64,000 bases of DNA, taken from contig JAJEEU010000034.1 in NCBI GenBank assembly GCA_022820825.1, forward strand, positions 5,030 to 69,029, in the 5' to 3' direction. This document shows positions 1 to 64,000 of the stretch, one piece after another. The notes beneath the pieces are model-generated. The model saw nothing but the letters and a program-made list of their open reading frames with translations. It searched no databases and had not been told where the DNA came from. Origin of the DNA: Vicinamibacteria bacterium. GTDB taxonomy: Bacteria > Acidobacteriota > Vicinamibacteria > Vicinamibacterales > UBA8438. Position 1 is the first letter of the stretch, and each line of letters opens with the position of its first letter. Made by a program: the position numbers and the translations under genes.

Positions 1-107
1 CCCAAGGCGCAGGTGAACGGCAGCGCCAGCGCCCACCAGGGCGGCAAGCGCTCGATAGTCGCCGCGACCGGCCCGTCCCAGCTCGTCCGCCCCCGGGTTT
101 CCTGCAT
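1..107 (-). CDS. possible 5' end of an unidentified CDS running off the left edge (partial)
   Basis: ATG at 107-105 (minus) opens MQETRGRTSWDGPVAATIERLPPWWALALPFTCALG. About 33 of 35 codons end in G/C, like the confirmed genes. No homology recognised and no stop within the window. Confidence 0.3.
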   Translation of the reverse strand, partial: MQETRGRTSWDGPVAATIERLPPWWALALPFTCAL

Positions 108-122
108 GGCTGCCGCTGTAAT

Positions 123-161
123 CGTTGCATTTCTGCCGCTGGCGGCGTTGCATTTCTGCCG
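123..161. repeat. 16-bp direct repeat CGTTGCATTTCTGCCG x2 (123-138 and 146-161, 23-bp period) in a divergent intergenic region
   Basis: Read directly from the sequence. It lies between the putative minus-strand start at 107 and the VOC gene start at 188. This is a candidate operator or activator site. Confidence 0.5.
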
Positions 162-187
162 TTGGGAACGCGACAATCGTGCCCCTG

Positions 188-1195
188 ATGCTGTTGCGGG
201 TCGGCCGGCGCGACTTCTTGCGGGCTGCGGCGGTGGCGGCGGCCGGCGCCGGTCTTCGCGCGCAGCCGCGGGAGCACCCGTTCGCGGTCCTCGACCTGAA
301 CCACGTCTCGATCGGCGTGGCCGACGTGCCGCGCTCGCTCGACTTCTATCAGCGCCTCTTCGGCCTCACCGTCTACACGAGCCAGGCCGGCGGTAACCTG
401 CCCATCATGACCATCGGCGCCGGGCCGCAGTTCGTCGCGTTGAGCCCGGCCCGACCCGGACGGCCGCGCGGCGTGGGACACCACTTCAGCGTGCATATCG
501 ACGGCTTCGACCCCGAGCGGGTCACGCGCCAGCTCGCGGAGCTGGGCGTCGAGGCGCGCATCTTTCCGTGGACCTACGAGGGGCGGCGCTACGACCTGCG
601 GCCGGCCGCGGCGCAGCGGCCGGTGGTGGTGGACGCCGCGGACACGCCGGAGCTGGTGTTCGACGACCCGGACGGCGTGCTGCTGCAGATCCAGGATTCC
701 AGCTACTGCGGCGGGGTGGGCGCCCTCGGCGAGCTGTGCGGCATCCCCGCGTCACCCGCGCCAGGCGCGGGCGCGTTCGAGGCGCGCACTCTCAACCACG
801 TGTCGATCCCGGTATCGGACGTGGCGCGTTCGCTGGGGTACTACCGGCGGGTGTTCGGGTTCTCGCACAGGACGTCGCAGGCGCGCGGGGACATCCCGAT
901 CCTGACGGTCGGCGCGGGTCCGCAGTTCGTCGCCCTGCGGGCGGGAGAAGGCGGCGGCCATCACTTCTGCCTGGGCATCGACAACTTCAACCCGGAGCAG
1001 GTGATGGAGACGCTGGCCGAGAACGGCGTGGAAGGCCGCCTCCATGTGCGCCCCGCGGCCGACCAGCGCCCGGCCGCCCCGTCGGGCGCGGCCGATACCC
1101 CGGAGATCACGATTCAGGACCCGGACGGGATCACCGTGCAGATCCAGGACGTCAGGCACTGTGGAGGCGTGGGTGCTCTAGGCGAGATCTGTTAG
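188..1195 (+). CDS. tandem two-domain VOC (glyoxalase/bleomycin-resistance/dioxygenase) family protein with a Tat-type signal
   Basis: Start re-called to MLLRVGRRDFLRAAAVAAAGAGL (twin-arginine motif). Two internal repeats begin LNHVSIGVADVPRSLDFYQRLFG and LNHVSIPVSDVARSLGYYRRVFG, each ending IQDxxxCGGVGALGE. This is the typical VOC beta-alpha-beta-beta-beta signature. Confidence 0.8.
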   Translation: MLLRVGRRDFLRAAAVAAAGAGLRAQPREHPFAVLDLNHVSIGVADVPRSLDFYQRLFGLTVYTSQAGGNLPIMTIGAGPQFVALSPARPGRPRGVGHHFSVHIDGFDPERVTRQLAELGVEARIFPWTYEGRRYDLRPAAAQRPVVVDAADTPELVFDDPDGVLLQIQDSSYCGGVGALGELCGIPASPAPGAGAFEARTLNHVSIPVSDVARSLGYYRRVFGFSHRTSQARGDIPILTVGAGPQFVALRAGEGGGHHFCLGIDNFNPEQVMETLAENGVEGRLHVRPAADQRPAAPSGAADTPEITIQDPDGITVQIQDVRHCGGVGALGEIC

Positions 1196-1319
1196 ATGGG
1201 GCTGCGCCGAATAATTGTTAGATGGGGCTGCGCCCCAAGCCCCCGGCAAGCCCTAGCGGGGACCCCGTAGCCCCGCGCCGGGCTTGCCGAGCCGCGCTGT
1301 GCGCGGCTTGGGAACGGCC
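1190..1319 (+). repeat. structured GC-rich repeat, copy A (full copy about 1216-1319, preceded by a 19-bp partial duplicate at 1190-1208)
   Basis: TGTTAGATGGGGCTGCGCCCCAAGCCCCCGGCAAGCCCTAGCGGGGACCCCGTAGCCCCGCGCCGGGCTTGCCGAGCCGCGCTGTGCGCGGCTTGGGAACGGCC. Homologous copies are at 13985-14090(-), 52786-52885(-) and 54181-54275(+). The same element produces the spurious MGLRPKPPA... ORFs in the track. Confidence 0.85.
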
Positions 1320-1379
1320 GCTTCTATACTCGCCGTCCCCTTTCGTACCGCAGCACTACGCCAGGTGGCACGGCCTGGC

Positions 1380-2735
1380 TCAGACGCCCGAGAGGGCCTC
1401 GAGCGACACGCCGGGGATGCGGCCGGTGCTGTCGCCGAACTGCTCCACCGGCACGTCCAGCTTGTCCAGCATCGAGACGTACAGGTTGGTCAGCGGCGTG
1501 TCCTTCGGCAGCACCAGGTGCCGGTCGCCCTTGACGCGCCCGCCGCCGCCGCCGGCCAGCGCAATCGGCAGCTCGTCGTGCGAGTGCAGGTTCGCGTTGC
1601 CGATGCCGGCGCCGTAGACGATCAGCACGTTGTCGAGCAGGTTGGCGTCGCCGTCCGGCGTGGCGCGCAGCCGCTCCAGGAACTGGGCGAACAGCGACAC
1701 GTGGAATGCGTTGACCCTGGCGACGCTCTCCACTGCCTCGGGGTCGTTGATCAGGTGGCTGATCTGGTGGTGGGCGTCCGACACCCCGATCTCGGGGTAT
1801 GCGCGGACAGTGGTCTCGCGCGTGAACAGGAAGCTGAACACGCGCGTCAGGTCGGCCTGGAACGCCAGCGCCTGCAGCTCGTACAGCAGCCTTGCATGGT
1901 CGGCGAACGCCGGCGGGATGCCGCGCGGCTTCTCGACGAGCGGCAGCTCCCGGTCGCTCTGCTCCTCGGCGCGCTGGATGCGGTGCTCCACGCCGCGCAC
2001 CGCCTCCAGGTATTCGTCCATGCGCCGGCGGTCGCCCGGTCCGAGCGTGCTGTTGAGCCGGCGCGCCTCCGCGTTGACCACGTCCAGGACGCTGCGGTCC
2101 TGCTTGATGCGGGCCAGGCGGGCGTCGCGGTCCGTGGAGTCGCTGCCCCCGAACATCCGCTCGAACACCGCCCGCGGATCGCGCTCCATGGGCAGCGGCG
2201 TGGTGGGGTTGGACCACGAGATCGTGTTCATGTAGGCGCAGCTATAGCCCGAATCGCAGGCGCCCGAAATCTCGTTCGACTCCATGGCGAGCTGCAGCGA
2301 CCCGAGCTGCGTCTCGCGCCCGAGCACGTGCGCCGCGATCTGGTCGACGGTGGTGCCGGAGCGGATGTCGGACCCTTCGGTCTTCTTGATGGGCACGCCG
2401 CTCAGGAAAGTGCCGGCGCCGCGGGAGTGGTCTCCCACGCCTTCCGTTCCCCGGGCGTTGGCCACCAGGTTGGCGAGCCCGCTGAAGACGACCAGCCGGT
2501 CGCGGAACGGCTCCAGCGGCTGCAGCGTCGGCGACAGCGCGAACCCGGGCTCGCTCGTCTCCGGAAAGAAATGCGGCAGGGACATGCCGTTGGGGACGTA
2601 CACCGCGCCGAACCGGCGCACCGTCTGGGGCGAGGCGAACGCCGGCACCATGCCGTCGAGCAGCGGCAGCGCCAGCGAGGCGCCCATGCCGCGCAGCACC
2701 GTGCGCCGCGAGAGCCCGCGTCTTGTGACGATCAT
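1380..2735 (-). CDS. DUF1552 (HxxSHH) family protein, Tat-like signal (triad 1)
   Basis: Start re-called to MIVTRRGLSRRTVLRGMGASLALPLLDGM. It overlaps the upstream stop by 4 nt (ATGA at 2732-2735). It is paralogous over its full length to the CDSs at 12039, 27905 and 36076. The 874-aa track ORF (1380..4004) is an artefactual extension. Confidence 0.85.
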   Translation of the reverse strand: MIVTRRGLSRRTVLRGMGASLALPLLDGMVPAFASPQTVRRFGAVYVPNGMSLPHFFPETSEPGFALSPTLQPLEPFRDRLVVFSGLANLVANARGTEGVGDHSRGAGTFLSGVPIKKTEGSDIRSGTTVDQIAAHVLGRETQLGSLQLAMESNEISGACDSGYSCAYMNTISWSNPTTPLPMERDPRAVFERMFGGSDSTDRDARLARIKQDRSVLDVVNAEARRLNSTLGPGDRRRMDEYLEAVRGVEHRIQRAEEQSDRELPLVEKPRGIPPAFADHARLLYELQALAFQADLTRVFSFLFTRETTVRAYPEIGVSDAHHQISHLINDPEAVESVARVNAFHVSLFAQFLERLRATPDGDANLLDNVLIVYGAGIGNANLHSHDELPIALAGGGGGRVKGDRHLVLPKDTPLTNLYVSMLDKLDVPVEQFGDSTGRIPGVSLEALSGV

Positions 2736-5182
2736 TGAGCGCTCCTCATCCGAAACGGCGGACTGTCCACGATGGCCCCGACCAGCGCCGACCAGCGGTA
2801 GTCGTCCGCGGACGCGCGCCGCATGATCTCGCGCACCGCCGGCTGATCGTAATACTCGAGGCCGCGGCCCAGCGCGTAGGTCAGCAACTTGCGCGTGACT
2901 GTCGCGATGAACAGATCCTGGCGCGCGAGCAACGCCTGCCGCAACTCCACCGGCCCGTCGAACGTCGTGCCGTCGGCCGTGGTGCCGGACGCATCGACCG
3001 GCACCCCGTTGTCGGTCTCGCGCCAGCGGCCGATCGGGTCGAAGTTCTCCAGCGCGAAGCCGAGCGGGTCGATCTTCGCGTGGCAGGTCGCGCACGCAGG
3101 ATTCCGGCGGTGCTGCTCCAGCCGCGCGCGCGTCGACTGCGGCTGGCCGGCGGAGCCGTCCTCTTCCAACGCCGGCACGTCGGGCGGCGGGGGCGGCGGC
3201 GGAGCGCCCAGAATCGACTCGAGCACGAACTTGCCGCGCAGCACGGGCGACGTACGGTTGGCGTACGACGTGGCCGTCAGGATGCTGCCGTGGCCCAGCA
3301 GCCCGGCCCGCCGCCCGTCCGCCAGCTCCACGCGGCGGAAGTGGCTGCCGTACACGCCGGGCACGCCGTAGAAGCGGGCGAGGTGCTCGTTGAGGTACGT
3401 GTACGGCGCGCTCAGCAAATCCACGACGCTGGCATCCTCGCGCACCTGGCTGGCCAGGAACAGCCCGGTCTCGCGGCGGAAGGCATCGCGCAGCTTGTCG
3501 TCGAAAGCCGGGTACAGCTCCGCGTCCGGCTGCAGCCGGCCCAGGTTCCGCAGGTAGAGCCACTGGCCGAAGAAGTTGTCCACCAGCGCGGCGGCGCGCG
3601 GATCCGCCACCATCCGCCCGACCTGCGCTGCGAGGATGTCGGGCTCGGCCAGCTCGCCGCGCTCGGCCAGCGCGAGCAGCTCGTCGTCGGGGATGCTGCT
3701 CCATAGGAAAAACGACAGCCGCGAAGCCAGCTCCAGGCCGTCGATCTCGTAGGCATCTCCCGGGGCAAGACCTTCCGGGTCGCGCTCGACGCGGAAGAGG
3801 AAGTGCGGATTGACGAGCACGGCGGCCACGCCCGCCTGCACGCCGGCCTCGAAATCGGCGCCGGCCGTCCGCCGGTCGCGGTAGGCCGCAAGCAGCGGAT
3901 CGACGTCCGTGGCGGTCACGGACCGGCGGTAGGCGCGCTTGGCCAGCGCCGACAGGATGCTTGCGGCGCAGCGCTCCTCGTCGCTCGCGCCGGCCGGACG
4001 GCAAGTGAAGATCCGCTGGCGGCTCGGGGAATCCCCCACGCCCCTGACGTCGTACGGCCCGCCAATCGTGACCGCGCTGATGGCCGGCAGGCCGCTGGAA
4101 TCGTCGTTGTGGCTGAAGCTGCGCGTCGGCAGCGGCAGCCGCAGACCCTCCGGCGCGCCGCTCTGCCCGGGGAACGTCACGGTCACCGCATGCGGACCGG
4201 CCTCAACCGGCAGGCGGACGAACAACTCCTGATCGAGCTGTTGCGTCGCCTGCAGGCCGCCGCGCCGGTCGATGCCGCCGACGATGTCGGCCGGCCCCAC
4301 CGTGAAGCTCCTGACGAGCCTGCCGTTCAGCCGCACGTCGATCCGGTGCTCATCCTCCACGTCGGCCGCCCGATCACCGAGCCCCTTCAGCCGGCCCGAC
4401 ATGATGGCCCGCTGCAGCTCGATGCGGATGCCGTACTCGGCGTCGACGGGAAAGGTGTGGCGCACGCTGACGCCGCCGCGCGTGCCGAACGGCAGCTCCT
4501 CGCCCATCCGGTCGTCCTGGCGGAAGTTGCGCGATGCGTGGTAGATCACCTCTCCCGCGCCGATGTCGGCGTCGCCAACCGCCAGGCGGCTTATTCGCTG
4601 GGCGGCCGACAGGTAGCGCTCCAGCAGCGGCTGCGAAACCGTCAGCACGTCGCCGATGTTGTCGAAGCCGTAGCTCGCGTCGTCGGCCGGCAGCAGCGCT
4701 CGGCCGTCGATGTCGAGGGCCAGGAGATCGCGGACGGCGTTGGTGTACTCGGCGCGGTTCAGGCGATGCACCGCCGCCGACCGCCCGGGATTCACCCGCT
4801 CGGCCGCCGCCGCGTCCAGGTTCTCCGCGAGCCAGGCGGCGAACCCGGCGTAGGTGGCTTCATCCGGCCGCGGCCGGCCGGCCGGCGGCATCTCGCGCGC
4901 CTGCAGCTTCTGCAGCACCTTCTCCCACAACGGGGCGTCGGCCGCGACGTGCGCGAGATCCGCCTGGTCGAGCGTGAGATTCGCCGTGCGCAGCCGGTCG
5001 TTGTGGCAACCGGCGCAGTAGCGCTCGATGACCGCGCCGTAGTGGTCGGCGGACACGGCCGGGGCGTCCGCCCCGGGCTGGGCGGACACGGCCGCGGCCG
5101 AAACGACGCCGGCCACCGCTACCGCTGCAACCGCCGCGGCGATGCGGCCGGCGCGCCGCCATGGCGGCATCAGGAAAGGCAT
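2732..5182 (-). CDS. DUF1592/DUF1588/DUF1585-type (PSD/PSCyt) di-haem cytochrome c domain protein (triad 1)
   Basis: 816 aa with a signal peptide. N-terminal RYCAGCHNDRLRTANLTLD and C-terminal NPACATCHAKIDPLGFALENFDPIGRWR each carry a CxxCH motif. The poly-Pro linker GAPPPPPPPDVPAL is shared with three paralogs. Confidence 0.85.
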   Translation of the reverse strand: MPFLMPPWRRAGRIAAAVAAVAVAGVVSAAAVSAQPGADAPAVSADHYGAVIERYCAGCHNDRLRTANLTLDQADLAHVAADAPLWEKVLQKLQAREMPPAGRPRPDEATYAGFAAWLAENLDAAAAERVNPGRSAAVHRLNRAEYTNAVRDLLALDIDGRALLPADDASYGFDNIGDVLTVSQPLLERYLSAAQRISRLAVGDADIGAGEVIYHASRNFRQDDRMGEELPFGTRGGVSVRHTFPVDAEYGIRIELQRAIMSGRLKGLGDRAADVEDEHRIDVRLNGRLVRSFTVGPADIVGGIDRRGGLQATQQLDQELFVRLPVEAGPHAVTVTFPGQSGAPEGLRLPLPTRSFSHNDDSSGLPAISAVTIGGPYDVRGVGDSPSRQRIFTCRPAGASDEERCAASILSALAKRAYRRSVTATDVDPLLAAYRDRRTAGADFEAGVQAGVAAVLVNPHFLFRVERDPEGLAPGDAYEIDGLELASRLSFFLWSSIPDDELLALAERGELAEPDILAAQVGRMVADPRAAALVDNFFGQWLYLRNLGRLQPDAELYPAFDDKLRDAFRRETGLFLASQVREDASVVDLLSAPYTYLNEHLARFYGVPGVYGSHFRRVELADGRRAGLLGHGSILTATSYANRTSPVLRGKFVLESILGAPPPPPPPDVPALEEDGSAGQPQSTRARLEQHRRNPACATCHAKIDPLGFALENFDPIGRWRETDNGVPVDASGTTADGTTFDGPVELRQALLARQDLFIATVTRKLLTYALGRGLEYYDQPAVREIMRRASADDYRWSALVGAIVDSPPFRMRSAQ

Positions 5183-5189
5183 CGGCGAA

Positions 5190-6668
5190 TCAGTACCGCA
5201 GCCGCTTCTGCTCGTGCGAGGGCGGCGTGGGACGGGCGCCGTGGAGCTTCAGCAGCGCCATCGTGCTCTCGTGAACCGTCTTCGTCATCGTGGTCGTGTC
5301 GAAGAAGCCCGAGGCAATAGCCAGCGGCGTCCAGCCCACGATGTTCTCCGCGTCCACTTCCGCGCCGTGGTCCAGCAGCAGTTGCGCCACGCTGTCCCAG
5401 CCGGTGTAGGCCGCCGCGTGCAGCGCCGTCTCGCCGACGGTGTTCGCGCCGTTGACGTCAACCCCGGCGTCGATGATCAGGCGCGCCGCCTCCAGCGCGT
5501 CGCGCTCCGGATGGATGTCGGTGCCGATCGAGTACGCGTAGCCGGCCGCGGCGGTCAGCGCCGTCGTCTCGTCGTCGGTCTCCAGCAGGGGATCCGCGCC
5601 GGCCGCCAGCAGCGCGCGCATGATGTCGAGGTCGGCCGCCCGCGCCGCCACGATGAAGGGTGTCGCCCCCGCCATCGCCATGCGGCGAAAACCAAGGAAG
5701 CCTTGCGTGGGGGGATTGCTCCGCAGCCGGATGTTCGGGTCCGCGCCCGCGGCGAGGAGCGCCTCGACCAGCGCCAGCTTGCCCGGCCCGCGGCCCGCGT
5801 AGCGGTCCCAGCCGGTCGTGCCGCCGGCTTCCGTGGTCGTGAGCGCCGTCTCCCAGACCCCCGCCGCCCAGTGCAGCGCCGCGAAACCCGCGCCGTCGGC
5901 GTCGGGGTCGGCTCCGTGGTCGAGCAGCAGATGCGCGAGCGGCCAGCGGCCGTGCACCACCGCGACGACGAGCGCGGTCGTGCCGTCCGCCGCCTCGGCG
6001 TCGACGTCGGCCTGCCGCTCCAGCAGCAGCCGCACGGCGGCCTCATGGTCCTCGCGGACGGCGAACAGCAGGGGCGTGTAGCCGCCGGCCGAGCTCGCCT
6101 GCACATCGGCTCCAGCCGCGAGCAGACGCCGCAAGACCTCGGTGTGCCCGGCCGACGCGGCCCACATCAGCGCCGTCTGGCCGTGCGCGGCGTCATGGAC
6201 ATCGACCTCGGCGCCGGCGTCCAGGAGGGCGTTAATGACTGCCAGGCTGCCGGTGCGCGCCGCGAACATGAGCGGCGTGGCGCCGTGCTCGTCCGCGAGG
6301 TTCGGGTCGGCGCCCGCGGCGAGCAGCCGCTCGACCATGGCGAGGCTGCCGTTCGTGGACGCCAGCGCGAGCGGCGCCACGCCGTAGTCGTTCGCCGCGT
6401 CGACGCGGGCGCCCGCCGCGATAAGCAGCGCGGCGGTTTCCAGGTCGTCCCAGTGGGCCGCCCAGTGCAGCGGCGTCGCGCCGTCCGCCTGCGGCGCGTT
6501 GACGTCGACGCGCTCGTCTACAAGCGCACGGACAGCAGTCGGGTTGCGGTCCCTGACCGCCTCGACGAGGCGTTCGTCGTTCTCCGCGGCCCGCGGGAGA
6601 ACGGCCGTTGCGCCGAGAGACAGAACGACCGCCGCGGCGGCAAGACCGTGCCGGACCCTGGTGGTCAA
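5190..6668 (-). CDS. exported ankyrin-repeat protein (triad 1)
   Basis: TTG start re-called (LTTRVRHGLAAAAVVLSLGATAVLPRAAE), 16 nt after the upstream stop. It has many G-TPLH-AA..GH...V..LL..GAD repeats. The N-terminus aligns with the other three ankyrin genes. The start codon is uncertain. Confidence 0.8.
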   Translation of the reverse strand: MTTRVRHGLAAAAVVLSLGATAVLPRAAENDERLVEAVRDRNPTAVRALVDERVDVNAPQADGATPLHWAAHWDDLETAALLIAAGARVDAANDYGVAPLALASTNGSLAMVERLLAAGADPNLADEHGATPLMFAARTGSLAVINALLDAGAEVDVHDAAHGQTALMWAASAGHTEVLRRLLAAGADVQASSAGGYTPLLFAVREDHEAAVRLLLERQADVDAEAADGTTALVVAVVHGRWPLAHLLLDHGADPDADGAGFAALHWAAGVWETALTTTEAGGTTGWDRYAGRGPGKLALVEALLAAGADPNIRLRSNPPTQGFLGFRRMAMAGATPFIVAARAADLDIMRALLAAGADPLLETDDETTALTAAAGYAYSIGTDIHPERDALEAARLIIDAGVDVNGANTVGETALHAAAYTGWDSVAQLLLDHGAEVDAENIVGWTPLAIASGFFDTTTMTKTVHESTMALLKLHGARPTPPSHEQKRLRY

Positions 6669-6685
6669 CAGGCCCCTCGGGGGTC

Positions 6686-7777
6686 CTACTCCTCGGCCAG
6701 GTACGGCACGGCCGGCTCGCGGATGCCGGGGTGGCCGGCCTCCTTCCGCTGGCGGGACACCCGCGCGGCCGCCTCCAGCGCCTGCTGCTCGTCGGCGCGG
6801 CCGCCGCTGAGCAGGTTCGGCATGCCGTGGTTCCCCTCGTGGCACGCGTACTCGAAAAGATGGTTGAGCGGGTTGCCGCCGGTGTCGCGCCGCGTCATCG
6901 GGATGGACAGCGTGTACGGCCGCGTATAGATCTCCGGATCCTCGATCGTGAGCTCGTAGTCGATCGAGTTGGCGTCGCGCAGCGTGAACCGCTCCACCAC
7001 GCGCAGCGTGCCGCCGGGTCCGCGGTGCCCCGTCTGAATGATGTGCGACGGCTGGTAGTCGCCGCCGTCCAGCCGGTTGTTGAAGCGCTCGGTCTCGACG
7101 ACGAGCGTATCGCCCTCCCAGCGGCCGCGGCTGTCGCCCAGCCACTGCCGCACGCCGTCGGCGACGTGGGGCCGCCCGTCGAGCGGAATGATGCGCGCTT
7201 CGTGGATCATCTCGATGACGATGGCCACGTAGTCCTGCGTCTGCAGGATCTGGTAGTTCGCGTTGTAGCCATTGGGGATCATCGCGACCGGCATGGTCCG
7301 CGAGATGCAGCGCTCCCAACTGTTGCGGTCGAGCCAGGAATCGGCCTCGCCGCGCCCGTCGCGCGCGTTCTCGCGCTCTATCAGCCGCTGCTTCGCCGCC
7401 GGCAGCAATTCGGGGATCCGCCCGTCCGGCGGGTCGACGATGAGCGATTCCCGGATCATCGTCCCCGACCGCTCGATCCACGCGGCGCCGGTGCCCTGCG
7501 TGGCGGCGATCACGGCCTGCTGCGCGAGCTGGCCGCGCTCCTTCTCCGCTTCGGTCAGGCGCTCCATCGGGGTGTCGGTGGAGTTGTTCCACACGCCGCG
7601 CAGGTCGGGGTCGCCCCACGCGGTGCGCGGCAGCTCGCCGTCCGCGGGCGGCAACAGCCCGTCCAGGCTGGTCGGCGCCCCCGAATACAACCGGTCGCCC
7701 TGCCCCGCCGCGGGCGCGGCGAAGGCGGCGAGCAGGATGATGAACGCCCCGGTGACCGACAGGTATCGATAGCTCAT
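6686..7777 (-). CDS. secreted 'YACHEGN' family protein, paralog 1 of 7 (function unknown)
   Basis: Start at MSYRYLSVTGAFIILLAAFAAPAAG (signal peptide). Family motifs: PRTAWGDPDLRGVW, SLIVDPPDGRIP, ERCI, EMIHEARIIPLDGRP, SRGRWEGDTLVVET, VERFT, FEYACHEGNHG. Confidence 0.8.
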   Translation of the reverse strand: MSYRYLSVTGAFIILLAAFAAPAAGQGDRLYSGAPTSLDGLLPPADGELPRTAWGDPDLRGVWNNSTDTPMERLTEAEKERGQLAQQAVIAATQGTGAAWIERSGTMIRESLIVDPPDGRIPELLPAAKQRLIERENARDGRGEADSWLDRNSWERCISRTMPVAMIPNGYNANYQILQTQDYVAIVIEMIHEARIIPLDGRPHVADGVRQWLGDSRGRWEGDTLVVETERFNNRLDGGDYQPSHIIQTGHRGPGGTLRVVERFTLRDANSIDYELTIEDPEIYTRPYTLSIPMTRRDTGGNPLNHLFEYACHEGNHGMPNLLSGGRADEQQALEAAARVSRQRKEAGHPGIREPAVPYLAEE

Positions 7778-7864
7778 GCAACCCTCCATTGCTCACTGCG
7801 CAATACACCATCCCGCGCGGCCGTTGTCAACCGGCGCGGGCGGTTGCGCGGCGGCTGCCATTGG

Positions 7865-7893
7865 TTGACGACCTCCCGGCGCGCGGGTAGACT
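7865..7893 (+). promoter_or_regulatory. candidate sigma70-like promoter TTGACG-17 nt-TAGACT upstream of the ankyrin gene at 7921
   Basis: Hexamers are at 7865-7870 and 7888-7893 in the 143-bp divergent intergenic region. The -35 overlaps the right arm of the inverted repeat GTCAACC (7826-7832) / GGTTGAC (7863-7869). Promoter rules for this lineage are unknown. Confidence 0.3.
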
Positions 7894-7920
7894 GCGATAT
7901 TCGCTTCTTTCAACCCGAGA

Positions 7921-9570
7921 ATGGCCTCCATGCGCAATCGTGATGCGTTGAGCGGGATTTCCCGTTTCATGCTCCTCGTTCTTGTGCTGGCGACTACGGC
8001 GGTGGGGGCCGGCGCCGCCGACCTGCCGCTCGTCAGCGCCGCCGCGCAGCAGGACTGGCCGCAGGTACGCACGCTGCTGGCGGAAGGCGCCGACGTCAAC
8101 GAACGCCGCGCCGACGGCGTCTCGGCGCTGCTGTGGGCCGCCCACTGGGACCACGTCGAAACGGTCGAGGCGCTGCTCGCGGCGGGCGCGAACCCCAACG
8201 CCGCCACCGACCACGGCGTGACGCCGCTCATGCGGGCGAGCGAGAACGCCAGCGTCGCGGCAGCCGAAGCGCTGCTGGCCGCCGGCGCGGACCCCGACGC
8301 CGCGCAGACCAGCGGGCTCACGGCGCTCATGATCGCCGCCGACACCGGCGACCGCGACGTGGTGCGCGCCCTGCTCGCCAGCGGGGCCAACGTCAACGCG
8401 GTGACGCCGAGCACCGGGGCAACGGCGCTGATGTGGGCCGTGGAGGCGCCGCATCCTGCTGTCGCGCACATCCTCCTGGAGAGCGCGGCCGACGTGAGCG
8501 TGTCGTCGAAGAAAGGTTTCACGCCGCTGCTGCTCGCGGCGCGCAACGGGGACGTCGAGCTGGCGCGGCTGCTGATCGCGGCGGGCGCCGACGTTAACGA
8601 GCCCGGCTCGGACGGCAGCCACGCGCTGCCGCTGGCCATCATCAGCGGCCACGATGCGTTCGCGATGTTCCTGCTGGAGCAGGGCGCCGATCCGCGCGGC
8701 ACGATCGACGGCGTACCCGCGATCCATGCCGCCGCCGGCGATGTCACTACCTGGCTCGTGGACTGGTACCGGGAACACGGCGGACGCCGGGCGGTGGACG
8801 CCGGCGGGCGCGGGATAAGCGGGCTGAGTCCCGCGCGGCGGCTGCCGCTGGTCGAGGCGCTGCTGGCGCGCGGCGCCGACCCCAATGCGCGGATCGACAA
8901 GTCGGCGGTCGTGCTGAGCTACATCGGAACCACGCGCTACGGCGTATTCGAGCAGAACTCGGTCGGCACCGGGGACGTCCGCGGCGCGACGCCGCTCTGG
9001 GTGGCCGCCAAGTCGTCCAACGGCGGCGGCCTGCAGGGAGAGCAGGGCCCGCCCTCGCAGTACCGCTACGACAGCAGCGCGGACATCATCCGCGCGCTCG
9101 TCGCGGCCGGCGCCGACCCGAACCTCACGACGGACGACGGCACGACCCCGCTCATGATGGCGGCCGGGCTGGGCGTGCGGTCGCACCAGCCGCTCATGCC
9201 GCGCGGCAGGCCGTCGCCCCCGGCCGAGGCAGCCGTGCGGGCGCTGGTCGAAGCGGGCGCGGAGGTCAACGCCAGCAACAACGGAGAATTCACGGCGCTG
9301 CACGGCGCCACGTTCCGCGGCCTCAACGAGGTGATTCAGTACCTCGTAGAGCAGGGCGCCGACATCGACGCGCGCGACTACCGCGGCCGCACTGCGTACC
9401 GGATGGCGGAAGGCGCCAAGCAGTCGTTCCAGTACCAGGCGTTTCCCGAAACCGCGGAGTTCCTCGTGCAGCTCGGAGCCAACCCGCGCCTGGGCATACC
9501 GGGAACCATTCACGAGCGCGCGGACCGGGAAGCGCTCGCCGAGACCGTCGGCGGCTCCGACAGCCGCTGA
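7921..9570 (+). CDS. exported ankyrin-repeat protein (triad 2)
   Basis: 549 aa. Hydrophobic signal FMLLVLVLATTAVGAGAA is followed by DLPLVSAAAQQDWPQVRTLLAEGADVNERRADGVSALLWAAHWDHVE and more than 10 ankyrin repeats. Confidence 0.85.
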   Translation: MASMRNRDALSGISRFMLLVLVLATTAVGAGAADLPLVSAAAQQDWPQVRTLLAEGADVNERRADGVSALLWAAHWDHVETVEALLAAGANPNAATDHGVTPLMRASENASVAAAEALLAAGADPDAAQTSGLTALMIAADTGDRDVVRALLASGANVNAVTPSTGATALMWAVEAPHPAVAHILLESAADVSVSSKKGFTPLLLAARNGDVELARLLIAAGADVNEPGSDGSHALPLAIISGHDAFAMFLLEQGADPRGTIDGVPAIHAAAGDVTTWLVDWYREHGGRRAVDAGGRGISGLSPARRLPLVEALLARGADPNARIDKSAVVLSYIGTTRYGVFEQNSVGTGDVRGATPLWVAAKSSNGGGLQGEQGPPSQYRYDSSADIIRALVAAGADPNLTTDDGTTPLMMAAGLGVRSHQPLMPRGRPSPPAEAAVRALVEAGAEVNASNNGEFTALHGATFRGLNEVIQYLVEQGADIDARDYRGRTAYRMAEGAKQSFQYQAFPETAEFLVQLGANPRLGIPGTIHERADREALAETVGGSDSR

Positions 9571-9585
9571 GCCACGGGCCGCCAT

Positions 9586-12009
9586 ATGCCGCCGCGCATC
9601 GCGATCGTCATCGGCGGCACGCTGGCCTTCGTGGCCGGCGCCGCCGCGGAGACCGCCGCCCAGGCGCCCTCGCGCGCGCTCCTCGACCGCTACTGCATCA
9701 CCTGCCACAACGAGCGGCTGCAGACCGCGAACCTGGTGCTGGATCGCGTCGATCTCGACAGGGTCGGCGACCATGCCGAAGCCCTCGAAAAGGTCGTGCG
9801 CAAGCTGCGCGCCGGGCAGATGCCGCCGGAGGGCCGTCCGCGGCCCGCGCGCGAGGATGTCGAGACGTTCGTCGCGGCGCTGGAGACGGCGCTCGATCGC
9901 GAGGCCGCGGGCCGGGTCGCGCCGGGCCGCGTCGCGTCGCGGCGGTTGAACCGGGTCGAGTACGTCAACGCCATCGAGGATCTGCTGGATCTGCAGGTCG
10001 ACGGGAACGAGCTCCTCCCGAGCGACATGGCGGGGTTCGGGTTCGACAACAACGCGGAAGTGCTGGCGATGACGCCGTCGCTCATGGCGCGCTACATCGC
10101 GGCCGCGACGAAGATCAGCCGGATGGCCGTGGGGAGCCCGGACAACAGCCCCGACGGCCGTCTCTATACGCTCGGCTTCGAGCAGCAGGACGAGCGCATG
10201 CACGAGGACATGCCGTTCGGCACCCACGGCGGACTCGCCGCGCGGCACATCTTTCCGCTCGACGGCGAGTACCTCTTCTCGATTCGCATGGAGCGCGGCC
10301 TGGGCGATACCAGCGGCCGTGTCAGGGGCATCGCCGAGGACGCCCACGACATCGAGCTGCGGATCGACCATGCGCTGGTCGAGCGCTGGAGCATCGGTGG
10401 CAGGTTCCCCGGGCAGATACCGGGGCTCGCCATCGCCGACGACGACGTCAGGTCGCTCCGGACCCATGAATACCGCATGACGGCGGACCACGGCATGGAC
10501 ATCCGCCTGCAGGTGGAGGCCGGCCAGCGGCTGGTGAGCGTGGCCTTCACCGATTCGAACCCCTCGCCCGTGGACGGGGTCTACGGCCGGCCGGGGATCT
10601 ACAGCCTGTTCATCGCCGGCCCCTACGACGGGACCGTTCCCGACGAGACGCCGAGCCGCGCGCGGATCTTCATCTGCCGGCCGGCCGGCGCCGCAGCGGA
10701 AGACGAGGCGGACTGCGCGCGCGAGATCCTGGGCACGCTGGCGCGGCGGGCCTACCGGCGGCCGGTGACGGAGCGCGATCTGGACGTCCTGCTGCCGTTC
10801 TACGAGGACGGCCGGCAGGAGCGCGACTTCGAGTACGGGATCGAACGCGGGCTCGAGGCGATACTGTCGATGCCGGAGTTCCTGCTGCGGGCGGAGCGGC
10901 AGCCGGCCGGCGTCGCCGCGGGCGAGCCGTACCGCCTGTCGGACCTGGAGCTGGCCTCCCGCCTCTCGTTCTTCCTGTGGCGCAGCATTCCGGACGACGA
11001 GCTGCTGGATGTCGCCGCGGCGGGCCGGTTGAACGATCCGGACGTGCTCGACCGGCAGGTGCGGCGGATGCTGGCCGATCGGAAGGCCGTCCGCTTCATG
11101 AACGACTTCGTCGGCCAGTGGCTGCAGGTGCGCAACATCAACGAGCAGTCGCCGGACGGCGGCCTGTTCGCGCAGTTCAACGACACGCTCCGCAAGGCCA
11201 TGGTCAGCGAGACGGAGCTGTTCTTCCGGAGCCAGGTGCGCGACGACCGGCCGATCCCCGAGCTGCTGCGGGCCGACTACACCTATCTGAACGCGCAGCT
11301 CGCGGGGCACTACGGCATCGACGGCGTGTACGGCAGCCGCTTCCGCCGCGTCGAGCTCGACGACGACCGGCGCCACGGCCTGCTGGGGCACGCCAGCATC
11401 CTGACCATCACCTCGTATGCGAACCGCACGTCGGTCGTGCTGCGCGGCAAGTGGATGCTGGAGAACATCCTCGGCGCCCCGCCGCCGGCGCCGCCGCCCA
11501 ACGTCCCGCCCCTGGAAGAGAACGACCCCGCCGGCGAGCCGACCTCGCTGCGCGCGAAGATGGAGCAGCACCGCGACAACCCGGTATGCGCGAGCTGCCA
11601 CGCGATGATCGACCCGCTGGGGTTCGCGCTGGAGCACTACGACGCGATCGGCCGCTGGCGCGAGACGGACCGGGGCGCACCCATCAACGCGACGATCGAC
11701 TGGCGCGGGCAGACCATCGACAGTCCGCGCGCCTTTCGCGAAGCGCTGCTGGGCCGGGGCGCCACCTTCGTGGATACGGTCGCCGAGAAGCTGCTTACCT
11801 ATGCGCTGGGGCGCGGCCTGAGCTACCGGGACGCGCCGACAGTCCGGCAGCTCGTGCGCGACATCGCACGGGACGGGCAGCGCTGGTCGTCGCTGATCAA
11901 CGGCATTGTCGCCAGCACGCCGTTCCGGATGCGGCAGGCACCACCTGCCGCCGGGCTCGTCGCCTCCGCGGAGGTTGCGGATTCGGCGCGGCGGAGCGAT
12001 AATCGCTAG
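9586..12009 (+). CDS. DUF1592/DUF1588/DUF1585-type di-haem cytochrome c domain protein (triad 2)
   Basis: 807 aa. RYCITCHNERLQTANLVLD and NPVCASCHAMIDPLGFALEHYDAIGRWR carry the two CxxCH motifs. It is collinear with the paralogs at 2732, 25449 and 36073. Confidence 0.85.
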   Translation: MPPRIAIVIGGTLAFVAGAAAETAAQAPSRALLDRYCITCHNERLQTANLVLDRVDLDRVGDHAEALEKVVRKLRAGQMPPEGRPRPAREDVETFVAALETALDREAAGRVAPGRVASRRLNRVEYVNAIEDLLDLQVDGNELLPSDMAGFGFDNNAEVLAMTPSLMARYIAAATKISRMAVGSPDNSPDGRLYTLGFEQQDERMHEDMPFGTHGGLAARHIFPLDGEYLFSIRMERGLGDTSGRVRGIAEDAHDIELRIDHALVERWSIGGRFPGQIPGLAIADDDVRSLRTHEYRMTADHGMDIRLQVEAGQRLVSVAFTDSNPSPVDGVYGRPGIYSLFIAGPYDGTVPDETPSRARIFICRPAGAAAEDEADCAREILGTLARRAYRRPVTERDLDVLLPFYEDGRQERDFEYGIERGLEAILSMPEFLLRAERQPAGVAAGEPYRLSDLELASRLSFFLWRSIPDDELLDVAAAGRLNDPDVLDRQVRRMLADRKAVRFMNDFVGQWLQVRNINEQSPDGGLFAQFNDTLRKAMVSETELFFRSQVRDDRPIPELLRADYTYLNAQLAGHYGIDGVYGSRFRRVELDDDRRHGLLGHASILTITSYANRTSVVLRGKWMLENILGAPPPAPPPNVPPLEENDPAGEPTSLRAKMEQHRDNPVCASCHAMIDPLGFALEHYDAIGRWRETDRGAPINATIDWRGQTIDSPRAFREALLGRGATFVDTVAEKLLTYALGRGLSYRDAPTVRQLVRDIARDGQRWSSLINGIVASTPFRMRQAPPAAGLVASAEVADSARRSDNR

Positions 12010-12038
12010 TCGACGGTCGCTTGGAGAGGAAGCGCCCC

Positions 12039-13385
12039 ATGTTTATCGCCAGGAAGCACTTGCCGCGGCGCACGGTGTTGAGAGGTTTGGGAACGGCGCT
12101 TGCGCTGCCCTTCCTCGACAGCATGGTGCCGGCCCTGACGGCACTTAGCAAGACCGCGGCCGCCCCGGTGAGACGGTTCGGGGTCTTCTACGTGCCCAAC
12201 GGCATGTCGATGCCGTTCTGGTCGCCCGAGCGCGAGGGCCCGCTCGACGAGCTGCCGCCCATCCTGCGCTCGCTCAACGACCTCAAGGAGCACGTGCTCA
12301 TGTGCGGCGGCCTCGACGACGAGGCGGCCAACATGGTGAAGGGCGGCGGCGACCACTCGCGCTCGGCCGGGACCTTCCTGACCTGCGTGCCGTACAAGCT
12401 CACCGCCGGCGCCGACGTGTACGCCGCGGTGTCGATGGACCAGATCGCGGCGCGCGAGCTCGGCAAGCAGACGCAGTTGACCTCGCTGGAGCTCGGCATC
12501 GAGTCGAACTCGATGCTCGGGTCGTGCGACGGCGGCGCAAGCTGCGCGTACACGAACACGGTGGCCTGGCGCACGCCGACCACGCCGCTGCCGATCGAGA
12601 ACAATCCGCGCGCCGTCTTCGAGCGGCTGTTCGGCGCGAGCGGCACGACCGACCCCGAAGCGCGGCAGGCACGCATGCGCCGGGACCGCAGCCTGCTCGA
12701 CGCGGTAAACGGCGAGCTGAAGCACCTCGGCCTGTCCCTCGGAGCGGGCGACCAGGTCAAGCTGGACGAGTATCTCGAGGCGGTGCGCGACGCCGAGCGC
12801 CGGATCCAGTTGGCGGAACGCCAGAGCGCGACGGAGCTTCCCGTTGTGGACCGGCCGATCGGCACGCCGAGCGATTACGCCGAGCATGCGAAGCTGCTGA
12901 TGGACCTGCTGGCCCTGGCGTATCAGACGGACATGACGCGCATCAGCACCTTCATGCTGGCGCGCGAGGTGAGCTCGCGGGCGTATCCCGAGATCGGCGT
13001 CTCGGATTCGCACCATCCGCTGTCCCACCACCAGGACCGCCCGATCAACCTCCAGCGGCTGGGCGTGCTCAACGAGTACCACTTCCGGCAGTTCGCCCAC
13101 CTCGTCAAGCGGCTTGCGGAGACGCCTGAAGGCGACGGGACGATGCTCGACTCCACGCTGTTCCTGTACGGGACGGGGATCAGCGACAGCAACACCCACT
13201 TCCACGAGGATCTGCCGATTGCCCTGATCGGCGGCAGGTCGACGGGGATCACCGGCGGGCGCTACGTGCGCTATGCGGAGGGCACGCCGCTGGCGAACCT
13301 GCACACGACCGTCCTCGAGATGCTGGGCACACCCGTCGAGAGCTTCGGGGACAGCACCGGCAGACTCAAGCGCCTGTCGGTGTAG
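12039..13385 (+). CDS. DUF1552 (HxxSHH) family protein (triad 2)
   Basis: Start re-called to MFIARKHLPRRTVLRGLGTALALPFLDSM, with GGAGAGGA 8 nt upstream. Motif SDSHHPLSHHQD is present. It is paralogous to the other three DUF1552 genes. Confidence 0.85.
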   Translation: MFIARKHLPRRTVLRGLGTALALPFLDSMVPALTALSKTAAAPVRRFGVFYVPNGMSMPFWSPEREGPLDELPPILRSLNDLKEHVLMCGGLDDEAANMVKGGGDHSRSAGTFLTCVPYKLTAGADVYAAVSMDQIAARELGKQTQLTSLELGIESNSMLGSCDGGASCAYTNTVAWRTPTTPLPIENNPRAVFERLFGASGTTDPEARQARMRRDRSLLDAVNGELKHLGLSLGAGDQVKLDEYLEAVRDAERRIQLAERQSATELPVVDRPIGTPSDYAEHAKLLMDLLALAYQTDMTRISTFMLAREVSSRAYPEIGVSDSHHPLSHHQDRPINLQRLGVLNEYHFRQFAHLVKRLAETPEGDGTMLDSTLFLYGTGISDSNTHFHEDLPIALIGGRSTGITGGRYVRYAEGTPLANLHTTVLEMLGTPVESFGDSTGRLKRLSV

Positions 13386-13397
13386 GGCCGGGACCGG

Positions 13398-13766
13398 TCA
13401 CCTGCACGCCGCGCAGCGGCCAAAGAGAATCAGCTCGTGGCCGTCGACCTCGAAGCCCTCGGGCGCCAGCTCCTTGACTCCATCGGGACACCGCAGGACA
13501 TCGAACGCCTGATCGCAGCAGCGACACAGGAAGTGGTGGTGATGCGGGCGCGCGGCCAACTCGTACCGCAGCCCGCCGCCGGGAAGATCCACTTCCGATA
13601 ACCACCCCTCGCCAGCCAGGGCCTTCACGTTCCGGTAGACGGTCGCCAACCCGAGCGACGGCACGATCCGCTGGCCGTGCTCGAGGACCTCGTCCGGCGT
13701 CAGGGGACGCTCGACGCTCATGAACACGCGGCGGATCGCCGTGCGCTGACGGGTGTCTCGTTGCAT
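13398..13766 (-). CDS. Fur family transcriptional regulator (Fur/Zur/PerR-like)
   Basis: 122 aa. TRQRTAIRRVF...GLATVYRNVKAL forms the winged helix. HHHHFLCRCC and GRCAAC give two CxxC pairs typical of the Fur structural Zn site. Confidence 0.85.
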   Translation of the reverse strand: MQRDTRQRTAIRRVFMSVERPLTPDEVLEHGQRIVPSLGLATVYRNVKALAGEGWLSEVDLPGGGLRYELAARPHHHHFLCRCCDQAFDVLRCPDGVKELAPEGFEVDGHELILFGRCAACR

Positions 13767-13822
13767 TGCGGCGGGCGATCAAGGGACGGTTGCGAGGGAA
13801 TCATTCATGGTGTCGCGTCGAC

Positions 13823-13840
13823 ATGATAATGCATTCTCAT
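13823..13840. promoter_or_regulatory. Fur-box-like imperfect palindrome ATGATAAT-GC-ATTCTCAT
   Basis: It sits in an AT-rich patch between the divergent Fur-family gene (start 13766) and the RND gene (start 14091). There is one mismatch between the arms. It resembles the GATAATGATAATCATTATC-type Fur operator. Confidence 0.5.
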
Positions 13841-13984
13841 GCCAGTGTCACGCCCCCTGCGCCTGGCCCCCGCGGCGACGAATCCGCCATAATGAGAAGT
13901 TACGTCGCGCGGACTGCGCGCGGTATGGCAAGCACGTCTGAACCGCCCTGCCGGTTGCATGTGGAAGGGGACGGTGTGCACCGA

Positions 13985-14090
13985 GCAGCCGTCCCCAGGC
14001 CGCGCACAGCGCGGCCCGGCGGCAGCGGCGCGGGGCTATGGGGTCCCCGCTAGCAGCCGCCGGGGGTTTGGGGCGCAGCCCCATCTAACA
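13985..14090 (-). repeat. structured GC-rich repeat, copy B
   Basis: The reverse complement reads TGTTAGATGGGGCTGCGCCCCAAACCCCCGGCGGCTGCTAGCGGGGACCCCATAGCCCCGCGCCGCTGCCGCCGGGCCGCGCTGTGCGCGGCCTGGGGACGGC. Its terminus CCATCTAACA directly abuts the RND ATG at 14091. Confidence 0.85.
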
Positions 14091-17282
<3,192 letters not shown>

Positions 17283-17370
17283 ATTGGCCCTCGACTGCGG
17301 GCCTGGACCGGCCGTATCATGGACCAGTCGCACCGTGTGGGAGCATGCGCAGCGTGAAGGAGGGACGCAG

Positions 17371-18351
17371 ATGACTGGACGATTCTTCGCAGCCGTGTTC
17401 GTCGTATTCGCCGTCCTGCTGCTCGCGGCGGGCGCTGCCCGCGCCCAATCCGACGCGGCGCCGAGGACCGCGTGGGGGGCGCCGGACCTGCAGGGCGTCT
17501 GGGACTTCCGCAGCCTGACGCCGATGCAGCGTCCGGAGGAGTACGCCGCCGGCGAAGTGCTCACCGCCGAGGAGGCCGCGGCTTTCTCGCAGGAGGTCAT
17601 CGCGAGCCGCAGCCGCGACTCGGAGACCTCGGACCGCGCCGCGCGGGCCGCGCAGGGCGACATCATTCCCTACAACGACTTCTGGTTCGACGAAGGCACG
17701 TCGGTCACGCGGGACCGGCCGTCGCTCATCGTGGACCCGCCCGACGGACGGCTGCCGGCCTATACGGCGGCCAAGCGCCGGGAGCTCGACGAGCTGGCGC
17801 GCGCCCGCCGGGGCGTGTCGAGCCACGAGCCGACGCCGGGCGGCTTCGTCGAGGACCTGGGACCGGGCGGCTTGCAGGTGCGCTGCATCCTCGGCTTCAA
17901 CTCCGGACCGCCGATGGAACCGAGCGGCTACAACACCAACGTGCAGCTCTTCCAGACCGAGGACCACGTGGTGCTGCTCACCGAGATGGTCCACGACGCG
18001 CGCATCGTGCCGCTCGACGAGCGTCCCACCCTGCCCGCGGCGTTGCGCCAATGGCGGGGAGACTCGCGCGGCTACTGGGACGGCGACGCGCTGGTCGTGG
18101 AAACCACGAACTTCCTGCGCGAGACGAACTTCCTGCAGGATGAAGCCGGCCGGCACCTCAAGCTGACCGAGCGCTTCACGCGCGCCGACGCCGACACCCT
18201 GCTCTACCGCGTCACGGTCGACGATCCCACCACGTGGGTCAGACCCTGGACCTACGAGGTGCCGATGCAGCGGAATCCGCACCCGCTGTACGAGTACGCC
18301 TGCCACGAAGGCAACTACGGGCTGTACAACATCCTTTCCGGCGCGCCGTAG
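17371..18351 (+). CDS. secreted 'YACHEGN' family protein, paralog 2 of 7
   Basis: RBS GAAGGAGGG precedes the start MTGRFFAAVFVVFAVLLLAAGAARA. Motifs: PRTAWGAPDLQGVW, SLIVDPPDGRLP, VRCI, EMVHDARIVPLDERP, SRGYWDGDALVVET, YEYACHEGNYG. Confidence 0.85.
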   Translation: MTGRFFAAVFVVFAVLLLAAGAARAQSDAAPRTAWGAPDLQGVWDFRSLTPMQRPEEYAAGEVLTAEEAAAFSQEVIASRSRDSETSDRAARAAQGDIIPYNDFWFDEGTSVTRDRPSLIVDPPDGRLPAYTAAKRRELDELARARRGVSSHEPTPGGFVEDLGPGGLQVRCILGFNSGPPMEPSGYNTNVQLFQTEDHVVLLTEMVHDARIVPLDERPTLPAALRQWRGDSRGYWDGDALVVETTNFLRETNFLQDEAGRHLKLTERFTRADADTLLYRVTVDDPTTWVRPWTYEVPMQRNPHPLYEYACHEGNYGLYNILSGAP

Positions 18352-18507
18352 CTCGCTGCGCCGGTGGCGGTCGGCGAGCAGGCTCTATCGCGATAGCGAC
18401 AGATTACGACCGTGAGCCGTCAGTCTTGAAGGGTCCACCCGTCCGTGGTAGAGTGGTTTCAATCCGTGATCGCGGAGGGGGATGGCCCGTGCGGGCCAGC
18501 GTGGGGG

Positions 18508-18530
18508 AAGCCGGCCTTGGCCGGCTTTTT
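18508..18530 (+). terminator. intrinsic terminator-like hairpin AAGCCGGC-CTTG-GCCGGCTT followed by a T-run
   Basis: 8-bp GC-rich stem, tetraloop and TTTTT on the plus strand, 157 nt after the stop of the CDS ending at 18351. A second hairpin GGCCCG-TG-CGGGCC lies at 18484-18497. Confidence 0.6.
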
Positions 18531-18535
18531 CCATT

Positions 18536-19345
18536 TCAGGTGAGCAAGACCCTCCCATAGCCACGGATTCTGCCGTCGTAGCGCTTGCGGTTGTACTTCG
18601 CTGTCGCAACCGCGATGAGCCGCTCGGCGAATGGTCCGCCGAGCGAGTCGATTCTATCCCGCTCCCGCAGGACGTCCCTCTTCACCGGATGGGCCAGGAT
18701 GTCGGCGACCTGCAGACCCGCGATGTTGAGCATCTTGGGCTTGACCTTAAGCTCTCTCGACGTCAGCGTGGTCTGCGCCTGACTGCTCGACAGGTAGACC
18801 GTCCCATTATTCCAGATGGACCGGAATTCATCCTCCAGCGTCCTGTCTTCCCTCTTGCCTCTGGCCTCGACCAAGACATCGCCGGCCGCACCGAGGAATT
18901 CGAGCAGACCGCAGTAGCGCTCAAGCATGGCCGTCAGGCAGTAGTGGTAGGCATGAGTCAAGTGCCCGTACCCCCTTCCGCCATGCGTGAACTTGTCGAT
19001 GACGACGCCGAAAACGGTGATGGGAGCAGCCTCAACCAGTTCGATCAGAGCGTCGTCGAACGCCGCGCCGGCATCGTCATCGCGAAGGACATGGAACGGC
19101 CCGCGCCGGTGGACAATATCCTCGCGATGCAGGATCGGCGGCGTATCGGGGTCGTATGGAAGATACGCCCGCTTGACTTGCTCCACGGAGAACTGCAGGC
19201 GAGCGTAGTCCTCCCCCATTCGCACCATCACGCCGAGCAGGCACATGTAGCGGCGGCCCACCGGGTCGGTCTCCAACCTGGACCGCGCATGGTCGCCAGC
19301 TTCGTCGATGTAGAGCCGATAACGGTCGCTTGGCGCTGGCCTCAA
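18536..19345 (-). CDS. DUF3800-like protein
   Basis: 269 aa. The N-terminal YRLYIDEAGD and C-terminal GLQVADILAHP resemble the DUF3800 signature (YIDESG ... ADxxA). GC content is visibly lower than in the flanks. Confidence 0.55.
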   Translation of the reverse strand: MRPAPSDRYRLYIDEAGDHARSRLETDPVGRRYMCLLGVMVRMGEDYARLQFSVEQVKRAYLPYDPDTPPILHREDIVHRRGPFHVLRDDDAGAAFDDALIELVEAAPITVFGVVIDKFTHGGRGYGHLTHAYHYCLTAMLERYCGLLEFLGAAGDVLVEARGKREDRTLEDEFRSIWNNGTVYLSSSQAQTTLTSRELKVKPKMLNIAGLQVADILAHPVKRDVLRERDRIDSLGGPFAERLIAVATAKYNRKRYDGRIRGYGRVLLT

Positions 19346-19720
19346 GGCGAGAGGATTGTACCGTCCTTCCTCGCGCCATCGGCGCAGCCTGTCTTGTTCT
19401 TCGGCGACACACCGAACGAGTGCCGATCCGAGTTCCTGCGCGGCCCAGACGGCGAACTACCGATCCGGTTCGTCCTCGGCTGCGCTGCGGCGTAACGCTG
19501 TCTCCGCCCTCTTCGCGCAACACTCGGGTCCCGTGTTGCGCGCCCCTCAGTATCAGTCCCGCGAAAAAAGCAACAATCTACAATTTCATCCGCCGCATGT
19601 CAGAAGTGCTTCCGAATGCGATCGTCGAAGATGAAGCCGCGGCGCACCACGCTAAGGGTGTCGGTGCCGGACTTCTGGTAGAGCAGCATCAGGTTCGGAT
19701 GTTCGGATCGTGCCCAGGGC

Positions 19721-20005
19721 TCACCTATCGGCGTGTACAAGGCCGACGGTGAGCCGTGTGCCGGTCGCTTCGGCGTACCGGCGCAAGGTCTTGAAGGACG
19801 GCGACACCCGGCCGCCCTCCAGGCGTGCGATGGCGGATTGGGTTGTGCCGAGCCGTCGGGCGAGTTCCACCTGCGTGAGCTTCGCCGTCATGCGGGCACG
19901 AACCAGAGCCTCGATGAGCGTGAACTCGTCATCGACCCGAGCGTACTCCTCCCGAAATTCAGGATCCTCCAAGAGGCGGTTCTTCAGGTCCTTCAGTTTC
20001 GTCAT
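19721..20005 (-). CDS. XRE-family helix-turn-helix protein (HigA-like antitoxin), with no intact partner toxin
   Basis: Start re-called to MTKLKDLKNRLLEDPEFREEYARVDDEF. The HTH is MTAKLTQVELARRLGTTQSAIARLEGG. The upstream gap is only 28 nt, and downstream there is only a short degenerate frame. Confidence 0.7.
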   Translation of the reverse strand: MTKLKDLKNRLLEDPEFREEYARVDDEFTLIEALVRARMTAKLTQVELARRLGTTQSAIARLEGGRVSPSFKTLRRYAEATGTRLTVGLVHADR

Positions 20006-20033
20006 GGCATTACCGCAGAAGCCGCAGGAGGCG

Positions 20034-20972
20034 TCAGGGCGCTTCGGCCCGTTCCACCGCGCGGGCGCCGCTGAGCGAGTTCGGCAGGCCGTAATTGCCC
20101 TCGTGGCACGCATACTCGAAGAGGTCGTAGTCCGGGGAGCGGTTGAGCGGCATCGACGCCGTCCAGGGTTGCTCGAACGCGTTCGGATCGCCCACCGTCA
20201 CGTCGTAGCGGATGGTGTCCCGATCGACCCGCGTGAAACGCTCCACGACGCGTAGTGCCTCGCTCTGCGGGATCCCCCGCAGGCGCAGCGTCGTCAGGTT
20301 CGTGCCTACCGTGCCCTTGTCGTTGTAGTTGGCCGTTTCGACGACGAGGGTAGCGCCCTCCCAGCGCCCGCGCGAGCTGCCTTCCCACTGCCGGATGCGT
20401 GCCGGGAGCGCGGCCCGATTGTCACCCAGCGGGATGATGCGCGCCGCGTGAATCATCTCGGACAGGATCACCACGTAGCCGGGGACCTGCAGGATCAGGT
20501 GGCCGGCGTTGTAGGTCGGGAACATGGCGCCCGGCACGCCGCGCGTGATGCAGCGCTCCCACGGAGTGTGGAACAGCCACGAATCGGTCAGGCGCTCGAG
20601 CCGGTCGTCGCGCACCGCGGCCGCCGCCGGCAGAATCGGCAGCCGCCCGTCCGGGGGATCCACGACCATGGAGCGCCGCACGGCGCTCGGCGCGGCCGCC
20701 ACCTCGCCGCTGAAGTCCGGCGATGGATTCGGTCCCGTGATGCCTCCACCGGAACGGTTGATGCCCGGAAACCAGAGAGCCAGGGCATCGAGATCCCGCC
20801 ACGCTTCAACGCTCGCTGCCTCGAGCGGCGTGCGGTCGAAGTTGGTCCAGACTCCCTGGATGTCCGGCTGGCCATCGGGCGTGCGGGCCGGTGACGGCTG
20901 CTGCGCACCGGCCGCCAACGCCGTTGCGAGGATCGCGGTCGCGATGGCCGGCGCCGCGAGGTAACGCCTCAC
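20034..20972 (-). CDS. secreted 'YACHEGN' family protein, paralog 3 of 7
   Basis: GTG start at 20972 (VRRYLAAPAIATAILATALAAGA); an alternative ATG is at 21011. Motifs: PDGQPDIQGVW, SMVVDPPDGRLP, ERCI, EMIHAARIIPL, SRGRWEGATLVVET, FEYACHEGNYG. Confidence 0.8.
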   Translation of the reverse strand: MRRYLAAPAIATAILATALAAGAQQPSPARTPDGQPDIQGVWTNFDRTPLEAASVEAWRDLDALALWFPGINRSGGGITGPNPSPDFSGEVAAAPSAVRRSMVVDPPDGRLPILPAAAAVRDDRLERLTDSWLFHTPWERCITRGVPGAMFPTYNAGHLILQVPGYVVILSEMIHAARIIPLGDNRAALPARIRQWEGSSRGRWEGATLVVETANYNDKGTVGTNLTTLRLRGIPQSEALRVVERFTRVDRDTIRYDVTVGDPNAFEQPWTASMPLNRSPDYDLFEYACHEGNYGLPNSLSGARAVERAEAP

Positions 20973-21000
20973 ACGGCCGCCCGCCGCGGCGGGGCCGCTG

Positions 21001-21900
21001 TCACGGACCACCGGAGACCGCCCCCGTCACGACGAAGGTGACGTCGCCCGTCGTCGCGAGCCCGCCGTCGTGGGCCTGTGCACGCAGCACGTAGGTTCCC
21101 GGCGCGCTGAAGGTCGCGCGCGCCTTCCAATTGTTCCCGGGTGGGGGATCGGGCGTGACCCAGCCGGGACCCCAGGGGGAGTTGGAGTCCTCCCGCGTGT
21201 CTTCCCACACCTTGACCTGCGGCGGATCGAAGGCGACCGCGCCGGCGCCGCGGTAGACGAACCACGAGAACCGCAGACCCGTCGCGGCGACGGGCGCCCC
21301 TGCGCCCGTCGGACGGCGGTGGCGCGCCTTGGGCGCCGGCATGCCGTCGGGATCACGCACGACGGCCGACAACGCTACCGCGTCTCCGACCGTCGCGTGC
21401 CGGGTCGGGGCGCCGTCCACGCTGAGCGTCGGCGCGACGTTCTTGTGGAGCTGGCCGATGATGCCGGCCCCGTTGTTGGCGATGATCACGCTGTTGTCGA
21501 CGAAGTAGTCGGGCTTCAGGGTGGCGTAGGCGCGCTTCGTTTCCCCATTGGGGCTGGTGAGCGTCCAGACGACCTCCTGCGCGCCGAAGTCCGCCGCGAC
21601 GCGCACGCGGAACAGGAAGCGGTTGCGCCGCGGGAGAAACCAGGTCGGCTGTCCGCGGTCGGGTCCGCCCGGTTCGATGTGGTTGTCGGGTCCGACCGGA
21701 ATATGCAGCTCCTGCTTCCAGTTGCGGTTCATCGTGCCGAATACGAGGTTGAACGAACCGTCCGCGTTCCGCTCCCATCCTTCGTATACCGGCACCACCT
21801 CCTGGCCGCTGTCGTAGGAGCGCTGGCTGCGCTGGGCGCCGGGCTCCGCGGCCCAGCCGGCAGTCAGGATCAGCGCCAGCAGCCAGCCGGCGCGCTTCAC
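21001..21900 (-). CDS. exported hypothetical protein with a C-terminal Ig/PKD-like region
   Basis: GTG start at 21900 overlaps the upstream TGA (GTGA), giving VKRAGWLLALILTAGWAA. The C-terminus LSAVVRDPDG...TFSAPGTYVLRAQAHDGGLATTGDVTFVV looks PKD/Ig-like. No named family recognised. Confidence 0.6.
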   Translation of the reverse strand: MKRAGWLLALILTAGWAAEPGAQRSQRSYDSGQEVVPVYEGWERNADGSFNLVFGTMNRNWKQELHIPVGPDNHIEPGGPDRGQPTWFLPRRNRFLFRVRVAADFGAQEVVWTLTSPNGETKRAYATLKPDYFVDNSVIIANNGAGIIGQLHKNVAPTLSVDGAPTRHATVGDAVALSAVVRDPDGMPAPKARHRRPTGAGAPVAATGLRFSWFVYRGAGAVAFDPPQVKVWEDTREDSNSPWGPGWVTPDPPPGNNWKARATFSAPGTYVLRAQAHDGGLATTGDVTFVVTGAVSGGP

Positions 21901-23303
21901 TGCTGGGCTCCCAGCACGTCCAGCGGCCGCTCCGAGCCGCACAGCGGACACCCGACGACGATGTCGCCCGGCTGGATGCCGTGCGCTTCGCGCCGCCTGG
22001 ACATTTCCTCCGCGAACTCCTCGTCCGTGAGGTAGGCCCCGCGCATCAGGTTGATGAACATCTGATCAACGGACCGCTGGCCCCCGCCCGTCCAGTTGCG
22101 CGGATCGGGCACGTTCGGATTCGAGGGCGAGTTGTTGAAGTAGCCGGTCATGCGCAGCGTCGTGCCCCTGGGCAACAGCGGTGCGACGTCGTCGGCGTAC
22201 GTGTACACGCGCACCCAACTGTGGTCGTAGCCGGCGCAGTTGAGCGTCTGCACGGTATGCCGCCAGATCGCGTCCAGACACATCCGCACGCCGACCGCGT
22301 GCATGTGAGGCTCGAATATGCTGACCTTCATGTTCTGCGGCAGCGTGAAGAACGCGACCGCCGTCTGGTCGGGCTCCATCGCCTCGATGTCGAGGTCCAC
22401 GCCGTTGCCGAAGAAGACCGACTCGGTCTGCCGCGTCGGCTGGTAGCCGACCGGGTGGAACTTGAGGCCGACGTCGAGGCGCGCCCGCGTATGCGCGCCG
22501 TTGGCATGGAGGTGCATGGAGAGCCAGGTGAGGCGCGACCCGGCCCTGGCGAGCTTGCCTGCCTCGGGCGCGAAGAAGTCGGCGTTCCTGCCGACCTCGT
22601 GCACCGGCCAGGTGCCCCGGCCGGCCGCGGGGTCGGTTTCGTCGGCGTCGATGATCGTGATGGTCCCGTGGTGGAAGACGAACAGCCCGCCGACGGTGCC
22701 GCGGCCGGGACCCTCGCGTGACTCCGTGACCTCCCTGAACTCGATCGCCGAGACGTAGCGGTCCTCCGTCAGGCCGAGCGGGGTCTCGCCAATCGTGCCC
22801 CACCAGTCGGCGGCATCGGCCGCCACCTCGACCGTGGGCGACGACACGACGAGGTCGGGCTCGCCAATCTCCCATTCGCCCGCAGCGCGAAACTCGAGCG
22901 GCGGCGGCAGGTCGGCCGGATCGCCTTCCGGCGCGCCGCTGTCGACCCAGGCGGCGATCAGCGAGACCTCTTCATCCGAAAGCGACGGGTCGTCCTTGAA
23001 CTCCTGGATGCCGATGTCCTTCTCTATGAACCAGGGGGGCATGGTGCCCGGCTTGTCCCGCAGCGCCGTGCGGTTCCTGATCGACCGCGCCCACGGGCGC
23101 GCCTCGTCGTAGGTGAGCAGCGACATCGGGGCGATGGAGTCGGGGCGGTGGCAGGTCTGGCAACTGCGCTGCAGTATGGGCGCGATGTCCCTGCTGAAGG
23201 TAACCTCACCAGGAGCATCCCCGGATGCGCCGGGCTGGGCATGCGCTGCCGCCGGAGCCAGCAGACAGGCAACCAGCAGGCCGATATGGCAGGCGAGCTT
23301 CAT
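21897..23303 (-). CDS. cytochrome c domain protein fused to a putative copper type II monooxygenase (PHM/DBH)-like domain
   Basis: RBS GAAGGAG precedes the signal peptide MKLACHIGLLVACLLAPAAAHA. FSRDIAPILQRSCQTCHRPDSIAPMSLLTYDEARPW is a Planctomycete-type cytochrome c module. His/Met pattern: FVFHHG, then MHLHANG about 53 aa later, then EPHMHAVG about 69 aa later, then LRMTGY about 50 aa later. This resembles the PHM CuH (HH..H) and CuM (HxH..M) sites. Confidence 0.5.
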   Translation of the reverse strand: MKLACHIGLLVACLLAPAAAHAQPGASGDAPGEVTFSRDIAPILQRSCQTCHRPDSIAPMSLLTYDEARPWARSIRNRTALRDKPGTMPPWFIEKDIGIQEFKDDPSLSDEEVSLIAAWVDSGAPEGDPADLPPPLEFRAAGEWEIGEPDLVVSSPTVEVAADAADWWGTIGETPLGLTEDRYVSAIEFREVTESREGPGRGTVGGLFVFHHGTITIIDADETDPAAGRGTWPVHEVGRNADFFAPEAGKLARAGSRLTWLSMHLHANGAHTRARLDVGLKFHPVGYQPTRQTESVFFGNGVDLDIEAMEPDQTAVAFFTLPQNMKVSIFEPHMHAVGVRMCLDAIWRHTVQTLNCAGYDHSWVRVYTYADDVAPLLPRGTTLRMTGYFNNSPSNPNVPDPRNWTGGGQRSVDQMFINLMRGAYLTDEEFAEEMSRRREAHGIQPGDIVVGCPLCGSERPLDVLGAQQ

Positions 23304-23393
23304 CGGACCGACTCCTTCGGGATTGGCCGGCAGCACGATCCGTGAGCCGGCGTTGCGCCGTTCCCGCCGCCGCGCGCCGGAGCGAGCGCGGCC

Positions 23394-24383
23394 TCAGTGG
23401 CTCGCCGCGGCCTCCTCGGCGCGCGCGCCTTCGAGGATGTTCATCAGACCGTAGTTACCTTCGTGACAGGCGTACTCGAAGACGGCGTTGTCCGTGCTGC
23501 GCAGCGGAATCGACACCGAGAACGTGCTGGAGTACACCTCCGCGTCGTCGTAGGTGTACTCGTAGAGCAGGTACTCGTCGTTGAGGCGCGAGAGACGCTC
23601 GGTAAGCAGCATCTTGTCACTGGGCCCGGGGGAGCGCCCGCCGATGGTCATGCCGCGATCGGCCCTGAAGTTCTCCGTCTCGATCACCAGCGTGTCGCCC
23701 TCCCAGCGGCCGCGGCCGTCGCCGAGCCACTGCGGAATGCTGCGCGACAGGTGGTTGCGGCCGTCCAGCGGCACTATGCGCGCCTCGTGCACCATCTCGG
23801 TGAGGATCACCACGTAGTCCTCGGTCTGGAACACCTGCATGTAGTTGTTGTAGGCGCTCGGCATGAGCGGCGGACCCGAGTTGAATCCGAGCAGGCACCG
23901 TTCGCCCAGCCCGCGGTCTTCCGGACCGTCGACGCCGATCCCGCCGAAGTGCATCCGCGCCGGACGTCCGCCCGCGGCGCGCTCCGCCTCGAACCTGCGC
24001 TCCTGCTGCTCCGTGAAGGCGGGCACCCGCCCGTCGGGGGGATCCACGACGAGGGACGACTGCTGGGTGGGCAGGACGCCCGATCCGTTGTCGAACCAGA
24101 AGTTGTTGTAGTTGGGCGGCGTCAGGTTCTCGGTGTTCAGCCCCTCGGCGAACTGCGCCGCGTTGATCTGCTCCTGGACGGCGGCTTCCTCGGCCGTGAA
24201 CGTGGTTCGGCCGGCGAGCTCGGCGGGACGCTGGAACGGCGTCGCGGTGCCGAAGTCGTAGATGCCCTGGAGATCCGGCGCCCCCCAGGCCGTGCGCGGG
24301 ATCTCATCCGACGCCGATTGCGCGCCGGCGGCCAGCGGCAGCAGAACGATCAGGCAGACGGGGAGAGCGAGCTTGAACGACAT
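23394..24383 (-). CDS. secreted 'YACHEGN' family protein, paralog 4 of 7
   Basis: Signal peptide MSFKLALPVCLIVLLPLAAGA. Motifs: PRTAWGAPDLQGIY, SLVVDPPDGRVP, ERCL, EMVHEARIVPLDGRN, GRGRWEGDTLVIET, FEYACHEGNYG. Confidence 0.85.
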   Translation of the reverse strand: MSFKLALPVCLIVLLPLAAGAQSASDEIPRTAWGAPDLQGIYDFGTATPFQRPAELAGRTTFTAEEAAVQEQINAAQFAEGLNTENLTPPNYNNFWFDNGSGVLPTQQSSLVVDPPDGRVPAFTEQQERRFEAERAAGGRPARMHFGGIGVDGPEDRGLGERCLLGFNSGPPLMPSAYNNYMQVFQTEDYVVILTEMVHEARIVPLDGRNHLSRSIPQWLGDGRGRWEGDTLVIETENFRADRGMTIGGRSPGPSDKMLLTERLSRLNDEYLLYEYTYDDAEVYSSTFSVSIPLRSTDNAVFEYACHEGNYGLMNILEGARAEEAAASH

Positions 24384-24395
24384 GGTTTTCTCCTC

Positions 24396-25316
24396 TCAAT
24401 CAAGACCCAGCAACCGCGCCGGGTTGGTGCGGGCCAGCAGGTCTATCTCTTCCCCGGAGACGCCCGCGTCCTGCAGCGCCGCGATGAACGCGCGCAACCC
24501 TTCGACGTGGGTCGGATTGCCCCGCTGGCCGAAATCGGACGTTATGAGGTAGTGCTCGGCGCCGACCTCCCGGATGGCGTCCACGTAGAGCTGGACGTCG
24601 TAGCTGCCGCGGTGCACGGCGAACCAGTCGAGCTCCATGACCGCGCCCTCCGCGGCCAACTGGTGCATCTGCTCGATCGTGGCGTGCTGGTGGAACGGGT
24701 GCGTGACCAGGACGTGGCGGACGCCGCGCGCCTTCGCAGCCGGGAGCATGGCCAGCACCTCGTCCGGCAACACGTGGCCGGTGGCCAGCACGAGGTCGTG
24801 CTCGCCGATCAGCGAGAACACCTCGAGCAGCGGCGCGACCGGCTCGCCGTCCTCCAGCACGCGCACGACCGGGTCGTCGGGGGTCGGCTGCGCCATGCCG
24901 CCGTCCGGGCCGACGCGGTACTCGTTGTGCTCGGCATCGAACGTCGGCAGCCAGACCACCTTGCCCCGTCCGCCCTCGAAGGCCACCATCTGCCGCACCA
25001 TCTCGGGGTTGATGCCCCCGACCGAGCGGTTCAGCACGACCCCGCCGAAGATCTCCAGCCCGTCCACCTGCGCCATGGCCAGCTCGGCGCGGTCGCCGGT
25101 CATGGTGAAGTGGTTCTTGAGCACCATTCCGCGCAACCCGGCCTCCCTGAACTGCTGCGCCGCCTCGATGTCGTCCATCGAGCGCGGACGGGAGTCGGGC
25201 CCCGCGTGCGTATGGAAGTCGATGACGCCCGCCAGGGAGACGTCTTCGTCCTGGGCCGCGGCCGGCGGGACCAGGATTAACAGGGCGAGTCCGGCGCAGA
25301 ACATGTGTCGCAGCAT
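24396..25316 (-). CDS. exported metal-dependent amidohydrolase-fold (TIM-barrel) protein
   Basis: Start re-called to MLRHMFCAGLALLILVPPAAAQ. The IDFHTHAGPD metal-binding start motif, VLATGHV and ITSDFG match an amidohydrolase-type His/Asp pattern. The 1145-aa track ORF is an artefactual extension. Confidence 0.65.
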   Translation of the reverse strand: MLRHMFCAGLALLILVPPAAAQDEDVSLAGVIDFHTHAGPDSRPRSMDDIEAAQQFREAGLRGMVLKNHFTMTGDRAELAMAQVDGLEIFGGVVLNRSVGGINPEMVRQMVAFEGGRGKVVWLPTFDAEHNEYRVGPDGGMAQPTPDDPVVRVLEDGEPVAPLLEVFSLIGEHDLVLATGHVLPDEVLAMLPAAKARGVRHVLVTHPFHQHATIEQMHQLAAEGAVMELDWFAVHRGSYDVQLYVDAIREVGAEHYLITSDFGQRGNPTHVEGLRAFIAALQDAGVSGEEIDLLARTNPARLLGLD

Positions 25317-25448
25317 GCGGAACCACTTGTACATCAACGGGCGGAGGAAGTCACGCTGGAATTCGGCAAGTAGTAGTAGAATATGGAGCATCTTGGGGGC
25401 GGTGTACGTACGCACCGGGCAGCGTCCCCGGCCCTGAAAGAAGCCACT

Positions 25449-27908
25449 ATGCTTCGCAGCAGGATCGCGGCGGCCTGGGCGGCAGGGTTGGTCGTCGCGG
25501 CGACCGGCGCGTACGCGCAACCGGGCGCTGCCGCGGCGCAGGCGCCGAGCCCAACCGCTGACGCCGGCGGGGCGGCCCAGGTCCGGGCGGTCCTGGACCG
25601 CTACTGCCTGACCTGCCACAACGACCGTCTCAGGACGGCCGGACTCACGCTCGAGGCGCTGGACGTCGAGCACGCCGCCGAGCACGCCGAGGCCTGGGAG
25701 AAGGTGGTCCGCAAGCTGCGGACGCGGGCGATGCCGCCGGCCGGCCGGCCGCGGCCCGACCGGGCCACCTACAACGCCACGGCCGCGGTGCTCGAGACGG
25801 CGCTCGACCGCGCCGCCGCCGCCGATCCGAATCCGGGCCGGACCACCGCCCACCGCCTCAACCGCACGGAATACGCCAACGCCGTCCGGGATCTGCTGGG
25901 ACTGGAGGTCGACGGCCGCGCGCTGCTGCCGGCCGACGATGCCGACCTGGGCTTCGACAACATGGCGGACATCCTGTCGGTCTCGCCGGCGTTGCTGGAG
26001 CGCTACCTGTCCGCGGCGCGCAAGATCAGCCGCCAGGCCCTCGGTGATCCGAGCCTGGAGCCCGCCACCGACACGTACGTCGTGCCCACGATGCGCTTCC
26101 AGGACCATCGCATGAGCGAGGACCTGCCCTTCGGCTCGCGCGGCGGGGTCGCGTTCCGCCACCACTTCCCGCTGGACGCCGACTACGACATCCGCATCCA
26201 GTTGCGGCGCCAGCTCTACGGCTACGTCCGCGGGCTCCAGAAGGAGCAGCAGATCGAGGTCCGCCTGGACGGCCGGCGCGTCGCGCTGTTCACCGTCGGC
26301 GGCGCGCCGGGAACGGCGCCCCCGCAGACGTTCACGGGGACTGTTCTCGGCGACCGCCTGTGGGAGGAGTACACGCTGCACGCCGACGGCGACCTGCAGT
26401 TCCGCCTCTCCGTGCCGGCCGGCCCGCGCGTGATTGGCGTCGCGTTCATCCAGGCCCGTTCCGAGCGCGACGGGGTGCTGCAACCGCGCGCCACCGCCAA
26501 GACGCTCGCCATTGCCGAGCGGTGGAGCTCGCCCTCCGAGGCGCCCGAAGCGTCGGTCGAGCAGGTCACCATCGCCGGTCCGTTCGACGCCACCGGACCC
26601 GGCGACACGCCGACGCGGCGGCGGATCCTGCGCTGCCAGCCCGCAGGCGCGGCGGATGAAGAGCCATGCGCGAGAGAGATCCTCTCGACGCTCGCCCGGC
26701 GCGCGTTCCGGCGGCCGTTGACTACCGGCGACGCGGACGCGCTGATGGCGTTCTACGCGGCCGGGCGCCGCGACGGCAGCTTCGAGACCGGGATTCAGCG
26801 GGGTCTGGAGAGCATCCTCGTCGACCCCGAGTTCCTGTTCCGCATCGAGCGCGATCCGGACGAGCCGACGGCGTCCGCCGCCGTTCCGATCAGCGACCTG
26901 GAGCTGGCGTCCCGCCTGTCGTTCTTCCTGTGGAGCAGCATTCCCGACGACGAGCTGCTGGACGCGGCCGCCGCCGGGCGGCTGCGCGAACCGGAGGTAT
27001 TGGAGCGGCAGGTGCGGCGGATGCTGGCCGATGCGCGCGCGCAGGCGCTCGTCGACGGCTTCGCCATGCAGTGGCTGGGCCTGCGCCGCCTGCAGAGCGT
27101 CGTGCCCGCGCCGGACCTGTTCCCCGAGTTCGACGACAACCTGCGCGAGGCGTTCGAGCAGGAAACGCGGATCTTCGTCGGCAACCAGTTGCGCGAAGAC
27201 CGCAGCGTGCTGGACCTGCTGCGCGCGGACTATACGTACGTCAACGAGCGGCTCGCGCGGCATTACGGAATTCCGAACGTGTACGGCAGCCGGTTCCGGA
27301 AGGTCACCTTCGACGACGGCATCCGCGGAGGCCTGTTGGGGCACGGCGGCATTCTGACGGTCACGTCGTACCCCACGCGCACGTCGCCCGTGCTGCGCGG
27401 CAACTGGGTGCTGGAGCACATCCTCGGCGCGCCGCCGCCGCCGCCGCCGCCCGACGTGCCGGCGCTGCCGGATCAGGGCGAGGGCGGGCGGCTGGCCTCG
27501 GTGCGCGAGCGCCTGGAGCTGCACCGCGAGAGCCCCGTATGCGCGAGCTGCCACGCCCGCATGGACCCGCTGGGATTCGCGCTGGAGCACTTCGATCCCA
27601 TCGGCAAGTGGCGCGCGACCAGCGAAGCGGGCACCGCCATCGACGCGTCGGGCGTCTTTCCGGACGGGACCGAGTTCGACGGCCTGGCTGGCCTCAAGAC
27701 CGTCGTGCTGAACGAGCCCGAGCAGTTCGTGCAGACGGTCGCCGAGAAGCTCACGACGTACGCCCTCGGACGCGGCGTGCAGTACCACGACATGCCCGCC
27801 ATACGGCGTATCATGCGGGAGGCCGCCTCGCACGACTACACCTGGTCGTCGCTCGTGCTGGAGATCGCCCGGAGCACGCCGTTCCAGATGCGCAGGACAG
27901 AATCATGA
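25449..27908 (+). CDS. DUF1592/DUF1588/DUF1585-type di-haem cytochrome c domain protein (triad 3)
   Basis: Start re-called to MLRSRIAAAWAAGLVVAATGAYA. RYCLTCHNDRLRTAGLTLE and SPVCASCHARMDPLGFALEHFDPIGKWR carry the CxxCH motifs. The stop overlaps the next start (ATGA at 27905-27908). Confidence 0.85.
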   Translation: MLRSRIAAAWAAGLVVAATGAYAQPGAAAAQAPSPTADAGGAAQVRAVLDRYCLTCHNDRLRTAGLTLEALDVEHAAEHAEAWEKVVRKLRTRAMPPAGRPRPDRATYNATAAVLETALDRAAAADPNPGRTTAHRLNRTEYANAVRDLLGLEVDGRALLPADDADLGFDNMADILSVSPALLERYLSAARKISRQALGDPSLEPATDTYVVPTMRFQDHRMSEDLPFGSRGGVAFRHHFPLDADYDIRIQLRRQLYGYVRGLQKEQQIEVRLDGRRVALFTVGGAPGTAPPQTFTGTVLGDRLWEEYTLHADGDLQFRLSVPAGPRVIGVAFIQARSERDGVLQPRATAKTLAIAERWSSPSEAPEASVEQVTIAGPFDATGPGDTPTRRRILRCQPAGAADEEPCAREILSTLARRAFRRPLTTGDADALMAFYAAGRRDGSFETGIQRGLESILVDPEFLFRIERDPDEPTASAAVPISDLELASRLSFFLWSSIPDDELLDAAAAGRLREPEVLERQVRRMLADARAQALVDGFAMQWLGLRRLQSVVPAPDLFPEFDDNLREAFEQETRIFVGNQLREDRSVLDLLRADYTYVNERLARHYGIPNVYGSRFRKVTFDDGIRGGLLGHGGILTVTSYPTRTSPVLRGNWVLEHILGAPPPPPPPDVPALPDQGEGGRLASVRERLELHRESPVCASCHARMDPLGFALEHFDPIGKWRATSEAGTAIDASGVFPDGTEFDGLAGLKTVVLNEPEQFVQTVAEKLTTYALGRGVQYHDMPAIRRIMREAASHDYTWSSLVLEIARSTPFQMRRTES

Positions 27909-29239
27909 TCATTACCAGGAAGGCCATCTCGCGCCGCACGGTGCTGCGTGGACTCGGCACGACGCTCGCGCTGCCCCTGCTGGACAGCATGGCGCCTGCG
28001 CTGACCGCCGCCGGCAAGACTGCCGCCGGCACGACGCACCGCCTCGGCATCGTCTACGTGCCGAACGGGATCGTGATGGAGCAGTGGACGCCGGCGACCG
28101 AGGGCGCCGGGTTCGAGCTCACGCCGACCCTCAAGCCGCTCGAGCGGTTCCGGGAGCGCATGACCGTGGTGACGGGCCTCAGCAACAGGGGTCCCGACTT
28201 TGCCCACGAGACCGGCTCCACGAGCTTTCTGACCGGTGTATCCCCCAAGCGCACGCAGGGCGCCGACCTGCAGGCCAGCGTGTCGATGGACCAGCAGGTG
28301 GCCAAGGCGCTGGGACAGCACACGCAGCTCGCGTCGCTGGAGCTCGCGCTGGAGTCCGGCGACGAAGTCGGCACGTGCGGGGCGGGCTACACGTGCGCCT
28401 ACACGAACACCATCAGTTGGCGCAGCGCGACAACGCCGCTGCCGATGGAAATCAACCCGCGCGCGGTCTTCGAACGGCTGCTGGGCGACGTCCGCAGCAC
28501 CGATCCGGCCGCGCGGCTCGCCCGCATCGAGCAGGACCGCAGCCTGCTCGACGCCGTGACCGACAAGATCGCGCGGCTGCGGCGCGATCTCGGAGCGCGC
28601 GACCGCAACAAGCTCGGCGAGTACCTGGACGCCGTGCGGGACATCGAGCGGCGCATCCAGATGGCCGAGGCGCAGGTCGACCAGCCGCTCCCGGAGATGG
28701 CGCCGCCGGTGGGCATCCCGGCCACCTTCGACGAGCACGCGAAGCTGATGTTCGACCTGCAGGTGCTGGCGTACCAGGCCGACCTGACGCGCGTCATCAC
28801 GTTCATGGTGAGCCGCGAGTTCAGCAGCCGGACCTATCCGGAGATCGGCGTGCCCGAGGCGCACCACCCGACCTCCCATCACCGCAACGATCCGGAGAAG
28901 ATCGCGAAGCTCGCCAGGGTCAACGCGTATCACACCACCCTGCTGGCGTACTACCTCGACCGGCTGCAGGCGACGTCCGACGGGGAGGGCTCGCTGCTCG
29001 ATCAGATGACGCTGCTGTACGGCTGCGGGCTGAGCGACGGCCAGCGGCATTCCTCGGATAATCTGCCCGTCCTGGTGGTAGGCGGTGCGGGCGGCCGGCT
29101 CGGCGGCGGGCGCCACCTGCGGTACCCCGGAACGACTCCCATGTCGAACCTGCACCTGACCCTGATGGACTCGGTCGGCGTGCCCGTCGACAACTTCGGC
29201 AACAGCACCGGACCGCTCGACGCGGCGTTGAGCCTCTGA
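27905..29239 (+). CDS. DUF1552 (HxxSHH) family protein (triad 3)
   Basis: MIITRKAISRRTVLRGLGTTLALPLLDSM, with motif PEAHHPTSHHRND. In the track it is hidden inside a longer ORF (26666..29239). Confidence 0.85.
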   Translation: MIITRKAISRRTVLRGLGTTLALPLLDSMAPALTAAGKTAAGTTHRLGIVYVPNGIVMEQWTPATEGAGFELTPTLKPLERFRERMTVVTGLSNRGPDFAHETGSTSFLTGVSPKRTQGADLQASVSMDQQVAKALGQHTQLASLELALESGDEVGTCGAGYTCAYTNTISWRSATTPLPMEINPRAVFERLLGDVRSTDPAARLARIEQDRSLLDAVTDKIARLRRDLGARDRNKLGEYLDAVRDIERRIQMAEAQVDQPLPEMAPPVGIPATFDEHAKLMFDLQVLAYQADLTRVITFMVSREFSSRTYPEIGVPEAHHPTSHHRNDPEKIAKLARVNAYHTTLLAYYLDRLQATSDGEGSLLDQMTLLYGCGLSDGQRHSSDNLPVLVVGGAGGRLGGGRHLRYPGTTPMSNLHLTLMDSVGVPVDNFGNSTGPLDAALSL

Positions 29240-29264
29240 GCGGCGCGGCAGCACGGAGACCCGA

Positions 29265-30770
29265 ATGCGTGCTTGCGCCGCGCGCCTGGTTCCTGCGGCT
29301 TTCATCCTGACACTGGTAATCCCGATCCGGGCCGAGGAGCCCGACCTGCGGCTGGTGGAGGCCGTCCGCGCCGGCGATACGGCAGCCGTTCAGGCGCTGG
29401 TGCTGGACGGGGCGGACACGAACGCGCGCCAACCCGACGGGGCGACCGCGCTGCACTGGGCGGCCTACCTGGACGACCTCGAAGCGGCCGACTTGCTGCT
29501 CGGCGCCGGCGCTGGGGCGGACGCGGTCAACGAGCTGGGTGTCACGCCGCTCTACCTGGCGTGCGAGAACGCCAACGCGGCGTTGGTGCGGCTACTGCTG
29601 GAAGCCGGCGCGAAGCCGGACGCCGCGCTGCCCAGCGGCGAAACCGCGCTCATGACCGCCGCGCGCACCGGAAGCGCCGGTGCGGCGGCGGCGCTGGTCG
29701 CGCACGGCGCGGACGTCGACGCCCGCGAGACGACCGAAGACCAGACGGCGCTGATGTGGGCCGTCGCACAGCGGCACCCTGACGTCGTACGCGTGCTGAT
29801 CGGGGCGGGAGCGGACATCCACTTCCGATCGCGCGTCCGTCCGGTGGCCACCGCCAGCTCGCCGCGCACCGGCGCGGCGGAGGGCGTGTCGGTCATCGAC
29901 GAGGGCGGGTTCACGCCGCTGCTGTTCGCGGCGCGCCATGGGGATCTCGCGTCGGCGCGCATGCTCGTGGCGGCCGGTGCGGATCCGAACGACACGGCCC
30001 CCTCGGGCACCAGCGCGCTCGTCGTCGCGGCCCACAGCGGTCACGGTGAGCTTGCCGCCTGGCTGCTGGACCAGGGCGCCGACCCTAACGCCGCCGGGGC
30101 GGGCTACACGCCGCTGCACGCGGCGATCCTGCGCGGCGAGACCGCTCTCGCGGGCGCCCTGCTGGACAACGGCGCCGATCCGCACACCCGCTTGAAGAAC
30201 GGCAGCCCGCATGCGCGCTACGGCAAGTTCTACGCGCTGGAAACGCGGCTGACCGGCGCCACGCCGTTCTTTCTCGCAGCCAAGTACGCCCGGGCCGGCA
30301 TCATGCGGAAGCTGGCCGCGGCAGGCGCCGACACGCTGGCGCGTCACGACGGCGTGACGCCGCTCATGGCCGCGGCGGGCATGCTCACGCCGGGGTTCAT
30401 TCAGGCCGGAAACGATCGCCTCGGCCGATCCATCGACACGGCCGAGATGGAGCTCGCCCTCCGGCAGGACCCGGACGGGCGCACGCTCATGAACAGCGGC
30501 ATCGAAGCCGTGAAGGCGGCGGTCGAGCTGGGCGCGGACGTCAACGCCGTCAACGGCAACGGCGACACCGCCCTGCATGCCGCGGCGCTGCACGGCTTCA
30601 ACACCGTCGTCCGCTACCTGGTAGGCCGGGGCGCCGACCTGCACGCGGCGAACGCCCGCGGCGAGACGCCGCTCGCCACCGCGATGCGAGTCGGCCGCGT
30701 GCCGGCAAAGAGCCTGGTCTACGCAACCTCTACCGCGGATCTGCTGCGCGAGCTCGGCGCGCGGGAATAG
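29265..30770 (+). CDS. exported ankyrin-repeat protein (triad 3)
   Basis: 501 aa. The signal-like N-terminus is followed by DLRLVEAVRAGDTAAVQALVLDGADTNARQPDGATALHWAAYLDDLE and multiple ankyrin repeats. Confidence 0.85.
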   Translation: MRACAARLVPAAFILTLVIPIRAEEPDLRLVEAVRAGDTAAVQALVLDGADTNARQPDGATALHWAAYLDDLEAADLLLGAGAGADAVNELGVTPLYLACENANAALVRLLLEAGAKPDAALPSGETALMTAARTGSAGAAAALVAHGADVDARETTEDQTALMWAVAQRHPDVVRVLIGAGADIHFRSRVRPVATASSPRTGAAEGVSVIDEGGFTPLLFAARHGDLASARMLVAAGADPNDTAPSGTSALVVAAHSGHGELAAWLLDQGADPNAAGAGYTPLHAAILRGETALAGALLDNGADPHTRLKNGSPHARYGKFYALETRLTGATPFFLAAKYARAGIMRKLAAAGADTLARHDGVTPLMAAAGMLTPGFIQAGNDRLGRSIDTAEMELALRQDPDGRTLMNSGIEAVKAAVELGADVNAVNGNGDTALHAAALHGFNTVVRYLVGRGADLHAANARGETPLATAMRVGRVPAKSLVYATSTADLLRELGARE

Positions 30771-30773
30771 CCG

Positions 30774-31244
30774 CTAACGCTCCTCGCACTCGCCGTAGTA
30801 CTGCTCCGGGCGCGACGTGAAGCCGCGCCGCTGCACGTCCTGGTATTCGTGCCGACTGTGGACGGCCAGCAGCTTCCCGTCGGGCGTCTCCCGGTTGAAG
30901 ACCGTGGTGCTGTAGAGCGGCCCCTCGGCCAGCACCTGTATGAAATGCAGGTAGTCCCCTGTCGCTTGCGCCACGACGGGGGATGAGCCGAAACGCCCCA
31001 GCACGTCGGCGCTTGCCTCGTCCGCGTTGATCGACTCGAAGCGGAACGCCAGCGTCGAGCTCTCGACCGCCACGGCGGGTCCGTCGTCCGCCCACGATCC
31101 CTTCGCCTGCACCGTGAACGTGCAGGCCAGGGTGCGGACCGTCCTTAGTCGATCGTCTTGCGGGCGGCCCTCCACGAGCGGCGGCTGGACATTCAGGAGG
31201 CAGCCGAGTGCGGCCCACACCGCAGCCTGCCGCGTCAATCCCAT
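30774..31244 (-). CDS. hypothetical protein
   Basis: 156 aa with high GC3, last in the minus-strand gene string. No family recognised. Confidence 0.5.
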   Translation of the reverse strand: MGLTRQAAVWAALGCLLNVQPPLVEGRPQDDRLRTVRTLACTFTVQAKGSWADDGPAVAVESSTLAFRFESINADEASADVLGRFGSSPVVAQATGDYLHFIQVLAEGPLYSTTVFNRETPDGKLLAVHSRHEYQDVQRRGFTSRPEQYYGECEER

Positions 31245-31266
31245 ATGCCCTCCCCGTACGGCCGCT

Positions 31267-31671
31267 TCACCTGCCGGTTTCGATTTCCGCCGCGGAACCG
31301 CCCAGGAACAGCCGCTTGCCGTCGGCGAGCGTGAAGTCCCTGCCCACGCCCTTGTTCGTGCCGTCCTTGGCCTGGTAGCCGTCGACGACGAGCTCCGTGC
31401 CGATCGCCAGCGTATTCTTCGTCACGCCCAGCCTGATGAGCTGGTTGGGACTGCCGCCCTCGATCATCCACGTGGTGACGCTCCCGTCCACGTCCTCCAC
31501 GTCGATGTGGAACCACGAGTGCGGATTGATCATCTCCCACTTGACGAGCTTGCCGCGGAGCTGCAGGGGGCGGTCGACGTCGAACTCGGCCGAAAAGGCG
31601 TGGTGCGCCCAGCCGGGCGCCGCAAGCTGCAAGCCCGCGGCGGCCAGTGCGGCCACTCTCAGCATTCGCAT
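31267..31671 (-). CDS. small exported protein, DUF6152-like (HHxxxAEFD N-terminus)
   Basis: Start re-called to MRMLRVAALAAAGLQLAAPGWA, with GGAG upstream. The mature N-terminus is HHAFSAEFDVDRPLQLRGKLVKWEMINPHSWF. The family assignment is from memory only. Confidence 0.55.
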   Translation of the reverse strand: MRMLRVAALAAAGLQLAAPGWAHHAFSAEFDVDRPLQLRGKLVKWEMINPHSWFHIDVEDVDGSVTTWMIEGGSPNQLIRLGVTKNTLAIGTELVVDGYQAKDGTNKGVGRDFTLADGKRLFLGGSAAEIETGR

Positions 31672-31682
31672 GGCATCCGCTC

Positions 31683-32765
31683 CTATCTCACTTCCAGCTT
31701 CGCGGCATCCTCGGCGGCCTGGTCCTCGTCGGCGCGGGCGCCGCGGAGCGCGTTGTACATGCTGTAGTTGCCCTCGTGGCAGGCGAACTCGACGACCGGG
31801 CCGAGCGTCGTCTGCATGGGCACCTCGGCGGTCCACGGCCGGGCCCAGGTCTCCGGGTCCTCGGCAGTGAAAGCGTAGAGCAGCGTGTCCTCGGCAACGC
31901 GCGTGAAGCGTTCCACGATGCGCAGGCCGCTGCCGGAGCCGCGGAAGGCCGTCTTGTCCGTGAAGTTCGTGGTTTCGACGACGAGCGTGTCACCCTCCCA
32001 GCGGCCGCGTGAATTCCCCATCCACTGGCGGATCCCGTCCGAGATCGGCGGGCGCCCGTCGAGGGGAATGACGCGTACGTCGTGGATCATCTCCACCAGA
32101 ATCGCCACGTAGTCCGGCCCCTGCACGATCTGGTAGGTGTTGTTGTAGCCGCCGGGCAGAACCGGCGGCCCGGCGTTCATCATGATGCAGCGGTCGTCGA
32201 GCTCGTTGTTCTGCGCCGCGTCCCAGCGGCCGCCCATTTGCCGCTGCGTCTCGGCGCGCTCGGCCGCGCGCCGCCGCCCCTGCTCCGTCAGCGGCGGGAT
32301 CCTCCCGTCCGGCGGATCGACAACCAGCGACGTGCGCAGGCTCTCCACGACGGTGGACTGGTTGCGGGCCAGTCCGAACTGGCCGAAGTCGTAGTGGACA
32401 TCGGCCACGCTGCCGGGCTCGGGTGCATCGGCCTCGTCACCGGTTGCCAGCCACCGCCCCAGCCGCGCGTTCGGATTCGCCGACTCGCGGCCGCTCGTGG
32501 ATCCATACGTGCGGAGGTTGAAGTACTCCTCTTCCGTGTAGAACTCCTTGTCGACGTCCCGCGGCCGCTCCATGGGCGTGTAGGTGGCGTTGGTCCAGTA
32601 ACCCTGCAGGTCCGGTTGTCCGTCGGGCGTGCGCGGCAGGGTCCACGCCGATTCGCCTTGCGGCCTGGTCTCCGGCGCGGCGTCCTGCTGCCCCGCGCCG
32701 GCCGCCGGCACCACGACCAAGCCACCGACAGCGAGCGCCAGCACAGCCGCGTTGAAAGCTCTCAT
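31683..32765 (-). CDS. secreted 'YACHEGN' family protein, paralog 5 of 7
   Basis: Start re-called to MRAFNAAVLALAVGGLVVVPAAGA. Motifs: PRTPDGQPDLQGYW, SLVVDPPDGRIP, DRCI, EMIHDVRVIPLDGRP, SRGRWEGDTLVVET, VEFACHEGNYS. Confidence 0.85.
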   Translation of the reverse strand: MRAFNAAVLALAVGGLVVVPAAGAGQQDAAPETRPQGESAWTLPRTPDGQPDLQGYWTNATYTPMERPRDVDKEFYTEEEYFNLRTYGSTSGRESANPNARLGRWLATGDEADAPEPGSVADVHYDFGQFGLARNQSTVVESLRTSLVVDPPDGRIPPLTEQGRRRAAERAETQRQMGGRWDAAQNNELDDRCIMMNAGPPVLPGGYNNTYQIVQGPDYVAILVEMIHDVRVIPLDGRPPISDGIRQWMGNSRGRWEGDTLVVETTNFTDKTAFRGSGSGLRIVERFTRVAEDTLLYAFTAEDPETWARPWTAEVPMQTTLGPVVEFACHEGNYSMYNALRGARADEDQAAEDAAKLEVR

Positions 32766-32785
32766 TGGCAGCCTGCCTTCCCGTG

Positions 32786-33310
32786 TCAATACCTGATGAA
32801 CTCCACGAGGTTCCGATCCGGATCGCGCACGTAGACGCTCGTCCCGGTCGTCGTGCCGCCGCTGCGCCCACCGACGCGCTCGGCCGGCCCCTCGATGACC
32901 TCCGCCCCCGCACGGTCGAGGGCAGCCTGCAGCGACTCCGGCGTGCCGTCCCACACGAAGCAGAAGTCGCCGCATCCCGGCAACGCCGTCGGCCCACGCA
33001 GGGTGAAGGACTCGCGCCGCCACATGTGCGGCTGGTGGAAATGGATCTTCTGGTCGCCGAACCGGAGGTGGCAGCGCCTGTCGTCATGGAGCACGTCCAT
33101 CCCGAGAGCGCGGTAGAACGCCACCATCGCCTGCGTGTTCTCCATGGGAAACGAGACGTGGTCGATGCTGCGGATCCCGGCGGATGGCTGCGCGGCCAGG
33201 GAACCGTCGATTCGCGAGGCGCCCGCCGAGGCCAGCGCGCCCGCGGCAACGACGCGCTTGATGAAGGCGCGTCGCGTGCGGCCGGCCGGCTGCGGTCCGC
33301 CAGTAGCCAC
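32786..33310 (-). CDS. single-domain VOC (glyoxalase-like) protein with a Tat-type signal
   Basis: GTG start at 33310 gives VATGGPQPAGRTRRAFIKRVVAAGALASAGA. The VOC-like core is IDHVSFPMENTQAMVAFYRALGMDV ... VYVRDPDRNLVEF. The start codon is uncertain. Confidence 0.7.
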   Translation of the reverse strand: MATGGPQPAGRTRRAFIKRVVAAGALASAGASRIDGSLAAQPSAGIRSIDHVSFPMENTQAMVAFYRALGMDVLHDDRRCHLRFGDQKIHFHQPHMWRRESFTLRGPTALPGCGDFCFVWDGTPESLQAALDRAGAEVIEGPAERVGGRSGGTTTGTSVYVRDPDRNLVEFIRY

Positions 33311-33318
33311 GGCGCAGC

Positions 33319-34764
33319 CTATTCCGTCGCTCCCAGGCGCCGCAGGAGCTCCGCCGTACGCTCGGGGTCGCGCCCCCCGCGGCGCCAGCGCGTCGTGGTC
33401 ATCGCCAGCGGCGTCCGGCCGTCGGCGTTCTCCAGGTCCAGGCCGGCGCCCCGGCCAACGAGATACTCCACCACCGAGTCGAACGCACTGGCGGCCGCGT
33501 AGTGCAGGGCCGTGTTGCCGGCGGCATTGGCCGCATGGATGTCGACGCCCAGCTCCGCCGCCGTTCTGACGGCTTCCAGCGTGCCGGCCTCCACCGCGGC
33601 CCGATCGGAACCGGGTCTCCGATGCCGCCTGGCAAGCGGCGCCATGAGGGACGTCGTCCCGTCCTCCAATGTCGCGTCCGGCTGCCCGCCGGCCGCGGCC
33701 AGCGCGCGCATCATCGCGGCGTCGCCGAACATCGCGGCCATCCAGAACGGCGTCGCGCCGACCCAGGTGTAGTCCATGGCCCAATCGCGGCTCAGGCGCC
33801 GGAACGGCGTGGGGCGCGCGAGCCGCACGTTCGGATCCGCTCCGTGATCGAGGAGCGCGCTCAGCATTTCGCCATCGCCCCGGAGCACCGCCGCGTGCAC
33901 CGCTGCATAACCTGCGCCGGCCGCGTGTGGATCCGCGCCTCGTTCCAGCAGGAACCGCGCGAGCGCGGTATGGCCGCCATGAGCCGCCACGACGAGAGCG
34001 CTGGCGCCAGTCGGCGCCGTGTCGTTGACGTCCGCGCCGGCGTCGAGCAGCAGCCGGGCCGACTCGACCTCCCCGTGCCTCGCGGCGAACAGCAGCGGCG
34101 TATAGCCGCCGCGGTCTTCCGGCACCACCATGCTGCCGCCGTCGAACTCCGCATCGCCGCCCGCGGTGCCGACGTTGACGACCACGCGCCGCACGGCCGA
34201 GCGCGCGCGGACGTCGGCGCCCTGCTCGATCAGCAACCGCACGACGCCGGGATGCCGCTGCGCCACCGCCCACATGAGCGCCGTCTGCTCTCTCGAGCCT
34301 TCCTTCGCGTTGGGGTCGGCGCCGTGGCGCAGCAGGACCTCCACGGCGTCCACCATGCCCGTGCGCGCGGCCGTCATCAGCGGCGTTTCGCCGCTGGGCA
34401 GCGCCGCGTTGGCATCCGCCCCGGCCCGCAGCAGCAGCCCGATCATCGACGCGCTGCCGTGCACGCAGGCCAGCCACAGCGGCGTGGCGCCGAGCTCGTT
34501 GACGGCGTCGACGTCCGCGGCGGCGCGGATCAGCAGGTCGGCCGTCTCGTGCTCGTCCCAATGCGCGGCCCAGTGGAGGGCGGTGGTGCCGTCGGGCTGC
34601 GTCGCGTTGACGTCGGCGCCCTCCTCGAGAAGGGCGCGCACGGCGGCGTGGTCGCGCTCCCTGGCGGCCTGCACGAGTTGCAGGTCGCTGTTGGCGGCGG
34701 CGACGCCGGCAACTGCCAGCAACACTACCGCGCAAGCACTACACGAGGCTGAGCGGTTCGACAT
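33319..34764 (-). CDS. exported ankyrin-repeat protein (triad 4)
   Basis: 481 aa. MSNRSASCSACAVVLLAVAGVAAA is followed by DLQLVQAARERDHAAVRALLEEGADVNATQPDGTTALHWAAHWDEHE and ankyrin repeats. It overlaps the upstream gene end by 26 nt. Confidence 0.85.
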   Translation of the reverse strand: MSNRSASCSACAVVLLAVAGVAAANSDLQLVQAARERDHAAVRALLEEGADVNATQPDGTTALHWAAHWDEHETADLLIRAAADVDAVNELGATPLWLACVHGSASMIGLLLRAGADANAALPSGETPLMTAARTGMVDAVEVLLRHGADPNAKEGSREQTALMWAVAQRHPGVVRLLIEQGADVRARSAVRRVVVNVGTAGGDAEFDGGSMVVPEDRGGYTPLLFAARHGEVESARLLLDAGADVNDTAPTGASALVVAAHGGHTALARFLLERGADPHAAGAGYAAVHAAVLRGDGEMLSALLDHGADPNVRLARPTPFRRLSRDWAMDYTWVGATPFWMAAMFGDAAMMRALAAAGGQPDATLEDGTTSLMAPLARRHRRPGSDRAAVEAGTLEAVRTAAELGVDIHAANAAGNTALHYAAASAFDSVVEYLVGRGAGLDLENADGRTPLAMTTTRWRRGGRDPERTAELLRRLGATE

Positions 34765-36076
34765 CCAGCGCCCCGGTGCTGACGCCGAGCTGTTCGCGGT
34801 GCACGCCGAACATCTCCAGCAGCGCCAGGTTCAGATTGGCCATCGGCGTGTCCGCGTAGGTGAGATGGCGGCCGCCCCTGACCCCTTCGCCGCCGCCGCC
34901 GGCCAGCAGCAGCGGCAGGTTGGTCCGCGCATGCGCATTGGAATCGGACATGCCGGCGCCGTAGAGAATCACCATGTGGTCGAGCAGCGATCCGTCGCCG
35001 TCCGGCGTCGAACCCAGCTTGTCCAGGTAATAGGCGAACAGGCTCACGTGATGGGTGTTGATCTTCGCCAGCTTCTCGTACAGCACGGGGTCGTGGCGGT
35101 GGTGCGAGCACGGGTGGTGCGAGTCGGGGACGCCGATTTCGTTGTAGGTGCGCCCGCTCAGCTCGCGGCCCATCATCATGGTGCTCACGCGCGTCAGGTC
35201 GGTCTGGTAGGCGAGCACCTGCAGATCGAACATCAGCCGGGCGTGATCGGCGTACGACGCCGGAATGCCGGGCGGCTGGTCGACGACCGGCAGCGCCTCG
35301 GCGCCCTGCTCCTCCGCCCGCTGGATGCGGCGCTCGACGTCGCGCACCGCGTCGAGGTACTCGTCGATCCGCGTGCGGTCGCCCGTTCCGAGCTCGCGCG
35401 TAAGGTCGGACACCGTCTCGGTCACCGAGTCGAGAATGCTGCGCTGCTCGGCGATGCGCTGCAGCCGCACCCCCGCGTCGGTGCTCCCGCTGTCGCCGAA
35501 CAGCCGCTCGAACAACGCGCGCGGGTTGTTCTCCATCGGCAGCGGGGTGGTCGGCGTGCGCCACGCGATCGTGTTCGAGTAGGCGCAGGCGAAACCGACG
35601 TCGCAGGAACCGGAGACGTCCCGGCTGTCGAGGCTGACCTCAATGGACGCGAGCTGCGTCTGCTGCCCCAGCGACCGCGCGATGTACTGGTCGATCGAAA
35701 CGCCCGCCTGCAGCTCGTACTCCGACGGCATGGCGCTCAGGCCCGTCAGGAACCGCGTGGAGGCATTCGCATGAAAGCCGCCGTTGGGCTCCGGGCCGTG
35801 CATCCCGGAGAGGACGAGCAGGCGATCGTGGAACTGCTCCAGGGGTTCGAGGATGCGCGTGAGCTCGAAGCCCGCGCCTTCGGTGGCCGGTGTCCAGTGG
35901 CTCATCGCAATCCCGTTCGGCACATAGACGACGCCAAACCGCCGCGGCGCGCTGGCCGGCGTCTTCCGCAACGCCGCAAACGCGGGCACCATGCCGTCCA
36001 GCAACGGCAGCGCCAGCGATACGCCCAACCCCCGCAGCACGGTACGCCGGTGGACGGCCTTCCTGGTGACGATCAT
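34739..36076 (-). CDS. DUF1552 (HxxSHH) family protein (triad 4)
   Basis: MIVTRKAVHRRTVLRGLGVSLALPLLDGM, with motif PDSHHPCSHHRHD. The start overlaps the upstream stop (ATGA at 36073-36076). Confidence 0.85.
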   Translation of the reverse strand: MIVTRKAVHRRTVLRGLGVSLALPLLDGMVPAFAALRKTPASAPRRFGVVYVPNGIAMSHWTPATEGAGFELTRILEPLEQFHDRLLVLSGMHGPEPNGGFHANASTRFLTGLSAMPSEYELQAGVSIDQYIARSLGQQTQLASIEVSLDSRDVSGSCDVGFACAYSNTIAWRTPTTPLPMENNPRALFERLFGDSGSTDAGVRLQRIAEQRSILDSVTETVSDLTRELGTGDRTRIDEYLDAVRDVERRIQRAEEQGAEALPVVDQPPGIPASYADHARLMFDLQVLAYQTDLTRVSTMMMGRELSGRTYNEIGVPDSHHPCSHHRHDPVLYEKLAKINTHHVSLFAYYLDKLGSTPDGDGSLLDHMVILYGAGMSDSNAHARTNLPLLLAGGGGEGVRGGRHLTYADTPMANLNLALLEMFGVHREQLGVSTGALDVEPLSLV

Positions 36077-38628
36077 GACTGTGAGCTCCTCATCTGAAAC
36101 GGCGCGCTCCTGGCGATTCCCAGGACGATCGCGGACCAACGATAGTCGTTTTCGGCGGCCTCGCGCACTATGCCTCGAACGGCAGGCATGTCGTAGTGCT
36201 CTATGCCACGGCCGAGCGCGTAGGTCAACAACTTCTCGGTAACCGTGCGCACGAACTGCTCGCGGCGGTCGTGCAGCAGATCCCGCAGCCCCGCCAGCCC
36301 GGCGATGCGCGTGCCGTCCGGCAGCACCGCCGACGGATCGATGGCGGCGCCCTCGTCGACCGCGCGCCAGGCGCCGGTTGCGTCGAACGACTCGAGCGTG
36401 AACCCCAGCGGATCGATCGACGCGTGGCAGCCGGCGCACGCGGGACTCCGCCGATGCGCCTCCAGGCGCTCGCGCACGGTGGCGTGCTCCCCGTCCGCGC
36501 CACGCTCTGGCAGCGCCGGCACGTCCGCCGGGGGCGGCGGCGGGGGCGTGCCGAAGATGTTCTCGAGCAGCCACTTGCCGCGCAGCACGGGCGACGTGCG
36601 GTTGGGATACGAGGTGACGGTCAGCACGCTGCCGTGGCCGAGCAGTCCCCCGCGCCGCCCGTCGCTCCAGGCCACGCGGCGGAAGCGGTTGCCGTACACG
36701 TTCGGCACGCCGTAGTGCCGCGCCAGCCTCTCATTGAGATACGTGTAGTCGGCGCTCAGCAGCTCCGGTACGCCGCGATCCTCGCGAATCTGGCTCTCGA
36801 TGAAGAGCCGCGTCTCCTGCAGGAGCGCTGCGCGCAGGTTGTCGTCGAAGTCGGGAAACTCGGCGGGGTCCGGATACACGGTCTCGACGTTGCGCACGTG
36901 GAGCCATTGGCCCGCGAATCCGTCGACCAACGTCGCCGCCCGCGGATCCGCCAGCATGCGCCGCACCTGGCGTTCCAGCACGCCGGCGTCCCGCAGCTCG
37001 CCCCGCGCCGCCGCCTCCAGCAGCTCGTCGTCCGGGATGCTGCTCCACAGGAAGAACGACAGCCGCGAGGCCAGCTCCAGGTCGCTGACCCGATAGGGCG
37101 CGCCCGGCGCCGCGTGCGGCGCGTCGCGCTCGATGCGGAACAGGAAGTTCGGGTCGACCAGCAGCCGTTCGAGCGCCAACTGGATGCCCGCGTCGAAGCT
37201 GCCCTTCTCCCGGCCCGCGGCATAGAACTCCAGCAGGGTCTGCAGTTGCCGGTCCGTGGCGGGCCGGCGGTACGCCGCAGTCGCGATCCGGGTGAGGATC
37301 CTGATGGCGCAGGCCTGCTCGTCCGCGGCGCGCAGCGGGCGGCAACCGAAAATCGCGTTGCGGCTGGGCGTCTCCCCCACCCCTTCCTGCGCGTAGGGGC
37401 CGCTGATGACGACGCTGCCCACCGCCGGGAAGCCGTCCGGCATGGCGTCGATGGCCAGGGCGAAACCGTACGGACGGGGCTGGAGCACGCCGTCGGGCTC
37501 CCAGAGCTGCCGCAGGAACGCCACGACCACCCGGCGGGGCCCGGCCTGCACCGGCAGGCGCAGCACCAGATCCTCGTCCGCATGCTGCATGTAGTGCTCC
37601 CATTCGAGGCTGCCCAGGATGTTGCCCTCGTAGCTCTCCGGGGCGGCGCCCGGCGCGCGGTACTGCGTGCGCTGCCCGGCTACCCCGAATGCGAGCTGAC
37701 CCCGCGCCGGCGCCGGCGCCGCCGTCGTGTCGCGCGGCGTGCCGGGCGCTGCCGCGTCCGCGTCGGCCGCGGGGGCGTCTCCGCCCACGGTGAACAGCTC
37801 GACGCGCTGTCCGTCCAGGCGGACCTCGACCTGATGCGCCGAGTTCAGGCCGCGAATGTAGTCGACGTAGTTGGTCTGCAGATCGACCCTGATGACGTAT
37901 TCGCCGTCGACGGGAAAGTTGTGGGTGAAGGCGGCGCCGCCGCGCGAGCCGAGCGGAAAGTCCTCGCTCAGGCGATCCTCCTGCACCAGGTTGATGGGGA
38001 CGTCGTAGGTCTCGACGACCGGCTGCTGCGGCAGTCCCACGGCAAGCCGGCTGACCTTCCGCGCGGCCGACAGGTAGCGCTCCATCAGCGCCGGCGAGAC
38101 CGTCAGCACGCCGGCCATGTTGTCGAATGCGTAGCCCGGCGCGTCGGCCGGCAGCAGCTCGGCGACGTCGACGTCGAGCGCCAGCAGGTCGCGGACGGCG
38201 TTCTGGTACTGCCCCCGGCTGAGGCGGTGGAACGCGGCGCTGCGCCCCGGGTTGGGGCTGGCGGCGGCCGCCTGATCGAGCGACGCTTCAAGCTGCGTGA
38301 CGAAGGCGTCGAACGCGGCCTGATCGGGCCGTGGACGACCAGGTGGCGGCATCGCGCCCATCCGGATTTTCCGGATTACCCGCTCCCACACCTCGGCTCC
38401 GGCGCCCACGCTCGCCGTGTCGATCGTGTCGAGCGCCAGGCCGCCGGTCCGCAACCTGTCGTTGTGGCAGGTCACGCAGTACCGATCGAGGAGCGGCCGC
38501 AACTGCGAGGCTGGAGGGGAATTCGAAACCGTGGACGCCTGCTGCGGGCTGCCGGCATGCAAGGGCGCCGCACACAGCACCGCAACGCCCGCTGCGAAGG
38601 CCGCCGTCCCACCCTGGCCCCGGCGCAT
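36073..38628 (-). CDS. DUF1592/DUF1588/DUF1585-type di-haem cytochrome c domain protein (triad 4)
   Basis: RYCVTCHNDRLRTGGLALD and SPACAGCHASIDPLGFTLESFDATGAWR carry the CxxCH motifs. Start is taken at MRRGQGGTAAFAAGVAVLCAAPLHA (38628); an alternative ATG is at 38673. Confidence 0.8.
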   Translation of the reverse strand: MRRGQGGTAAFAAGVAVLCAAPLHAGSPQQASTVSNSPPASQLRPLLDRYCVTCHNDRLRTGGLALDTIDTASVGAGAEVWERVIRKIRMGAMPPPGRPRPDQAAFDAFVTQLEASLDQAAAASPNPGRSAAFHRLSRGQYQNAVRDLLALDVDVAELLPADAPGYAFDNMAGVLTVSPALMERYLSAARKVSRLAVGLPQQPVVETYDVPINLVQEDRLSEDFPLGSRGGAAFTHNFPVDGEYVIRVDLQTNYVDYIRGLNSAHQVEVRLDGQRVELFTVGGDAPAADADAAAPGTPRDTTAAPAPARGQLAFGVAGQRTQYRAPGAAPESYEGNILGSLEWEHYMQHADEDLVLRLPVQAGPRRVVVAFLRQLWEPDGVLQPRPYGFALAIDAMPDGFPAVGSVVISGPYAQEGVGETPSRNAIFGCRPLRAADEQACAIRILTRIATAAYRRPATDRQLQTLLEFYAAGREKGSFDAGIQLALERLLVDPNFLFRIERDAPHAAPGAPYRVSDLELASRLSFFLWSSIPDDELLEAAARGELRDAGVLERQVRRMLADPRAATLVDGFAGQWLHVRNVETVYPDPAEFPDFDDNLRAALLQETRLFIESQIREDRGVPELLSADYTYLNERLARHYGVPNVYGNRFRRVAWSDGRRGGLLGHGSVLTVTSYPNRTSPVLRGKWLLENIFGTPPPPPPADVPALPERGADGEHATVRERLEAHRRSPACAGCHASIDPLGFTLESFDATGAWRAVDEGAAIDPSAVLPDGTRIAGLAGLRDLLHDRREQFVRTVTEKLLTYALGRGIEHYDMPAVRGIVREAAENDYRWSAIVLGIARSAPFQMRSSQS

Positions 38629-38636
38629 CGGCTGCT

Positions 38637-39218
38637 CTATTTCACTTCCGCTTTGCGCATGCCGGGCTTCCACGGCGGCGGGGGCACGTACCCGTCCCGG
38701 TTCGGCATCTCGATTTCGCGCAGCGCCCTGGCGTCGATCAGGTCGGTCTCGCCGACGATGCCGTTGAGGTACAGCAGGTAGCCCGTCAGGCTGTAGATCT
38801 CGTCATCCGTGAGATAGCCGCGCTGGTTGAGCGGCATCGCCTTGTTGATGAAGCTCCAGATGAGGGGCGCGAAGGGAAAGTTCGAGATGCCGCGTCCCGG
38901 GAAGTTCTGGCCGGCGTGTCCCGCCGTGCCAGCCGGGTAGGTTTCCATCTGCAGGGGTCCGACGAAGCGCGGCGCCGGACCCTCGGCGCCCGTGGGGCCG
39001 TGGCACTCGCCGCAGCGGCGGCGCTGGTAAATCACCGCGCCCTGCTCGGCCGTGCCGCTGCCCGGCGGCAGCCCCTCGCCCATCGGCCCGATGGCCTCGT
39101 CCCAGGGGTGCAGCTCCTCGTCGGTGGGCGTGCGGCCCAGGCCGTAGGTCGACCCCTGCGCCTCCGCCGCGCCGGTCCACGCCAGCACCAGCACGGCCGC
39201 GAGCAGGCTAAAACGCAT
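38637..39218 (-). CDS. mono-haem cytochrome c subunit (SoxD/SorB-like partner of the molybdoenzyme)
   Basis: Start re-called to MRFSLLAAVLVLAWTGAAEA. Haem motif RRCGECHGP. It lies immediately downstream of, and overlaps by 11 nt, the sulfite-oxidase-family gene. Confidence 0.7.
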   Translation of the reverse strand: MRFSLLAAVLVLAWTGAAEAQGSTYGLGRTPTDEELHPWDEAIGPMGEGLPPGSGTAEQGAVIYQRRRCGECHGPTGAEGPAPRFVGPLQMETYPAGTAGHAGQNFPGRGISNFPFAPLIWSFINKAMPLNQRGYLTDDEIYSLTGYLLYLNGIVGETDLIDARALREIEMPNRDGYVPPPPWKPGMRKAEVK

Positions 39219-40458
39219 TGTGGATGCGCCCGTCACTGGTGATCCTCCAGGGCTGTATCGGGTTGCCGTGCGGCGGCCGGGCATGGGCCCAGAACGCACT
39301 GTGCTCTTCCGCCGTCGGCTGGACCTGGTCCTGGTCGTCGATGCACCGCGACAGCAGGACCGTCTCCTGGCCGTCCCAGGTCCACGGGAGCTGGAACCGC
39401 GTGAACGCCACCCGCAGGGCCGGCCCCTCGATCTCGGCGTCCTTCCAGGTCTGGCCGCCGTCGGTGGACACCTCCACGCGGCTGACGGCCCCGCACCCCG
39501 ACCACGCCAACCCGCTGATCATGTTGAACCCGCGCTCGAGGGGGTCCCTGCCCGCGGCCGGGAAGGTGATGACCGACTTCGGCCCCTGCTCCAGGTAGTA
39601 GCTGAGCGGCCCCCGGTGCGGATAGTTCGTGAAGTGGCTCTGCTCCCAGTACGTCGGATACGGCCGGTCCAGCGCCCGGACCTGCTTCAGCCACTTCACG
39701 TGGTACTTGCCCTCGAAGCCCGGCACGACGAGGCGCAGCGGAAAGCCCTGGTGCGGCCGCACCGGCTCGCCGTTCTGGCCGTACGCCACGATCACGTCGT
39801 CCATTGCCTTGGGGAAGGGGATGTTGGTGCCGAGCCCGACCTTGTCGGCGCTCTCGCCGAGGACCCAGGTAACCCCGTCCTGCACGCCCGCCTCCTCCAG
39901 GAGCACGGACAGCAGCACCCCCGTCCACTCGCTGCACGCGACCATCCCGCACACCTGGTTCAGCGTCTGGTCGCGGGCACTCGGCCGGTTGGCGATGCAC
40001 TCGATGTAGTGAATCCGGGACACCGACGGCAGGCGCTTCAGCTCGTCGAGCGTGAAGATCAGGGGCCGGTCCACCATGCCCGAGATCAGCAGGCGGTGCT
40101 TGCGCGGGTCGATGTCCTCGGGCGCATTCTGGTGCTGCGACACGTAGTGCAGGTCGGCCGGCGTGATGGTGCCGGTCAACTGGTCGATAGGCGTCATGGC
40201 GTCATAGCCGTTGGGATCGCCGTGCATGTCGGCGTGCCCGACCTGGGTGATGGGAATGCGCCGCGCCCTGACGAACCGCGAGCGCTCGCCGAACTCCAGC
40301 GGATGCTCGGCCTGCCCGTGCGGCCCGCCCGGCACGTGCGTCCGGCTGCTGCCGGACACGAGCGTCTGGGCGCCGACCGCGGGCGCGGCGGCAGCCAATC
40401 CCGCGAGCGCGGCGCCCTCCTTGATGAAACGTCTGCGACCCGCCTGTCTTGCACTCAT
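39208..40458 (-). CDS. sulfite-oxidase-family molybdopterin oxidoreductase (SoxC/SorA-like), Tat-exported
   Basis: 416 aa. Twin-arginine signal MSARQAGRRRFIKEGAALAGLAAAAPAVGA. HYIECIANRP...VCGMVACSEWTGVLLSVLLEEAG is the Mo-binding region with a conserved Cys. The C-terminal Ig-like dimerisation part includes VEVSTDGGQTWKDAEI. Confidence 0.8.
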   Translation of the reverse strand: MSARQAGRRRFIKEGAALAGLAAAAPAVGAQTLVSGSSRTHVPGGPHGQAEHPLEFGERSRFVRARRIPITQVGHADMHGDPNGYDAMTPIDQLTGTITPADLHYVSQHQNAPEDIDPRKHRLLISGMVDRPLIFTLDELKRLPSVSRIHYIECIANRPSARDQTLNQVCGMVACSEWTGVLLSVLLEEAGVQDGVTWVLGESADKVGLGTNIPFPKAMDDVIVAYGQNGEPVRPHQGFPLRLVVPGFEGKYHVKWLKQVRALDRPYPTYWEQSHFTNYPHRGPLSYYLEQGPKSVITFPAAGRDPLERGFNMISGLAWSGCGAVSRVEVSTDGGQTWKDAEIEGPALRVAFTRFQLPWTWDGQETVLLSRCIDDQDQVQPTAEEHSAFWAHARPPHGNPIQPWRITSDGRIHNAF

Positions 40459-40469
40459 CTGCTACTCCA

Positions 40470-43400
40470 TCAGAAATCGATCTGGAACGCGAACTTGGCC
40501 AGCCTGCCCGGCATGATGGCGGTCGGCGCCAGCCACGTCGGTCCGAACGTGGGATCCTCGACCGTCACGGCGTTCGCGTTGAGCACGTTGAAGACATCGA
40601 ACATCGCCCGGAATCGGGCAGTCCCGCCTAGCGAGAAGATCTTCGTCACGCGGAAATCGAGTTGAGTAAACCGCTCGCCGTAGAATGTCCCCGGCTCCAC
40701 GAGATTGAGCTCGACCGCGCTCGGATAGAGAACGAGCGGGCGCCCCAGGTTGGTGGCGGCCGCCGTGAAGTTCGCCAGCGCCTGCCGCTCCGGCCCGGGC
40801 TGGTTCTGCAGCGTCGCGGCGAGCTGGATTTCGTAGGGCAGCGTGTACGAGCCCATGAGCTTGAGCTGCGTCAGCCAGTTCTCGCTGCGGCTGCAGTGCT
40901 CGATCGTGCCGGTGTCGGCGTCCCCGCCGCGTCCGGCGGCCGATTCGGGCACCTGGGACATGAGGTCGCAATAGTCGCGCGACGCCCGCCCGGTGCTCAA
41001 CCCTCCCTGGAGCAGGAAATTCTCGACCCGCGCGTCCAGCGTGACGTCGATGCCGTTCCAGGTCTGGCTCTCGCCGCCGAAGCTGCCCGCGCCGGTCCTG
41101 ACCACGTCGGGCAGGCGGACGGAACCCGGGTTGAGATCGTAGAAGCTGAGCGTGCCGCCGCCGCCGTCCGGCAGGCGGGAATCCGTCGGGACGCTGACCG
41201 TCGCTACGTCGAAGTCGGCCGTCCCGAGCGCCCGGTTGTCGGCAAGAGCGTGATTGAGCCAAATGCGCCGGAAGTAGCCGACGTCCAGCGACACGCCGGG
41301 AAACAGCTCCTGCTGGATGCTCCCGGTGATCTCCCAGTTCGAGTGGCGTTTGCCCCAGCCGAACGCCCACTCCGGATCGAAGAAGGTGGTGACCACCGGA
41401 ATCCCGAACGCCGGCGTGACATTGGGACTGACGATCTCGCCGTTGGGCAACGGGTTGGTCGGATCACCCTGCACGACGCCGTCGCCGGGAATGCAGGCCA
41501 CCGGCCCGATGCACGAAGGCAGCGACGGAGCGAAGAAATGGCTCGTGGCGCCGTCGAACCAGGACCGGTTCATGCTGAGGTTGCTCGCCCCGGGATTGAC
41601 GCTTCGCGACAACTCGGTGGAATTGCGCTTGCCATAGCGGCTGGCGGAGAACTTGAGCGCGGTCCGGCCGTCGCCGCGGAGGTCGTAGGCCAGTCCTATG
41701 CGCGGCTGGAAGTCCTTCCAGGTCGCCACGGTCTGGCCGTCGACGGTGAACGCTTCCCGCACCCAGAGGTTCGTCGGGCGGTCCTGCGTGGGGTAGTACG
41801 TGTCGAAGTAGTCCCACCGCAGGCCGGCGTTCACGGTCAGGCGGTCGAGCGTCCACTGTTCCTGAGCGTAGATGCCGAGCGTGTTGGCCTTGTCGGTCTG
41901 GTCGACGGCCCCATAGAACGTCGCCCGGTACGGCGCGCCGCGGAACGTGAAGAACCGCTGCCAGCCGCCGTCGTGCTGGCTCTGCACGAACGTGCCCTGC
42001 TGCTGGAACGTGAAGCCGACCTTCAGGTTGTGGCTGCCGGTGACGTACGACACCGACCCGCGGTAGAACTCCACGCGCTTGGGGCTGTTGCGGGTCGTCT
42101 GGCCCAGGAACGACGATGCGTTGCGGAGGCCCGTGAGAGGCGCGACCTCCAGGATGCCCGGCAGGGTGGTTACGGCTTCGTCGGTCGGCGCGTTCAACGA
42201 CCCGGTCGGCAGGTGCGACACGCCGGCCTCGAACAGCAGCCGGTTGGTGTGCGGCCGCGTCCACGTCAACTGGTAGACGTTGGTCCGCGTCGTCGCGGCA
42301 AACGCCGCGTCGGGCTGGAGAAAGAGCGCGCCCAGCGCGCGTCCTTGCAGGCGGTACGGATTGCCGGAGGCGCTGTTCGTCCAGTAGGCCTTGACCTTGT
42401 CTTTCGCCGACAGTTGAAAGGTGAGATTCAGCGACTGCTCGTACGCGTACGTCGAGTCGTTCGACGGCCGGCTCGTGTCCGGTTGGAAGAAGAACGAGGA
42501 CGGGTCCACGGAAAAGAACACGCCGGGCGACTGCAGGCTGGCCTTCTGCGAGGATTGCGTCACGAAGAACCAGATGCGGTCGCGGACGATGGGCCCGCCG
42601 AACGCCGGGGCGATCGTCCAGGTCTCGTCCAGCTCCGTGCCGCTCAGCAGGCCGCGGTCCATAAGGTCCTGATCGAGGTTGTTGGCCAGCAGGGCCGGGA
42701 AGCTGAACGTGGTGAACAAGCTGCCGCTGAAGCTGTTCGACCCTTCCCTGGGAATCATGCCGATCGACACCCCGCCCGTCTCGATCTCGGCCGAGTTGCC
42801 CGAGTAACTGAAAGACATCTCCTCGAAGGCGGTGTCCGGGAAGTAGGCCCGCGCGGCGCCCTGCAGGAACGTGTCGCCGACATCCATCCCGTTGAGGGTC
42901 ATCATCTGGTCGGACTGGTCGCCGCCGTGAATGGACATCGTCCCGAGCGTCTGCAGGGTCAGCCCGCCGGCGTCCTGCGTGAGGCTCGAGCCGAACGAGT
43001 TCTCGCCGACCATGCCCGGGATGAGCAGCCCGTAGCTGTTGATAGACTTGCCGGTCGGGATGCTGTCGATGATCTCGCGGTCGATCACCGCGACCTGCTC
43101 GACGTTCTGGATGTCCACGACCGGCGTGGCGCCGGAAACCGTGATCGATTCCTGGATGTCGCCGACCGTCATCTGGACGTCGATGCTGGCCGTGAACCCG
43201 CTCGTGAGCTCGATCCCCTCGCGCACGAACGTGGTGAACCCGGGGAGCGAGTAGGTCACCGTGTAGGTGCCGGGCTCGAGCGCGACGATCAGGTACTGTC
43301 CGGAGCCGTCGGTGACGGCCGTGCGGACCTGCTCGATAAGGGTCGGGCTGCGCGCTTCGACGGTCACGCCGGGCAGGACGCCCGCCGTGGTGTCCGTGAC

Positions 43401-43529
43401 CGTGCCCCCGATCTCCTGGGCGCCGGCCAGGCCGGGCAGCAGCACAATGCAGGCTGCCAGCCCTGTCAATCCGATTCGACCAACACCATTCCAGTCCTTC
43501 GACCGCCGCTGTCTGCCGCCGTTGCGCAT
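40470..43529 (-). CDS. TonB-dependent receptor-like outer membrane protein with an N-terminal carboxypeptidase-regulatory-like domain
   Basis: RBS AGGAGG precedes the start MRNGGRQRRSKDW...LPGLAGA. GTVTDTTAGVLPGVTVEARS...GSGQYLIVALEPGTYTVTYSLPGF is a CarboxypepD_reg-like fold. About 1019 aa with a beta-barrel-like alternating sequence and a terminal ...AKFAFQIDF. The 1635-aa track ORF is an artefactual extension. Confidence 0.8.
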   Translation of the reverse strand: MRNGGRQRRSKDWNGVGRIGLTGLAACIVLLPGLAGAQEIGGTVTDTTAGVLPGVTVEARSPTLIEQVRTAVTDGSGQYLIVALEPGTYTVTYSLPGFTTFVREGIELTSGFTASIDVQMTVGDIQESITVSGATPVVDIQNVEQVAVIDREIIDSIPTGKSINSYGLLIPGMVGENSFGSSLTQDAGGLTLQTLGTMSIHGGDQSDQMMTLNGMDVGDTFLQGAARAYFPDTAFEEMSFSYSGNSAEIETGGVSIGMIPREGSNSFSGSLFTTFSFPALLANNLDQDLMDRGLLSGTELDETWTIAPAFGGPIVRDRIWFFVTQSSQKASLQSPGVFFSVDPSSFFFQPDTSRPSNDSTYAYEQSLNLTFQLSAKDKVKAYWTNSASGNPYRLQGRALGALFLQPDAAFAATTRTNVYQLTWTRPHTNRLLFEAGVSHLPTGSLNAPTDEAVTTLPGILEVAPLTGLRNASSFLGQTTRNSPKRVEFYRGSVSYVTGSHNLKVGFTFQQQGTFVQSQHDGGWQRFFTFRGAPYRATFYGAVDQTDKANTLGIYAQEQWTLDRLTVNAGLRWDYFDTYYPTQDRPTNLWVREAFTVDGQTVATWKDFQPRIGLAYDLRGDGRTALKFSASRYGKRNSTELSRSVNPGASNLSMNRSWFDGATSHFFAPSLPSCIGPVACIPGDGVVQGDPTNPLPNGEIVSPNVTPAFGIPVVTTFFDPEWAFGWGKRHSNWEITGSIQQELFPGVSLDVGYFRRIWLNHALADNRALGTADFDVATVSVPTDSRLPDGGGGTLSFYDLNPGSVRLPDVVRTGAGSFGGESQTWNGIDVTLDARVENFLLQGGLSTGRASRDYCDLMSQVPESAAGRGGDADTGTIEHCSRSENWLTQLKLMGSYTLPYEIQLAATLQNQPGPERQALANFTAAATNLGRPLVLYPSAVELNLVEPGTFYGERFTQLDFRVTKIFSLGGTARFRAMFDVFNVLNANAVTVEDPTFGPTWLAPTAIMPGRLAKFAFQIDF

Positions 43530-43679
43530 GTCGCCCTCCTGCAGCAAATCCGCCGAGCTGGTGTGTCTATCGCATTTCGGGAGTGAGCCATGTTGGCACA
43601 AACATTCGGCAACCAACAAGTGAAAACGGCGGGAAAGTCCGCGGTATGCTGTCCAGGGTGAACAACAGCGGGAGGTGCC

Positions 43680-45418
<1,739 letters not shown>

Positions 45419-45422
<4 letters not shown>

Positions 45423-45649
45423 CCGCCGCCGCGGGCGCGGAGGGCGGCGATGATCTCGTCGTGCTCGGGGAAGCGTTGCTCGTCGTGCTTGGAGAAGATC
45501 AGGTCGCCGTCGGCCACGACGTCGAACACGCCGTTGTCCCCTTCTATCAGCTCGGCATCGACGCCGAGCGCGCTGCTGATGGCGGCCGCCAGACCGGAGG
45601 CCCTGGGCAGGTACTTTCAGCGGGTGCAGTAGGTTATCGACAGCGTCAT
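45419..45649 (-). CDS. SelW/Rdx-family selenoprotein (CxxU), in-frame TGA at 45619-45617 read as selenocysteine
   Basis: Not in the ORF track. GGAGGA lies 5 nt before the ATG at 45649. Translation: MTLSITYCTR-U-KYLPRASGLAAAISSALGVDAELIEGDNGVFDVVADGDLIFSKHDEQRFPEHDEIIAALRARGGG. This matches the Rdx-family pattern (YCxxU.Y..RA......L ... G.F.V..dG.liFSK....rFPe..ei). GC3 stays high across the TGA. Confidence 0.75.
45586..45610 (-). promoter_or_regulatory. candidate bacterial SECIS-like hairpin downstream of the UGA
   Basis: RNA after the UGA: AAGUAC-CUG-C-CCAGG-GCCUCCGG-UCUGG-CGG. Stems are CUG/CGG (one G-U) and CCAGG/UCUGG, with a bulged C and an 8-nt loop containing GG. It starts 7 nt after the UGA. 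Hand-folded only. Confidence 0.4.
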
Positions 45650-45705
45650 CCGGTTCCTCCCGTGACCTGTATGTTACGCCCCCTGCGCGGCGGCGTCGAC
45701 CGTTT

Positions 45706-46890
45706 CTATGCGATGCCGGCGGCGCGCCACCCGGCGACGGTCGCGGCGTCGTAGCCGAGCTCCCGCAGGATCGACTCGGTATGCGCGCCCAGCTCCGGAA
45801 CTCCCTCCATGCGCGGCGCTACTCCATCGATGGTGGCGGGCGGGATCAGCGAACGCACCGGACCGGCGCTGGTCGCCACCTCGCGCCAGCGGTCGCGCGC
45901 GGCGAGCTGCGGATGGTCCGCGAACTGCTCCACCGTGTTGAGGCGGGCGTTGGCGATGCCGGCCGCGTCGAGGCGCTCGGTCGCCTCCTCGGCGCTCAGC
46001 GCCGAGAACACGCCGTCGATTTCCCGGTCGAGCGCCTCCCGATTGGCCGGACGCCGGGTGCTGGAATCGAAGCGCGGATCCGCTGCCAGCTCCGGGCGGC
46101 GCAGCACCTCCGCGCAGAAGCGCGCCCACTCGCGCTCGTTCTGGATGCCGAGCAGCACCGCTTCCCCGCCGGCGCACGCGTACGGCCCGTACGGGGCGAT
46201 GGTGGCGTGGTGCGCGCCGCTGCGCGGCGGCGGCGATCCTCCGTACACCGTGTAGTGGAGCGGAAAGCCCATCCATTCGCCGAGGGCTTCGAGCATCGAG
46301 ACCTCGATGGCCGCGCCCTGCCCGCTCCGCTCCCGCGCGTAGAGCGCCGTCAGCACCCCGGTGTAGACGTACATGCCGGCCGCGAGGTCGGCCACCGGGA
46401 TGGCCAGCTTCACGCACTCGTCCGGCGTGCCGGTGATCGACATGACGCCCGACTCGGCCTGCACCAGCAGGTCGTACGCCTTGCGGTCGCGGTACGGCCC
46501 GCTATTGCCGTAGCCGGACAGGCCGCACACGACGAGCCGCGGATGCGCGGCGCGCAGCGCGTCGCCCCCCAGGCCCAGGCGCTCCGCCGCGCCTGGCGCG
46601 AGATTCTGGACGAACACGTCGGCGCGGCCGATCAGCCGCCGCAGCGCGTCCGCCGCCTCTGGCCGCTTGAGGTCGAGCGTGAGCGACTCCTTCGAGCGGT
46701 TCAACCAGACGAAGTGGCTCGACAGCCCGTGCACGGTGTCATCGTACGCCCGGGCGAAGTCGCCGGTCCCGGGGCGCTCGATCTTGATCACCCGCGCCCC
46801 GAGGTCGGCGAGCTGGCGGGTGGCGAACGGAGCGGCCACCGCCTGCTCCAGCGACACCACGGTGACGCCGTCGAGCGGCCGCGCGCCCAT
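45706..46890 (-). CDS. family III CoA-transferase (CaiB/BaiF-like)
   Basis: Start re-called to MGARPLDGVTVVSLEQAVAAPFATRQLADLGARVIKIERPGTGDFAR, overlapping the upstream stop by 1 nt (TGATG). The fold is typical: ..NRSKESLTLDLK...DVFVQNLAPG. Confidence 0.85.
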   Translation of the reverse strand: MGARPLDGVTVVSLEQAVAAPFATRQLADLGARVIKIERPGTGDFARAYDDTVHGLSSHFVWLNRSKESLTLDLKRPEAADALRRLIGRADVFVQNLAPGAAERLGLGGDALRAAHPRLVVCGLSGYGNSGPYRDRKAYDLLVQAESGVMSITGTPDECVKLAIPVADLAAGMYVYTGVLTALYARERSGQGAAIEVSMLEALGEWMGFPLHYTVYGGSPPPRSGAHHATIAPYGPYACAGGEAVLLGIQNEREWARFCAEVLRRPELAADPRFDSSTRRPANREALDREIDGVFSALSAEEATERLDAAGIANARLNTVEQFADHPQLAARDRWREVATSAGPVRSLIPPATIDGVAPRMEGVPELGAHTESILRELGYDAATVAGWRAAGIA

Positions 46891-48056
46891 CAGAACGACC
46901 GCGGCAGGCCGAGCACGTGCTGGCCGATGTAGGACAGGATGAGATTGGTGGATATCGGCGCCACCTGGTAGAGGCGGCACTCGCGGAACTTGCGCTCCAC
47001 GTCGTACTCCGCGGCGAAGCCATACCCGCCGAACGTCTGCACGGCCGCGTTGGCCGCCTCCCAGGCGGCGTCGGCGGCCAGCAGCTTGGCCATGTTCGAC
47101 TCCGCGCCGCACGGGCGGCCCGCGTCGAACAGCTCCGCGGCCTTGATGCGCATCAGGTCCGCGCTCTCGACGTTGACGTGCGCGCGCGCCAGCGGGAACT
47201 GGACGCCCTGGTTCTTGCCGATCGGCCGGTCGAACACCACGCGCTCGTTGGCGTAGCTCACGGCCCGCTCGATGAACCAGCGCCCGTCGCCGATGCACTC
47301 GGCGGCAATCAGGATGCGCTCCGCATTCAGCCCGTCGAGCAGGCAGCGGAAGCCGCCGCCCTCGGGTCCGATCAGATTCGCCGCCGGCACTTCGAGGTTG
47401 TCGAAGAACATCTCCGTCGTCGCGTGGTTCATCATCGCCCGCAGCGGACGGATGGTGAGGCCGTTGCCCACGGCCGTCCGGAGGTCCACGAGCAGTACCG
47501 ACAGCCCCTGGGTCTTCTTCTCCACCTGCTCCAGCGGCGTGGTGCGGACGACCAGCAGCAGCAGGTCGGAATGCTCGGCGCGGGAGGTCCAGACCTTCTG
47601 GCCGTTGACGACGTAGCGGTCGCCGTCCCGCACCGCGGACGTCCTGATCCTGGTCGTGTCGGTGCCGCTGGTCGGCTCGGTCACGCCGAACGCCTGCAGG
47701 CGCAGCTCGCCGCTTGCGATGCGCGGCAGGTATTCGCGCTTCTGCGCCTCCGAGCCGTGCCGCAGCAGCGTGCCCATGATGTACATCTGCGCGTGGCAGG
47801 CGGCCGCGTTACCGCCAGAGCGGTTGATCTCCTCCAGGATGATCGACGCCTCCTGCACGCCGAGCCCCGATCCGCCGAACTCGGCCGGGATCAGGGCGGC
47901 GAGGTAGCCGGCCCCGGTCAGCGTTTCGACGAACTCGCTGGGGTATGCCTCCCGGCGATCGAGGTCCCTCCAGTAGCTGCCGGGAAAGCGGCCGCACAGG
48001 TCGGCTACCTCGCGGCGGAGATCACGGTGGAGATCGGTGTTCGATGCGGCTGACAA
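46890..48056 (-). CDS. acyl-CoA dehydrogenase
   Basis: 388 aa. Motifs: GVTEPTSGTDTTRIRTSA, GQKVWTSRAEHSDLLLLVVRT, QTFGGYGFAAEYDVERKFRECRLYQVAPISTNL. Confidence 0.9.
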   Translation of the reverse strand: MSAASNTDLHRDLRREVADLCGRFPGSYWRDLDRREAYPSEFVETLTGAGYLAALIPAEFGGSGLGVQEASIILEEINRSGGNAAACHAQMYIMGTLLRHGSEAQKREYLPRIASGELRLQAFGVTEPTSGTDTTRIRTSAVRDGDRYVVNGQKVWTSRAEHSDLLLLVVRTTPLEQVEKKTQGLSVLLVDLRTAVGNGLTIRPLRAMMNHATTEMFFDNLEVPAANLIGPEGGGFRCLLDGLNAERILIAAECIGDGRWFIERAVSYANERVVFDRPIGKNQGVQFPLARAHVNVESADLMRIKAAELFDAGRPCGAESNMAKLLAADAAWEAANAAVQTFGGYGFAAEYDVERKFRECRLYQVAPISTNLILSYIGQHVLGLPRSF

Positions 48057-48085
48057 GCGGGCCTCCGGGCTGCAATACTATCGCG

Positions 48086-48565
48086 ATGCGCTTGCGGGAA
48101 GATTTCTCGGCGTGGCGATGCGCCCTCGCGTCAGGCGCCGCGGCGGCGGCCGTCGTGGCCGTGGCGGGCGCGGTGGACGAGAAGCCGACCGAAGAGTACG
48201 CCGGCGCCATGCGCGCGCTGGACACCGCCGCCCGCGGCCTGGCCGAGGCGCTCGAAGCCCGCGATCACGCGACGATGAACGAGCACGTCATCGATGCGCG
48301 GCCCGCCATCGAGTTGGTGCAGCAGTACTGGCGCGAGCGGGAGGCGGCCGGCGACGAGGACGTGGAAGAGGCCGTCGAGGCGATCCGCGCGGTCTCCAAG
48401 TCGGTCTCGGAGATCAGCGTCGCCGTCCACCTCATGACCCTGTCGCCCAACCCCGTAGCCGTCGACGGCGCCGAGTTGGCGCTCGGCAACATGCGCGCCG
48501 CCTGCGCGGCGTGCCACGCCGCGCACCGCGTCGAGCAGCCGGACGGCAGCTACCTGATCAGATAG
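48086..48565 (+). CDS. class II cytochrome c (cytochrome c'/c556-like, C-terminal CxxCH)
   Basis: Start re-called to MRLREDFSAWRCALASGAAAAAVVAVAG. The sequence is predicted helical, with a single haem motif near the C-terminus (MRAACAACHAAHR). Confidence 0.6.
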   Translation: MRLREDFSAWRCALASGAAAAAVVAVAGAVDEKPTEEYAGAMRALDTAARGLAEALEARDHATMNEHVIDARPAIELVQQYWREREAAGDEDVEEAVEAIRAVSKSVSEISVAVHLMTLSPNPVAVDGAELALGNMRAACAACHAAHRVEQPDGSYLIR

Positions 48566-48570
48566 CCGCC

Positions 48571-49602
48571 CTACCGGGAGGCGGCTTCCGCCGCCTCGCG
48601 CGCCCGCTCGCCCGCCAGCATGTTCGGCATGCTGTAGTTCCCCTCGTGGCAGGCGTATTCGAACATGGCATCGTCGGTGCGCAGCATCGGAATCGATACC
48701 GTCCAGGGCCGGCTCCAGATGCCGGGGTCGTCAATCGTGGCCACGTACTCGAGCGTGTCGGCGTCGATGCGCCTGAACCGCTCCACGAGCCGCAGGTCGC
48801 CGGTCGTCCGCAACCGGCCCATCGGGTTGGCCGTGGTCCACAATCGTTCGGCGACGAAGTTCGCCGTCTCGACAACCAGGGTGTCGCCGTCCCAGCGGCC
48901 GCGCGCGTCCCCGGCCCACTGCCGCATGTGGGCCGGCAGCGCGGGACGGCCGTCCAGCGGAATGACGCGCACCGTATGGATCATCTCGGCCACCAGCAGC
49001 ACCCAGTCCTCGTTCTGCACCACGAGCAGGTTCTGGTTGTAGGCTGCCGGGAGGATGGGCGGGCCGTTGTTGACGCCGATCAGGCAACGGTCGGTGCCGT
49101 CGAAGTCGAGCCACGAGTCGGCCGGATGCTCCCGTTGATATTCCCTGTCGCGCTCGACCTTGCGCCGGCCGGCGTCCGAGTATGCCGGCAGCCGCCCGTT
49201 CGGCGGATCGACGACCAGCGACGTGCGCCGCGTGCCGACCGTGCGCGTGCCGGTGTCCAGCCAGAAGTTGTTGTAGAACCCCGGCGTGCCGTCGGCGCGC
49301 TGGTCCACGCTGCCGCCGGCGGCGGTCGTCTCGGGCGGCCGGGTCAGCAGGTACTCGTTGCGGTCGATGACCGCCTGCTCCTGGCTCGCGGCCTCCTCCT
49401 CCGTGAGGAATTCCCTGTCGCCCAGCTCCTCGGGCCGCTCCAGGGGCGTGATCGTGCGGTGGTCCCACATGCCCTGCAGGTCGGGATGGCCCCAGGGCGT
49501 GCGCAGCGCGTCACTCTGGGCGAACGCCGGCCCGCCGGCGAGCGCGACCGCGCCGGCAAACAGGGCCGCGCAGGCTACCCGCGTTCGAATCGGTCGAGTC
49601 AT
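48571..49602 (-). CDS. secreted 'YACHEGN' family protein, paralog 6 of 7
   Basis: RBS AAGGAGG precedes MTRPIRTRVACAALFAGAVALAGGPAFA. Motifs: LRTPWGHPDLQGMW, SLVVDPPNGRLP, DRCL, EMIHTVRVIPLDGRP, ARGRWDGDTLVVET, FEYACHEGNYS. Confidence 0.85.
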   Translation of the reverse strand: MTRPIRTRVACAALFAGAVALAGGPAFAQSDALRTPWGHPDLQGMWDHRTITPLERPEELGDREFLTEEEAASQEQAVIDRNEYLLTRPPETTAAGGSVDQRADGTPGFYNNFWLDTGTRTVGTRRTSLVVDPPNGRLPAYSDAGRRKVERDREYQREHPADSWLDFDGTDRCLIGVNNGPPILPAAYNQNLLVVQNEDWVLLVAEMIHTVRVIPLDGRPALPAHMRQWAGDARGRWDGDTLVVETANFVAERLWTTANPMGRLRTTGDLRLVERFRRIDADTLEYVATIDDPGIWSRPWTVSIPMLRTDDAMFEYACHEGNYSMPNMLAGERAREAAEAASR

Positions 49603-49651
49603 CTCGGTCCTCCTTCTCGTCGGCGCGTCACGGCGCCGTCCGCGGCCACGG

Positions 49652-50689
49652 CTACTCGCGCGCCTCTTCCGCACGTGCGCCCGCCAGGATGTTGAACAGG
49701 CCGTAATTGCCCTCGTGGCACGCGTACTCGTACAGCGGCAGGTCACTGCGGCTCATCGGCAGGCGGCCGGTCAGCGTGCGCGTGAACGTTTGCGGATCGT
49801 TGATCGTGAACTCGTACTCCAGCGTGCCGGCGTCCGTGCGCGTGAAGCGCTCCGTCAGGTGCAGGGAGCCGCCGGTGCCGAACGCCATCGAACGGAAGCC
49901 GCCCAGCTCGGAATCGAACGCCATCGGGCTGAAGCTGGCAACCTTGTCGGTGAAGTTCGTCGTCTCCACGACCAGCGTATCGCCTTCCCACCGGCCGCGC
50001 GAGCTGCCCAGCCACTGGCGGATGCCGGACGGCAGGGCCGGGCGCCCGTCCACCGGGACGACGCGCACGTCGTGGACCATCTCGGCGAGCAGCACGACGT
50101 AGCCCTCCGCCTGGAAGATCTGGATGTTGTTGTTGTAGCCGCCGGGCAGCATCGGCGGACCCGTGCTGAAGCCGACGATGCAGCGCTCGGCCAGGCCGCG
50201 GTCCTCCGGGCCGTCCGACCCGACGCCGGTGGCGCGCAGACGGACCGGTCGCTCGCCGGCGTCGCGGTGCGCCGCCGCCCGGCGCTGCTCCGCCTCCGTC
50301 CGCGGCGGGATGCGGCCGTCCGGGGGATCGACGAGCAGCGACGGCTGCGTCAGCGCCTCGGCCCGCGAACGCTCGGTCCAGAACGACTGGTTGTAGCCGC
50401 CGGTCTGCCCTTCTGGCGGGCGCGTATCGTCCCGGCCGACCGCCTCGTCGCTGAGGCGCTGCGCGATGACGGCCGCCTCCTCCTCGGTAAGCACATCCCG
50501 GCCCGCCAGCTCGGCCGGCTTCTCGAGCGGCGTGAACGTCCAGTACTCCCACACGCCCTGCAGGTCCGGATCGCCCCACGGCGTCCGCGGCGCCGCGCCG
50601 GAGGCGCCGCCCTGCGCGGCCAGCGGCGCGACAGCCAGCGCCACGAGCATGGCAGCCAGCGCCGCCGTGCCGATCGATACAAGCTTCAT
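49652..50689 (-). CDS. secreted 'YACHEGN' family protein, paralog 7 of 7 (tandem with paralog 6)
   Basis: RBS GGGGAGG precedes MKLVSIGTAALAAMLVALAVAPLAA. Motifs: PRTPWGDPDLQGVW, SLLVDPPDGRIP, ERCI, EMVHDVRVVPVDGRP, SRGRWEGDTLVVET, YEYACHEGNYG. Confidence 0.85.
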   Translation of the reverse strand: MKLVSIGTAALAAMLVALAVAPLAAQGGASGAAPRTPWGDPDLQGVWEYWTFTPLEKPAELAGRDVLTEEEAAVIAQRLSDEAVGRDDTRPPEGQTGGYNQSFWTERSRAEALTQPSLLVDPPDGRIPPRTEAEQRRAAAHRDAGERPVRLRATGVGSDGPEDRGLAERCIVGFSTGPPMLPGGYNNNIQIFQAEGYVVLLAEMVHDVRVVPVDGRPALPSGIRQWLGSSRGRWEGDTLVVETTNFTDKVASFSPMAFDSELGGFRSMAFGTGGSLHLTERFTRTDAGTLEYEFTINDPQTFTRTLTGRLPMSRSDLPLYEYACHEGNYGLFNILAGARAEEARE

Positions 50690-50731
50690 TTGACGCCTCC
50701 CCTTCCGTTGCACGGTCCGTACTCGATGCGC

Positions 50732-51379
50732 CTAACCGGTTACCGCGCGCGGCTCCAGCCCTGCGCCGAGACCGTCGCCTCCCTGGACCAGCAGCCGCCG
50801 GTACAGGTCCAGGTTGTACACGCCGAACCATGCAAAGAACACCAGGCCGCTGATGCCGGTCGTCGGGTCGGTGAGCGAGAACGATTCGTTCAGCAGCCGA
50901 TACACGCCGACGGCGTATCCGGCCAGAAGACCGGCCTGCACGAACGCCCCGAGCGCATAGTCGAGCGACTTGCGCCGGTTGCGGGCGATCAGCCACAGGT
51001 AGGCAAGCGCCACGGCGGTAATGTAGAAGTGCAGCGGCCCGACGTAAGCCTCGAACCAGACGCGGCCGGTGTAGTCCAGCTCTTCGACGATCAGCGTCTT
51101 GAAGGCGACGGCCAGGGAGTTGGCCGCCAGGAAGCAGAGGGCGTAACAGACGCCCAGCCAGACCACCCGCGACAGGCGCGACCTGCGCAGCATGCGGTTG
51201 CGGTCGAACGTACCGTAGAGCCGCCAGAACAGAACGACCGAGGCGGCCGTCATCAGCGGTATGTAGACGTACGCCTCGAAGAACCCCAGCCCGCGGAGCC
51301 AGAGCAGTAGCGGGGCCAGCGCCGCGCCCAATCCGTTGGCGTAGGTGACAGGCTCGCTCAGGCTGTCCGCGAACGACAC
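50732..51379 (-). CDS. integral membrane protein, unknown family (about 6 hydrophobic segments)
   Basis: GTG start at 51379 is preceded by GGGGAGGGAG. Hydrophobic stretches include LGAALAPLLLWLRGLGFF, IPLMTAASVVLFW, VVWLGVCYALCFLAANSLAV, FYITAVALAYLWLIA, GAFVQAGLLAGYAVGVY and GLVFFAWFGVY. Confidence 0.6.
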   Translation of the reverse strand: MSFADSLSEPVTYANGLGAALAPLLLWLRGLGFFEAYVYIPLMTAASVVLFWRLYGTFDRNRMLRRSRLSRVVWLGVCYALCFLAANSLAVAFKTLIVEELDYTGRVWFEAYVGPLHFYITAVALAYLWLIARNRRKSLDYALGAFVQAGLLAGYAVGVYRLLNESFSLTDPTTGISGLVFFAWFGVYNLDLYRRLLVQGGDGLGAGLEPRAVTG

Positions 51380-51405
51380 GCTGCTCCCTCCCCCGGCCGT
51401 CGGGA

Positions 51406-52665
51406 TTACTGCGCCTGCTCCTCCACCGGCTCGATACGCAGAAGCGCGCCGTCGTCCTCGTCGGTCAGGGCGTAGATCAGGCCGTCCGGCCCCTGCTTCA
51501 CCTCGCGGATCCGCTGCTTCAGCTCGCGCAGCAGCGACTGCTGCCGGACCAGCAGGCCGCGGTCGTTGAAGATGAGCCGCTGGATCTCGGCGCCGCGCAG
51601 AGCACCGACGAACAGGTCGCCCCGCCAGTTGGGGAACTTGTCGCCCGTGTAGAAAAACATGCCGGCCGGCGAGATCGAGGGATTCCAGAAAAAGATCGGG
51701 TCCTCGATCCCCTCGGCCTGCCGCGCGGTCTGCTGCGGCCCGGAATGCGTCCCGGTCAACTCTCCCGAGTAGGCCCGGCCATAGGAGACGACGGGCCAGC
51801 CGTAGTTCGCGCCGGCGCGGATGATGTTGACCTCGTCGCCGCCCTGCGGCCCGTTCTCGGTCTCCCACAGCTCGCCGGTCTCGGGGTGGAACGCGAGGCT
51901 GTTCGCATTGCGAATGCCCAGGGCATAGATCTCCGGACGGTGGCCCGGCGTGTCGACGAACGGATTGTCGTCGGGCACGCTGCCGTCGTCGTTGAGCCGC
52001 AGCATCTTGCCGGCGTGGTTGGACGGATCCTGCGCGTAGTCGGCCGAGCCCACCTCGTAGCGGGCGGGCTGGCCGACCACCATGAACAGCTTGCCGTCCG
52101 GGGCGAAGATGATGCGCGAGGTCTGCGCCGCGCCCATGTAGTCGGCGTCCGCCACGAACAGGTCGCGCGTCTCCACCAGCGCGCCGCGGCCGTCGAACTT
52201 GCCGCGCGCGAGGACCGTCGTGGCGGCCAGCCGGTGCCTGGGGCTGGCCCGGTGGTACGTGAAGTAGACGAACTGGTTCTCCTCGTAGCGCGGGTGGAGC
52301 GCGATGTCCATCAACCCCTTGCGGCGCGGCGTGAACACCTCCGGGATGCCGGCGAGCGGTTCGGGGTCGAGCACGCCGTCGCGCACGATGCGGAGCTGGC
52401 CGCCGTGCTCGGTGATCAGGATGTCGCCGTTCGGCAGGAAGGCGAGCGACCAGGGCCGGTTTAGCCCCTTCATGGGCACGACCCGGAACGTCTGCTCCTG
52501 CGTGTGGAATACCTGCGGCTCGGGCGACAGCGCGCCCGACAGCGGGCAGTCGGGACAGTCCGTTCGCCGCTCCGTCTCCTGCGCCCCGGCCGGCGCGAGC
52601 GGCGCAGCCAGCATGGCGAGGACGGCGACGGCGACGAATCCGCGAGGCGCGGTCAGATTCAGCAT
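51406..52665 (-). CDS. PQQ-dependent sugar dehydrogenase (soluble glucose/sorbosone dehydrogenase family), copy 1
   Basis: RBS AGGAG precedes MLNLTAPRGFVAVAVLAMLAAPLAPAGA. Motifs: LNRPWSLAFLPNGDILITEHGGQLRIV, GLMDIALHP, YALGIRNANSLAFHPETGELWETENGPQGGDEVNII..GANYGWP. Confidence 0.85.
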   Translation of the reverse strand: MLNLTAPRGFVAVAVLAMLAAPLAPAGAQETERRTDCPDCPLSGALSPEPQVFHTQEQTFRVVPMKGLNRPWSLAFLPNGDILITEHGGQLRIVRDGVLDPEPLAGIPEVFTPRRKGLMDIALHPRYEENQFVYFTYHRASPRHRLAATTVLARGKFDGRGALVETRDLFVADADYMGAAQTSRIIFAPDGKLFMVVGQPARYEVGSADYAQDPSNHAGKMLRLNDDGSVPDDNPFVDTPGHRPEIYALGIRNANSLAFHPETGELWETENGPQGGDEVNIIRAGANYGWPVVSYGRAYSGELTGTHSGPQQTARQAEGIEDPIFFWNPSISPAGMFFYTGDKFPNWRGDLFVGALRGAEIQRLIFNDRGLLVRQQSLLRELKQRIREVKQGPDGLIYALTDEDDGALLRIEPVEEQAQ

Positions 52666-52785
52666 CGGAATCTCCTGTCCGTGAACACGATCTGCCATTT
52701 TATGGTAGCCCGAAACCTGGCGTTGCACCGAGACCGGTCACCCCCAAGAGGTTGCATCTGCGAGGGGACGACGCGCGTGAGCGCG

Positions 52786-52885
52786 GAGTCCCCAGCCGCG
52801 CACAGCGCGGCTCGGCAAGCGCGGCGCGGGGCAACGGGGTCCCCGCTAGCGCTGGCCGGGGGCTTGGGGCGCAGCCCCATCTAAC
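52786..52885 (-). repeat. structured GC-rich repeat, copy C
   Basis: The reverse complement reads CGTTAGATGGGGCTGCGCCCCAAGCCCCCGGCCAGCGCTAGCGGGGACCCCGTTGCCCCGCGCCGCGCTTGCCGAGCCGCGCTGTGCGCGGCTGGGGACTC. It overlaps the last ~13 codons and the stop of the CDS ending at 52846. Confidence 0.85.
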
Positions 52886-54123
52886 GAAGGCTCGATGCGC
52901 AGCAACGCGCCGTCTTCCTCGTCCGTCAAGGCGTAGATGAGCCCGTCCGGCCCCTGCTTCACGTCGCGGATGCGCTGCTTGAGCTCGCGCAGCAGCGTCT
53001 GCTGGCGCACCAGCAGGCCGCGGTCGTTGAAGATGAGCCGCTGGATCTCGCGCGAGCGCAGCGCGCCGACGAACAGGTCGCCCTTCCAGTTCGGGAAGCG
53101 GTCGCCCGTGTAGAACAACATGCCCGCCGGGGAGATCGACGGATTCCAGAAGAAGAACGGATCCTCGATCCCCTCGGCCCATACCTGCGGCCTCTGCGGC
53201 CCGGAGTCGGTGCCGGTCAGATCGCCCGAGTACGCCCGGCCGTACGACACGACCGGCCAGCCGTAGTTGCGGCCGGCGCGGATGATGTTGACCTCGTCGC
53301 CGCCCTGCGGACCGTTCTCCGTCTCCCACAACTCGCCGGTCTCGGGGTGGAACGTCAGCCCGTTCGAGTTGCGGATGCCGAGCGCGTAGATCTCCGGCCG
53401 GTGGCCCGGCGTGTCGACGAACGGATTGTCGTCGGGCACGGTCCCGTCCTCGTTGAGCCGCAGGATCTTGCCGGCGTGGTCCGCCGGGTCCTGCGCGCTC
53501 TCGGCCACGCCGACGAGGTTGCGCAGCGGCACGCCGATGACCATGTACACCTTGCCGTCCGGCCCGAACAGAACGCGCGCCGTCTGCGCCGTTCCGGAGT
53601 AGGCCGCGTCCGAGACGAACAGGTCGCGCATCTCCATGACCGCGCCGCGGCCGTCGAACTTGCCGCGCGCGAGGACCGGCGTGCCGGCCATCCGGTGCTC
53701 GGGGCTCGCCTTGTGGTAGGTGAAGTAGACGAACTGGTTCTCCTCGTAGCGGGGGTGCAGCGCGATGTCCATCAGTCCCTTGCGCCGCTGGTAGAACACC
53801 TCGGGCATGCCGTCGAGGGGCTCCGGATCGAGCACGCCGTCGCGCACGATGCGGAGCCGGCCGGCATGCTCCGTGATCAGGATGTCGCCATTCGGCAGGA
53901 ATTCAAGCGCCCAGGGCCGGACCAGGCCCCGCATCGGCACCACGCGGAACGTCTGCTCCTGGGTGTGGAACACCTGGGGCTCCCACGACATCGTTTCCGG
54001 CGGCGGGCAGTCGCCGCAGTCGGTCCGCGGCTCGGGGTCCTGGGCCGCTGCCGGCGCCGCCAGGAGGGCGACCGCCGCGAATGCAAGCGCAAGCGTTCCG
54101 TTCGGCATCTTTGCCTTCGACAT
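52846..54123 (-). CDS. PQQ-dependent sugar dehydrogenase, copy 2 (tandem paralog)
   Basis: RBS AGGAG precedes MSKAKMPNGTLALAFAAVALLAAPAAA. It is collinear with copy 1 (LVRPWALEFLPNGDILITEHAGRLRIV ... YALGIRNSNGLTFHPETGELWETENGPQGGDEVNII..GRNYGWP). The C-terminal tail ...SLDGAAPQAPGQR is encoded by repeat copy C. Confidence 0.85.
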   Translation of the reverse strand: MSKAKMPNGTLALAFAAVALLAAPAAAQDPEPRTDCGDCPPPETMSWEPQVFHTQEQTFRVVPMRGLVRPWALEFLPNGDILITEHAGRLRIVRDGVLDPEPLDGMPEVFYQRRKGLMDIALHPRYEENQFVYFTYHKASPEHRMAGTPVLARGKFDGRGAVMEMRDLFVSDAAYSGTAQTARVLFGPDGKVYMVIGVPLRNLVGVAESAQDPADHAGKILRLNEDGTVPDDNPFVDTPGHRPEIYALGIRNSNGLTFHPETGELWETENGPQGGDEVNIIRAGRNYGWPVVSYGRAYSGDLTGTDSGPQRPQVWAEGIEDPFFFWNPSISPAGMLFYTGDRFPNWKGDLFVGALRSREIQRLIFNDRGLLVRQQTLLRELKQRIRDVKQGPDGLIYALTDEEDGALLRIEPSLDGAAPQAPGQR

Positions 54124-54180
54124 CTACATCTCCTGACGACAAGACGAGGCTGCGCTACAGCATAGCGCGCATCTTGTACT

Positions 54181-54275
54181 TGGGGCTGCGCCCCAAACCC
54201 CCGGCGGCTGCTAGCGGGGACCCCGTTGCCCCGCGCCGCTGCCGCCGAGCCGCGCCGTGCGCGTCTTGGGGACAG
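54181..54275 (+). repeat. structured GC-rich repeat, copy D
   Basis: TTGGGGCTGCGCCCCAAACCCCCGGCGGCTGCTAGCGGGGACCCCGTTGCCCCGCGCCGCTGCCGCCGAGCCGCGCCGTGCGCGTCTTGGGGACAGCCATGCTGTCCCC. It lies in the divergent intergenic region between the starts at 54123 and 54372. Confidence 0.85.
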
Positions 54276-54371
54276 CCATGCTGTCCCCTGCCGCGTTCCA
54301 TCTTCCTGGCTGGAGCCGAGTCGTGAATCGCCGGGCTTGACAACGCCGGCGCGAGCACCCATCGTGTTGGA

Positions 54372-55496
54372 GTGATGACCAAGCTGCACGCAACCCTCGC
54401 CGTCGCCTTGCTGTTGCTCCTGCCGGCGTCCGCCGCCGCGCAACGCGGCGCGACCGGCCCGCCGGAGCACGCGGAAGTCGATCCGGTCAACGACGGGCGG
54501 AACCCGTACGCAACCATTCGGGACTGGGGCACGCTGCCCGACGGCCGCACCTGGGGGTCGGTGAGCGCCGTCAACGTCGACGTCGACGGCGTGCACATCT
54601 GGGCCGCGGACCGCTGCGGCGTCAACTCGTGCGCCGAGTCCGACCTCGATCCGATCGTCAAGCTCGATGCGGCGGGCAACGTCGTGACGGCCTTCGGCGG
54701 CGGGCTGATCCACTGGCCGCACGGCATGGACGTGGATCGCGAAGGCAACGTCTGGATCGCCGACGCCGTCAGCGCGGCGGACCTGGGAGAGAATCCCACG
54801 GCTTCGGGCCGGGGACATACGGTCATCAAGTTCAGCCCGGAAGGCGAGGTGCTGCTGACCCTGGGCACGGCCGGCGAGGCGGGCGACCCGCCCACGCACC
54901 TGACCCAGCCGAGCGACGTGCAGATCGGCACCGACGGCAGCATCTTCGTCGCCGAGGCCCACGGCGCGCAGTTCCTGGACGAGGACAGTGCAGCCGACGC
55001 CGGGCCGCCGCGGGTGGGGCGCATTTCGAAGTTCGCTCCCGACGGAACCTTCATCCGGAGCTGGGGCTCGTGGGGCTATGGCGACGGCCAGTTTCGGGGC
55101 CCGCACTCGTTCGCCATGGACTCGCAGGGACGGCTGTTCGTCGCCGACCGCGGGAACCGGCGGATCCAGATCTTCGACCAGGAGGGCGCGCACCTCGACA
55201 CCTGGTACCAGTTCAGCCGCAACAGCGGAATCTTCATCGACGCGAACGACGTGCTCTACGCCGTCGACTCCGAGTCCGACGACAACTACAACCCGGGGTG
55301 GATCAAGGGACTCCGCGTCGGCAGCGCCCGCACGGGCGAGGTGCGCTACTTCATCCCGGCGCACGAGTCCGAGCGGCCCTCCGGGATGGGCGGCGTCGGT
55401 GCAATCGGCGAAGGCGTGACCGCCGACGCGAACGGCAACGTCATCGTCGGCGAGGTGGGCCCCGTCCAGGGGCTCACGAAGTTCGTACCGCACTAG
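54372..55496 (+). CDS. exported NHL-repeat beta-propeller protein (peptidyl-alpha-hydroxyglycine amidating lyase-like family)
   Basis: Signal peptide MMTKLHATLAVALLLLLPASAAA. NHL-type repeats: IHWPHGMDVDREGNVWIADA, LTQPSDVQIGTDGSIFVAEA, FRGPHSFAMDSQGRLFVADRGNRRIQIFDQEG, GIFIDANDVLYAVD. Confidence 0.7.
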   Translation: MMTKLHATLAVALLLLLPASAAAQRGATGPPEHAEVDPVNDGRNPYATIRDWGTLPDGRTWGSVSAVNVDVDGVHIWAADRCGVNSCAESDLDPIVKLDAAGNVVTAFGGGLIHWPHGMDVDREGNVWIADAVSAADLGENPTASGRGHTVIKFSPEGEVLLTLGTAGEAGDPPTHLTQPSDVQIGTDGSIFVAEAHGAQFLDEDSAADAGPPRVGRISKFAPDGTFIRSWGSWGYGDGQFRGPHSFAMDSQGRLFVADRGNRRIQIFDQEGAHLDTWYQFSRNSGIFIDANDVLYAVDSESDDNYNPGWIKGLRVGSARTGEVRYFIPAHESERPSGMGGVGAIGEGVTADANGNVIVGEVGPVQGLTKFVPH

Positions 55497-55520
55497 CGCG
55501 CGCTGACAGGCCGGAGACGC

Positions 55521-56531
55521 ATGCGCGCGATGGTGCTCCGGCGGATCGTGTCGCTGGACGACGTCGACACGCCGCTGGAGCCGGTCGAACTGCCGGCGCC
55601 CGAACCGGCCCCCGGTGAAGTCCTCATCCACGTCGCGGCGTGCGGCGTCTGCCACACCGAGCTCGACGAGATCGAGGGGCGCACGCCGCCGCCACGCCTG
55701 CCGGTAGTCCCCGGGCACCAGGTGATCGGCCGCGTCGCCCGCGCGGGTCCGGGCGTCGGCAAGCTGGCGGTCGGCGACCGGGTGGGCGTCGGCTGGATCC
55801 ACGCTTCGTCGGGGGCGCCCGACGAGAACCTGAGCCCGGCGTTTCGGGCCACCGGCCGGGATGTCGACGGCGGCTACGCCGAGCTCATGACCGTGGGCGA
55901 GGACTACGCCTACCCCATCCCCGATGTGTTCACGGACGTCGAGGCGGCCCCTCTTCTCTGCGCCGGCGCCATCGGTTATCGCGCGCTCATGCTGGCCGGG
56001 CTGCAGGACGGCGAACTGCTCGGACTCACCGGCTTCGGCGGGTCGGCGCATCTCGTCCTGCAGCTTGCGCGGCACCTGTATCCACGCAGCGGGATCCACG
56101 TCTTCGCGCGCGACGCCGCGGCGCGGCGCTTCGCGGCCGAGCTGGGCGCGGACTGGACCGGCGCCACGACCGACCGCGCGCCCGAGCGTCTCCACGCGAT
56201 CATCGACACCACGCCCGCGTGGACGCCGGTCGTCGAAGCGCTGGCCAACCTCCGGCCCGGCGGCCGGCTCGTGATCAACGCGATCCGGAAGGAAGACCGC
56301 GACCGCAACGTCCTGGGCGGCCTCAGTTACGCCGAGCACCTGTGGATGGAAAGGGAGATCAAGTCGGTCGCCAACATCACGCAGCACGACATCCGCACGT
56401 TCCTGCCGCTGGCGGCCGCTGCGGGCATCCGGCCGGAGGTGGAGGTCTACCCGCTGGAGGAAGCGAACCGCGCCCTCGTCGACCTCAAGCGGCGCAGTGT
56501 CAAGGGGGCCAAGGTGCTGCGCGTGGGCTAA
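55521..56531 (+). CDS. zinc-dependent alcohol dehydrogenase (MDR superfamily)
   Basis: 336 aa. Motifs: GEVLIHVAACGVCHTELDEIEG, PVVPGHQVIGRV, and GLTGFGGSAH as the Rossmann glycine motif. Confidence 0.85.
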   Translation: MRAMVLRRIVSLDDVDTPLEPVELPAPEPAPGEVLIHVAACGVCHTELDEIEGRTPPPRLPVVPGHQVIGRVARAGPGVGKLAVGDRVGVGWIHASSGAPDENLSPAFRATGRDVDGGYAELMTVGEDYAYPIPDVFTDVEAAPLLCAGAIGYRALMLAGLQDGELLGLTGFGGSAHLVLQLARHLYPRSGIHVFARDAAARRFAAELGADWTGATTDRAPERLHAIIDTTPAWTPVVEALANLRPGGRLVINAIRKEDRDRNVLGGLSYAEHLWMEREIKSVANITQHDIRTFLPLAAAAGIRPEVEVYPLEEANRALVDLKRRSVKGAKVLRVG

Positions 56532-56567
56532 TAGCAGCCTGTGGCGAGATGAAATCGACGTGGCGGG

Positions 56568-56867
56568 CTACCTGATCTTGACGATCATCGCCGCGGCCAC
56601 CGGCTCGTCAGTCCGGGCCAGCTCGGACTCCAGGTGCTGGTATTCCTTGAACGCCACCCACTGCTCGTCGCTCCACTGCTTCCGGTGCGAGCGCGGCTGG
56701 ACGGCCAGCTCCGGGCCTTCCGTCCCCGCGTAGAAGGGGACCTCGTCCCGCGGCGACCGGCGGCGTACGCGGCGGGCGTCGATGGGGACCGCCTCGGTCA
56801 CCTCGTGCGTCGGCAGCGGGACCGACACGTACTCCACGCCGTGCTCGTCGCGGTATACGACACCCAC
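56568..56867 (-). CDS. hypothetical small protein downstream of the Rieske gene
   Basis: 99 aa with a GTG start 4 nt after the Rieske stop. GC3 is high throughout. No family recognised. Confidence 0.5.
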   Translation of the reverse strand: MGVVYRDEHGVEYVSVPLPTHEVTEAVPIDARRVRRRSPRDEVPFYAGTEGPELAVQPRSHRKQWSDEQWVAFKEYQHLESELARTDEPVAAAMIVKIR

Positions 56868-56871
56868 GCGA

Positions 56872-58011
56872 CTATTCTACGGGCATCCCCGGCGGAACCA
56901 CGTTGCCGCTCCGGGCCGCGGACGATTGGCCGCCGGCTGCCAGCTCGGGAAAGAACTGCCGGTACCAGCGCCGCAGACGCATCATCGGCCCGTCGTCCCG
57001 GCACAGCGTGGGCGGCGCCGCAAAGCCCTTGCCTTCCCAGATACGCACATCGTGGCGCCACTGGGAGACCCAGCCCCCGACCGCATACCAGACCAGAAGT
57101 CGGGGGACGCTGCGTTCCGCGAACCAGTGAAAGGCGACCTGCTGGTCGAGCGGCCCGACCGGAAGATAGGTCTGGACGATCTGCACGACGCCCACGACGG
57201 GCAACGTGATCCTCAGGTTCATGATGCTGCCGACTCCCGTGAACGTGACGCGGGTCTTCGTCCGGATACGCTCCATGCGACGGCCGAAGACGTTGAACAC
57301 GGTCTCGACGAGGAGCGGCATGCTGTAGGACTCCCGGGCGGCGTCGAAATCCAGGCGCGTCGTGTAATCGAGCGCCGCGCCGGGAATCGGGATTCGCGTC
57401 CAGGGCACGGTCAGCCGGTTGTGGAGGTACCCGAAGTGCGCGGAGTCGGCCGCATTCTCGAGAGGCTCGACTATGTGCATCCGGGCGCGGCCGGCGTCGT
57501 AGTGCCCGCGGAAGACGAAGGTCCCGTCATCGATTTCCGGGATGCGGGGGACCGGGTATGGGACCTCTTCGCCGGCCTGTTGCCGGGCTCCGCCGCCCCG
57601 GTGATACATGAAGATCTGCCCGTGCACCTCCTGTACGGGGAAGCTCTCGGTTGCGACGCCGGTGGGCACGGTGTCGCTGTAGGGCGCGCTGGCCGCCCGT
57701 CCGTCGCCCGTGAATTGCCAGGCGTGAAAGGGACACTCGATGCGATTCCCGCAGACGCGGCCGTCCGCGAGGTTTCCGCCAAGGTGAGGGCAGAACGCCG
57801 ACATCACGAATACGTCATCCGCGTCCTCGCTGCGCCAGATGACCAGCGCGCGGCCCAGACACTCGAGGTAGCGCACCTGCCCGCGCCGAAGCGATTTCGA
57901 GCTGAGCAGCCGGTACCAGCCGTCGGGATAGGGCGGGGGGTAGTTGGCCAGACGCAGATCGTCGGAGTACTGCGGCTCCCGGCGCTGCGAACGGCGAGTC
58001 AGGACACCCAT
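56872..58011 (-). CDS. Rieske [2Fe-2S] non-haem iron oxygenase (KshA / cholesterol 7-desaturase-like)
   Basis: Start re-called to MGVLTRRSQRREPQ. The Rieske motif is CPHLGGNL...CPFHAWQF. The catalytic-domain His pattern is NAADSAHFGYLH. Confidence 0.8.
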   Translation of the reverse strand: MGVLTRRSQRREPQYSDDLRLANYPPPYPDGWYRLLSSKSLRRGQVRYLECLGRALVIWRSEDADDVFVMSAFCPHLGGNLADGRVCGNRIECPFHAWQFTGDGRAASAPYSDTVPTGVATESFPVQEVHGQIFMYHRGGGARQQAGEEVPYPVPRIPEIDDGTFVFRGHYDAGRARMHIVEPLENAADSAHFGYLHNRLTVPWTRIPIPGAALDYTTRLDFDAARESYSMPLLVETVFNVFGRRMERIRTKTRVTFTGVGSIMNLRITLPVVGVVQIVQTYLPVGPLDQQVAFHWFAERSVPRLLVWYAVGGWVSQWRHDVRIWEGKGFAAPPTLCRDDGPMMRLRRWYRQFFPELAAGGQSSAARSGNVVPPGMPVE

Positions 58012-58339
58012 ACGGGCAACTCTACACCGTTGCGGAGGGATTGAGGCTGACGGCGTCCGGCTCCAGGACCGCGTCGGCCTACGTCTTACGGCGCGAAACG
58101 CGCGGCCACGGCATCCGCAATTCTCACCTAGTCCGTCCACAAGCCTGCTTGCGGGCCGCGACTACGTCATCTTCCGGCCGAAGTTTTCTGCAAGCGTGGT
58201 CGTCGCTTTCGGGCAGTGACGTTCTGCCTGTGGGCGGATTCTCTACTGAAACAGCCACGTGCACCTCATGGAGCCACCATGGGGGCCTGATGCGCGACGG
58301 CCTCTTGCAACGTGAGCACGATGGTCGTAACCTGAACGC

Positions 58340-58540
58340 ATGTCTGGCAGCAAGGAGATCGAGACGGCCGTTGCTCAGCTCTCGGCCAAAGAACTCGCCG
58401 CGTTCAGGGAGTGGTTCTTGGAATTCGATGCAGCGGAATGGGACACACAGTTCGAGCAGGATGCGTCAGCCGGCCGGCTGGACGCGCTGGCAGATGAAGC
58501 CCTTGACGACCTCCGGCAGGGACGTACTCGCGATCGGTGA
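58340..58540 (+). CDS. type II antitoxin (putative addiction-module component)
   Basis: 66 aa and acidic (AQLSAKELAAFREWFLEFDAAEWDTQFEQD). It overlaps the toxin start by 4 nt (ATGA). Confidence 0.7.
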   Translation: MSGSKEIETAVAQLSAKELAAFREWFLEFDAAEWDTQFEQDASAGRLDALADEALDDLRQGRTRDR

Positions 58541-58797
58541 AACATCGCGCGTCTCCAAGATTCTGGCGTTGCTATCGGGAGTTGCCGGAGCAAGTCCAAC
58601 GCCTCGCGGACAAGTGTTTCGATCGGCTTCGTGACAATCCGCGGCATTCCTCGTTGCACCTCAAGAAAGTCGCTCGTTTCTGGTCTGTTCGCATCGGTCG
58701 CCGCCATCGCGCTCTCGGGGTCGAAGAGGGTGACGGCATCGTGTGGTTCTGGATTGGCACGCACACGCAGTACGACCGGCTCGTCGATCGAAGTTGA
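58537..58797 (+). CDS. type II toxin, RelE/ParE superfamily
   Basis: 86 aa. FWRCYRELPEQVQRLADKCFDRLRDNPRHSSLHLKKV...WSVRIGRRHRALGVEEGDGIVWFWIGTHTQYDRL is the characteristic WFWIGTH..YD ending. Confidence 0.8.
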   Translation: MKHRASPRFWRCYRELPEQVQRLADKCFDRLRDNPRHSSLHLKKVARFWSVRIGRRHRALGVEEGDGIVWFWIGTHTQYDRLVDRS

Positions 58798-58931
58798 CCG
58801 TGGAATTGATGAGAGCCGTTCCTCAGCCGGTCCGGCCGAGATCATCCTTGGGTGTCGAAAGCTTCGCGCCAGAGCTTGGCACGCCGGCGGCCGCCGTCCT
58901 CCCGGACCGTGACGCCCCACCCTAGCGGGCT

Positions 58932-59687
58932 TCAACGGACGCGCAGCACGAGGAAATCGTAGCCGTAGAAGTCCGAGCAGGCGCGCCAGATGTCTATTTC
59001 GTGCTGGCACTGGTCCGCCAGCGCTTGTGCATCCGGCGCGTCGCGATGACGCTTGCGGAATGCGGCCACGTTGTCCTGCAGCGGCCGGTAGAAGTCGTCC
59101 CACCACGCCGACGCGGGTAGCGGAAAGTGCGCCACGGTCTCGTAGCCGCACCCCTCGACGGCTTCCAGGAGCGCGGAGGTGTCGCGGATTGCCGGGTACT
59201 CCCGCTTCCAGAACGCAGCGCATTCGGCCGGCGGCGCGGGCTTCCGCCAGCACACTTCGGTCAACGCGACGTGTCCGTTGCGCCGCAGCAACCGGCGCCA
59301 GTCGCGCAGGCCCGCTTCGACACCCATGATGTAGATGGCTCCTTCGCACCAGATCAGATCGAAGGAACCGTCCGCGAAGTCGAGACTGCGCATGTCCGCC
59401 ACGCGCGCTTCCAGCCGGTCCGTGATGCCCAGCCTGCGTGCCTCGCGGTTCAGGGCGTCTATGAATGGTGGATGGTTGTCGACGGCTACGATGCGCGACG
59501 GCGAGCTGTCCGCCAGCACCAGAGTCTGGGCGCCGGTCCCGCAGCCGATGTCGAGCACGCGCGTCCGCGGCCCGACGCCGGGCACGAGCCCGAGGGCTCG
59601 TCGGGTGCTCGCCGTGCTTCCCGGTCCCTGCCGGGGCAGTCCACTGAACAGCTCGAAGAACAGCGCGGCGGCTCGATCTCGCGGCAT
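58932..59687 (-). CDS. class I SAM-dependent methyltransferase
   Basis: 251 aa. SAM motif I is VLDIGCGTGAQTLVLA. Motifs FDLIWCEGAIY and LLRRNGHVAL are also present. Confidence 0.85.
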   Translation of the reverse strand: MPRDRAAALFFELFSGLPRQGPGSTASTRRALGLVPGVGPRTRVLDIGCGTGAQTLVLADSSPSRIVAVDNHPPFIDALNREARRLGITDRLEARVADMRSLDFADGSFDLIWCEGAIYIMGVEAGLRDWRRLLRRNGHVALTEVCWRKPAPPAECAAFWKREYPAIRDTSALLEAVEGCGYETVAHFPLPASAWWDDFYRPLQDNVAAFRKRHRDAPDAQALADQCQHEIDIWRACSDFYGYDFLVLRVR

Positions 59688-59731
59688 GACCCCTATTGTC
59701 GACGGTTTACTCGGCGTCGGCAGCTCGCGCG

Positions 59732-60127
59732 TTATTCCTTACCTGGTTCTTCGTCAGTCGGCCGCCACGCCTCGAACTTCTCCAGCTCATCCCTGACGGC
59801 GGCCACCACCCAGGCGATCACCGCGGCGTCGTCCACGAGTCCCAATCCCGCAATGAAGTCCGGAACGAGATCGGTCGGCATGAGGAAATACACGACCGCG
59901 CCGACGATGAGCACCAGATTGACGTTCGAGACGCCGGAGTACGCGCCCCCCGCCCACGCCTGCACCAGGTGGAGCATCGTCTTCAGCTCCGCAAGTACCC
60001 GCTTGAGACGACGCGCCGTCCCGGCAGATGCCTGCTTGCGCCGTGCCTGCTCGACGATGCGCAGCAGCTCCTGCGGCGACTCGATGAGGCGCCGCGCCCG
60101 GACCCGTGCGAAGCGTGGCAGCTTCAT
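59732..60127 (-). CDS. YkvA/DUF1232 family membrane protein
   Basis: Start re-called to MKLPRFARVRARRL. The motif is VVYFLMPTDLVPDFIAGLGLVDDAAVIAWV. Confidence 0.75.
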   Translation of the reverse strand: MKLPRFARVRARRLIESPQELLRIVEQARRKQASAGTARRLKRVLAELKTMLHLVQAWAGGAYSGVSNVNLVLIVGAVVYFLMPTDLVPDFIAGLGLVDDAAVIAWVVAAVRDELEKFEAWRPTDEEPGKE

Positions 60128-60132
60128 GATCT

Positions 60133-60787
60133 CTAAGGTGAGGTGGCCCCGATTTCGTGGAGCGGTGTGGAGCCGGCGCGCAGGCGCTGCAGCGCGGCCC
60201 GGCCGCGTGGCGACAGCTCGTAACCGACGGGCAGGCTGACGGTCAGCCCGAGGTTCTTGAGCTTGCGGACCTGGGGCTTCAGCCAGTCCTTCTCGCAACC
60301 CAGCCCCTGCGCCATTACCCGGGCAGCCACCCCCGGGCGGGCCTCGATCTGGGCCAGCACGCGCAGCGTCCACGAACCGGTCGCCGACCTCGCGTCGAGC
60401 CGGCCCAGCCGTCGCAGGAGCTCGTCGGCGTCCGCTTCCGAGAGCTCGTCCTGTCGCCGTAGTGCGACGCGCGGATCGGGCCCTCCGTACTCCACGACGA
60501 TGCGATAGAGCTGCCCCGCGCGCGCCGAGATCGTCGAGCAACGCGGCCCGCGAGGCATATCCCGCTGCCGTCGCCTCCGCATCGGAGACGTCCGAATCCT
60601 GCACGGCTGTGACTTCGAGAATGCGGAGCACCCCGACGGCAGTGCGCAGGCTGCCGCCGGTGCGGACCGTGGGCCTTCGCCAGCGGCGAAAAACCAGCGA
60701 GACCTCTCTCCGCACGATGCGCTCGAGCACGGCGGTCCGCAGCAGCACGGGTGTCCTCAGTCTTCCGTCGTCAGCGGGTACGTTCAA
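60133..60787 (-). pseudogene. frameshifted gene (ASCH-like N-terminus plus winged-helix-like C-terminus), or an assembly indel
   Basis: Frame A runs 60787 to about 60520: ...VLLRTAVLERIVRREVSLVFRRWRRPTVRTGGSLRTAVGVLRI...AAGYASRAALLDDLGARG. Frame B runs from about 60520 to 60133: QLYRIVVEYGGPDPRVALRRQDELSEADADELLRRLGRLD...KDWLKPQVRKLKNLGLTVSLPVGYELSPRGRAAL. They join if one base is removed in GGCGCGCGCGGGGCAG (plus-strand 60511-60526). Confidence 0.6.
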
Positions 60788-60821
60788 CGCACCCGACCGT
60801 TCATGAGGAGCGTTGAGCCGC

Positions 60822-62609
60822 TCACTCCGGCAATGCGAACACGAACAACGTGTTGCTGCCGCTCGGGGTGCTCAGCTCCGGGGTGATCTCCAGGAACCTG
60901 GTGCCCTGCGTGACGCCGCCGGCGCCGATCGCCACGTACTGGCGGCCGCCGACGCTGTAGGTCATGGGGCGGGCGCTGACCGGCCCGTTCAGGATGGTCT
61001 GCCAGAGCACGTCGCCGGTTTCGGCGTCGAAGGCCCTGAAGCGGCGCACGATGTCGCCCGAGAAGATCAGGTTGCCGCCCGTGGCGAGCAGCGAGCCGTA
61101 GATCGCGGCGCGCTGCTTGTAGCTCCAGAGCGTCTCGCCGGTCGACGCCGACACGGCTTCGATGTGCCCGACGGGCGCGGTATCGGGATCGGCGCCGGGC
61201 GCGTGCCGCATCTCGGTGCGGATGTCGTAGCTGTCGCTCGGCCCCGCCACCTCCACCGACATCCACAGATCCATGCAAGCGTTGTTGAGCGGCATGTACA
61301 GCGCGCCGGTGTCCGGGCTGTAGACCCCCGACGGCTGGTTCTTGCCACCCAGGATGTAGGGGCAGGCCAGTACGGATTCCGTTACGGAATACGGGGCCGT
61401 CGACTCGTCGATGATCGGCCGGCCGGTGTCGGGCTCGAGGCCGGTCATGATGTTCTGGTAGATGGTGGGCCGCGCCCACAGGAACTGCCCGGTGGCCGCG
61501 TCGAGCGTCCAGATGAAGCCGGTCTTGCCCGGAATGCCGGTGATGACCTTGCGCCGCTCGCCCGGACGCAGGTCCGGGTGGATCCAGGGCACCTCGGCCG
61601 GATTCGGCGCCACCTCGGTCTCCACGATGATCCGGTCGTAGGGGTGGTCGTAGTCCCAGTTGTCGCGCGGCAGGTGCTGGAAGTACCACTTCATCTCGCC
61701 GGTGTCCGGGTCGAGAGCCAGCGTGGAGTTCGTGTAGAGCAGGTCGGCCTTGCCGGAACCGCGCAGCTTCTCGGGCAGCGGCGACGGCGGTCCGGTGCCC
61801 CAGTAGGTGAGGTTGAGCTCGGGATCGTAGCTGCCGACCATCCAGGCCGACGCGTGCCGGCGGGCCGACAGCGGCAGGCCGCCCCACGTGTCGCCGCCCG
61901 GCTGGTCGGGCGTCGCCGCCGTGTTGATGCGCCACAGCTCCTCCCCGTTGCCGGCGTCGTGGCCCGTGATGAAGCAGCCGCCGGGCCGCGGGCTCTGCGG
62001 ATTGCAGCGCGAGCCGGTGACGACCTTGCCCTTCACGATGGTGGGTCCCGCCGTCTGGGCCACCTGCTCGCGGTAGTCGGCCCGCTGCGTCTCCCACACC
62101 ACCGCGCCGGTCCTCGCGTCGAGGGCGACGAGGTAGGCATCGTTGGTGGCCACGAAGATCTTGTCGTCGTAGAGCGCGACGTTGCGGTAGCGGGCGCGCG
62201 TGCCGGTCACGTTCCAGGGGTTGTCCGGCACGTTACGGTTGTATTCCCACAGCAGATCGCCCGTGGTGGCGTCCAGCGCCTGCACGATGTCCTCGACGTT
62301 GGGCAGGAACATGATGCCGTCGTAGACGAGCGGCTCCACCTCCTGGTAGCCCTCGCGCATCGCCCGCGACCAGACCAGGCGCAGCTCGCCGACGTTCCTG
62401 GAGTTGATCTGGTCCAGCTCGCTGTAGCCCCAGAGGCTGTAGCCGTTGCGGAAGCTGATCCAGTTCTCCGGCTTCGGCTGCAGCAGCATCTCGTCGGTGA
62501 CCGGCACGAAGCTCCGCAGCGGCTCGGGCACCTCCTGCGCGGCCGCACCGGGCGCCAGGAGCGACAGGCCCGCGGCCACTGCCAACGCCGTCGCCAATCG
62601 ACTTGCCAT
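60822..62609 (-). CDS. PQQ-dependent dehydrogenase (quinoprotein alcohol dehydrogenase family, 8-bladed propeller)
   Basis: Start re-called to MASRLATALAVAAGLSLLAPGAAA. Motifs: NWISFRNGYSLWGYSELDQIN..NVGELRLVW, PLVYDGIMF, ALDATTGDLLWEY, ALDARTGAVVWE, TWGGLP, AFDAETGDVLWQ. Confidence 0.85.
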   Translation of the reverse strand: MASRLATALAVAAGLSLLAPGAAAQEVPEPLRSFVPVTDEMLLQPKPENWISFRNGYSLWGYSELDQINSRNVGELRLVWSRAMREGYQEVEPLVYDGIMFLPNVEDIVQALDATTGDLLWEYNRNVPDNPWNVTGTRARYRNVALYDDKIFVATNDAYLVALDARTGAVVWETQRADYREQVAQTAGPTIVKGKVVTGSRCNPQSPRPGGCFITGHDAGNGEELWRINTAATPDQPGGDTWGGLPLSARRHASAWMVGSYDPELNLTYWGTGPPSPLPEKLRGSGKADLLYTNSTLALDPDTGEMKWYFQHLPRDNWDYDHPYDRIIVETEVAPNPAEVPWIHPDLRPGERRKVITGIPGKTGFIWTLDAATGQFLWARPTIYQNIMTGLEPDTGRPIIDESTAPYSVTESVLACPYILGGKNQPSGVYSPDTGALYMPLNNACMDLWMSVEVAGPSDSYDIRTEMRHAPGADPDTAPVGHIEAVSASTGETLWSYKQRAAIYGSLLATGGNLIFSGDIVRRFRAFDAETGDVLWQTILNGPVSARPMTYSVGGRQYVAIGAGGVTQGTRFLEITPELSTPSGSNTLFVFALPE

Positions 62610-62652
62610 CGTTCCGCCTTTCACAAGTCCCCGGCAGTCCATATGCGGGCTG

Positions 62653-63441
62653 CTAGCGGGTGAGGCTGTACATCATGTAGTTGATGCCCAGCTCGAACCC
62701 GACGCTCATCGGCTCGATAGGGAAATATCCCATCCCGCCCATCTGCCAGTACTCGGCCAGGTTCGTGTTGTAGTTGGCGACCGCCATCATGCGCCCGTTG
62801 GGGTCGTTGTCCTCGAACAGCCCGAAGTACTCCGGGATGCGGCCGAACAGGTGGTGGTAGCGCGGGTTCGGGATGTCGACCTTCTCGATGCGGAAGAACG
62901 CGTCGAATATTGGATGCGATATGTCCAGCGGGTGCCACTGCGAGCCGGGCAGCACGCGGTTCATCTGCGCCTCGAAATTCTCCCAGTGGTTTCCCTCGAA
63001 GTCGTTGAAGATCACGAAACCGCCCTTGAGCAGGTAGGCGCGCAGGCGGGCCGCCTGCTCGTCGGTCATCACCCAGAAGCCCGGCTCCTGCATGAGCGCT
63101 ATCGGATGCTTGAACAGGTGCGGGTCGTCGAGGGTCAGGATCAGGCTGGCCCGGGTGTTGGCGTCGACCAGCGTGAAGTCCTCGAGCATCGTCATCAGGT
63201 TCTGCTCGGCGCGCGGGAACTCGTGCAGCCACATGTTCCGACCGCCGCGGCCGGGGGTCCCGGCGCCGGAAGTACCTTCAGTCCAGCGCAGCCGGACGAA
63301 CGTGACGCCGCCGTCGTAGGGGATGTCGGGACGGCCCCAGTTGCCGAATCGGGACTGCGCCGAGACCGTGACGGCGCACCCCAGCACGGCGGCGACCACC
63401 ACCCGCCGCCATACCTTCGCGGTGTTCCTAGTTGGCGTCAT
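62653..63441 (-). CDS. DUF4159 domain protein (exported)
   Basis: 262 aa. Motifs: HEFPRAEQNLMTMLEDFT, LDDPHLFKHPIALMQEPGFWVMTDEQAARLRAYLLKGGFVIFNDF, ANYNTNLAEYWQ. Confidence 0.7.
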   Translation of the reverse strand: MTPTRNTAKVWRRVVVAAVLGCAVTVSAQSRFGNWGRPDIPYDGGVTFVRLRWTEGTSGAGTPGRGGRNMWLHEFPRAEQNLMTMLEDFTLVDANTRASLILTLDDPHLFKHPIALMQEPGFWVMTDEQAARLRAYLLKGGFVIFNDFEGNHWENFEAQMNRVLPGSQWHPLDISHPIFDAFFRIEKVDIPNPRYHHLFGRIPEYFGLFEDNDPNGRMMAVANYNTNLAEYWQMGGMGYFPIEPMSVGFELGINYMMYSLTR

Positions 63442-63649
63442 GCACCGTCACGGTGACATCCTGCGTGCGCCAGAGCACCCCGTCGAGCGCCATGGCCCGC
63501 AACACGAACCGGCCTGGCACGCTGGCGGACTGCCCATAGTGTCAAGAATGGCCCAGAACCCGCACCGGGTCAATCACATAAACTCCTTGCGGGGCGGGGA
63601 ATATCCGTGCGCGCGGCGCAGTCCCTACCGTTGCATACGGGAGGTGACC

Positions 63650-64000
63650 ATGCAGATGCGGACGAAACGAACGAGGATCGTCGCCGGCGTTGCGCTTGTC
63701 GCGGCCGCGTTTCTGGTGGCGGCCGCAGGCGTGACGGCACAGGGACGCGGCGGTCGGGGCCCTTTCGGCGGGGCGCTGCGCCACCTGGACCTGTCCGATG
63801 ACCAGCGCGCAGCGATCCGCGCCGTCGTACGGGAGCACCGCGAGAACGGCGCTGCGCAGCAGCGAGAGTTCAGAGCGGCGCTGCGGGAGCTCCGCGCGGC
63901 GACGACGGGCGAGGTGGTCAACGAGACGACCATCCGCGCCCTGGCGGCCGCCGCGGCGCCGCTGCAGGCGGATGCCGCAGTGCGGCGCGCGCAGTTGAAC
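63650..64000 (+). CDS. Spy/CpxP-family periplasmic protein (LTxxQ-type), partial at the right edge
   Basis: Not in the ORF track because there is no stop in the window. GGGAGG precedes the ATG at 63650. Translation: MQMRTKRTRIVAGVALVAAAFLVAAAGVTAQGRGGRGPFGGALRHLDLSDDQRAAIRAVVREHRENG... Confidence 0.65.
   Translation, partial: MQMRTKRTRIVAGVALVAAAFLVAAAGVTAQGRGGRGPFGGALRHLDLSDDQRAAIRAVVREHRENGAAQQREFRAALRELRAATTGEVVNETTIRALAAAAAPLQADAAVRRAQLN

Follow-up and report, generated by a model that had tools for sequence, protein, structure and literature searches.

A very probable selenocysteine codon in a SelW-like (Rdx family) gene of a Vicinamibacterales-type acidobacterium

Does the TGA at the eleventh codon of a short reading frame beside ggt end translation, or is it likely to specify selenocysteine? 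The question is raised by a 64-kb stretch of acidobacterial DNA (the window, which is the whole of the DNA analysed here), in which an ATG at 45649-45647 on the minus strand opens MTLSITYCTR, a TGA follows as codon 11 at 45619-45617, and the same frame then runs on for 65 sense codons to a TAG at 45421-45419. A first-pass annotation had read this arrangement as a selenoprotein gene behind a GGAGGA ribosome binding site, and each of these elements, from the GGAGGA and the ATG to the 65 further codons, was confirmed by the sequence and its translation. The evidence of the sequence and its relatives makes it very likely (a probability of about 0.93) that the gene at 45419-45649 (minus) is intact and encodes a 76-residue SelW-like (Rdx) selenoprotein. 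The features of the locus are the following.

45419..45649, minus strand: SelW-like (Rdx family) selenoprotein CDS, very probably intact, 76 residues; from the translation, PF10262, TIGR02174 and orthologs in 80 loci.
45617..45628, minus strand: predicted CxxU redox motif, TGC (Cys8) ACC CGC TGA (Sec11); from conservation of the TGA and alignment with the CxxC of PDB Rdx proteins.
45584..45602, minus strand: bacterial SECIS-type hairpin; from covariation, RNAalifold and an energy of -10.7 kcal/mol.
45655..45660, minus strand: Shine-Dalgarno sequence GGAGGA, 5 nt before the ATG; from the sequence and its conservation in orthologs.
45671..45699, minus strand: candidate promoter, TCGACG (45699-45694), a 17-nt spacer and TAACAT (45676-45671); from comparison of six orthologs.
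45419..45422, both strands: CTAG, the overlapping TAG stops of the selenoprotein gene (minus) and ggt (plus).

Around the start, the minus-strand DNA reads ...cacgGGAGGAaccggATG ACG CTG TCG ATA ACC TAC TGC ACC CGC TGA AAG TAC CTG..., with the TGC of Cys8 at 45628-45626. Translation of 45649-45419 (minus) gives MTLSITYCTR*KYLPRASGLAAAISSALGVDAELIEGDNGVFDVVADGDLIFSKHDEQRFPEHDEIIAALRARGGG*, where the asterisks stand for the TGA and the TAG; with selenocysteine (U) at the first of these, the product would begin MTLSITYCTR-U-KYLPRASG and end in ALRARGGG. The gene converges on ggt, the gamma-glutamyltranspeptidase gene at 43680-45422 (plus), whose TAG occupies 45420-45422, and the two stops do interlock in the CTAG as first described. 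A mechanical list of ORFs holds no minus-strand ORF at this position, because the first start codon past the TGA leaves just 36 codons, and the description of the gene as one missed by stop-to-stop calling was apt. Listed in its place are just the 60-aa plus-strand ORF at 45450-45632 that had been pointed out earlier and long GC-rich spurious frames.

Codon composition passes through the TGA without a break, as had been claimed: GC3 is 0.90 in the 10 codons before it and 0.92 in the 65 codons after it, with GC2 at 0.43. The site is also singular within the window. A refined six-frame scan kept an in-frame TGA only where a redox-type residue stood near it (C/T at -3, C/S/T at +3, or an adjacent C), where the flanks on either side had coding-type GC3/GC2, and where the frame stayed open for 25 codons or more downstream. 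It returned exactly one site in the 64 kb, the TGA at 45619-45617, and hence no second selenoprotein gene in the window. The sites given by a first scan for interrupted genes were gene junctions only.

The assignment of the predicted product to the Rdx, or SelW-like, family is supported by profile searches in which Sec was entered as Cys in the 76-aa protein, the check that the first-pass annotation had proposed. The protein scores above the curated cutoffs of both Pfam Rdx PF10262 (64.5 bits, E = 1.1e-17, cutoff 22.6; residues 3-71 against profile positions 2-73 of 74) and NCBIfam TIGR02174 CXXU_selWTH (46.7 bits, cutoff 34.2), and the portion after the TGA alone gives 41 bits against Pfam Rdx. 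Against the equivalog model NF041051 SelTWH_Campy, which scores highest of the NCBIfam models, it reaches 83 bits (E = 1.3e-23, residues 4-70), below the cutoff of 88; the window gene is related to that subfamily but is not that equivalog. A sequence search of the PDB matched the Cys-type bacterial Rdx proteins 3dex, 2oka, 2fa8, 2ojl, 2obk and 2p0g and human MIEN1 (2ljk; phmmer E = 5e-6 against the window protein). The YCTQC of 3dex, 2oka and 2fa8 aligns onto YCTR-U, which places Sec11 opposite the second Cys of CxxC and agrees with the CxxU reading of the motif given at the outset.

The predicted fold is that of the family. The structure considered is an AlphaFold2 model of a full-length ortholog, P0001, which is 81% identical to the window protein (pLDDT 77.9), and it has the elements beta1 (3-8), alpha1 (14-28), beta2 (32-37), beta3 (42-46), beta4 (49-53) and alpha2 (63-73), with the redox motif (residues 8-11) between beta1 and alpha1. 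In Foldseek, the P0001 model matched 2fa8, 2obk, 3dex, 2ojl, 2oka and 2p0g with TM scores of 0.86-0.89, followed by MIEN1, mouse SelW (2npb) and thioredoxins (E = 2e-3 to 8e-3 for MIEN1 and SelW). The model thus supports a minimal thioredoxin-like fold, beta1-alpha1-beta2-beta3-beta4-alpha2, for the product.

Set against known systems, the gene resembles the bacterial SelW-like selenoproteins (PF10262, formerly PF05169; TIGR02174) in its size of about 75 aa, in a CxxU right after beta1, and in having both an in-frame TGA and a SECIS hairpin within the CDS; nothing essential differs. What marks the Vicinamibacterales clade to which the gene belongs is the signature ITYC-[TGV]-R-U-[KN]-Y, a hairpin of the form GCC-NCC-(A/G)GU(C/U)U-GGN-GGC, and the fact that its members are unannotated or truncated in public gene calls. 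The Cys-containing Rdx proteins of known structure, Atu0228 (2fa8), a P. fluorescens protein (2obk), SAV_2001 (3dex), a PA3349-type protein (2oka), 2ojl and 2p0g, share their fold with the ortholog model but have Cys for Sec, are some 25-30 residues longer and show only 18-28% sequence identity. Mammalian selenoprotein W (2npb) and MIEN1/C17orf37 (2ljk) also have the Rdx thioredoxin-like fold, with CxxU (SelW) or CxxC in the same place; however, the eukaryotic SECIS is placed in the 3' UTR and has no structural relation to the small hairpin inside the ORF of the window gene.

How far the TGA extends among relatives is partly hidden by the way in which they have been annotated. A protein-database search returned 24 relatives, nearly all of 41-61 aa and starting just past the TGA site, the mark left by gene callers that treat this codon as a stop; in L084, a metagenome contig identical to the window over this region, a 36-aa product is called. 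Searching one genome per species brought up 397 relatives, the best of them 83% identical, of which the top 80 loci were retained. Most of these are from Vicinamibacterales MAGs (an order of Acidobacteriota), the others from Myxococcota, Gamma- and Betaproteobacteria, Planctomycetota, Spirochaetes and Desulfobacterota, and 79 of the best 80 carry in-frame ...ITYCxx*[KN]Y.... A codon survey of 83 sequences (the window and 82 loci, taken from the best 80 of the 397 relatives and from L001-L003) has TGA at the codon after C-x-x in 81, the window included, in at least six phyla and with ITYC kept upstream in frame. ATG, GTG or TTG stands at the aligned start of 80 of 81 loci, and an SD-like motif precedes it in 71 of the 81. 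When codons were compared one by one with those of close orthologs, synonymous and non-synonymous differences were about equally numerous, from too few sites to be informative.

The syntenic contig L001 reads GTG...YCAR-TGA-KYLP; on it the Rdx gene comes after those for acyl-CoA dehydrogenase and then family III CoA-transferase, and is followed in turn by an inserted gene for a metallophosphatase, by ggt and by that for a TonB-type receptor. The search for Cys at the Sec codon of orthologs, suggested with the first description, met with TGA in 81 of the 83 sequences and two exceptions of other kinds, CGA (L003) and a deletion (L040), while Cys does stand opposite Sec11 in the solved Rdx homologs 3dex, 2oka and 2fa8. 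L003 (1130-1360 on a TARA scaffold, the source of protein P0001) has the CGA (Arg) together with a TAC-to-TGC change (Tyr7-to-Cys) that gives C-C-I-R-R, and Leu replaces the near-invariant Pro of RFPE; its SECIS-type hairpin is still intact. Recent inactivation of this copy, or an assembly with many errors, is the probable cause. In L040 (3001-3207 on the Vicinamibacterales chromosome OZ219745.1) an in-frame deletion of 9 nt has taken out the Sec codon, turning R-U-K-Y into H, and the hairpin and the remainder of the gene are kept. Both look damaged, rather than like alternative forms.

A stop codon that is to be read as selenocysteine in bacteria is expected to be followed closely by a SECIS element, and a hairpin of this type lies within the coding sequence:

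45602-45596, minus strand: 5' arm, GGCCUCC.
45595-45591, minus strand: apical loop, GGUCU.
45590-45584, minus strand: 3' arm, GGCGGCC.

The stem is of 7 bp including one U.C mismatch, which is present in the window and in most orthologs, and 21 nt separate the UGA from the loop. The energy is -10.7 kcal/mol, and in 74 of 81 orthologs it is -7.5 kcal/mol or lower. In an alignment of 81 orthologous segments, 75 columns without gaps and with the UGA at columns 13-15, the near-invariant core is the GCC-NCC-(A/G)GU(C/U)U-GGN-GGC given above, and 86.7% of cells are paired in the helix 31-36/42-47. The pair 33:45 is CG in 59 sequences, UA in 8, GC in 6, AU in 3 and UG in 3, with 1 unpaired, so that 17 double changes stand against a single unpaired case. 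Columns 33 and 45 each fall on the third base of an Ala codon, where no protein constraint applies. The pair 34:44 is a mismatch in most sequences and GC, UA, AU or UG in 21. The covariation score is 0.136 compared with 0.036 in shuffles, none of 500 shuffles reaches it, and slid controls are all lower. Compensatory changes occur in unrelated clades, namely a Vicinamibacterales subclade, Planctomycetes, a Gammaproteobacterium and a Vicinamibacteraceae subclade. An unguided RNAalifold prediction gives this helix as well and adds a loop-closing 37:41 A-U/G-U pair. In 79 of 81 sequences the loop codon is AGT or GGT, both of them rare choices in the genes of the window (70% G+C), where AGT makes up 2.9% of Ser codons and GGT accounts for 4.4% of those for Gly.

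This helix is not the one first proposed. The claim that a hairpin follows the TGA stands, in that one exists and overlaps the proposed position, but the register folded by hand, 45610-45586, is a different and less conserved one; the conserved helix is 45602-45596/45590-45584. Single-sequence folding near 45570-45620 had been offered as a check; the MFE fold of 45560-45625, which is close to the original register (45610-45586), was no better than shuffles (z = -0.35). A helix of this MFE type was also tried on the alignment and rejected, 15-55 of 80 sequences being unpaired at several of its pairs and its score barely above shuffles. No Rfam family was found at gathering thresholds in the whole window, and at E <= 10 the matches in 45300-45800 were at chance level only.

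The bSECIS model sets limits of 3-9 nt for the loop, 4-16 bp for the stem, 16-37 nt for the spacing and an energy of -7.5 kcal/mol or lower (PMC13188914, Fig 2A), and requires a G in the first two loop positions, as N1-G-[G/U]-N-N2 with N1 and N2 pairing (PMC13188914, Fig 2A). The window hairpin lies inside every one of these limits, with its loop of G-G-U-C-U, its spacing of 21 nt and its -10.7 kcal/mol. It is like the SECIS elements of E. coli fdhF and fdnG and the bSECISearch consensus in lying just downstream of the UGA and in having G-U in a small apical loop. It differs from the E. coli elements in showing no sequence similarity to them and in having an internal U.C or A.C mismatch instead of a bulged U. 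The hairpin downstream of the TGA is thus, from comparative sequence evidence, a covariation-supported SECIS-type element and a candidate for SelB binding. The conserved TGA, present in 81 of 83 sequences, and the covarying hairpin together support the earlier reading of the codon as selenocysteine.

The genes for selenocysteine decoding would be expected elsewhere in the source genome. SelA, SelB and SelD are absent from the roughly 48 genes of the window in a Pfam scan, the E. coli proteins SelA, SelB and SelD had no tblastn match in the 64 kb, and ARAGORN found no tRNA of any kind there, hence no tRNA-Sec; nor did it find a tRNA-Sec within 3 kb of the gene in the loci of 81 relatives. When the same three E. 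coli proteins were searched with tblastn against all fetched loci, selD appeared in L053 only. In that Desulforhabdus MAG, selD (151-1062, minus; 45% identical to E. coli SelD) adjoins the SelW-like gene (1336-1548, plus). Acidobacteria are known to include selenoprotein-containing species (PMC1794560, Table 2). The intact gene, its conserved TGA and its conserved SECIS hairpin argue that the source organism, a Vicinamibacterales-type acidobacterium, is probably a selenocysteine user.

Three other readings of the locus have been considered; each is unlikely and together they account for a few per cent. The one that survives best, at long odds nonetheless, is that the UGA is recoded to something other than selenocysteine, for example by near-cognate Trp or Cys read-through, or that Sec decoding has been lost and the gene is decaying. 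The lack of sel genes within the 64-kb window of the source genome would fit either version, and the public protein of one relative (P0003) has W at the Sec position. However, that W is most simply a gene call under genetic code 4. In the window, TGA is a normal stop elsewhere, being the true stop of 15 of the 36 other genes, so that there is no genome-wide reassignment and the recoding is local. Against a non-Sec residue there is also the catalytic Cys at the homologous position of solved Rdx proteins, and a hairpin that fits the SelB-type SECIS model down to the G-U dinucleotide of the loop, whilst a loss of decoding is at odds with a gene, Shine-Dalgarno sequence and hairpin that are all intact in the window.

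Less probable again is a pseudogene, a former CxxC Rdx gene killed by a nonsense TGA and now giving only a 10-residue peptide. The stop does lie in frame at codon 11, the 64-kb window has no Sec machinery, and two relatives look damaged at this place (L003, with CGA and the lost Pro, and L040, with its 9-nt deletion). Yet independent nonsense mutations would not hit one codon repeatedly, and decay would follow them. Across at least six phyla, 81 of 83 sequences have their TGA at the identical codon, the protein is conserved on both sides of it in the same frame with GC3 unbroken, and a covarying hairpin stands at SECIS distance. The weakest reading, with next to no likelihood, makes the real gene a short ORF past the TGA (36 aa from an internal GTG, 41-61 aa in relatives) and the first 10 codons an untranslated leader; public calls for relatives do begin past the TGA site and the 36-aa product is called in the identical contig L084, but such a product would be without beta1, the redox motif and most of alpha1, making the Rdx fold impossible, no Shine-Dalgarno sequence precedes the internal GTG whereas the upstream start has GGAGGA in the window and is ATG, GTG or TTG in 80 of 81 aligned loci, and the ITYC before the TGA is shared, as protein sequence, by different phyla.

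For the selenoprotein gene, then, expression would be expected to proceed as follows. Translation would start at the ATG at 45649 behind the GGAGGA, and at the UGA of codon 11 the hairpin within the coding sequence may recruit SelB carrying Sec-tRNA(Sec), so that selenocysteine would be inserted in place of termination. The resulting Cys8-x-x-Sec11, predicted to lie between beta1 and alpha1 of the thioredoxin-like fold, could reversibly form a selenenylsulfide, and the protein would likely act as a thiol- or glutathione-dependent oxidoreductase.

The gene may have a promoter of its own. Upstream of it on the same strand lie two genes, one for an acyl-CoA dehydrogenase (46890-48056) and, ending 56 nt away, one for a family III CoA-transferase (45706-46902). 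Six close orthologs retain in this gap TCGACG, a variable 17-nt spacer and TAA-n-n-T, and then GGAGG, which is invariant in all six, and the start codon. Both hexamers are invariant or nearly so in these orthologs, and the match to the sigma-70 consensus is at only 8 of 12 positions. A promoter and terminator scan of 45200-45900 found nothing above its thresholds. As far as conservation goes, TCGACG-17 nt-TAACAT looks like a dedicated sigma-70-type promoter and is a candidate for one.

The neighbouring ggt is the only lead here with some novelty. Among the fetched loci of relatives, 13 have it no more than 3 kb from the SelW-like gene, and in the Vicinamibacterales loci the two genes converge. 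In L067, an unrelated Gammaproteobacteria MAG, ggt (1321-2973) is instead 27 nt upstream of the SelW-like gene (3001-3219) on the same strand, and the two look like an operon. This neighbourhood hints at a glutathione-related role, and the observation, now old, that mammalian SelW binds glutathione would fit. Functional coupling of the selenoprotein to gamma-glutamyltranspeptidase is nevertheless doubtful on gene order; if it were true, the family would act in glutathione or gamma-glutamyl turnover.

The wider surroundings of the gene have features of their own. Four copies of a three-gene cassette lie within 40 kb, at 1380-6380 (minus), 7984-13385 (plus), 25488-30770 (plus) and 33319-38562 (minus). 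Its genes encode a large multidomain PSD/PSCyt protein (DUF1592/1588/1585/1587/1595), in some copies with an N-terminal cytochrome c motif, a DUF1552 (HXXSHH) protein and an ankyrin-repeat protein of 400-530 aa; the L001 contig also has a PSD-type gene nearby. Tandem glucose/sorbosone dehydrogenase (GSDH) paralogs are found at 51406-52665 and 52846-54108 (both minus), with a PQQ beta-propeller dehydrogenase in the same stretch at 60822-62579 (minus). Runs of well-biased coding ORFs (222-468 aa) at 20034-24383 (minus) and 48571-51379 (minus) have no Pfam match at E <= 1e-5.

SelW-like CxxU proteins were described in 2005 as the most abundant prokaryotic selenoprotein family in Sargasso Sea data (PMC1088965) and were the most abundant in the GOS data too, with 427 Sec forms and 56 Cys forms (PMC2398784); their distribution is marine and environmental (PMC1088965, PMC2398784). 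They have models of their own in NCBIfam. As an intact and ordinary member of this long-known and very common family, the window gene is an annotation fix rather than a discovery, and it leaves knowledge of selenoproteins in general unchanged; what is new is the missed annotation and the clade-specific description of the SECIS hairpin only. The annotation is corrected for a gene that ORF and gene callers miss or shorten, an error repeated in most public relatives. The ortholog set provides a clean comparative definition of the SECIS hairpin of this clade, which could improve selenoprotein calling in Acidobacteriota MAGs.
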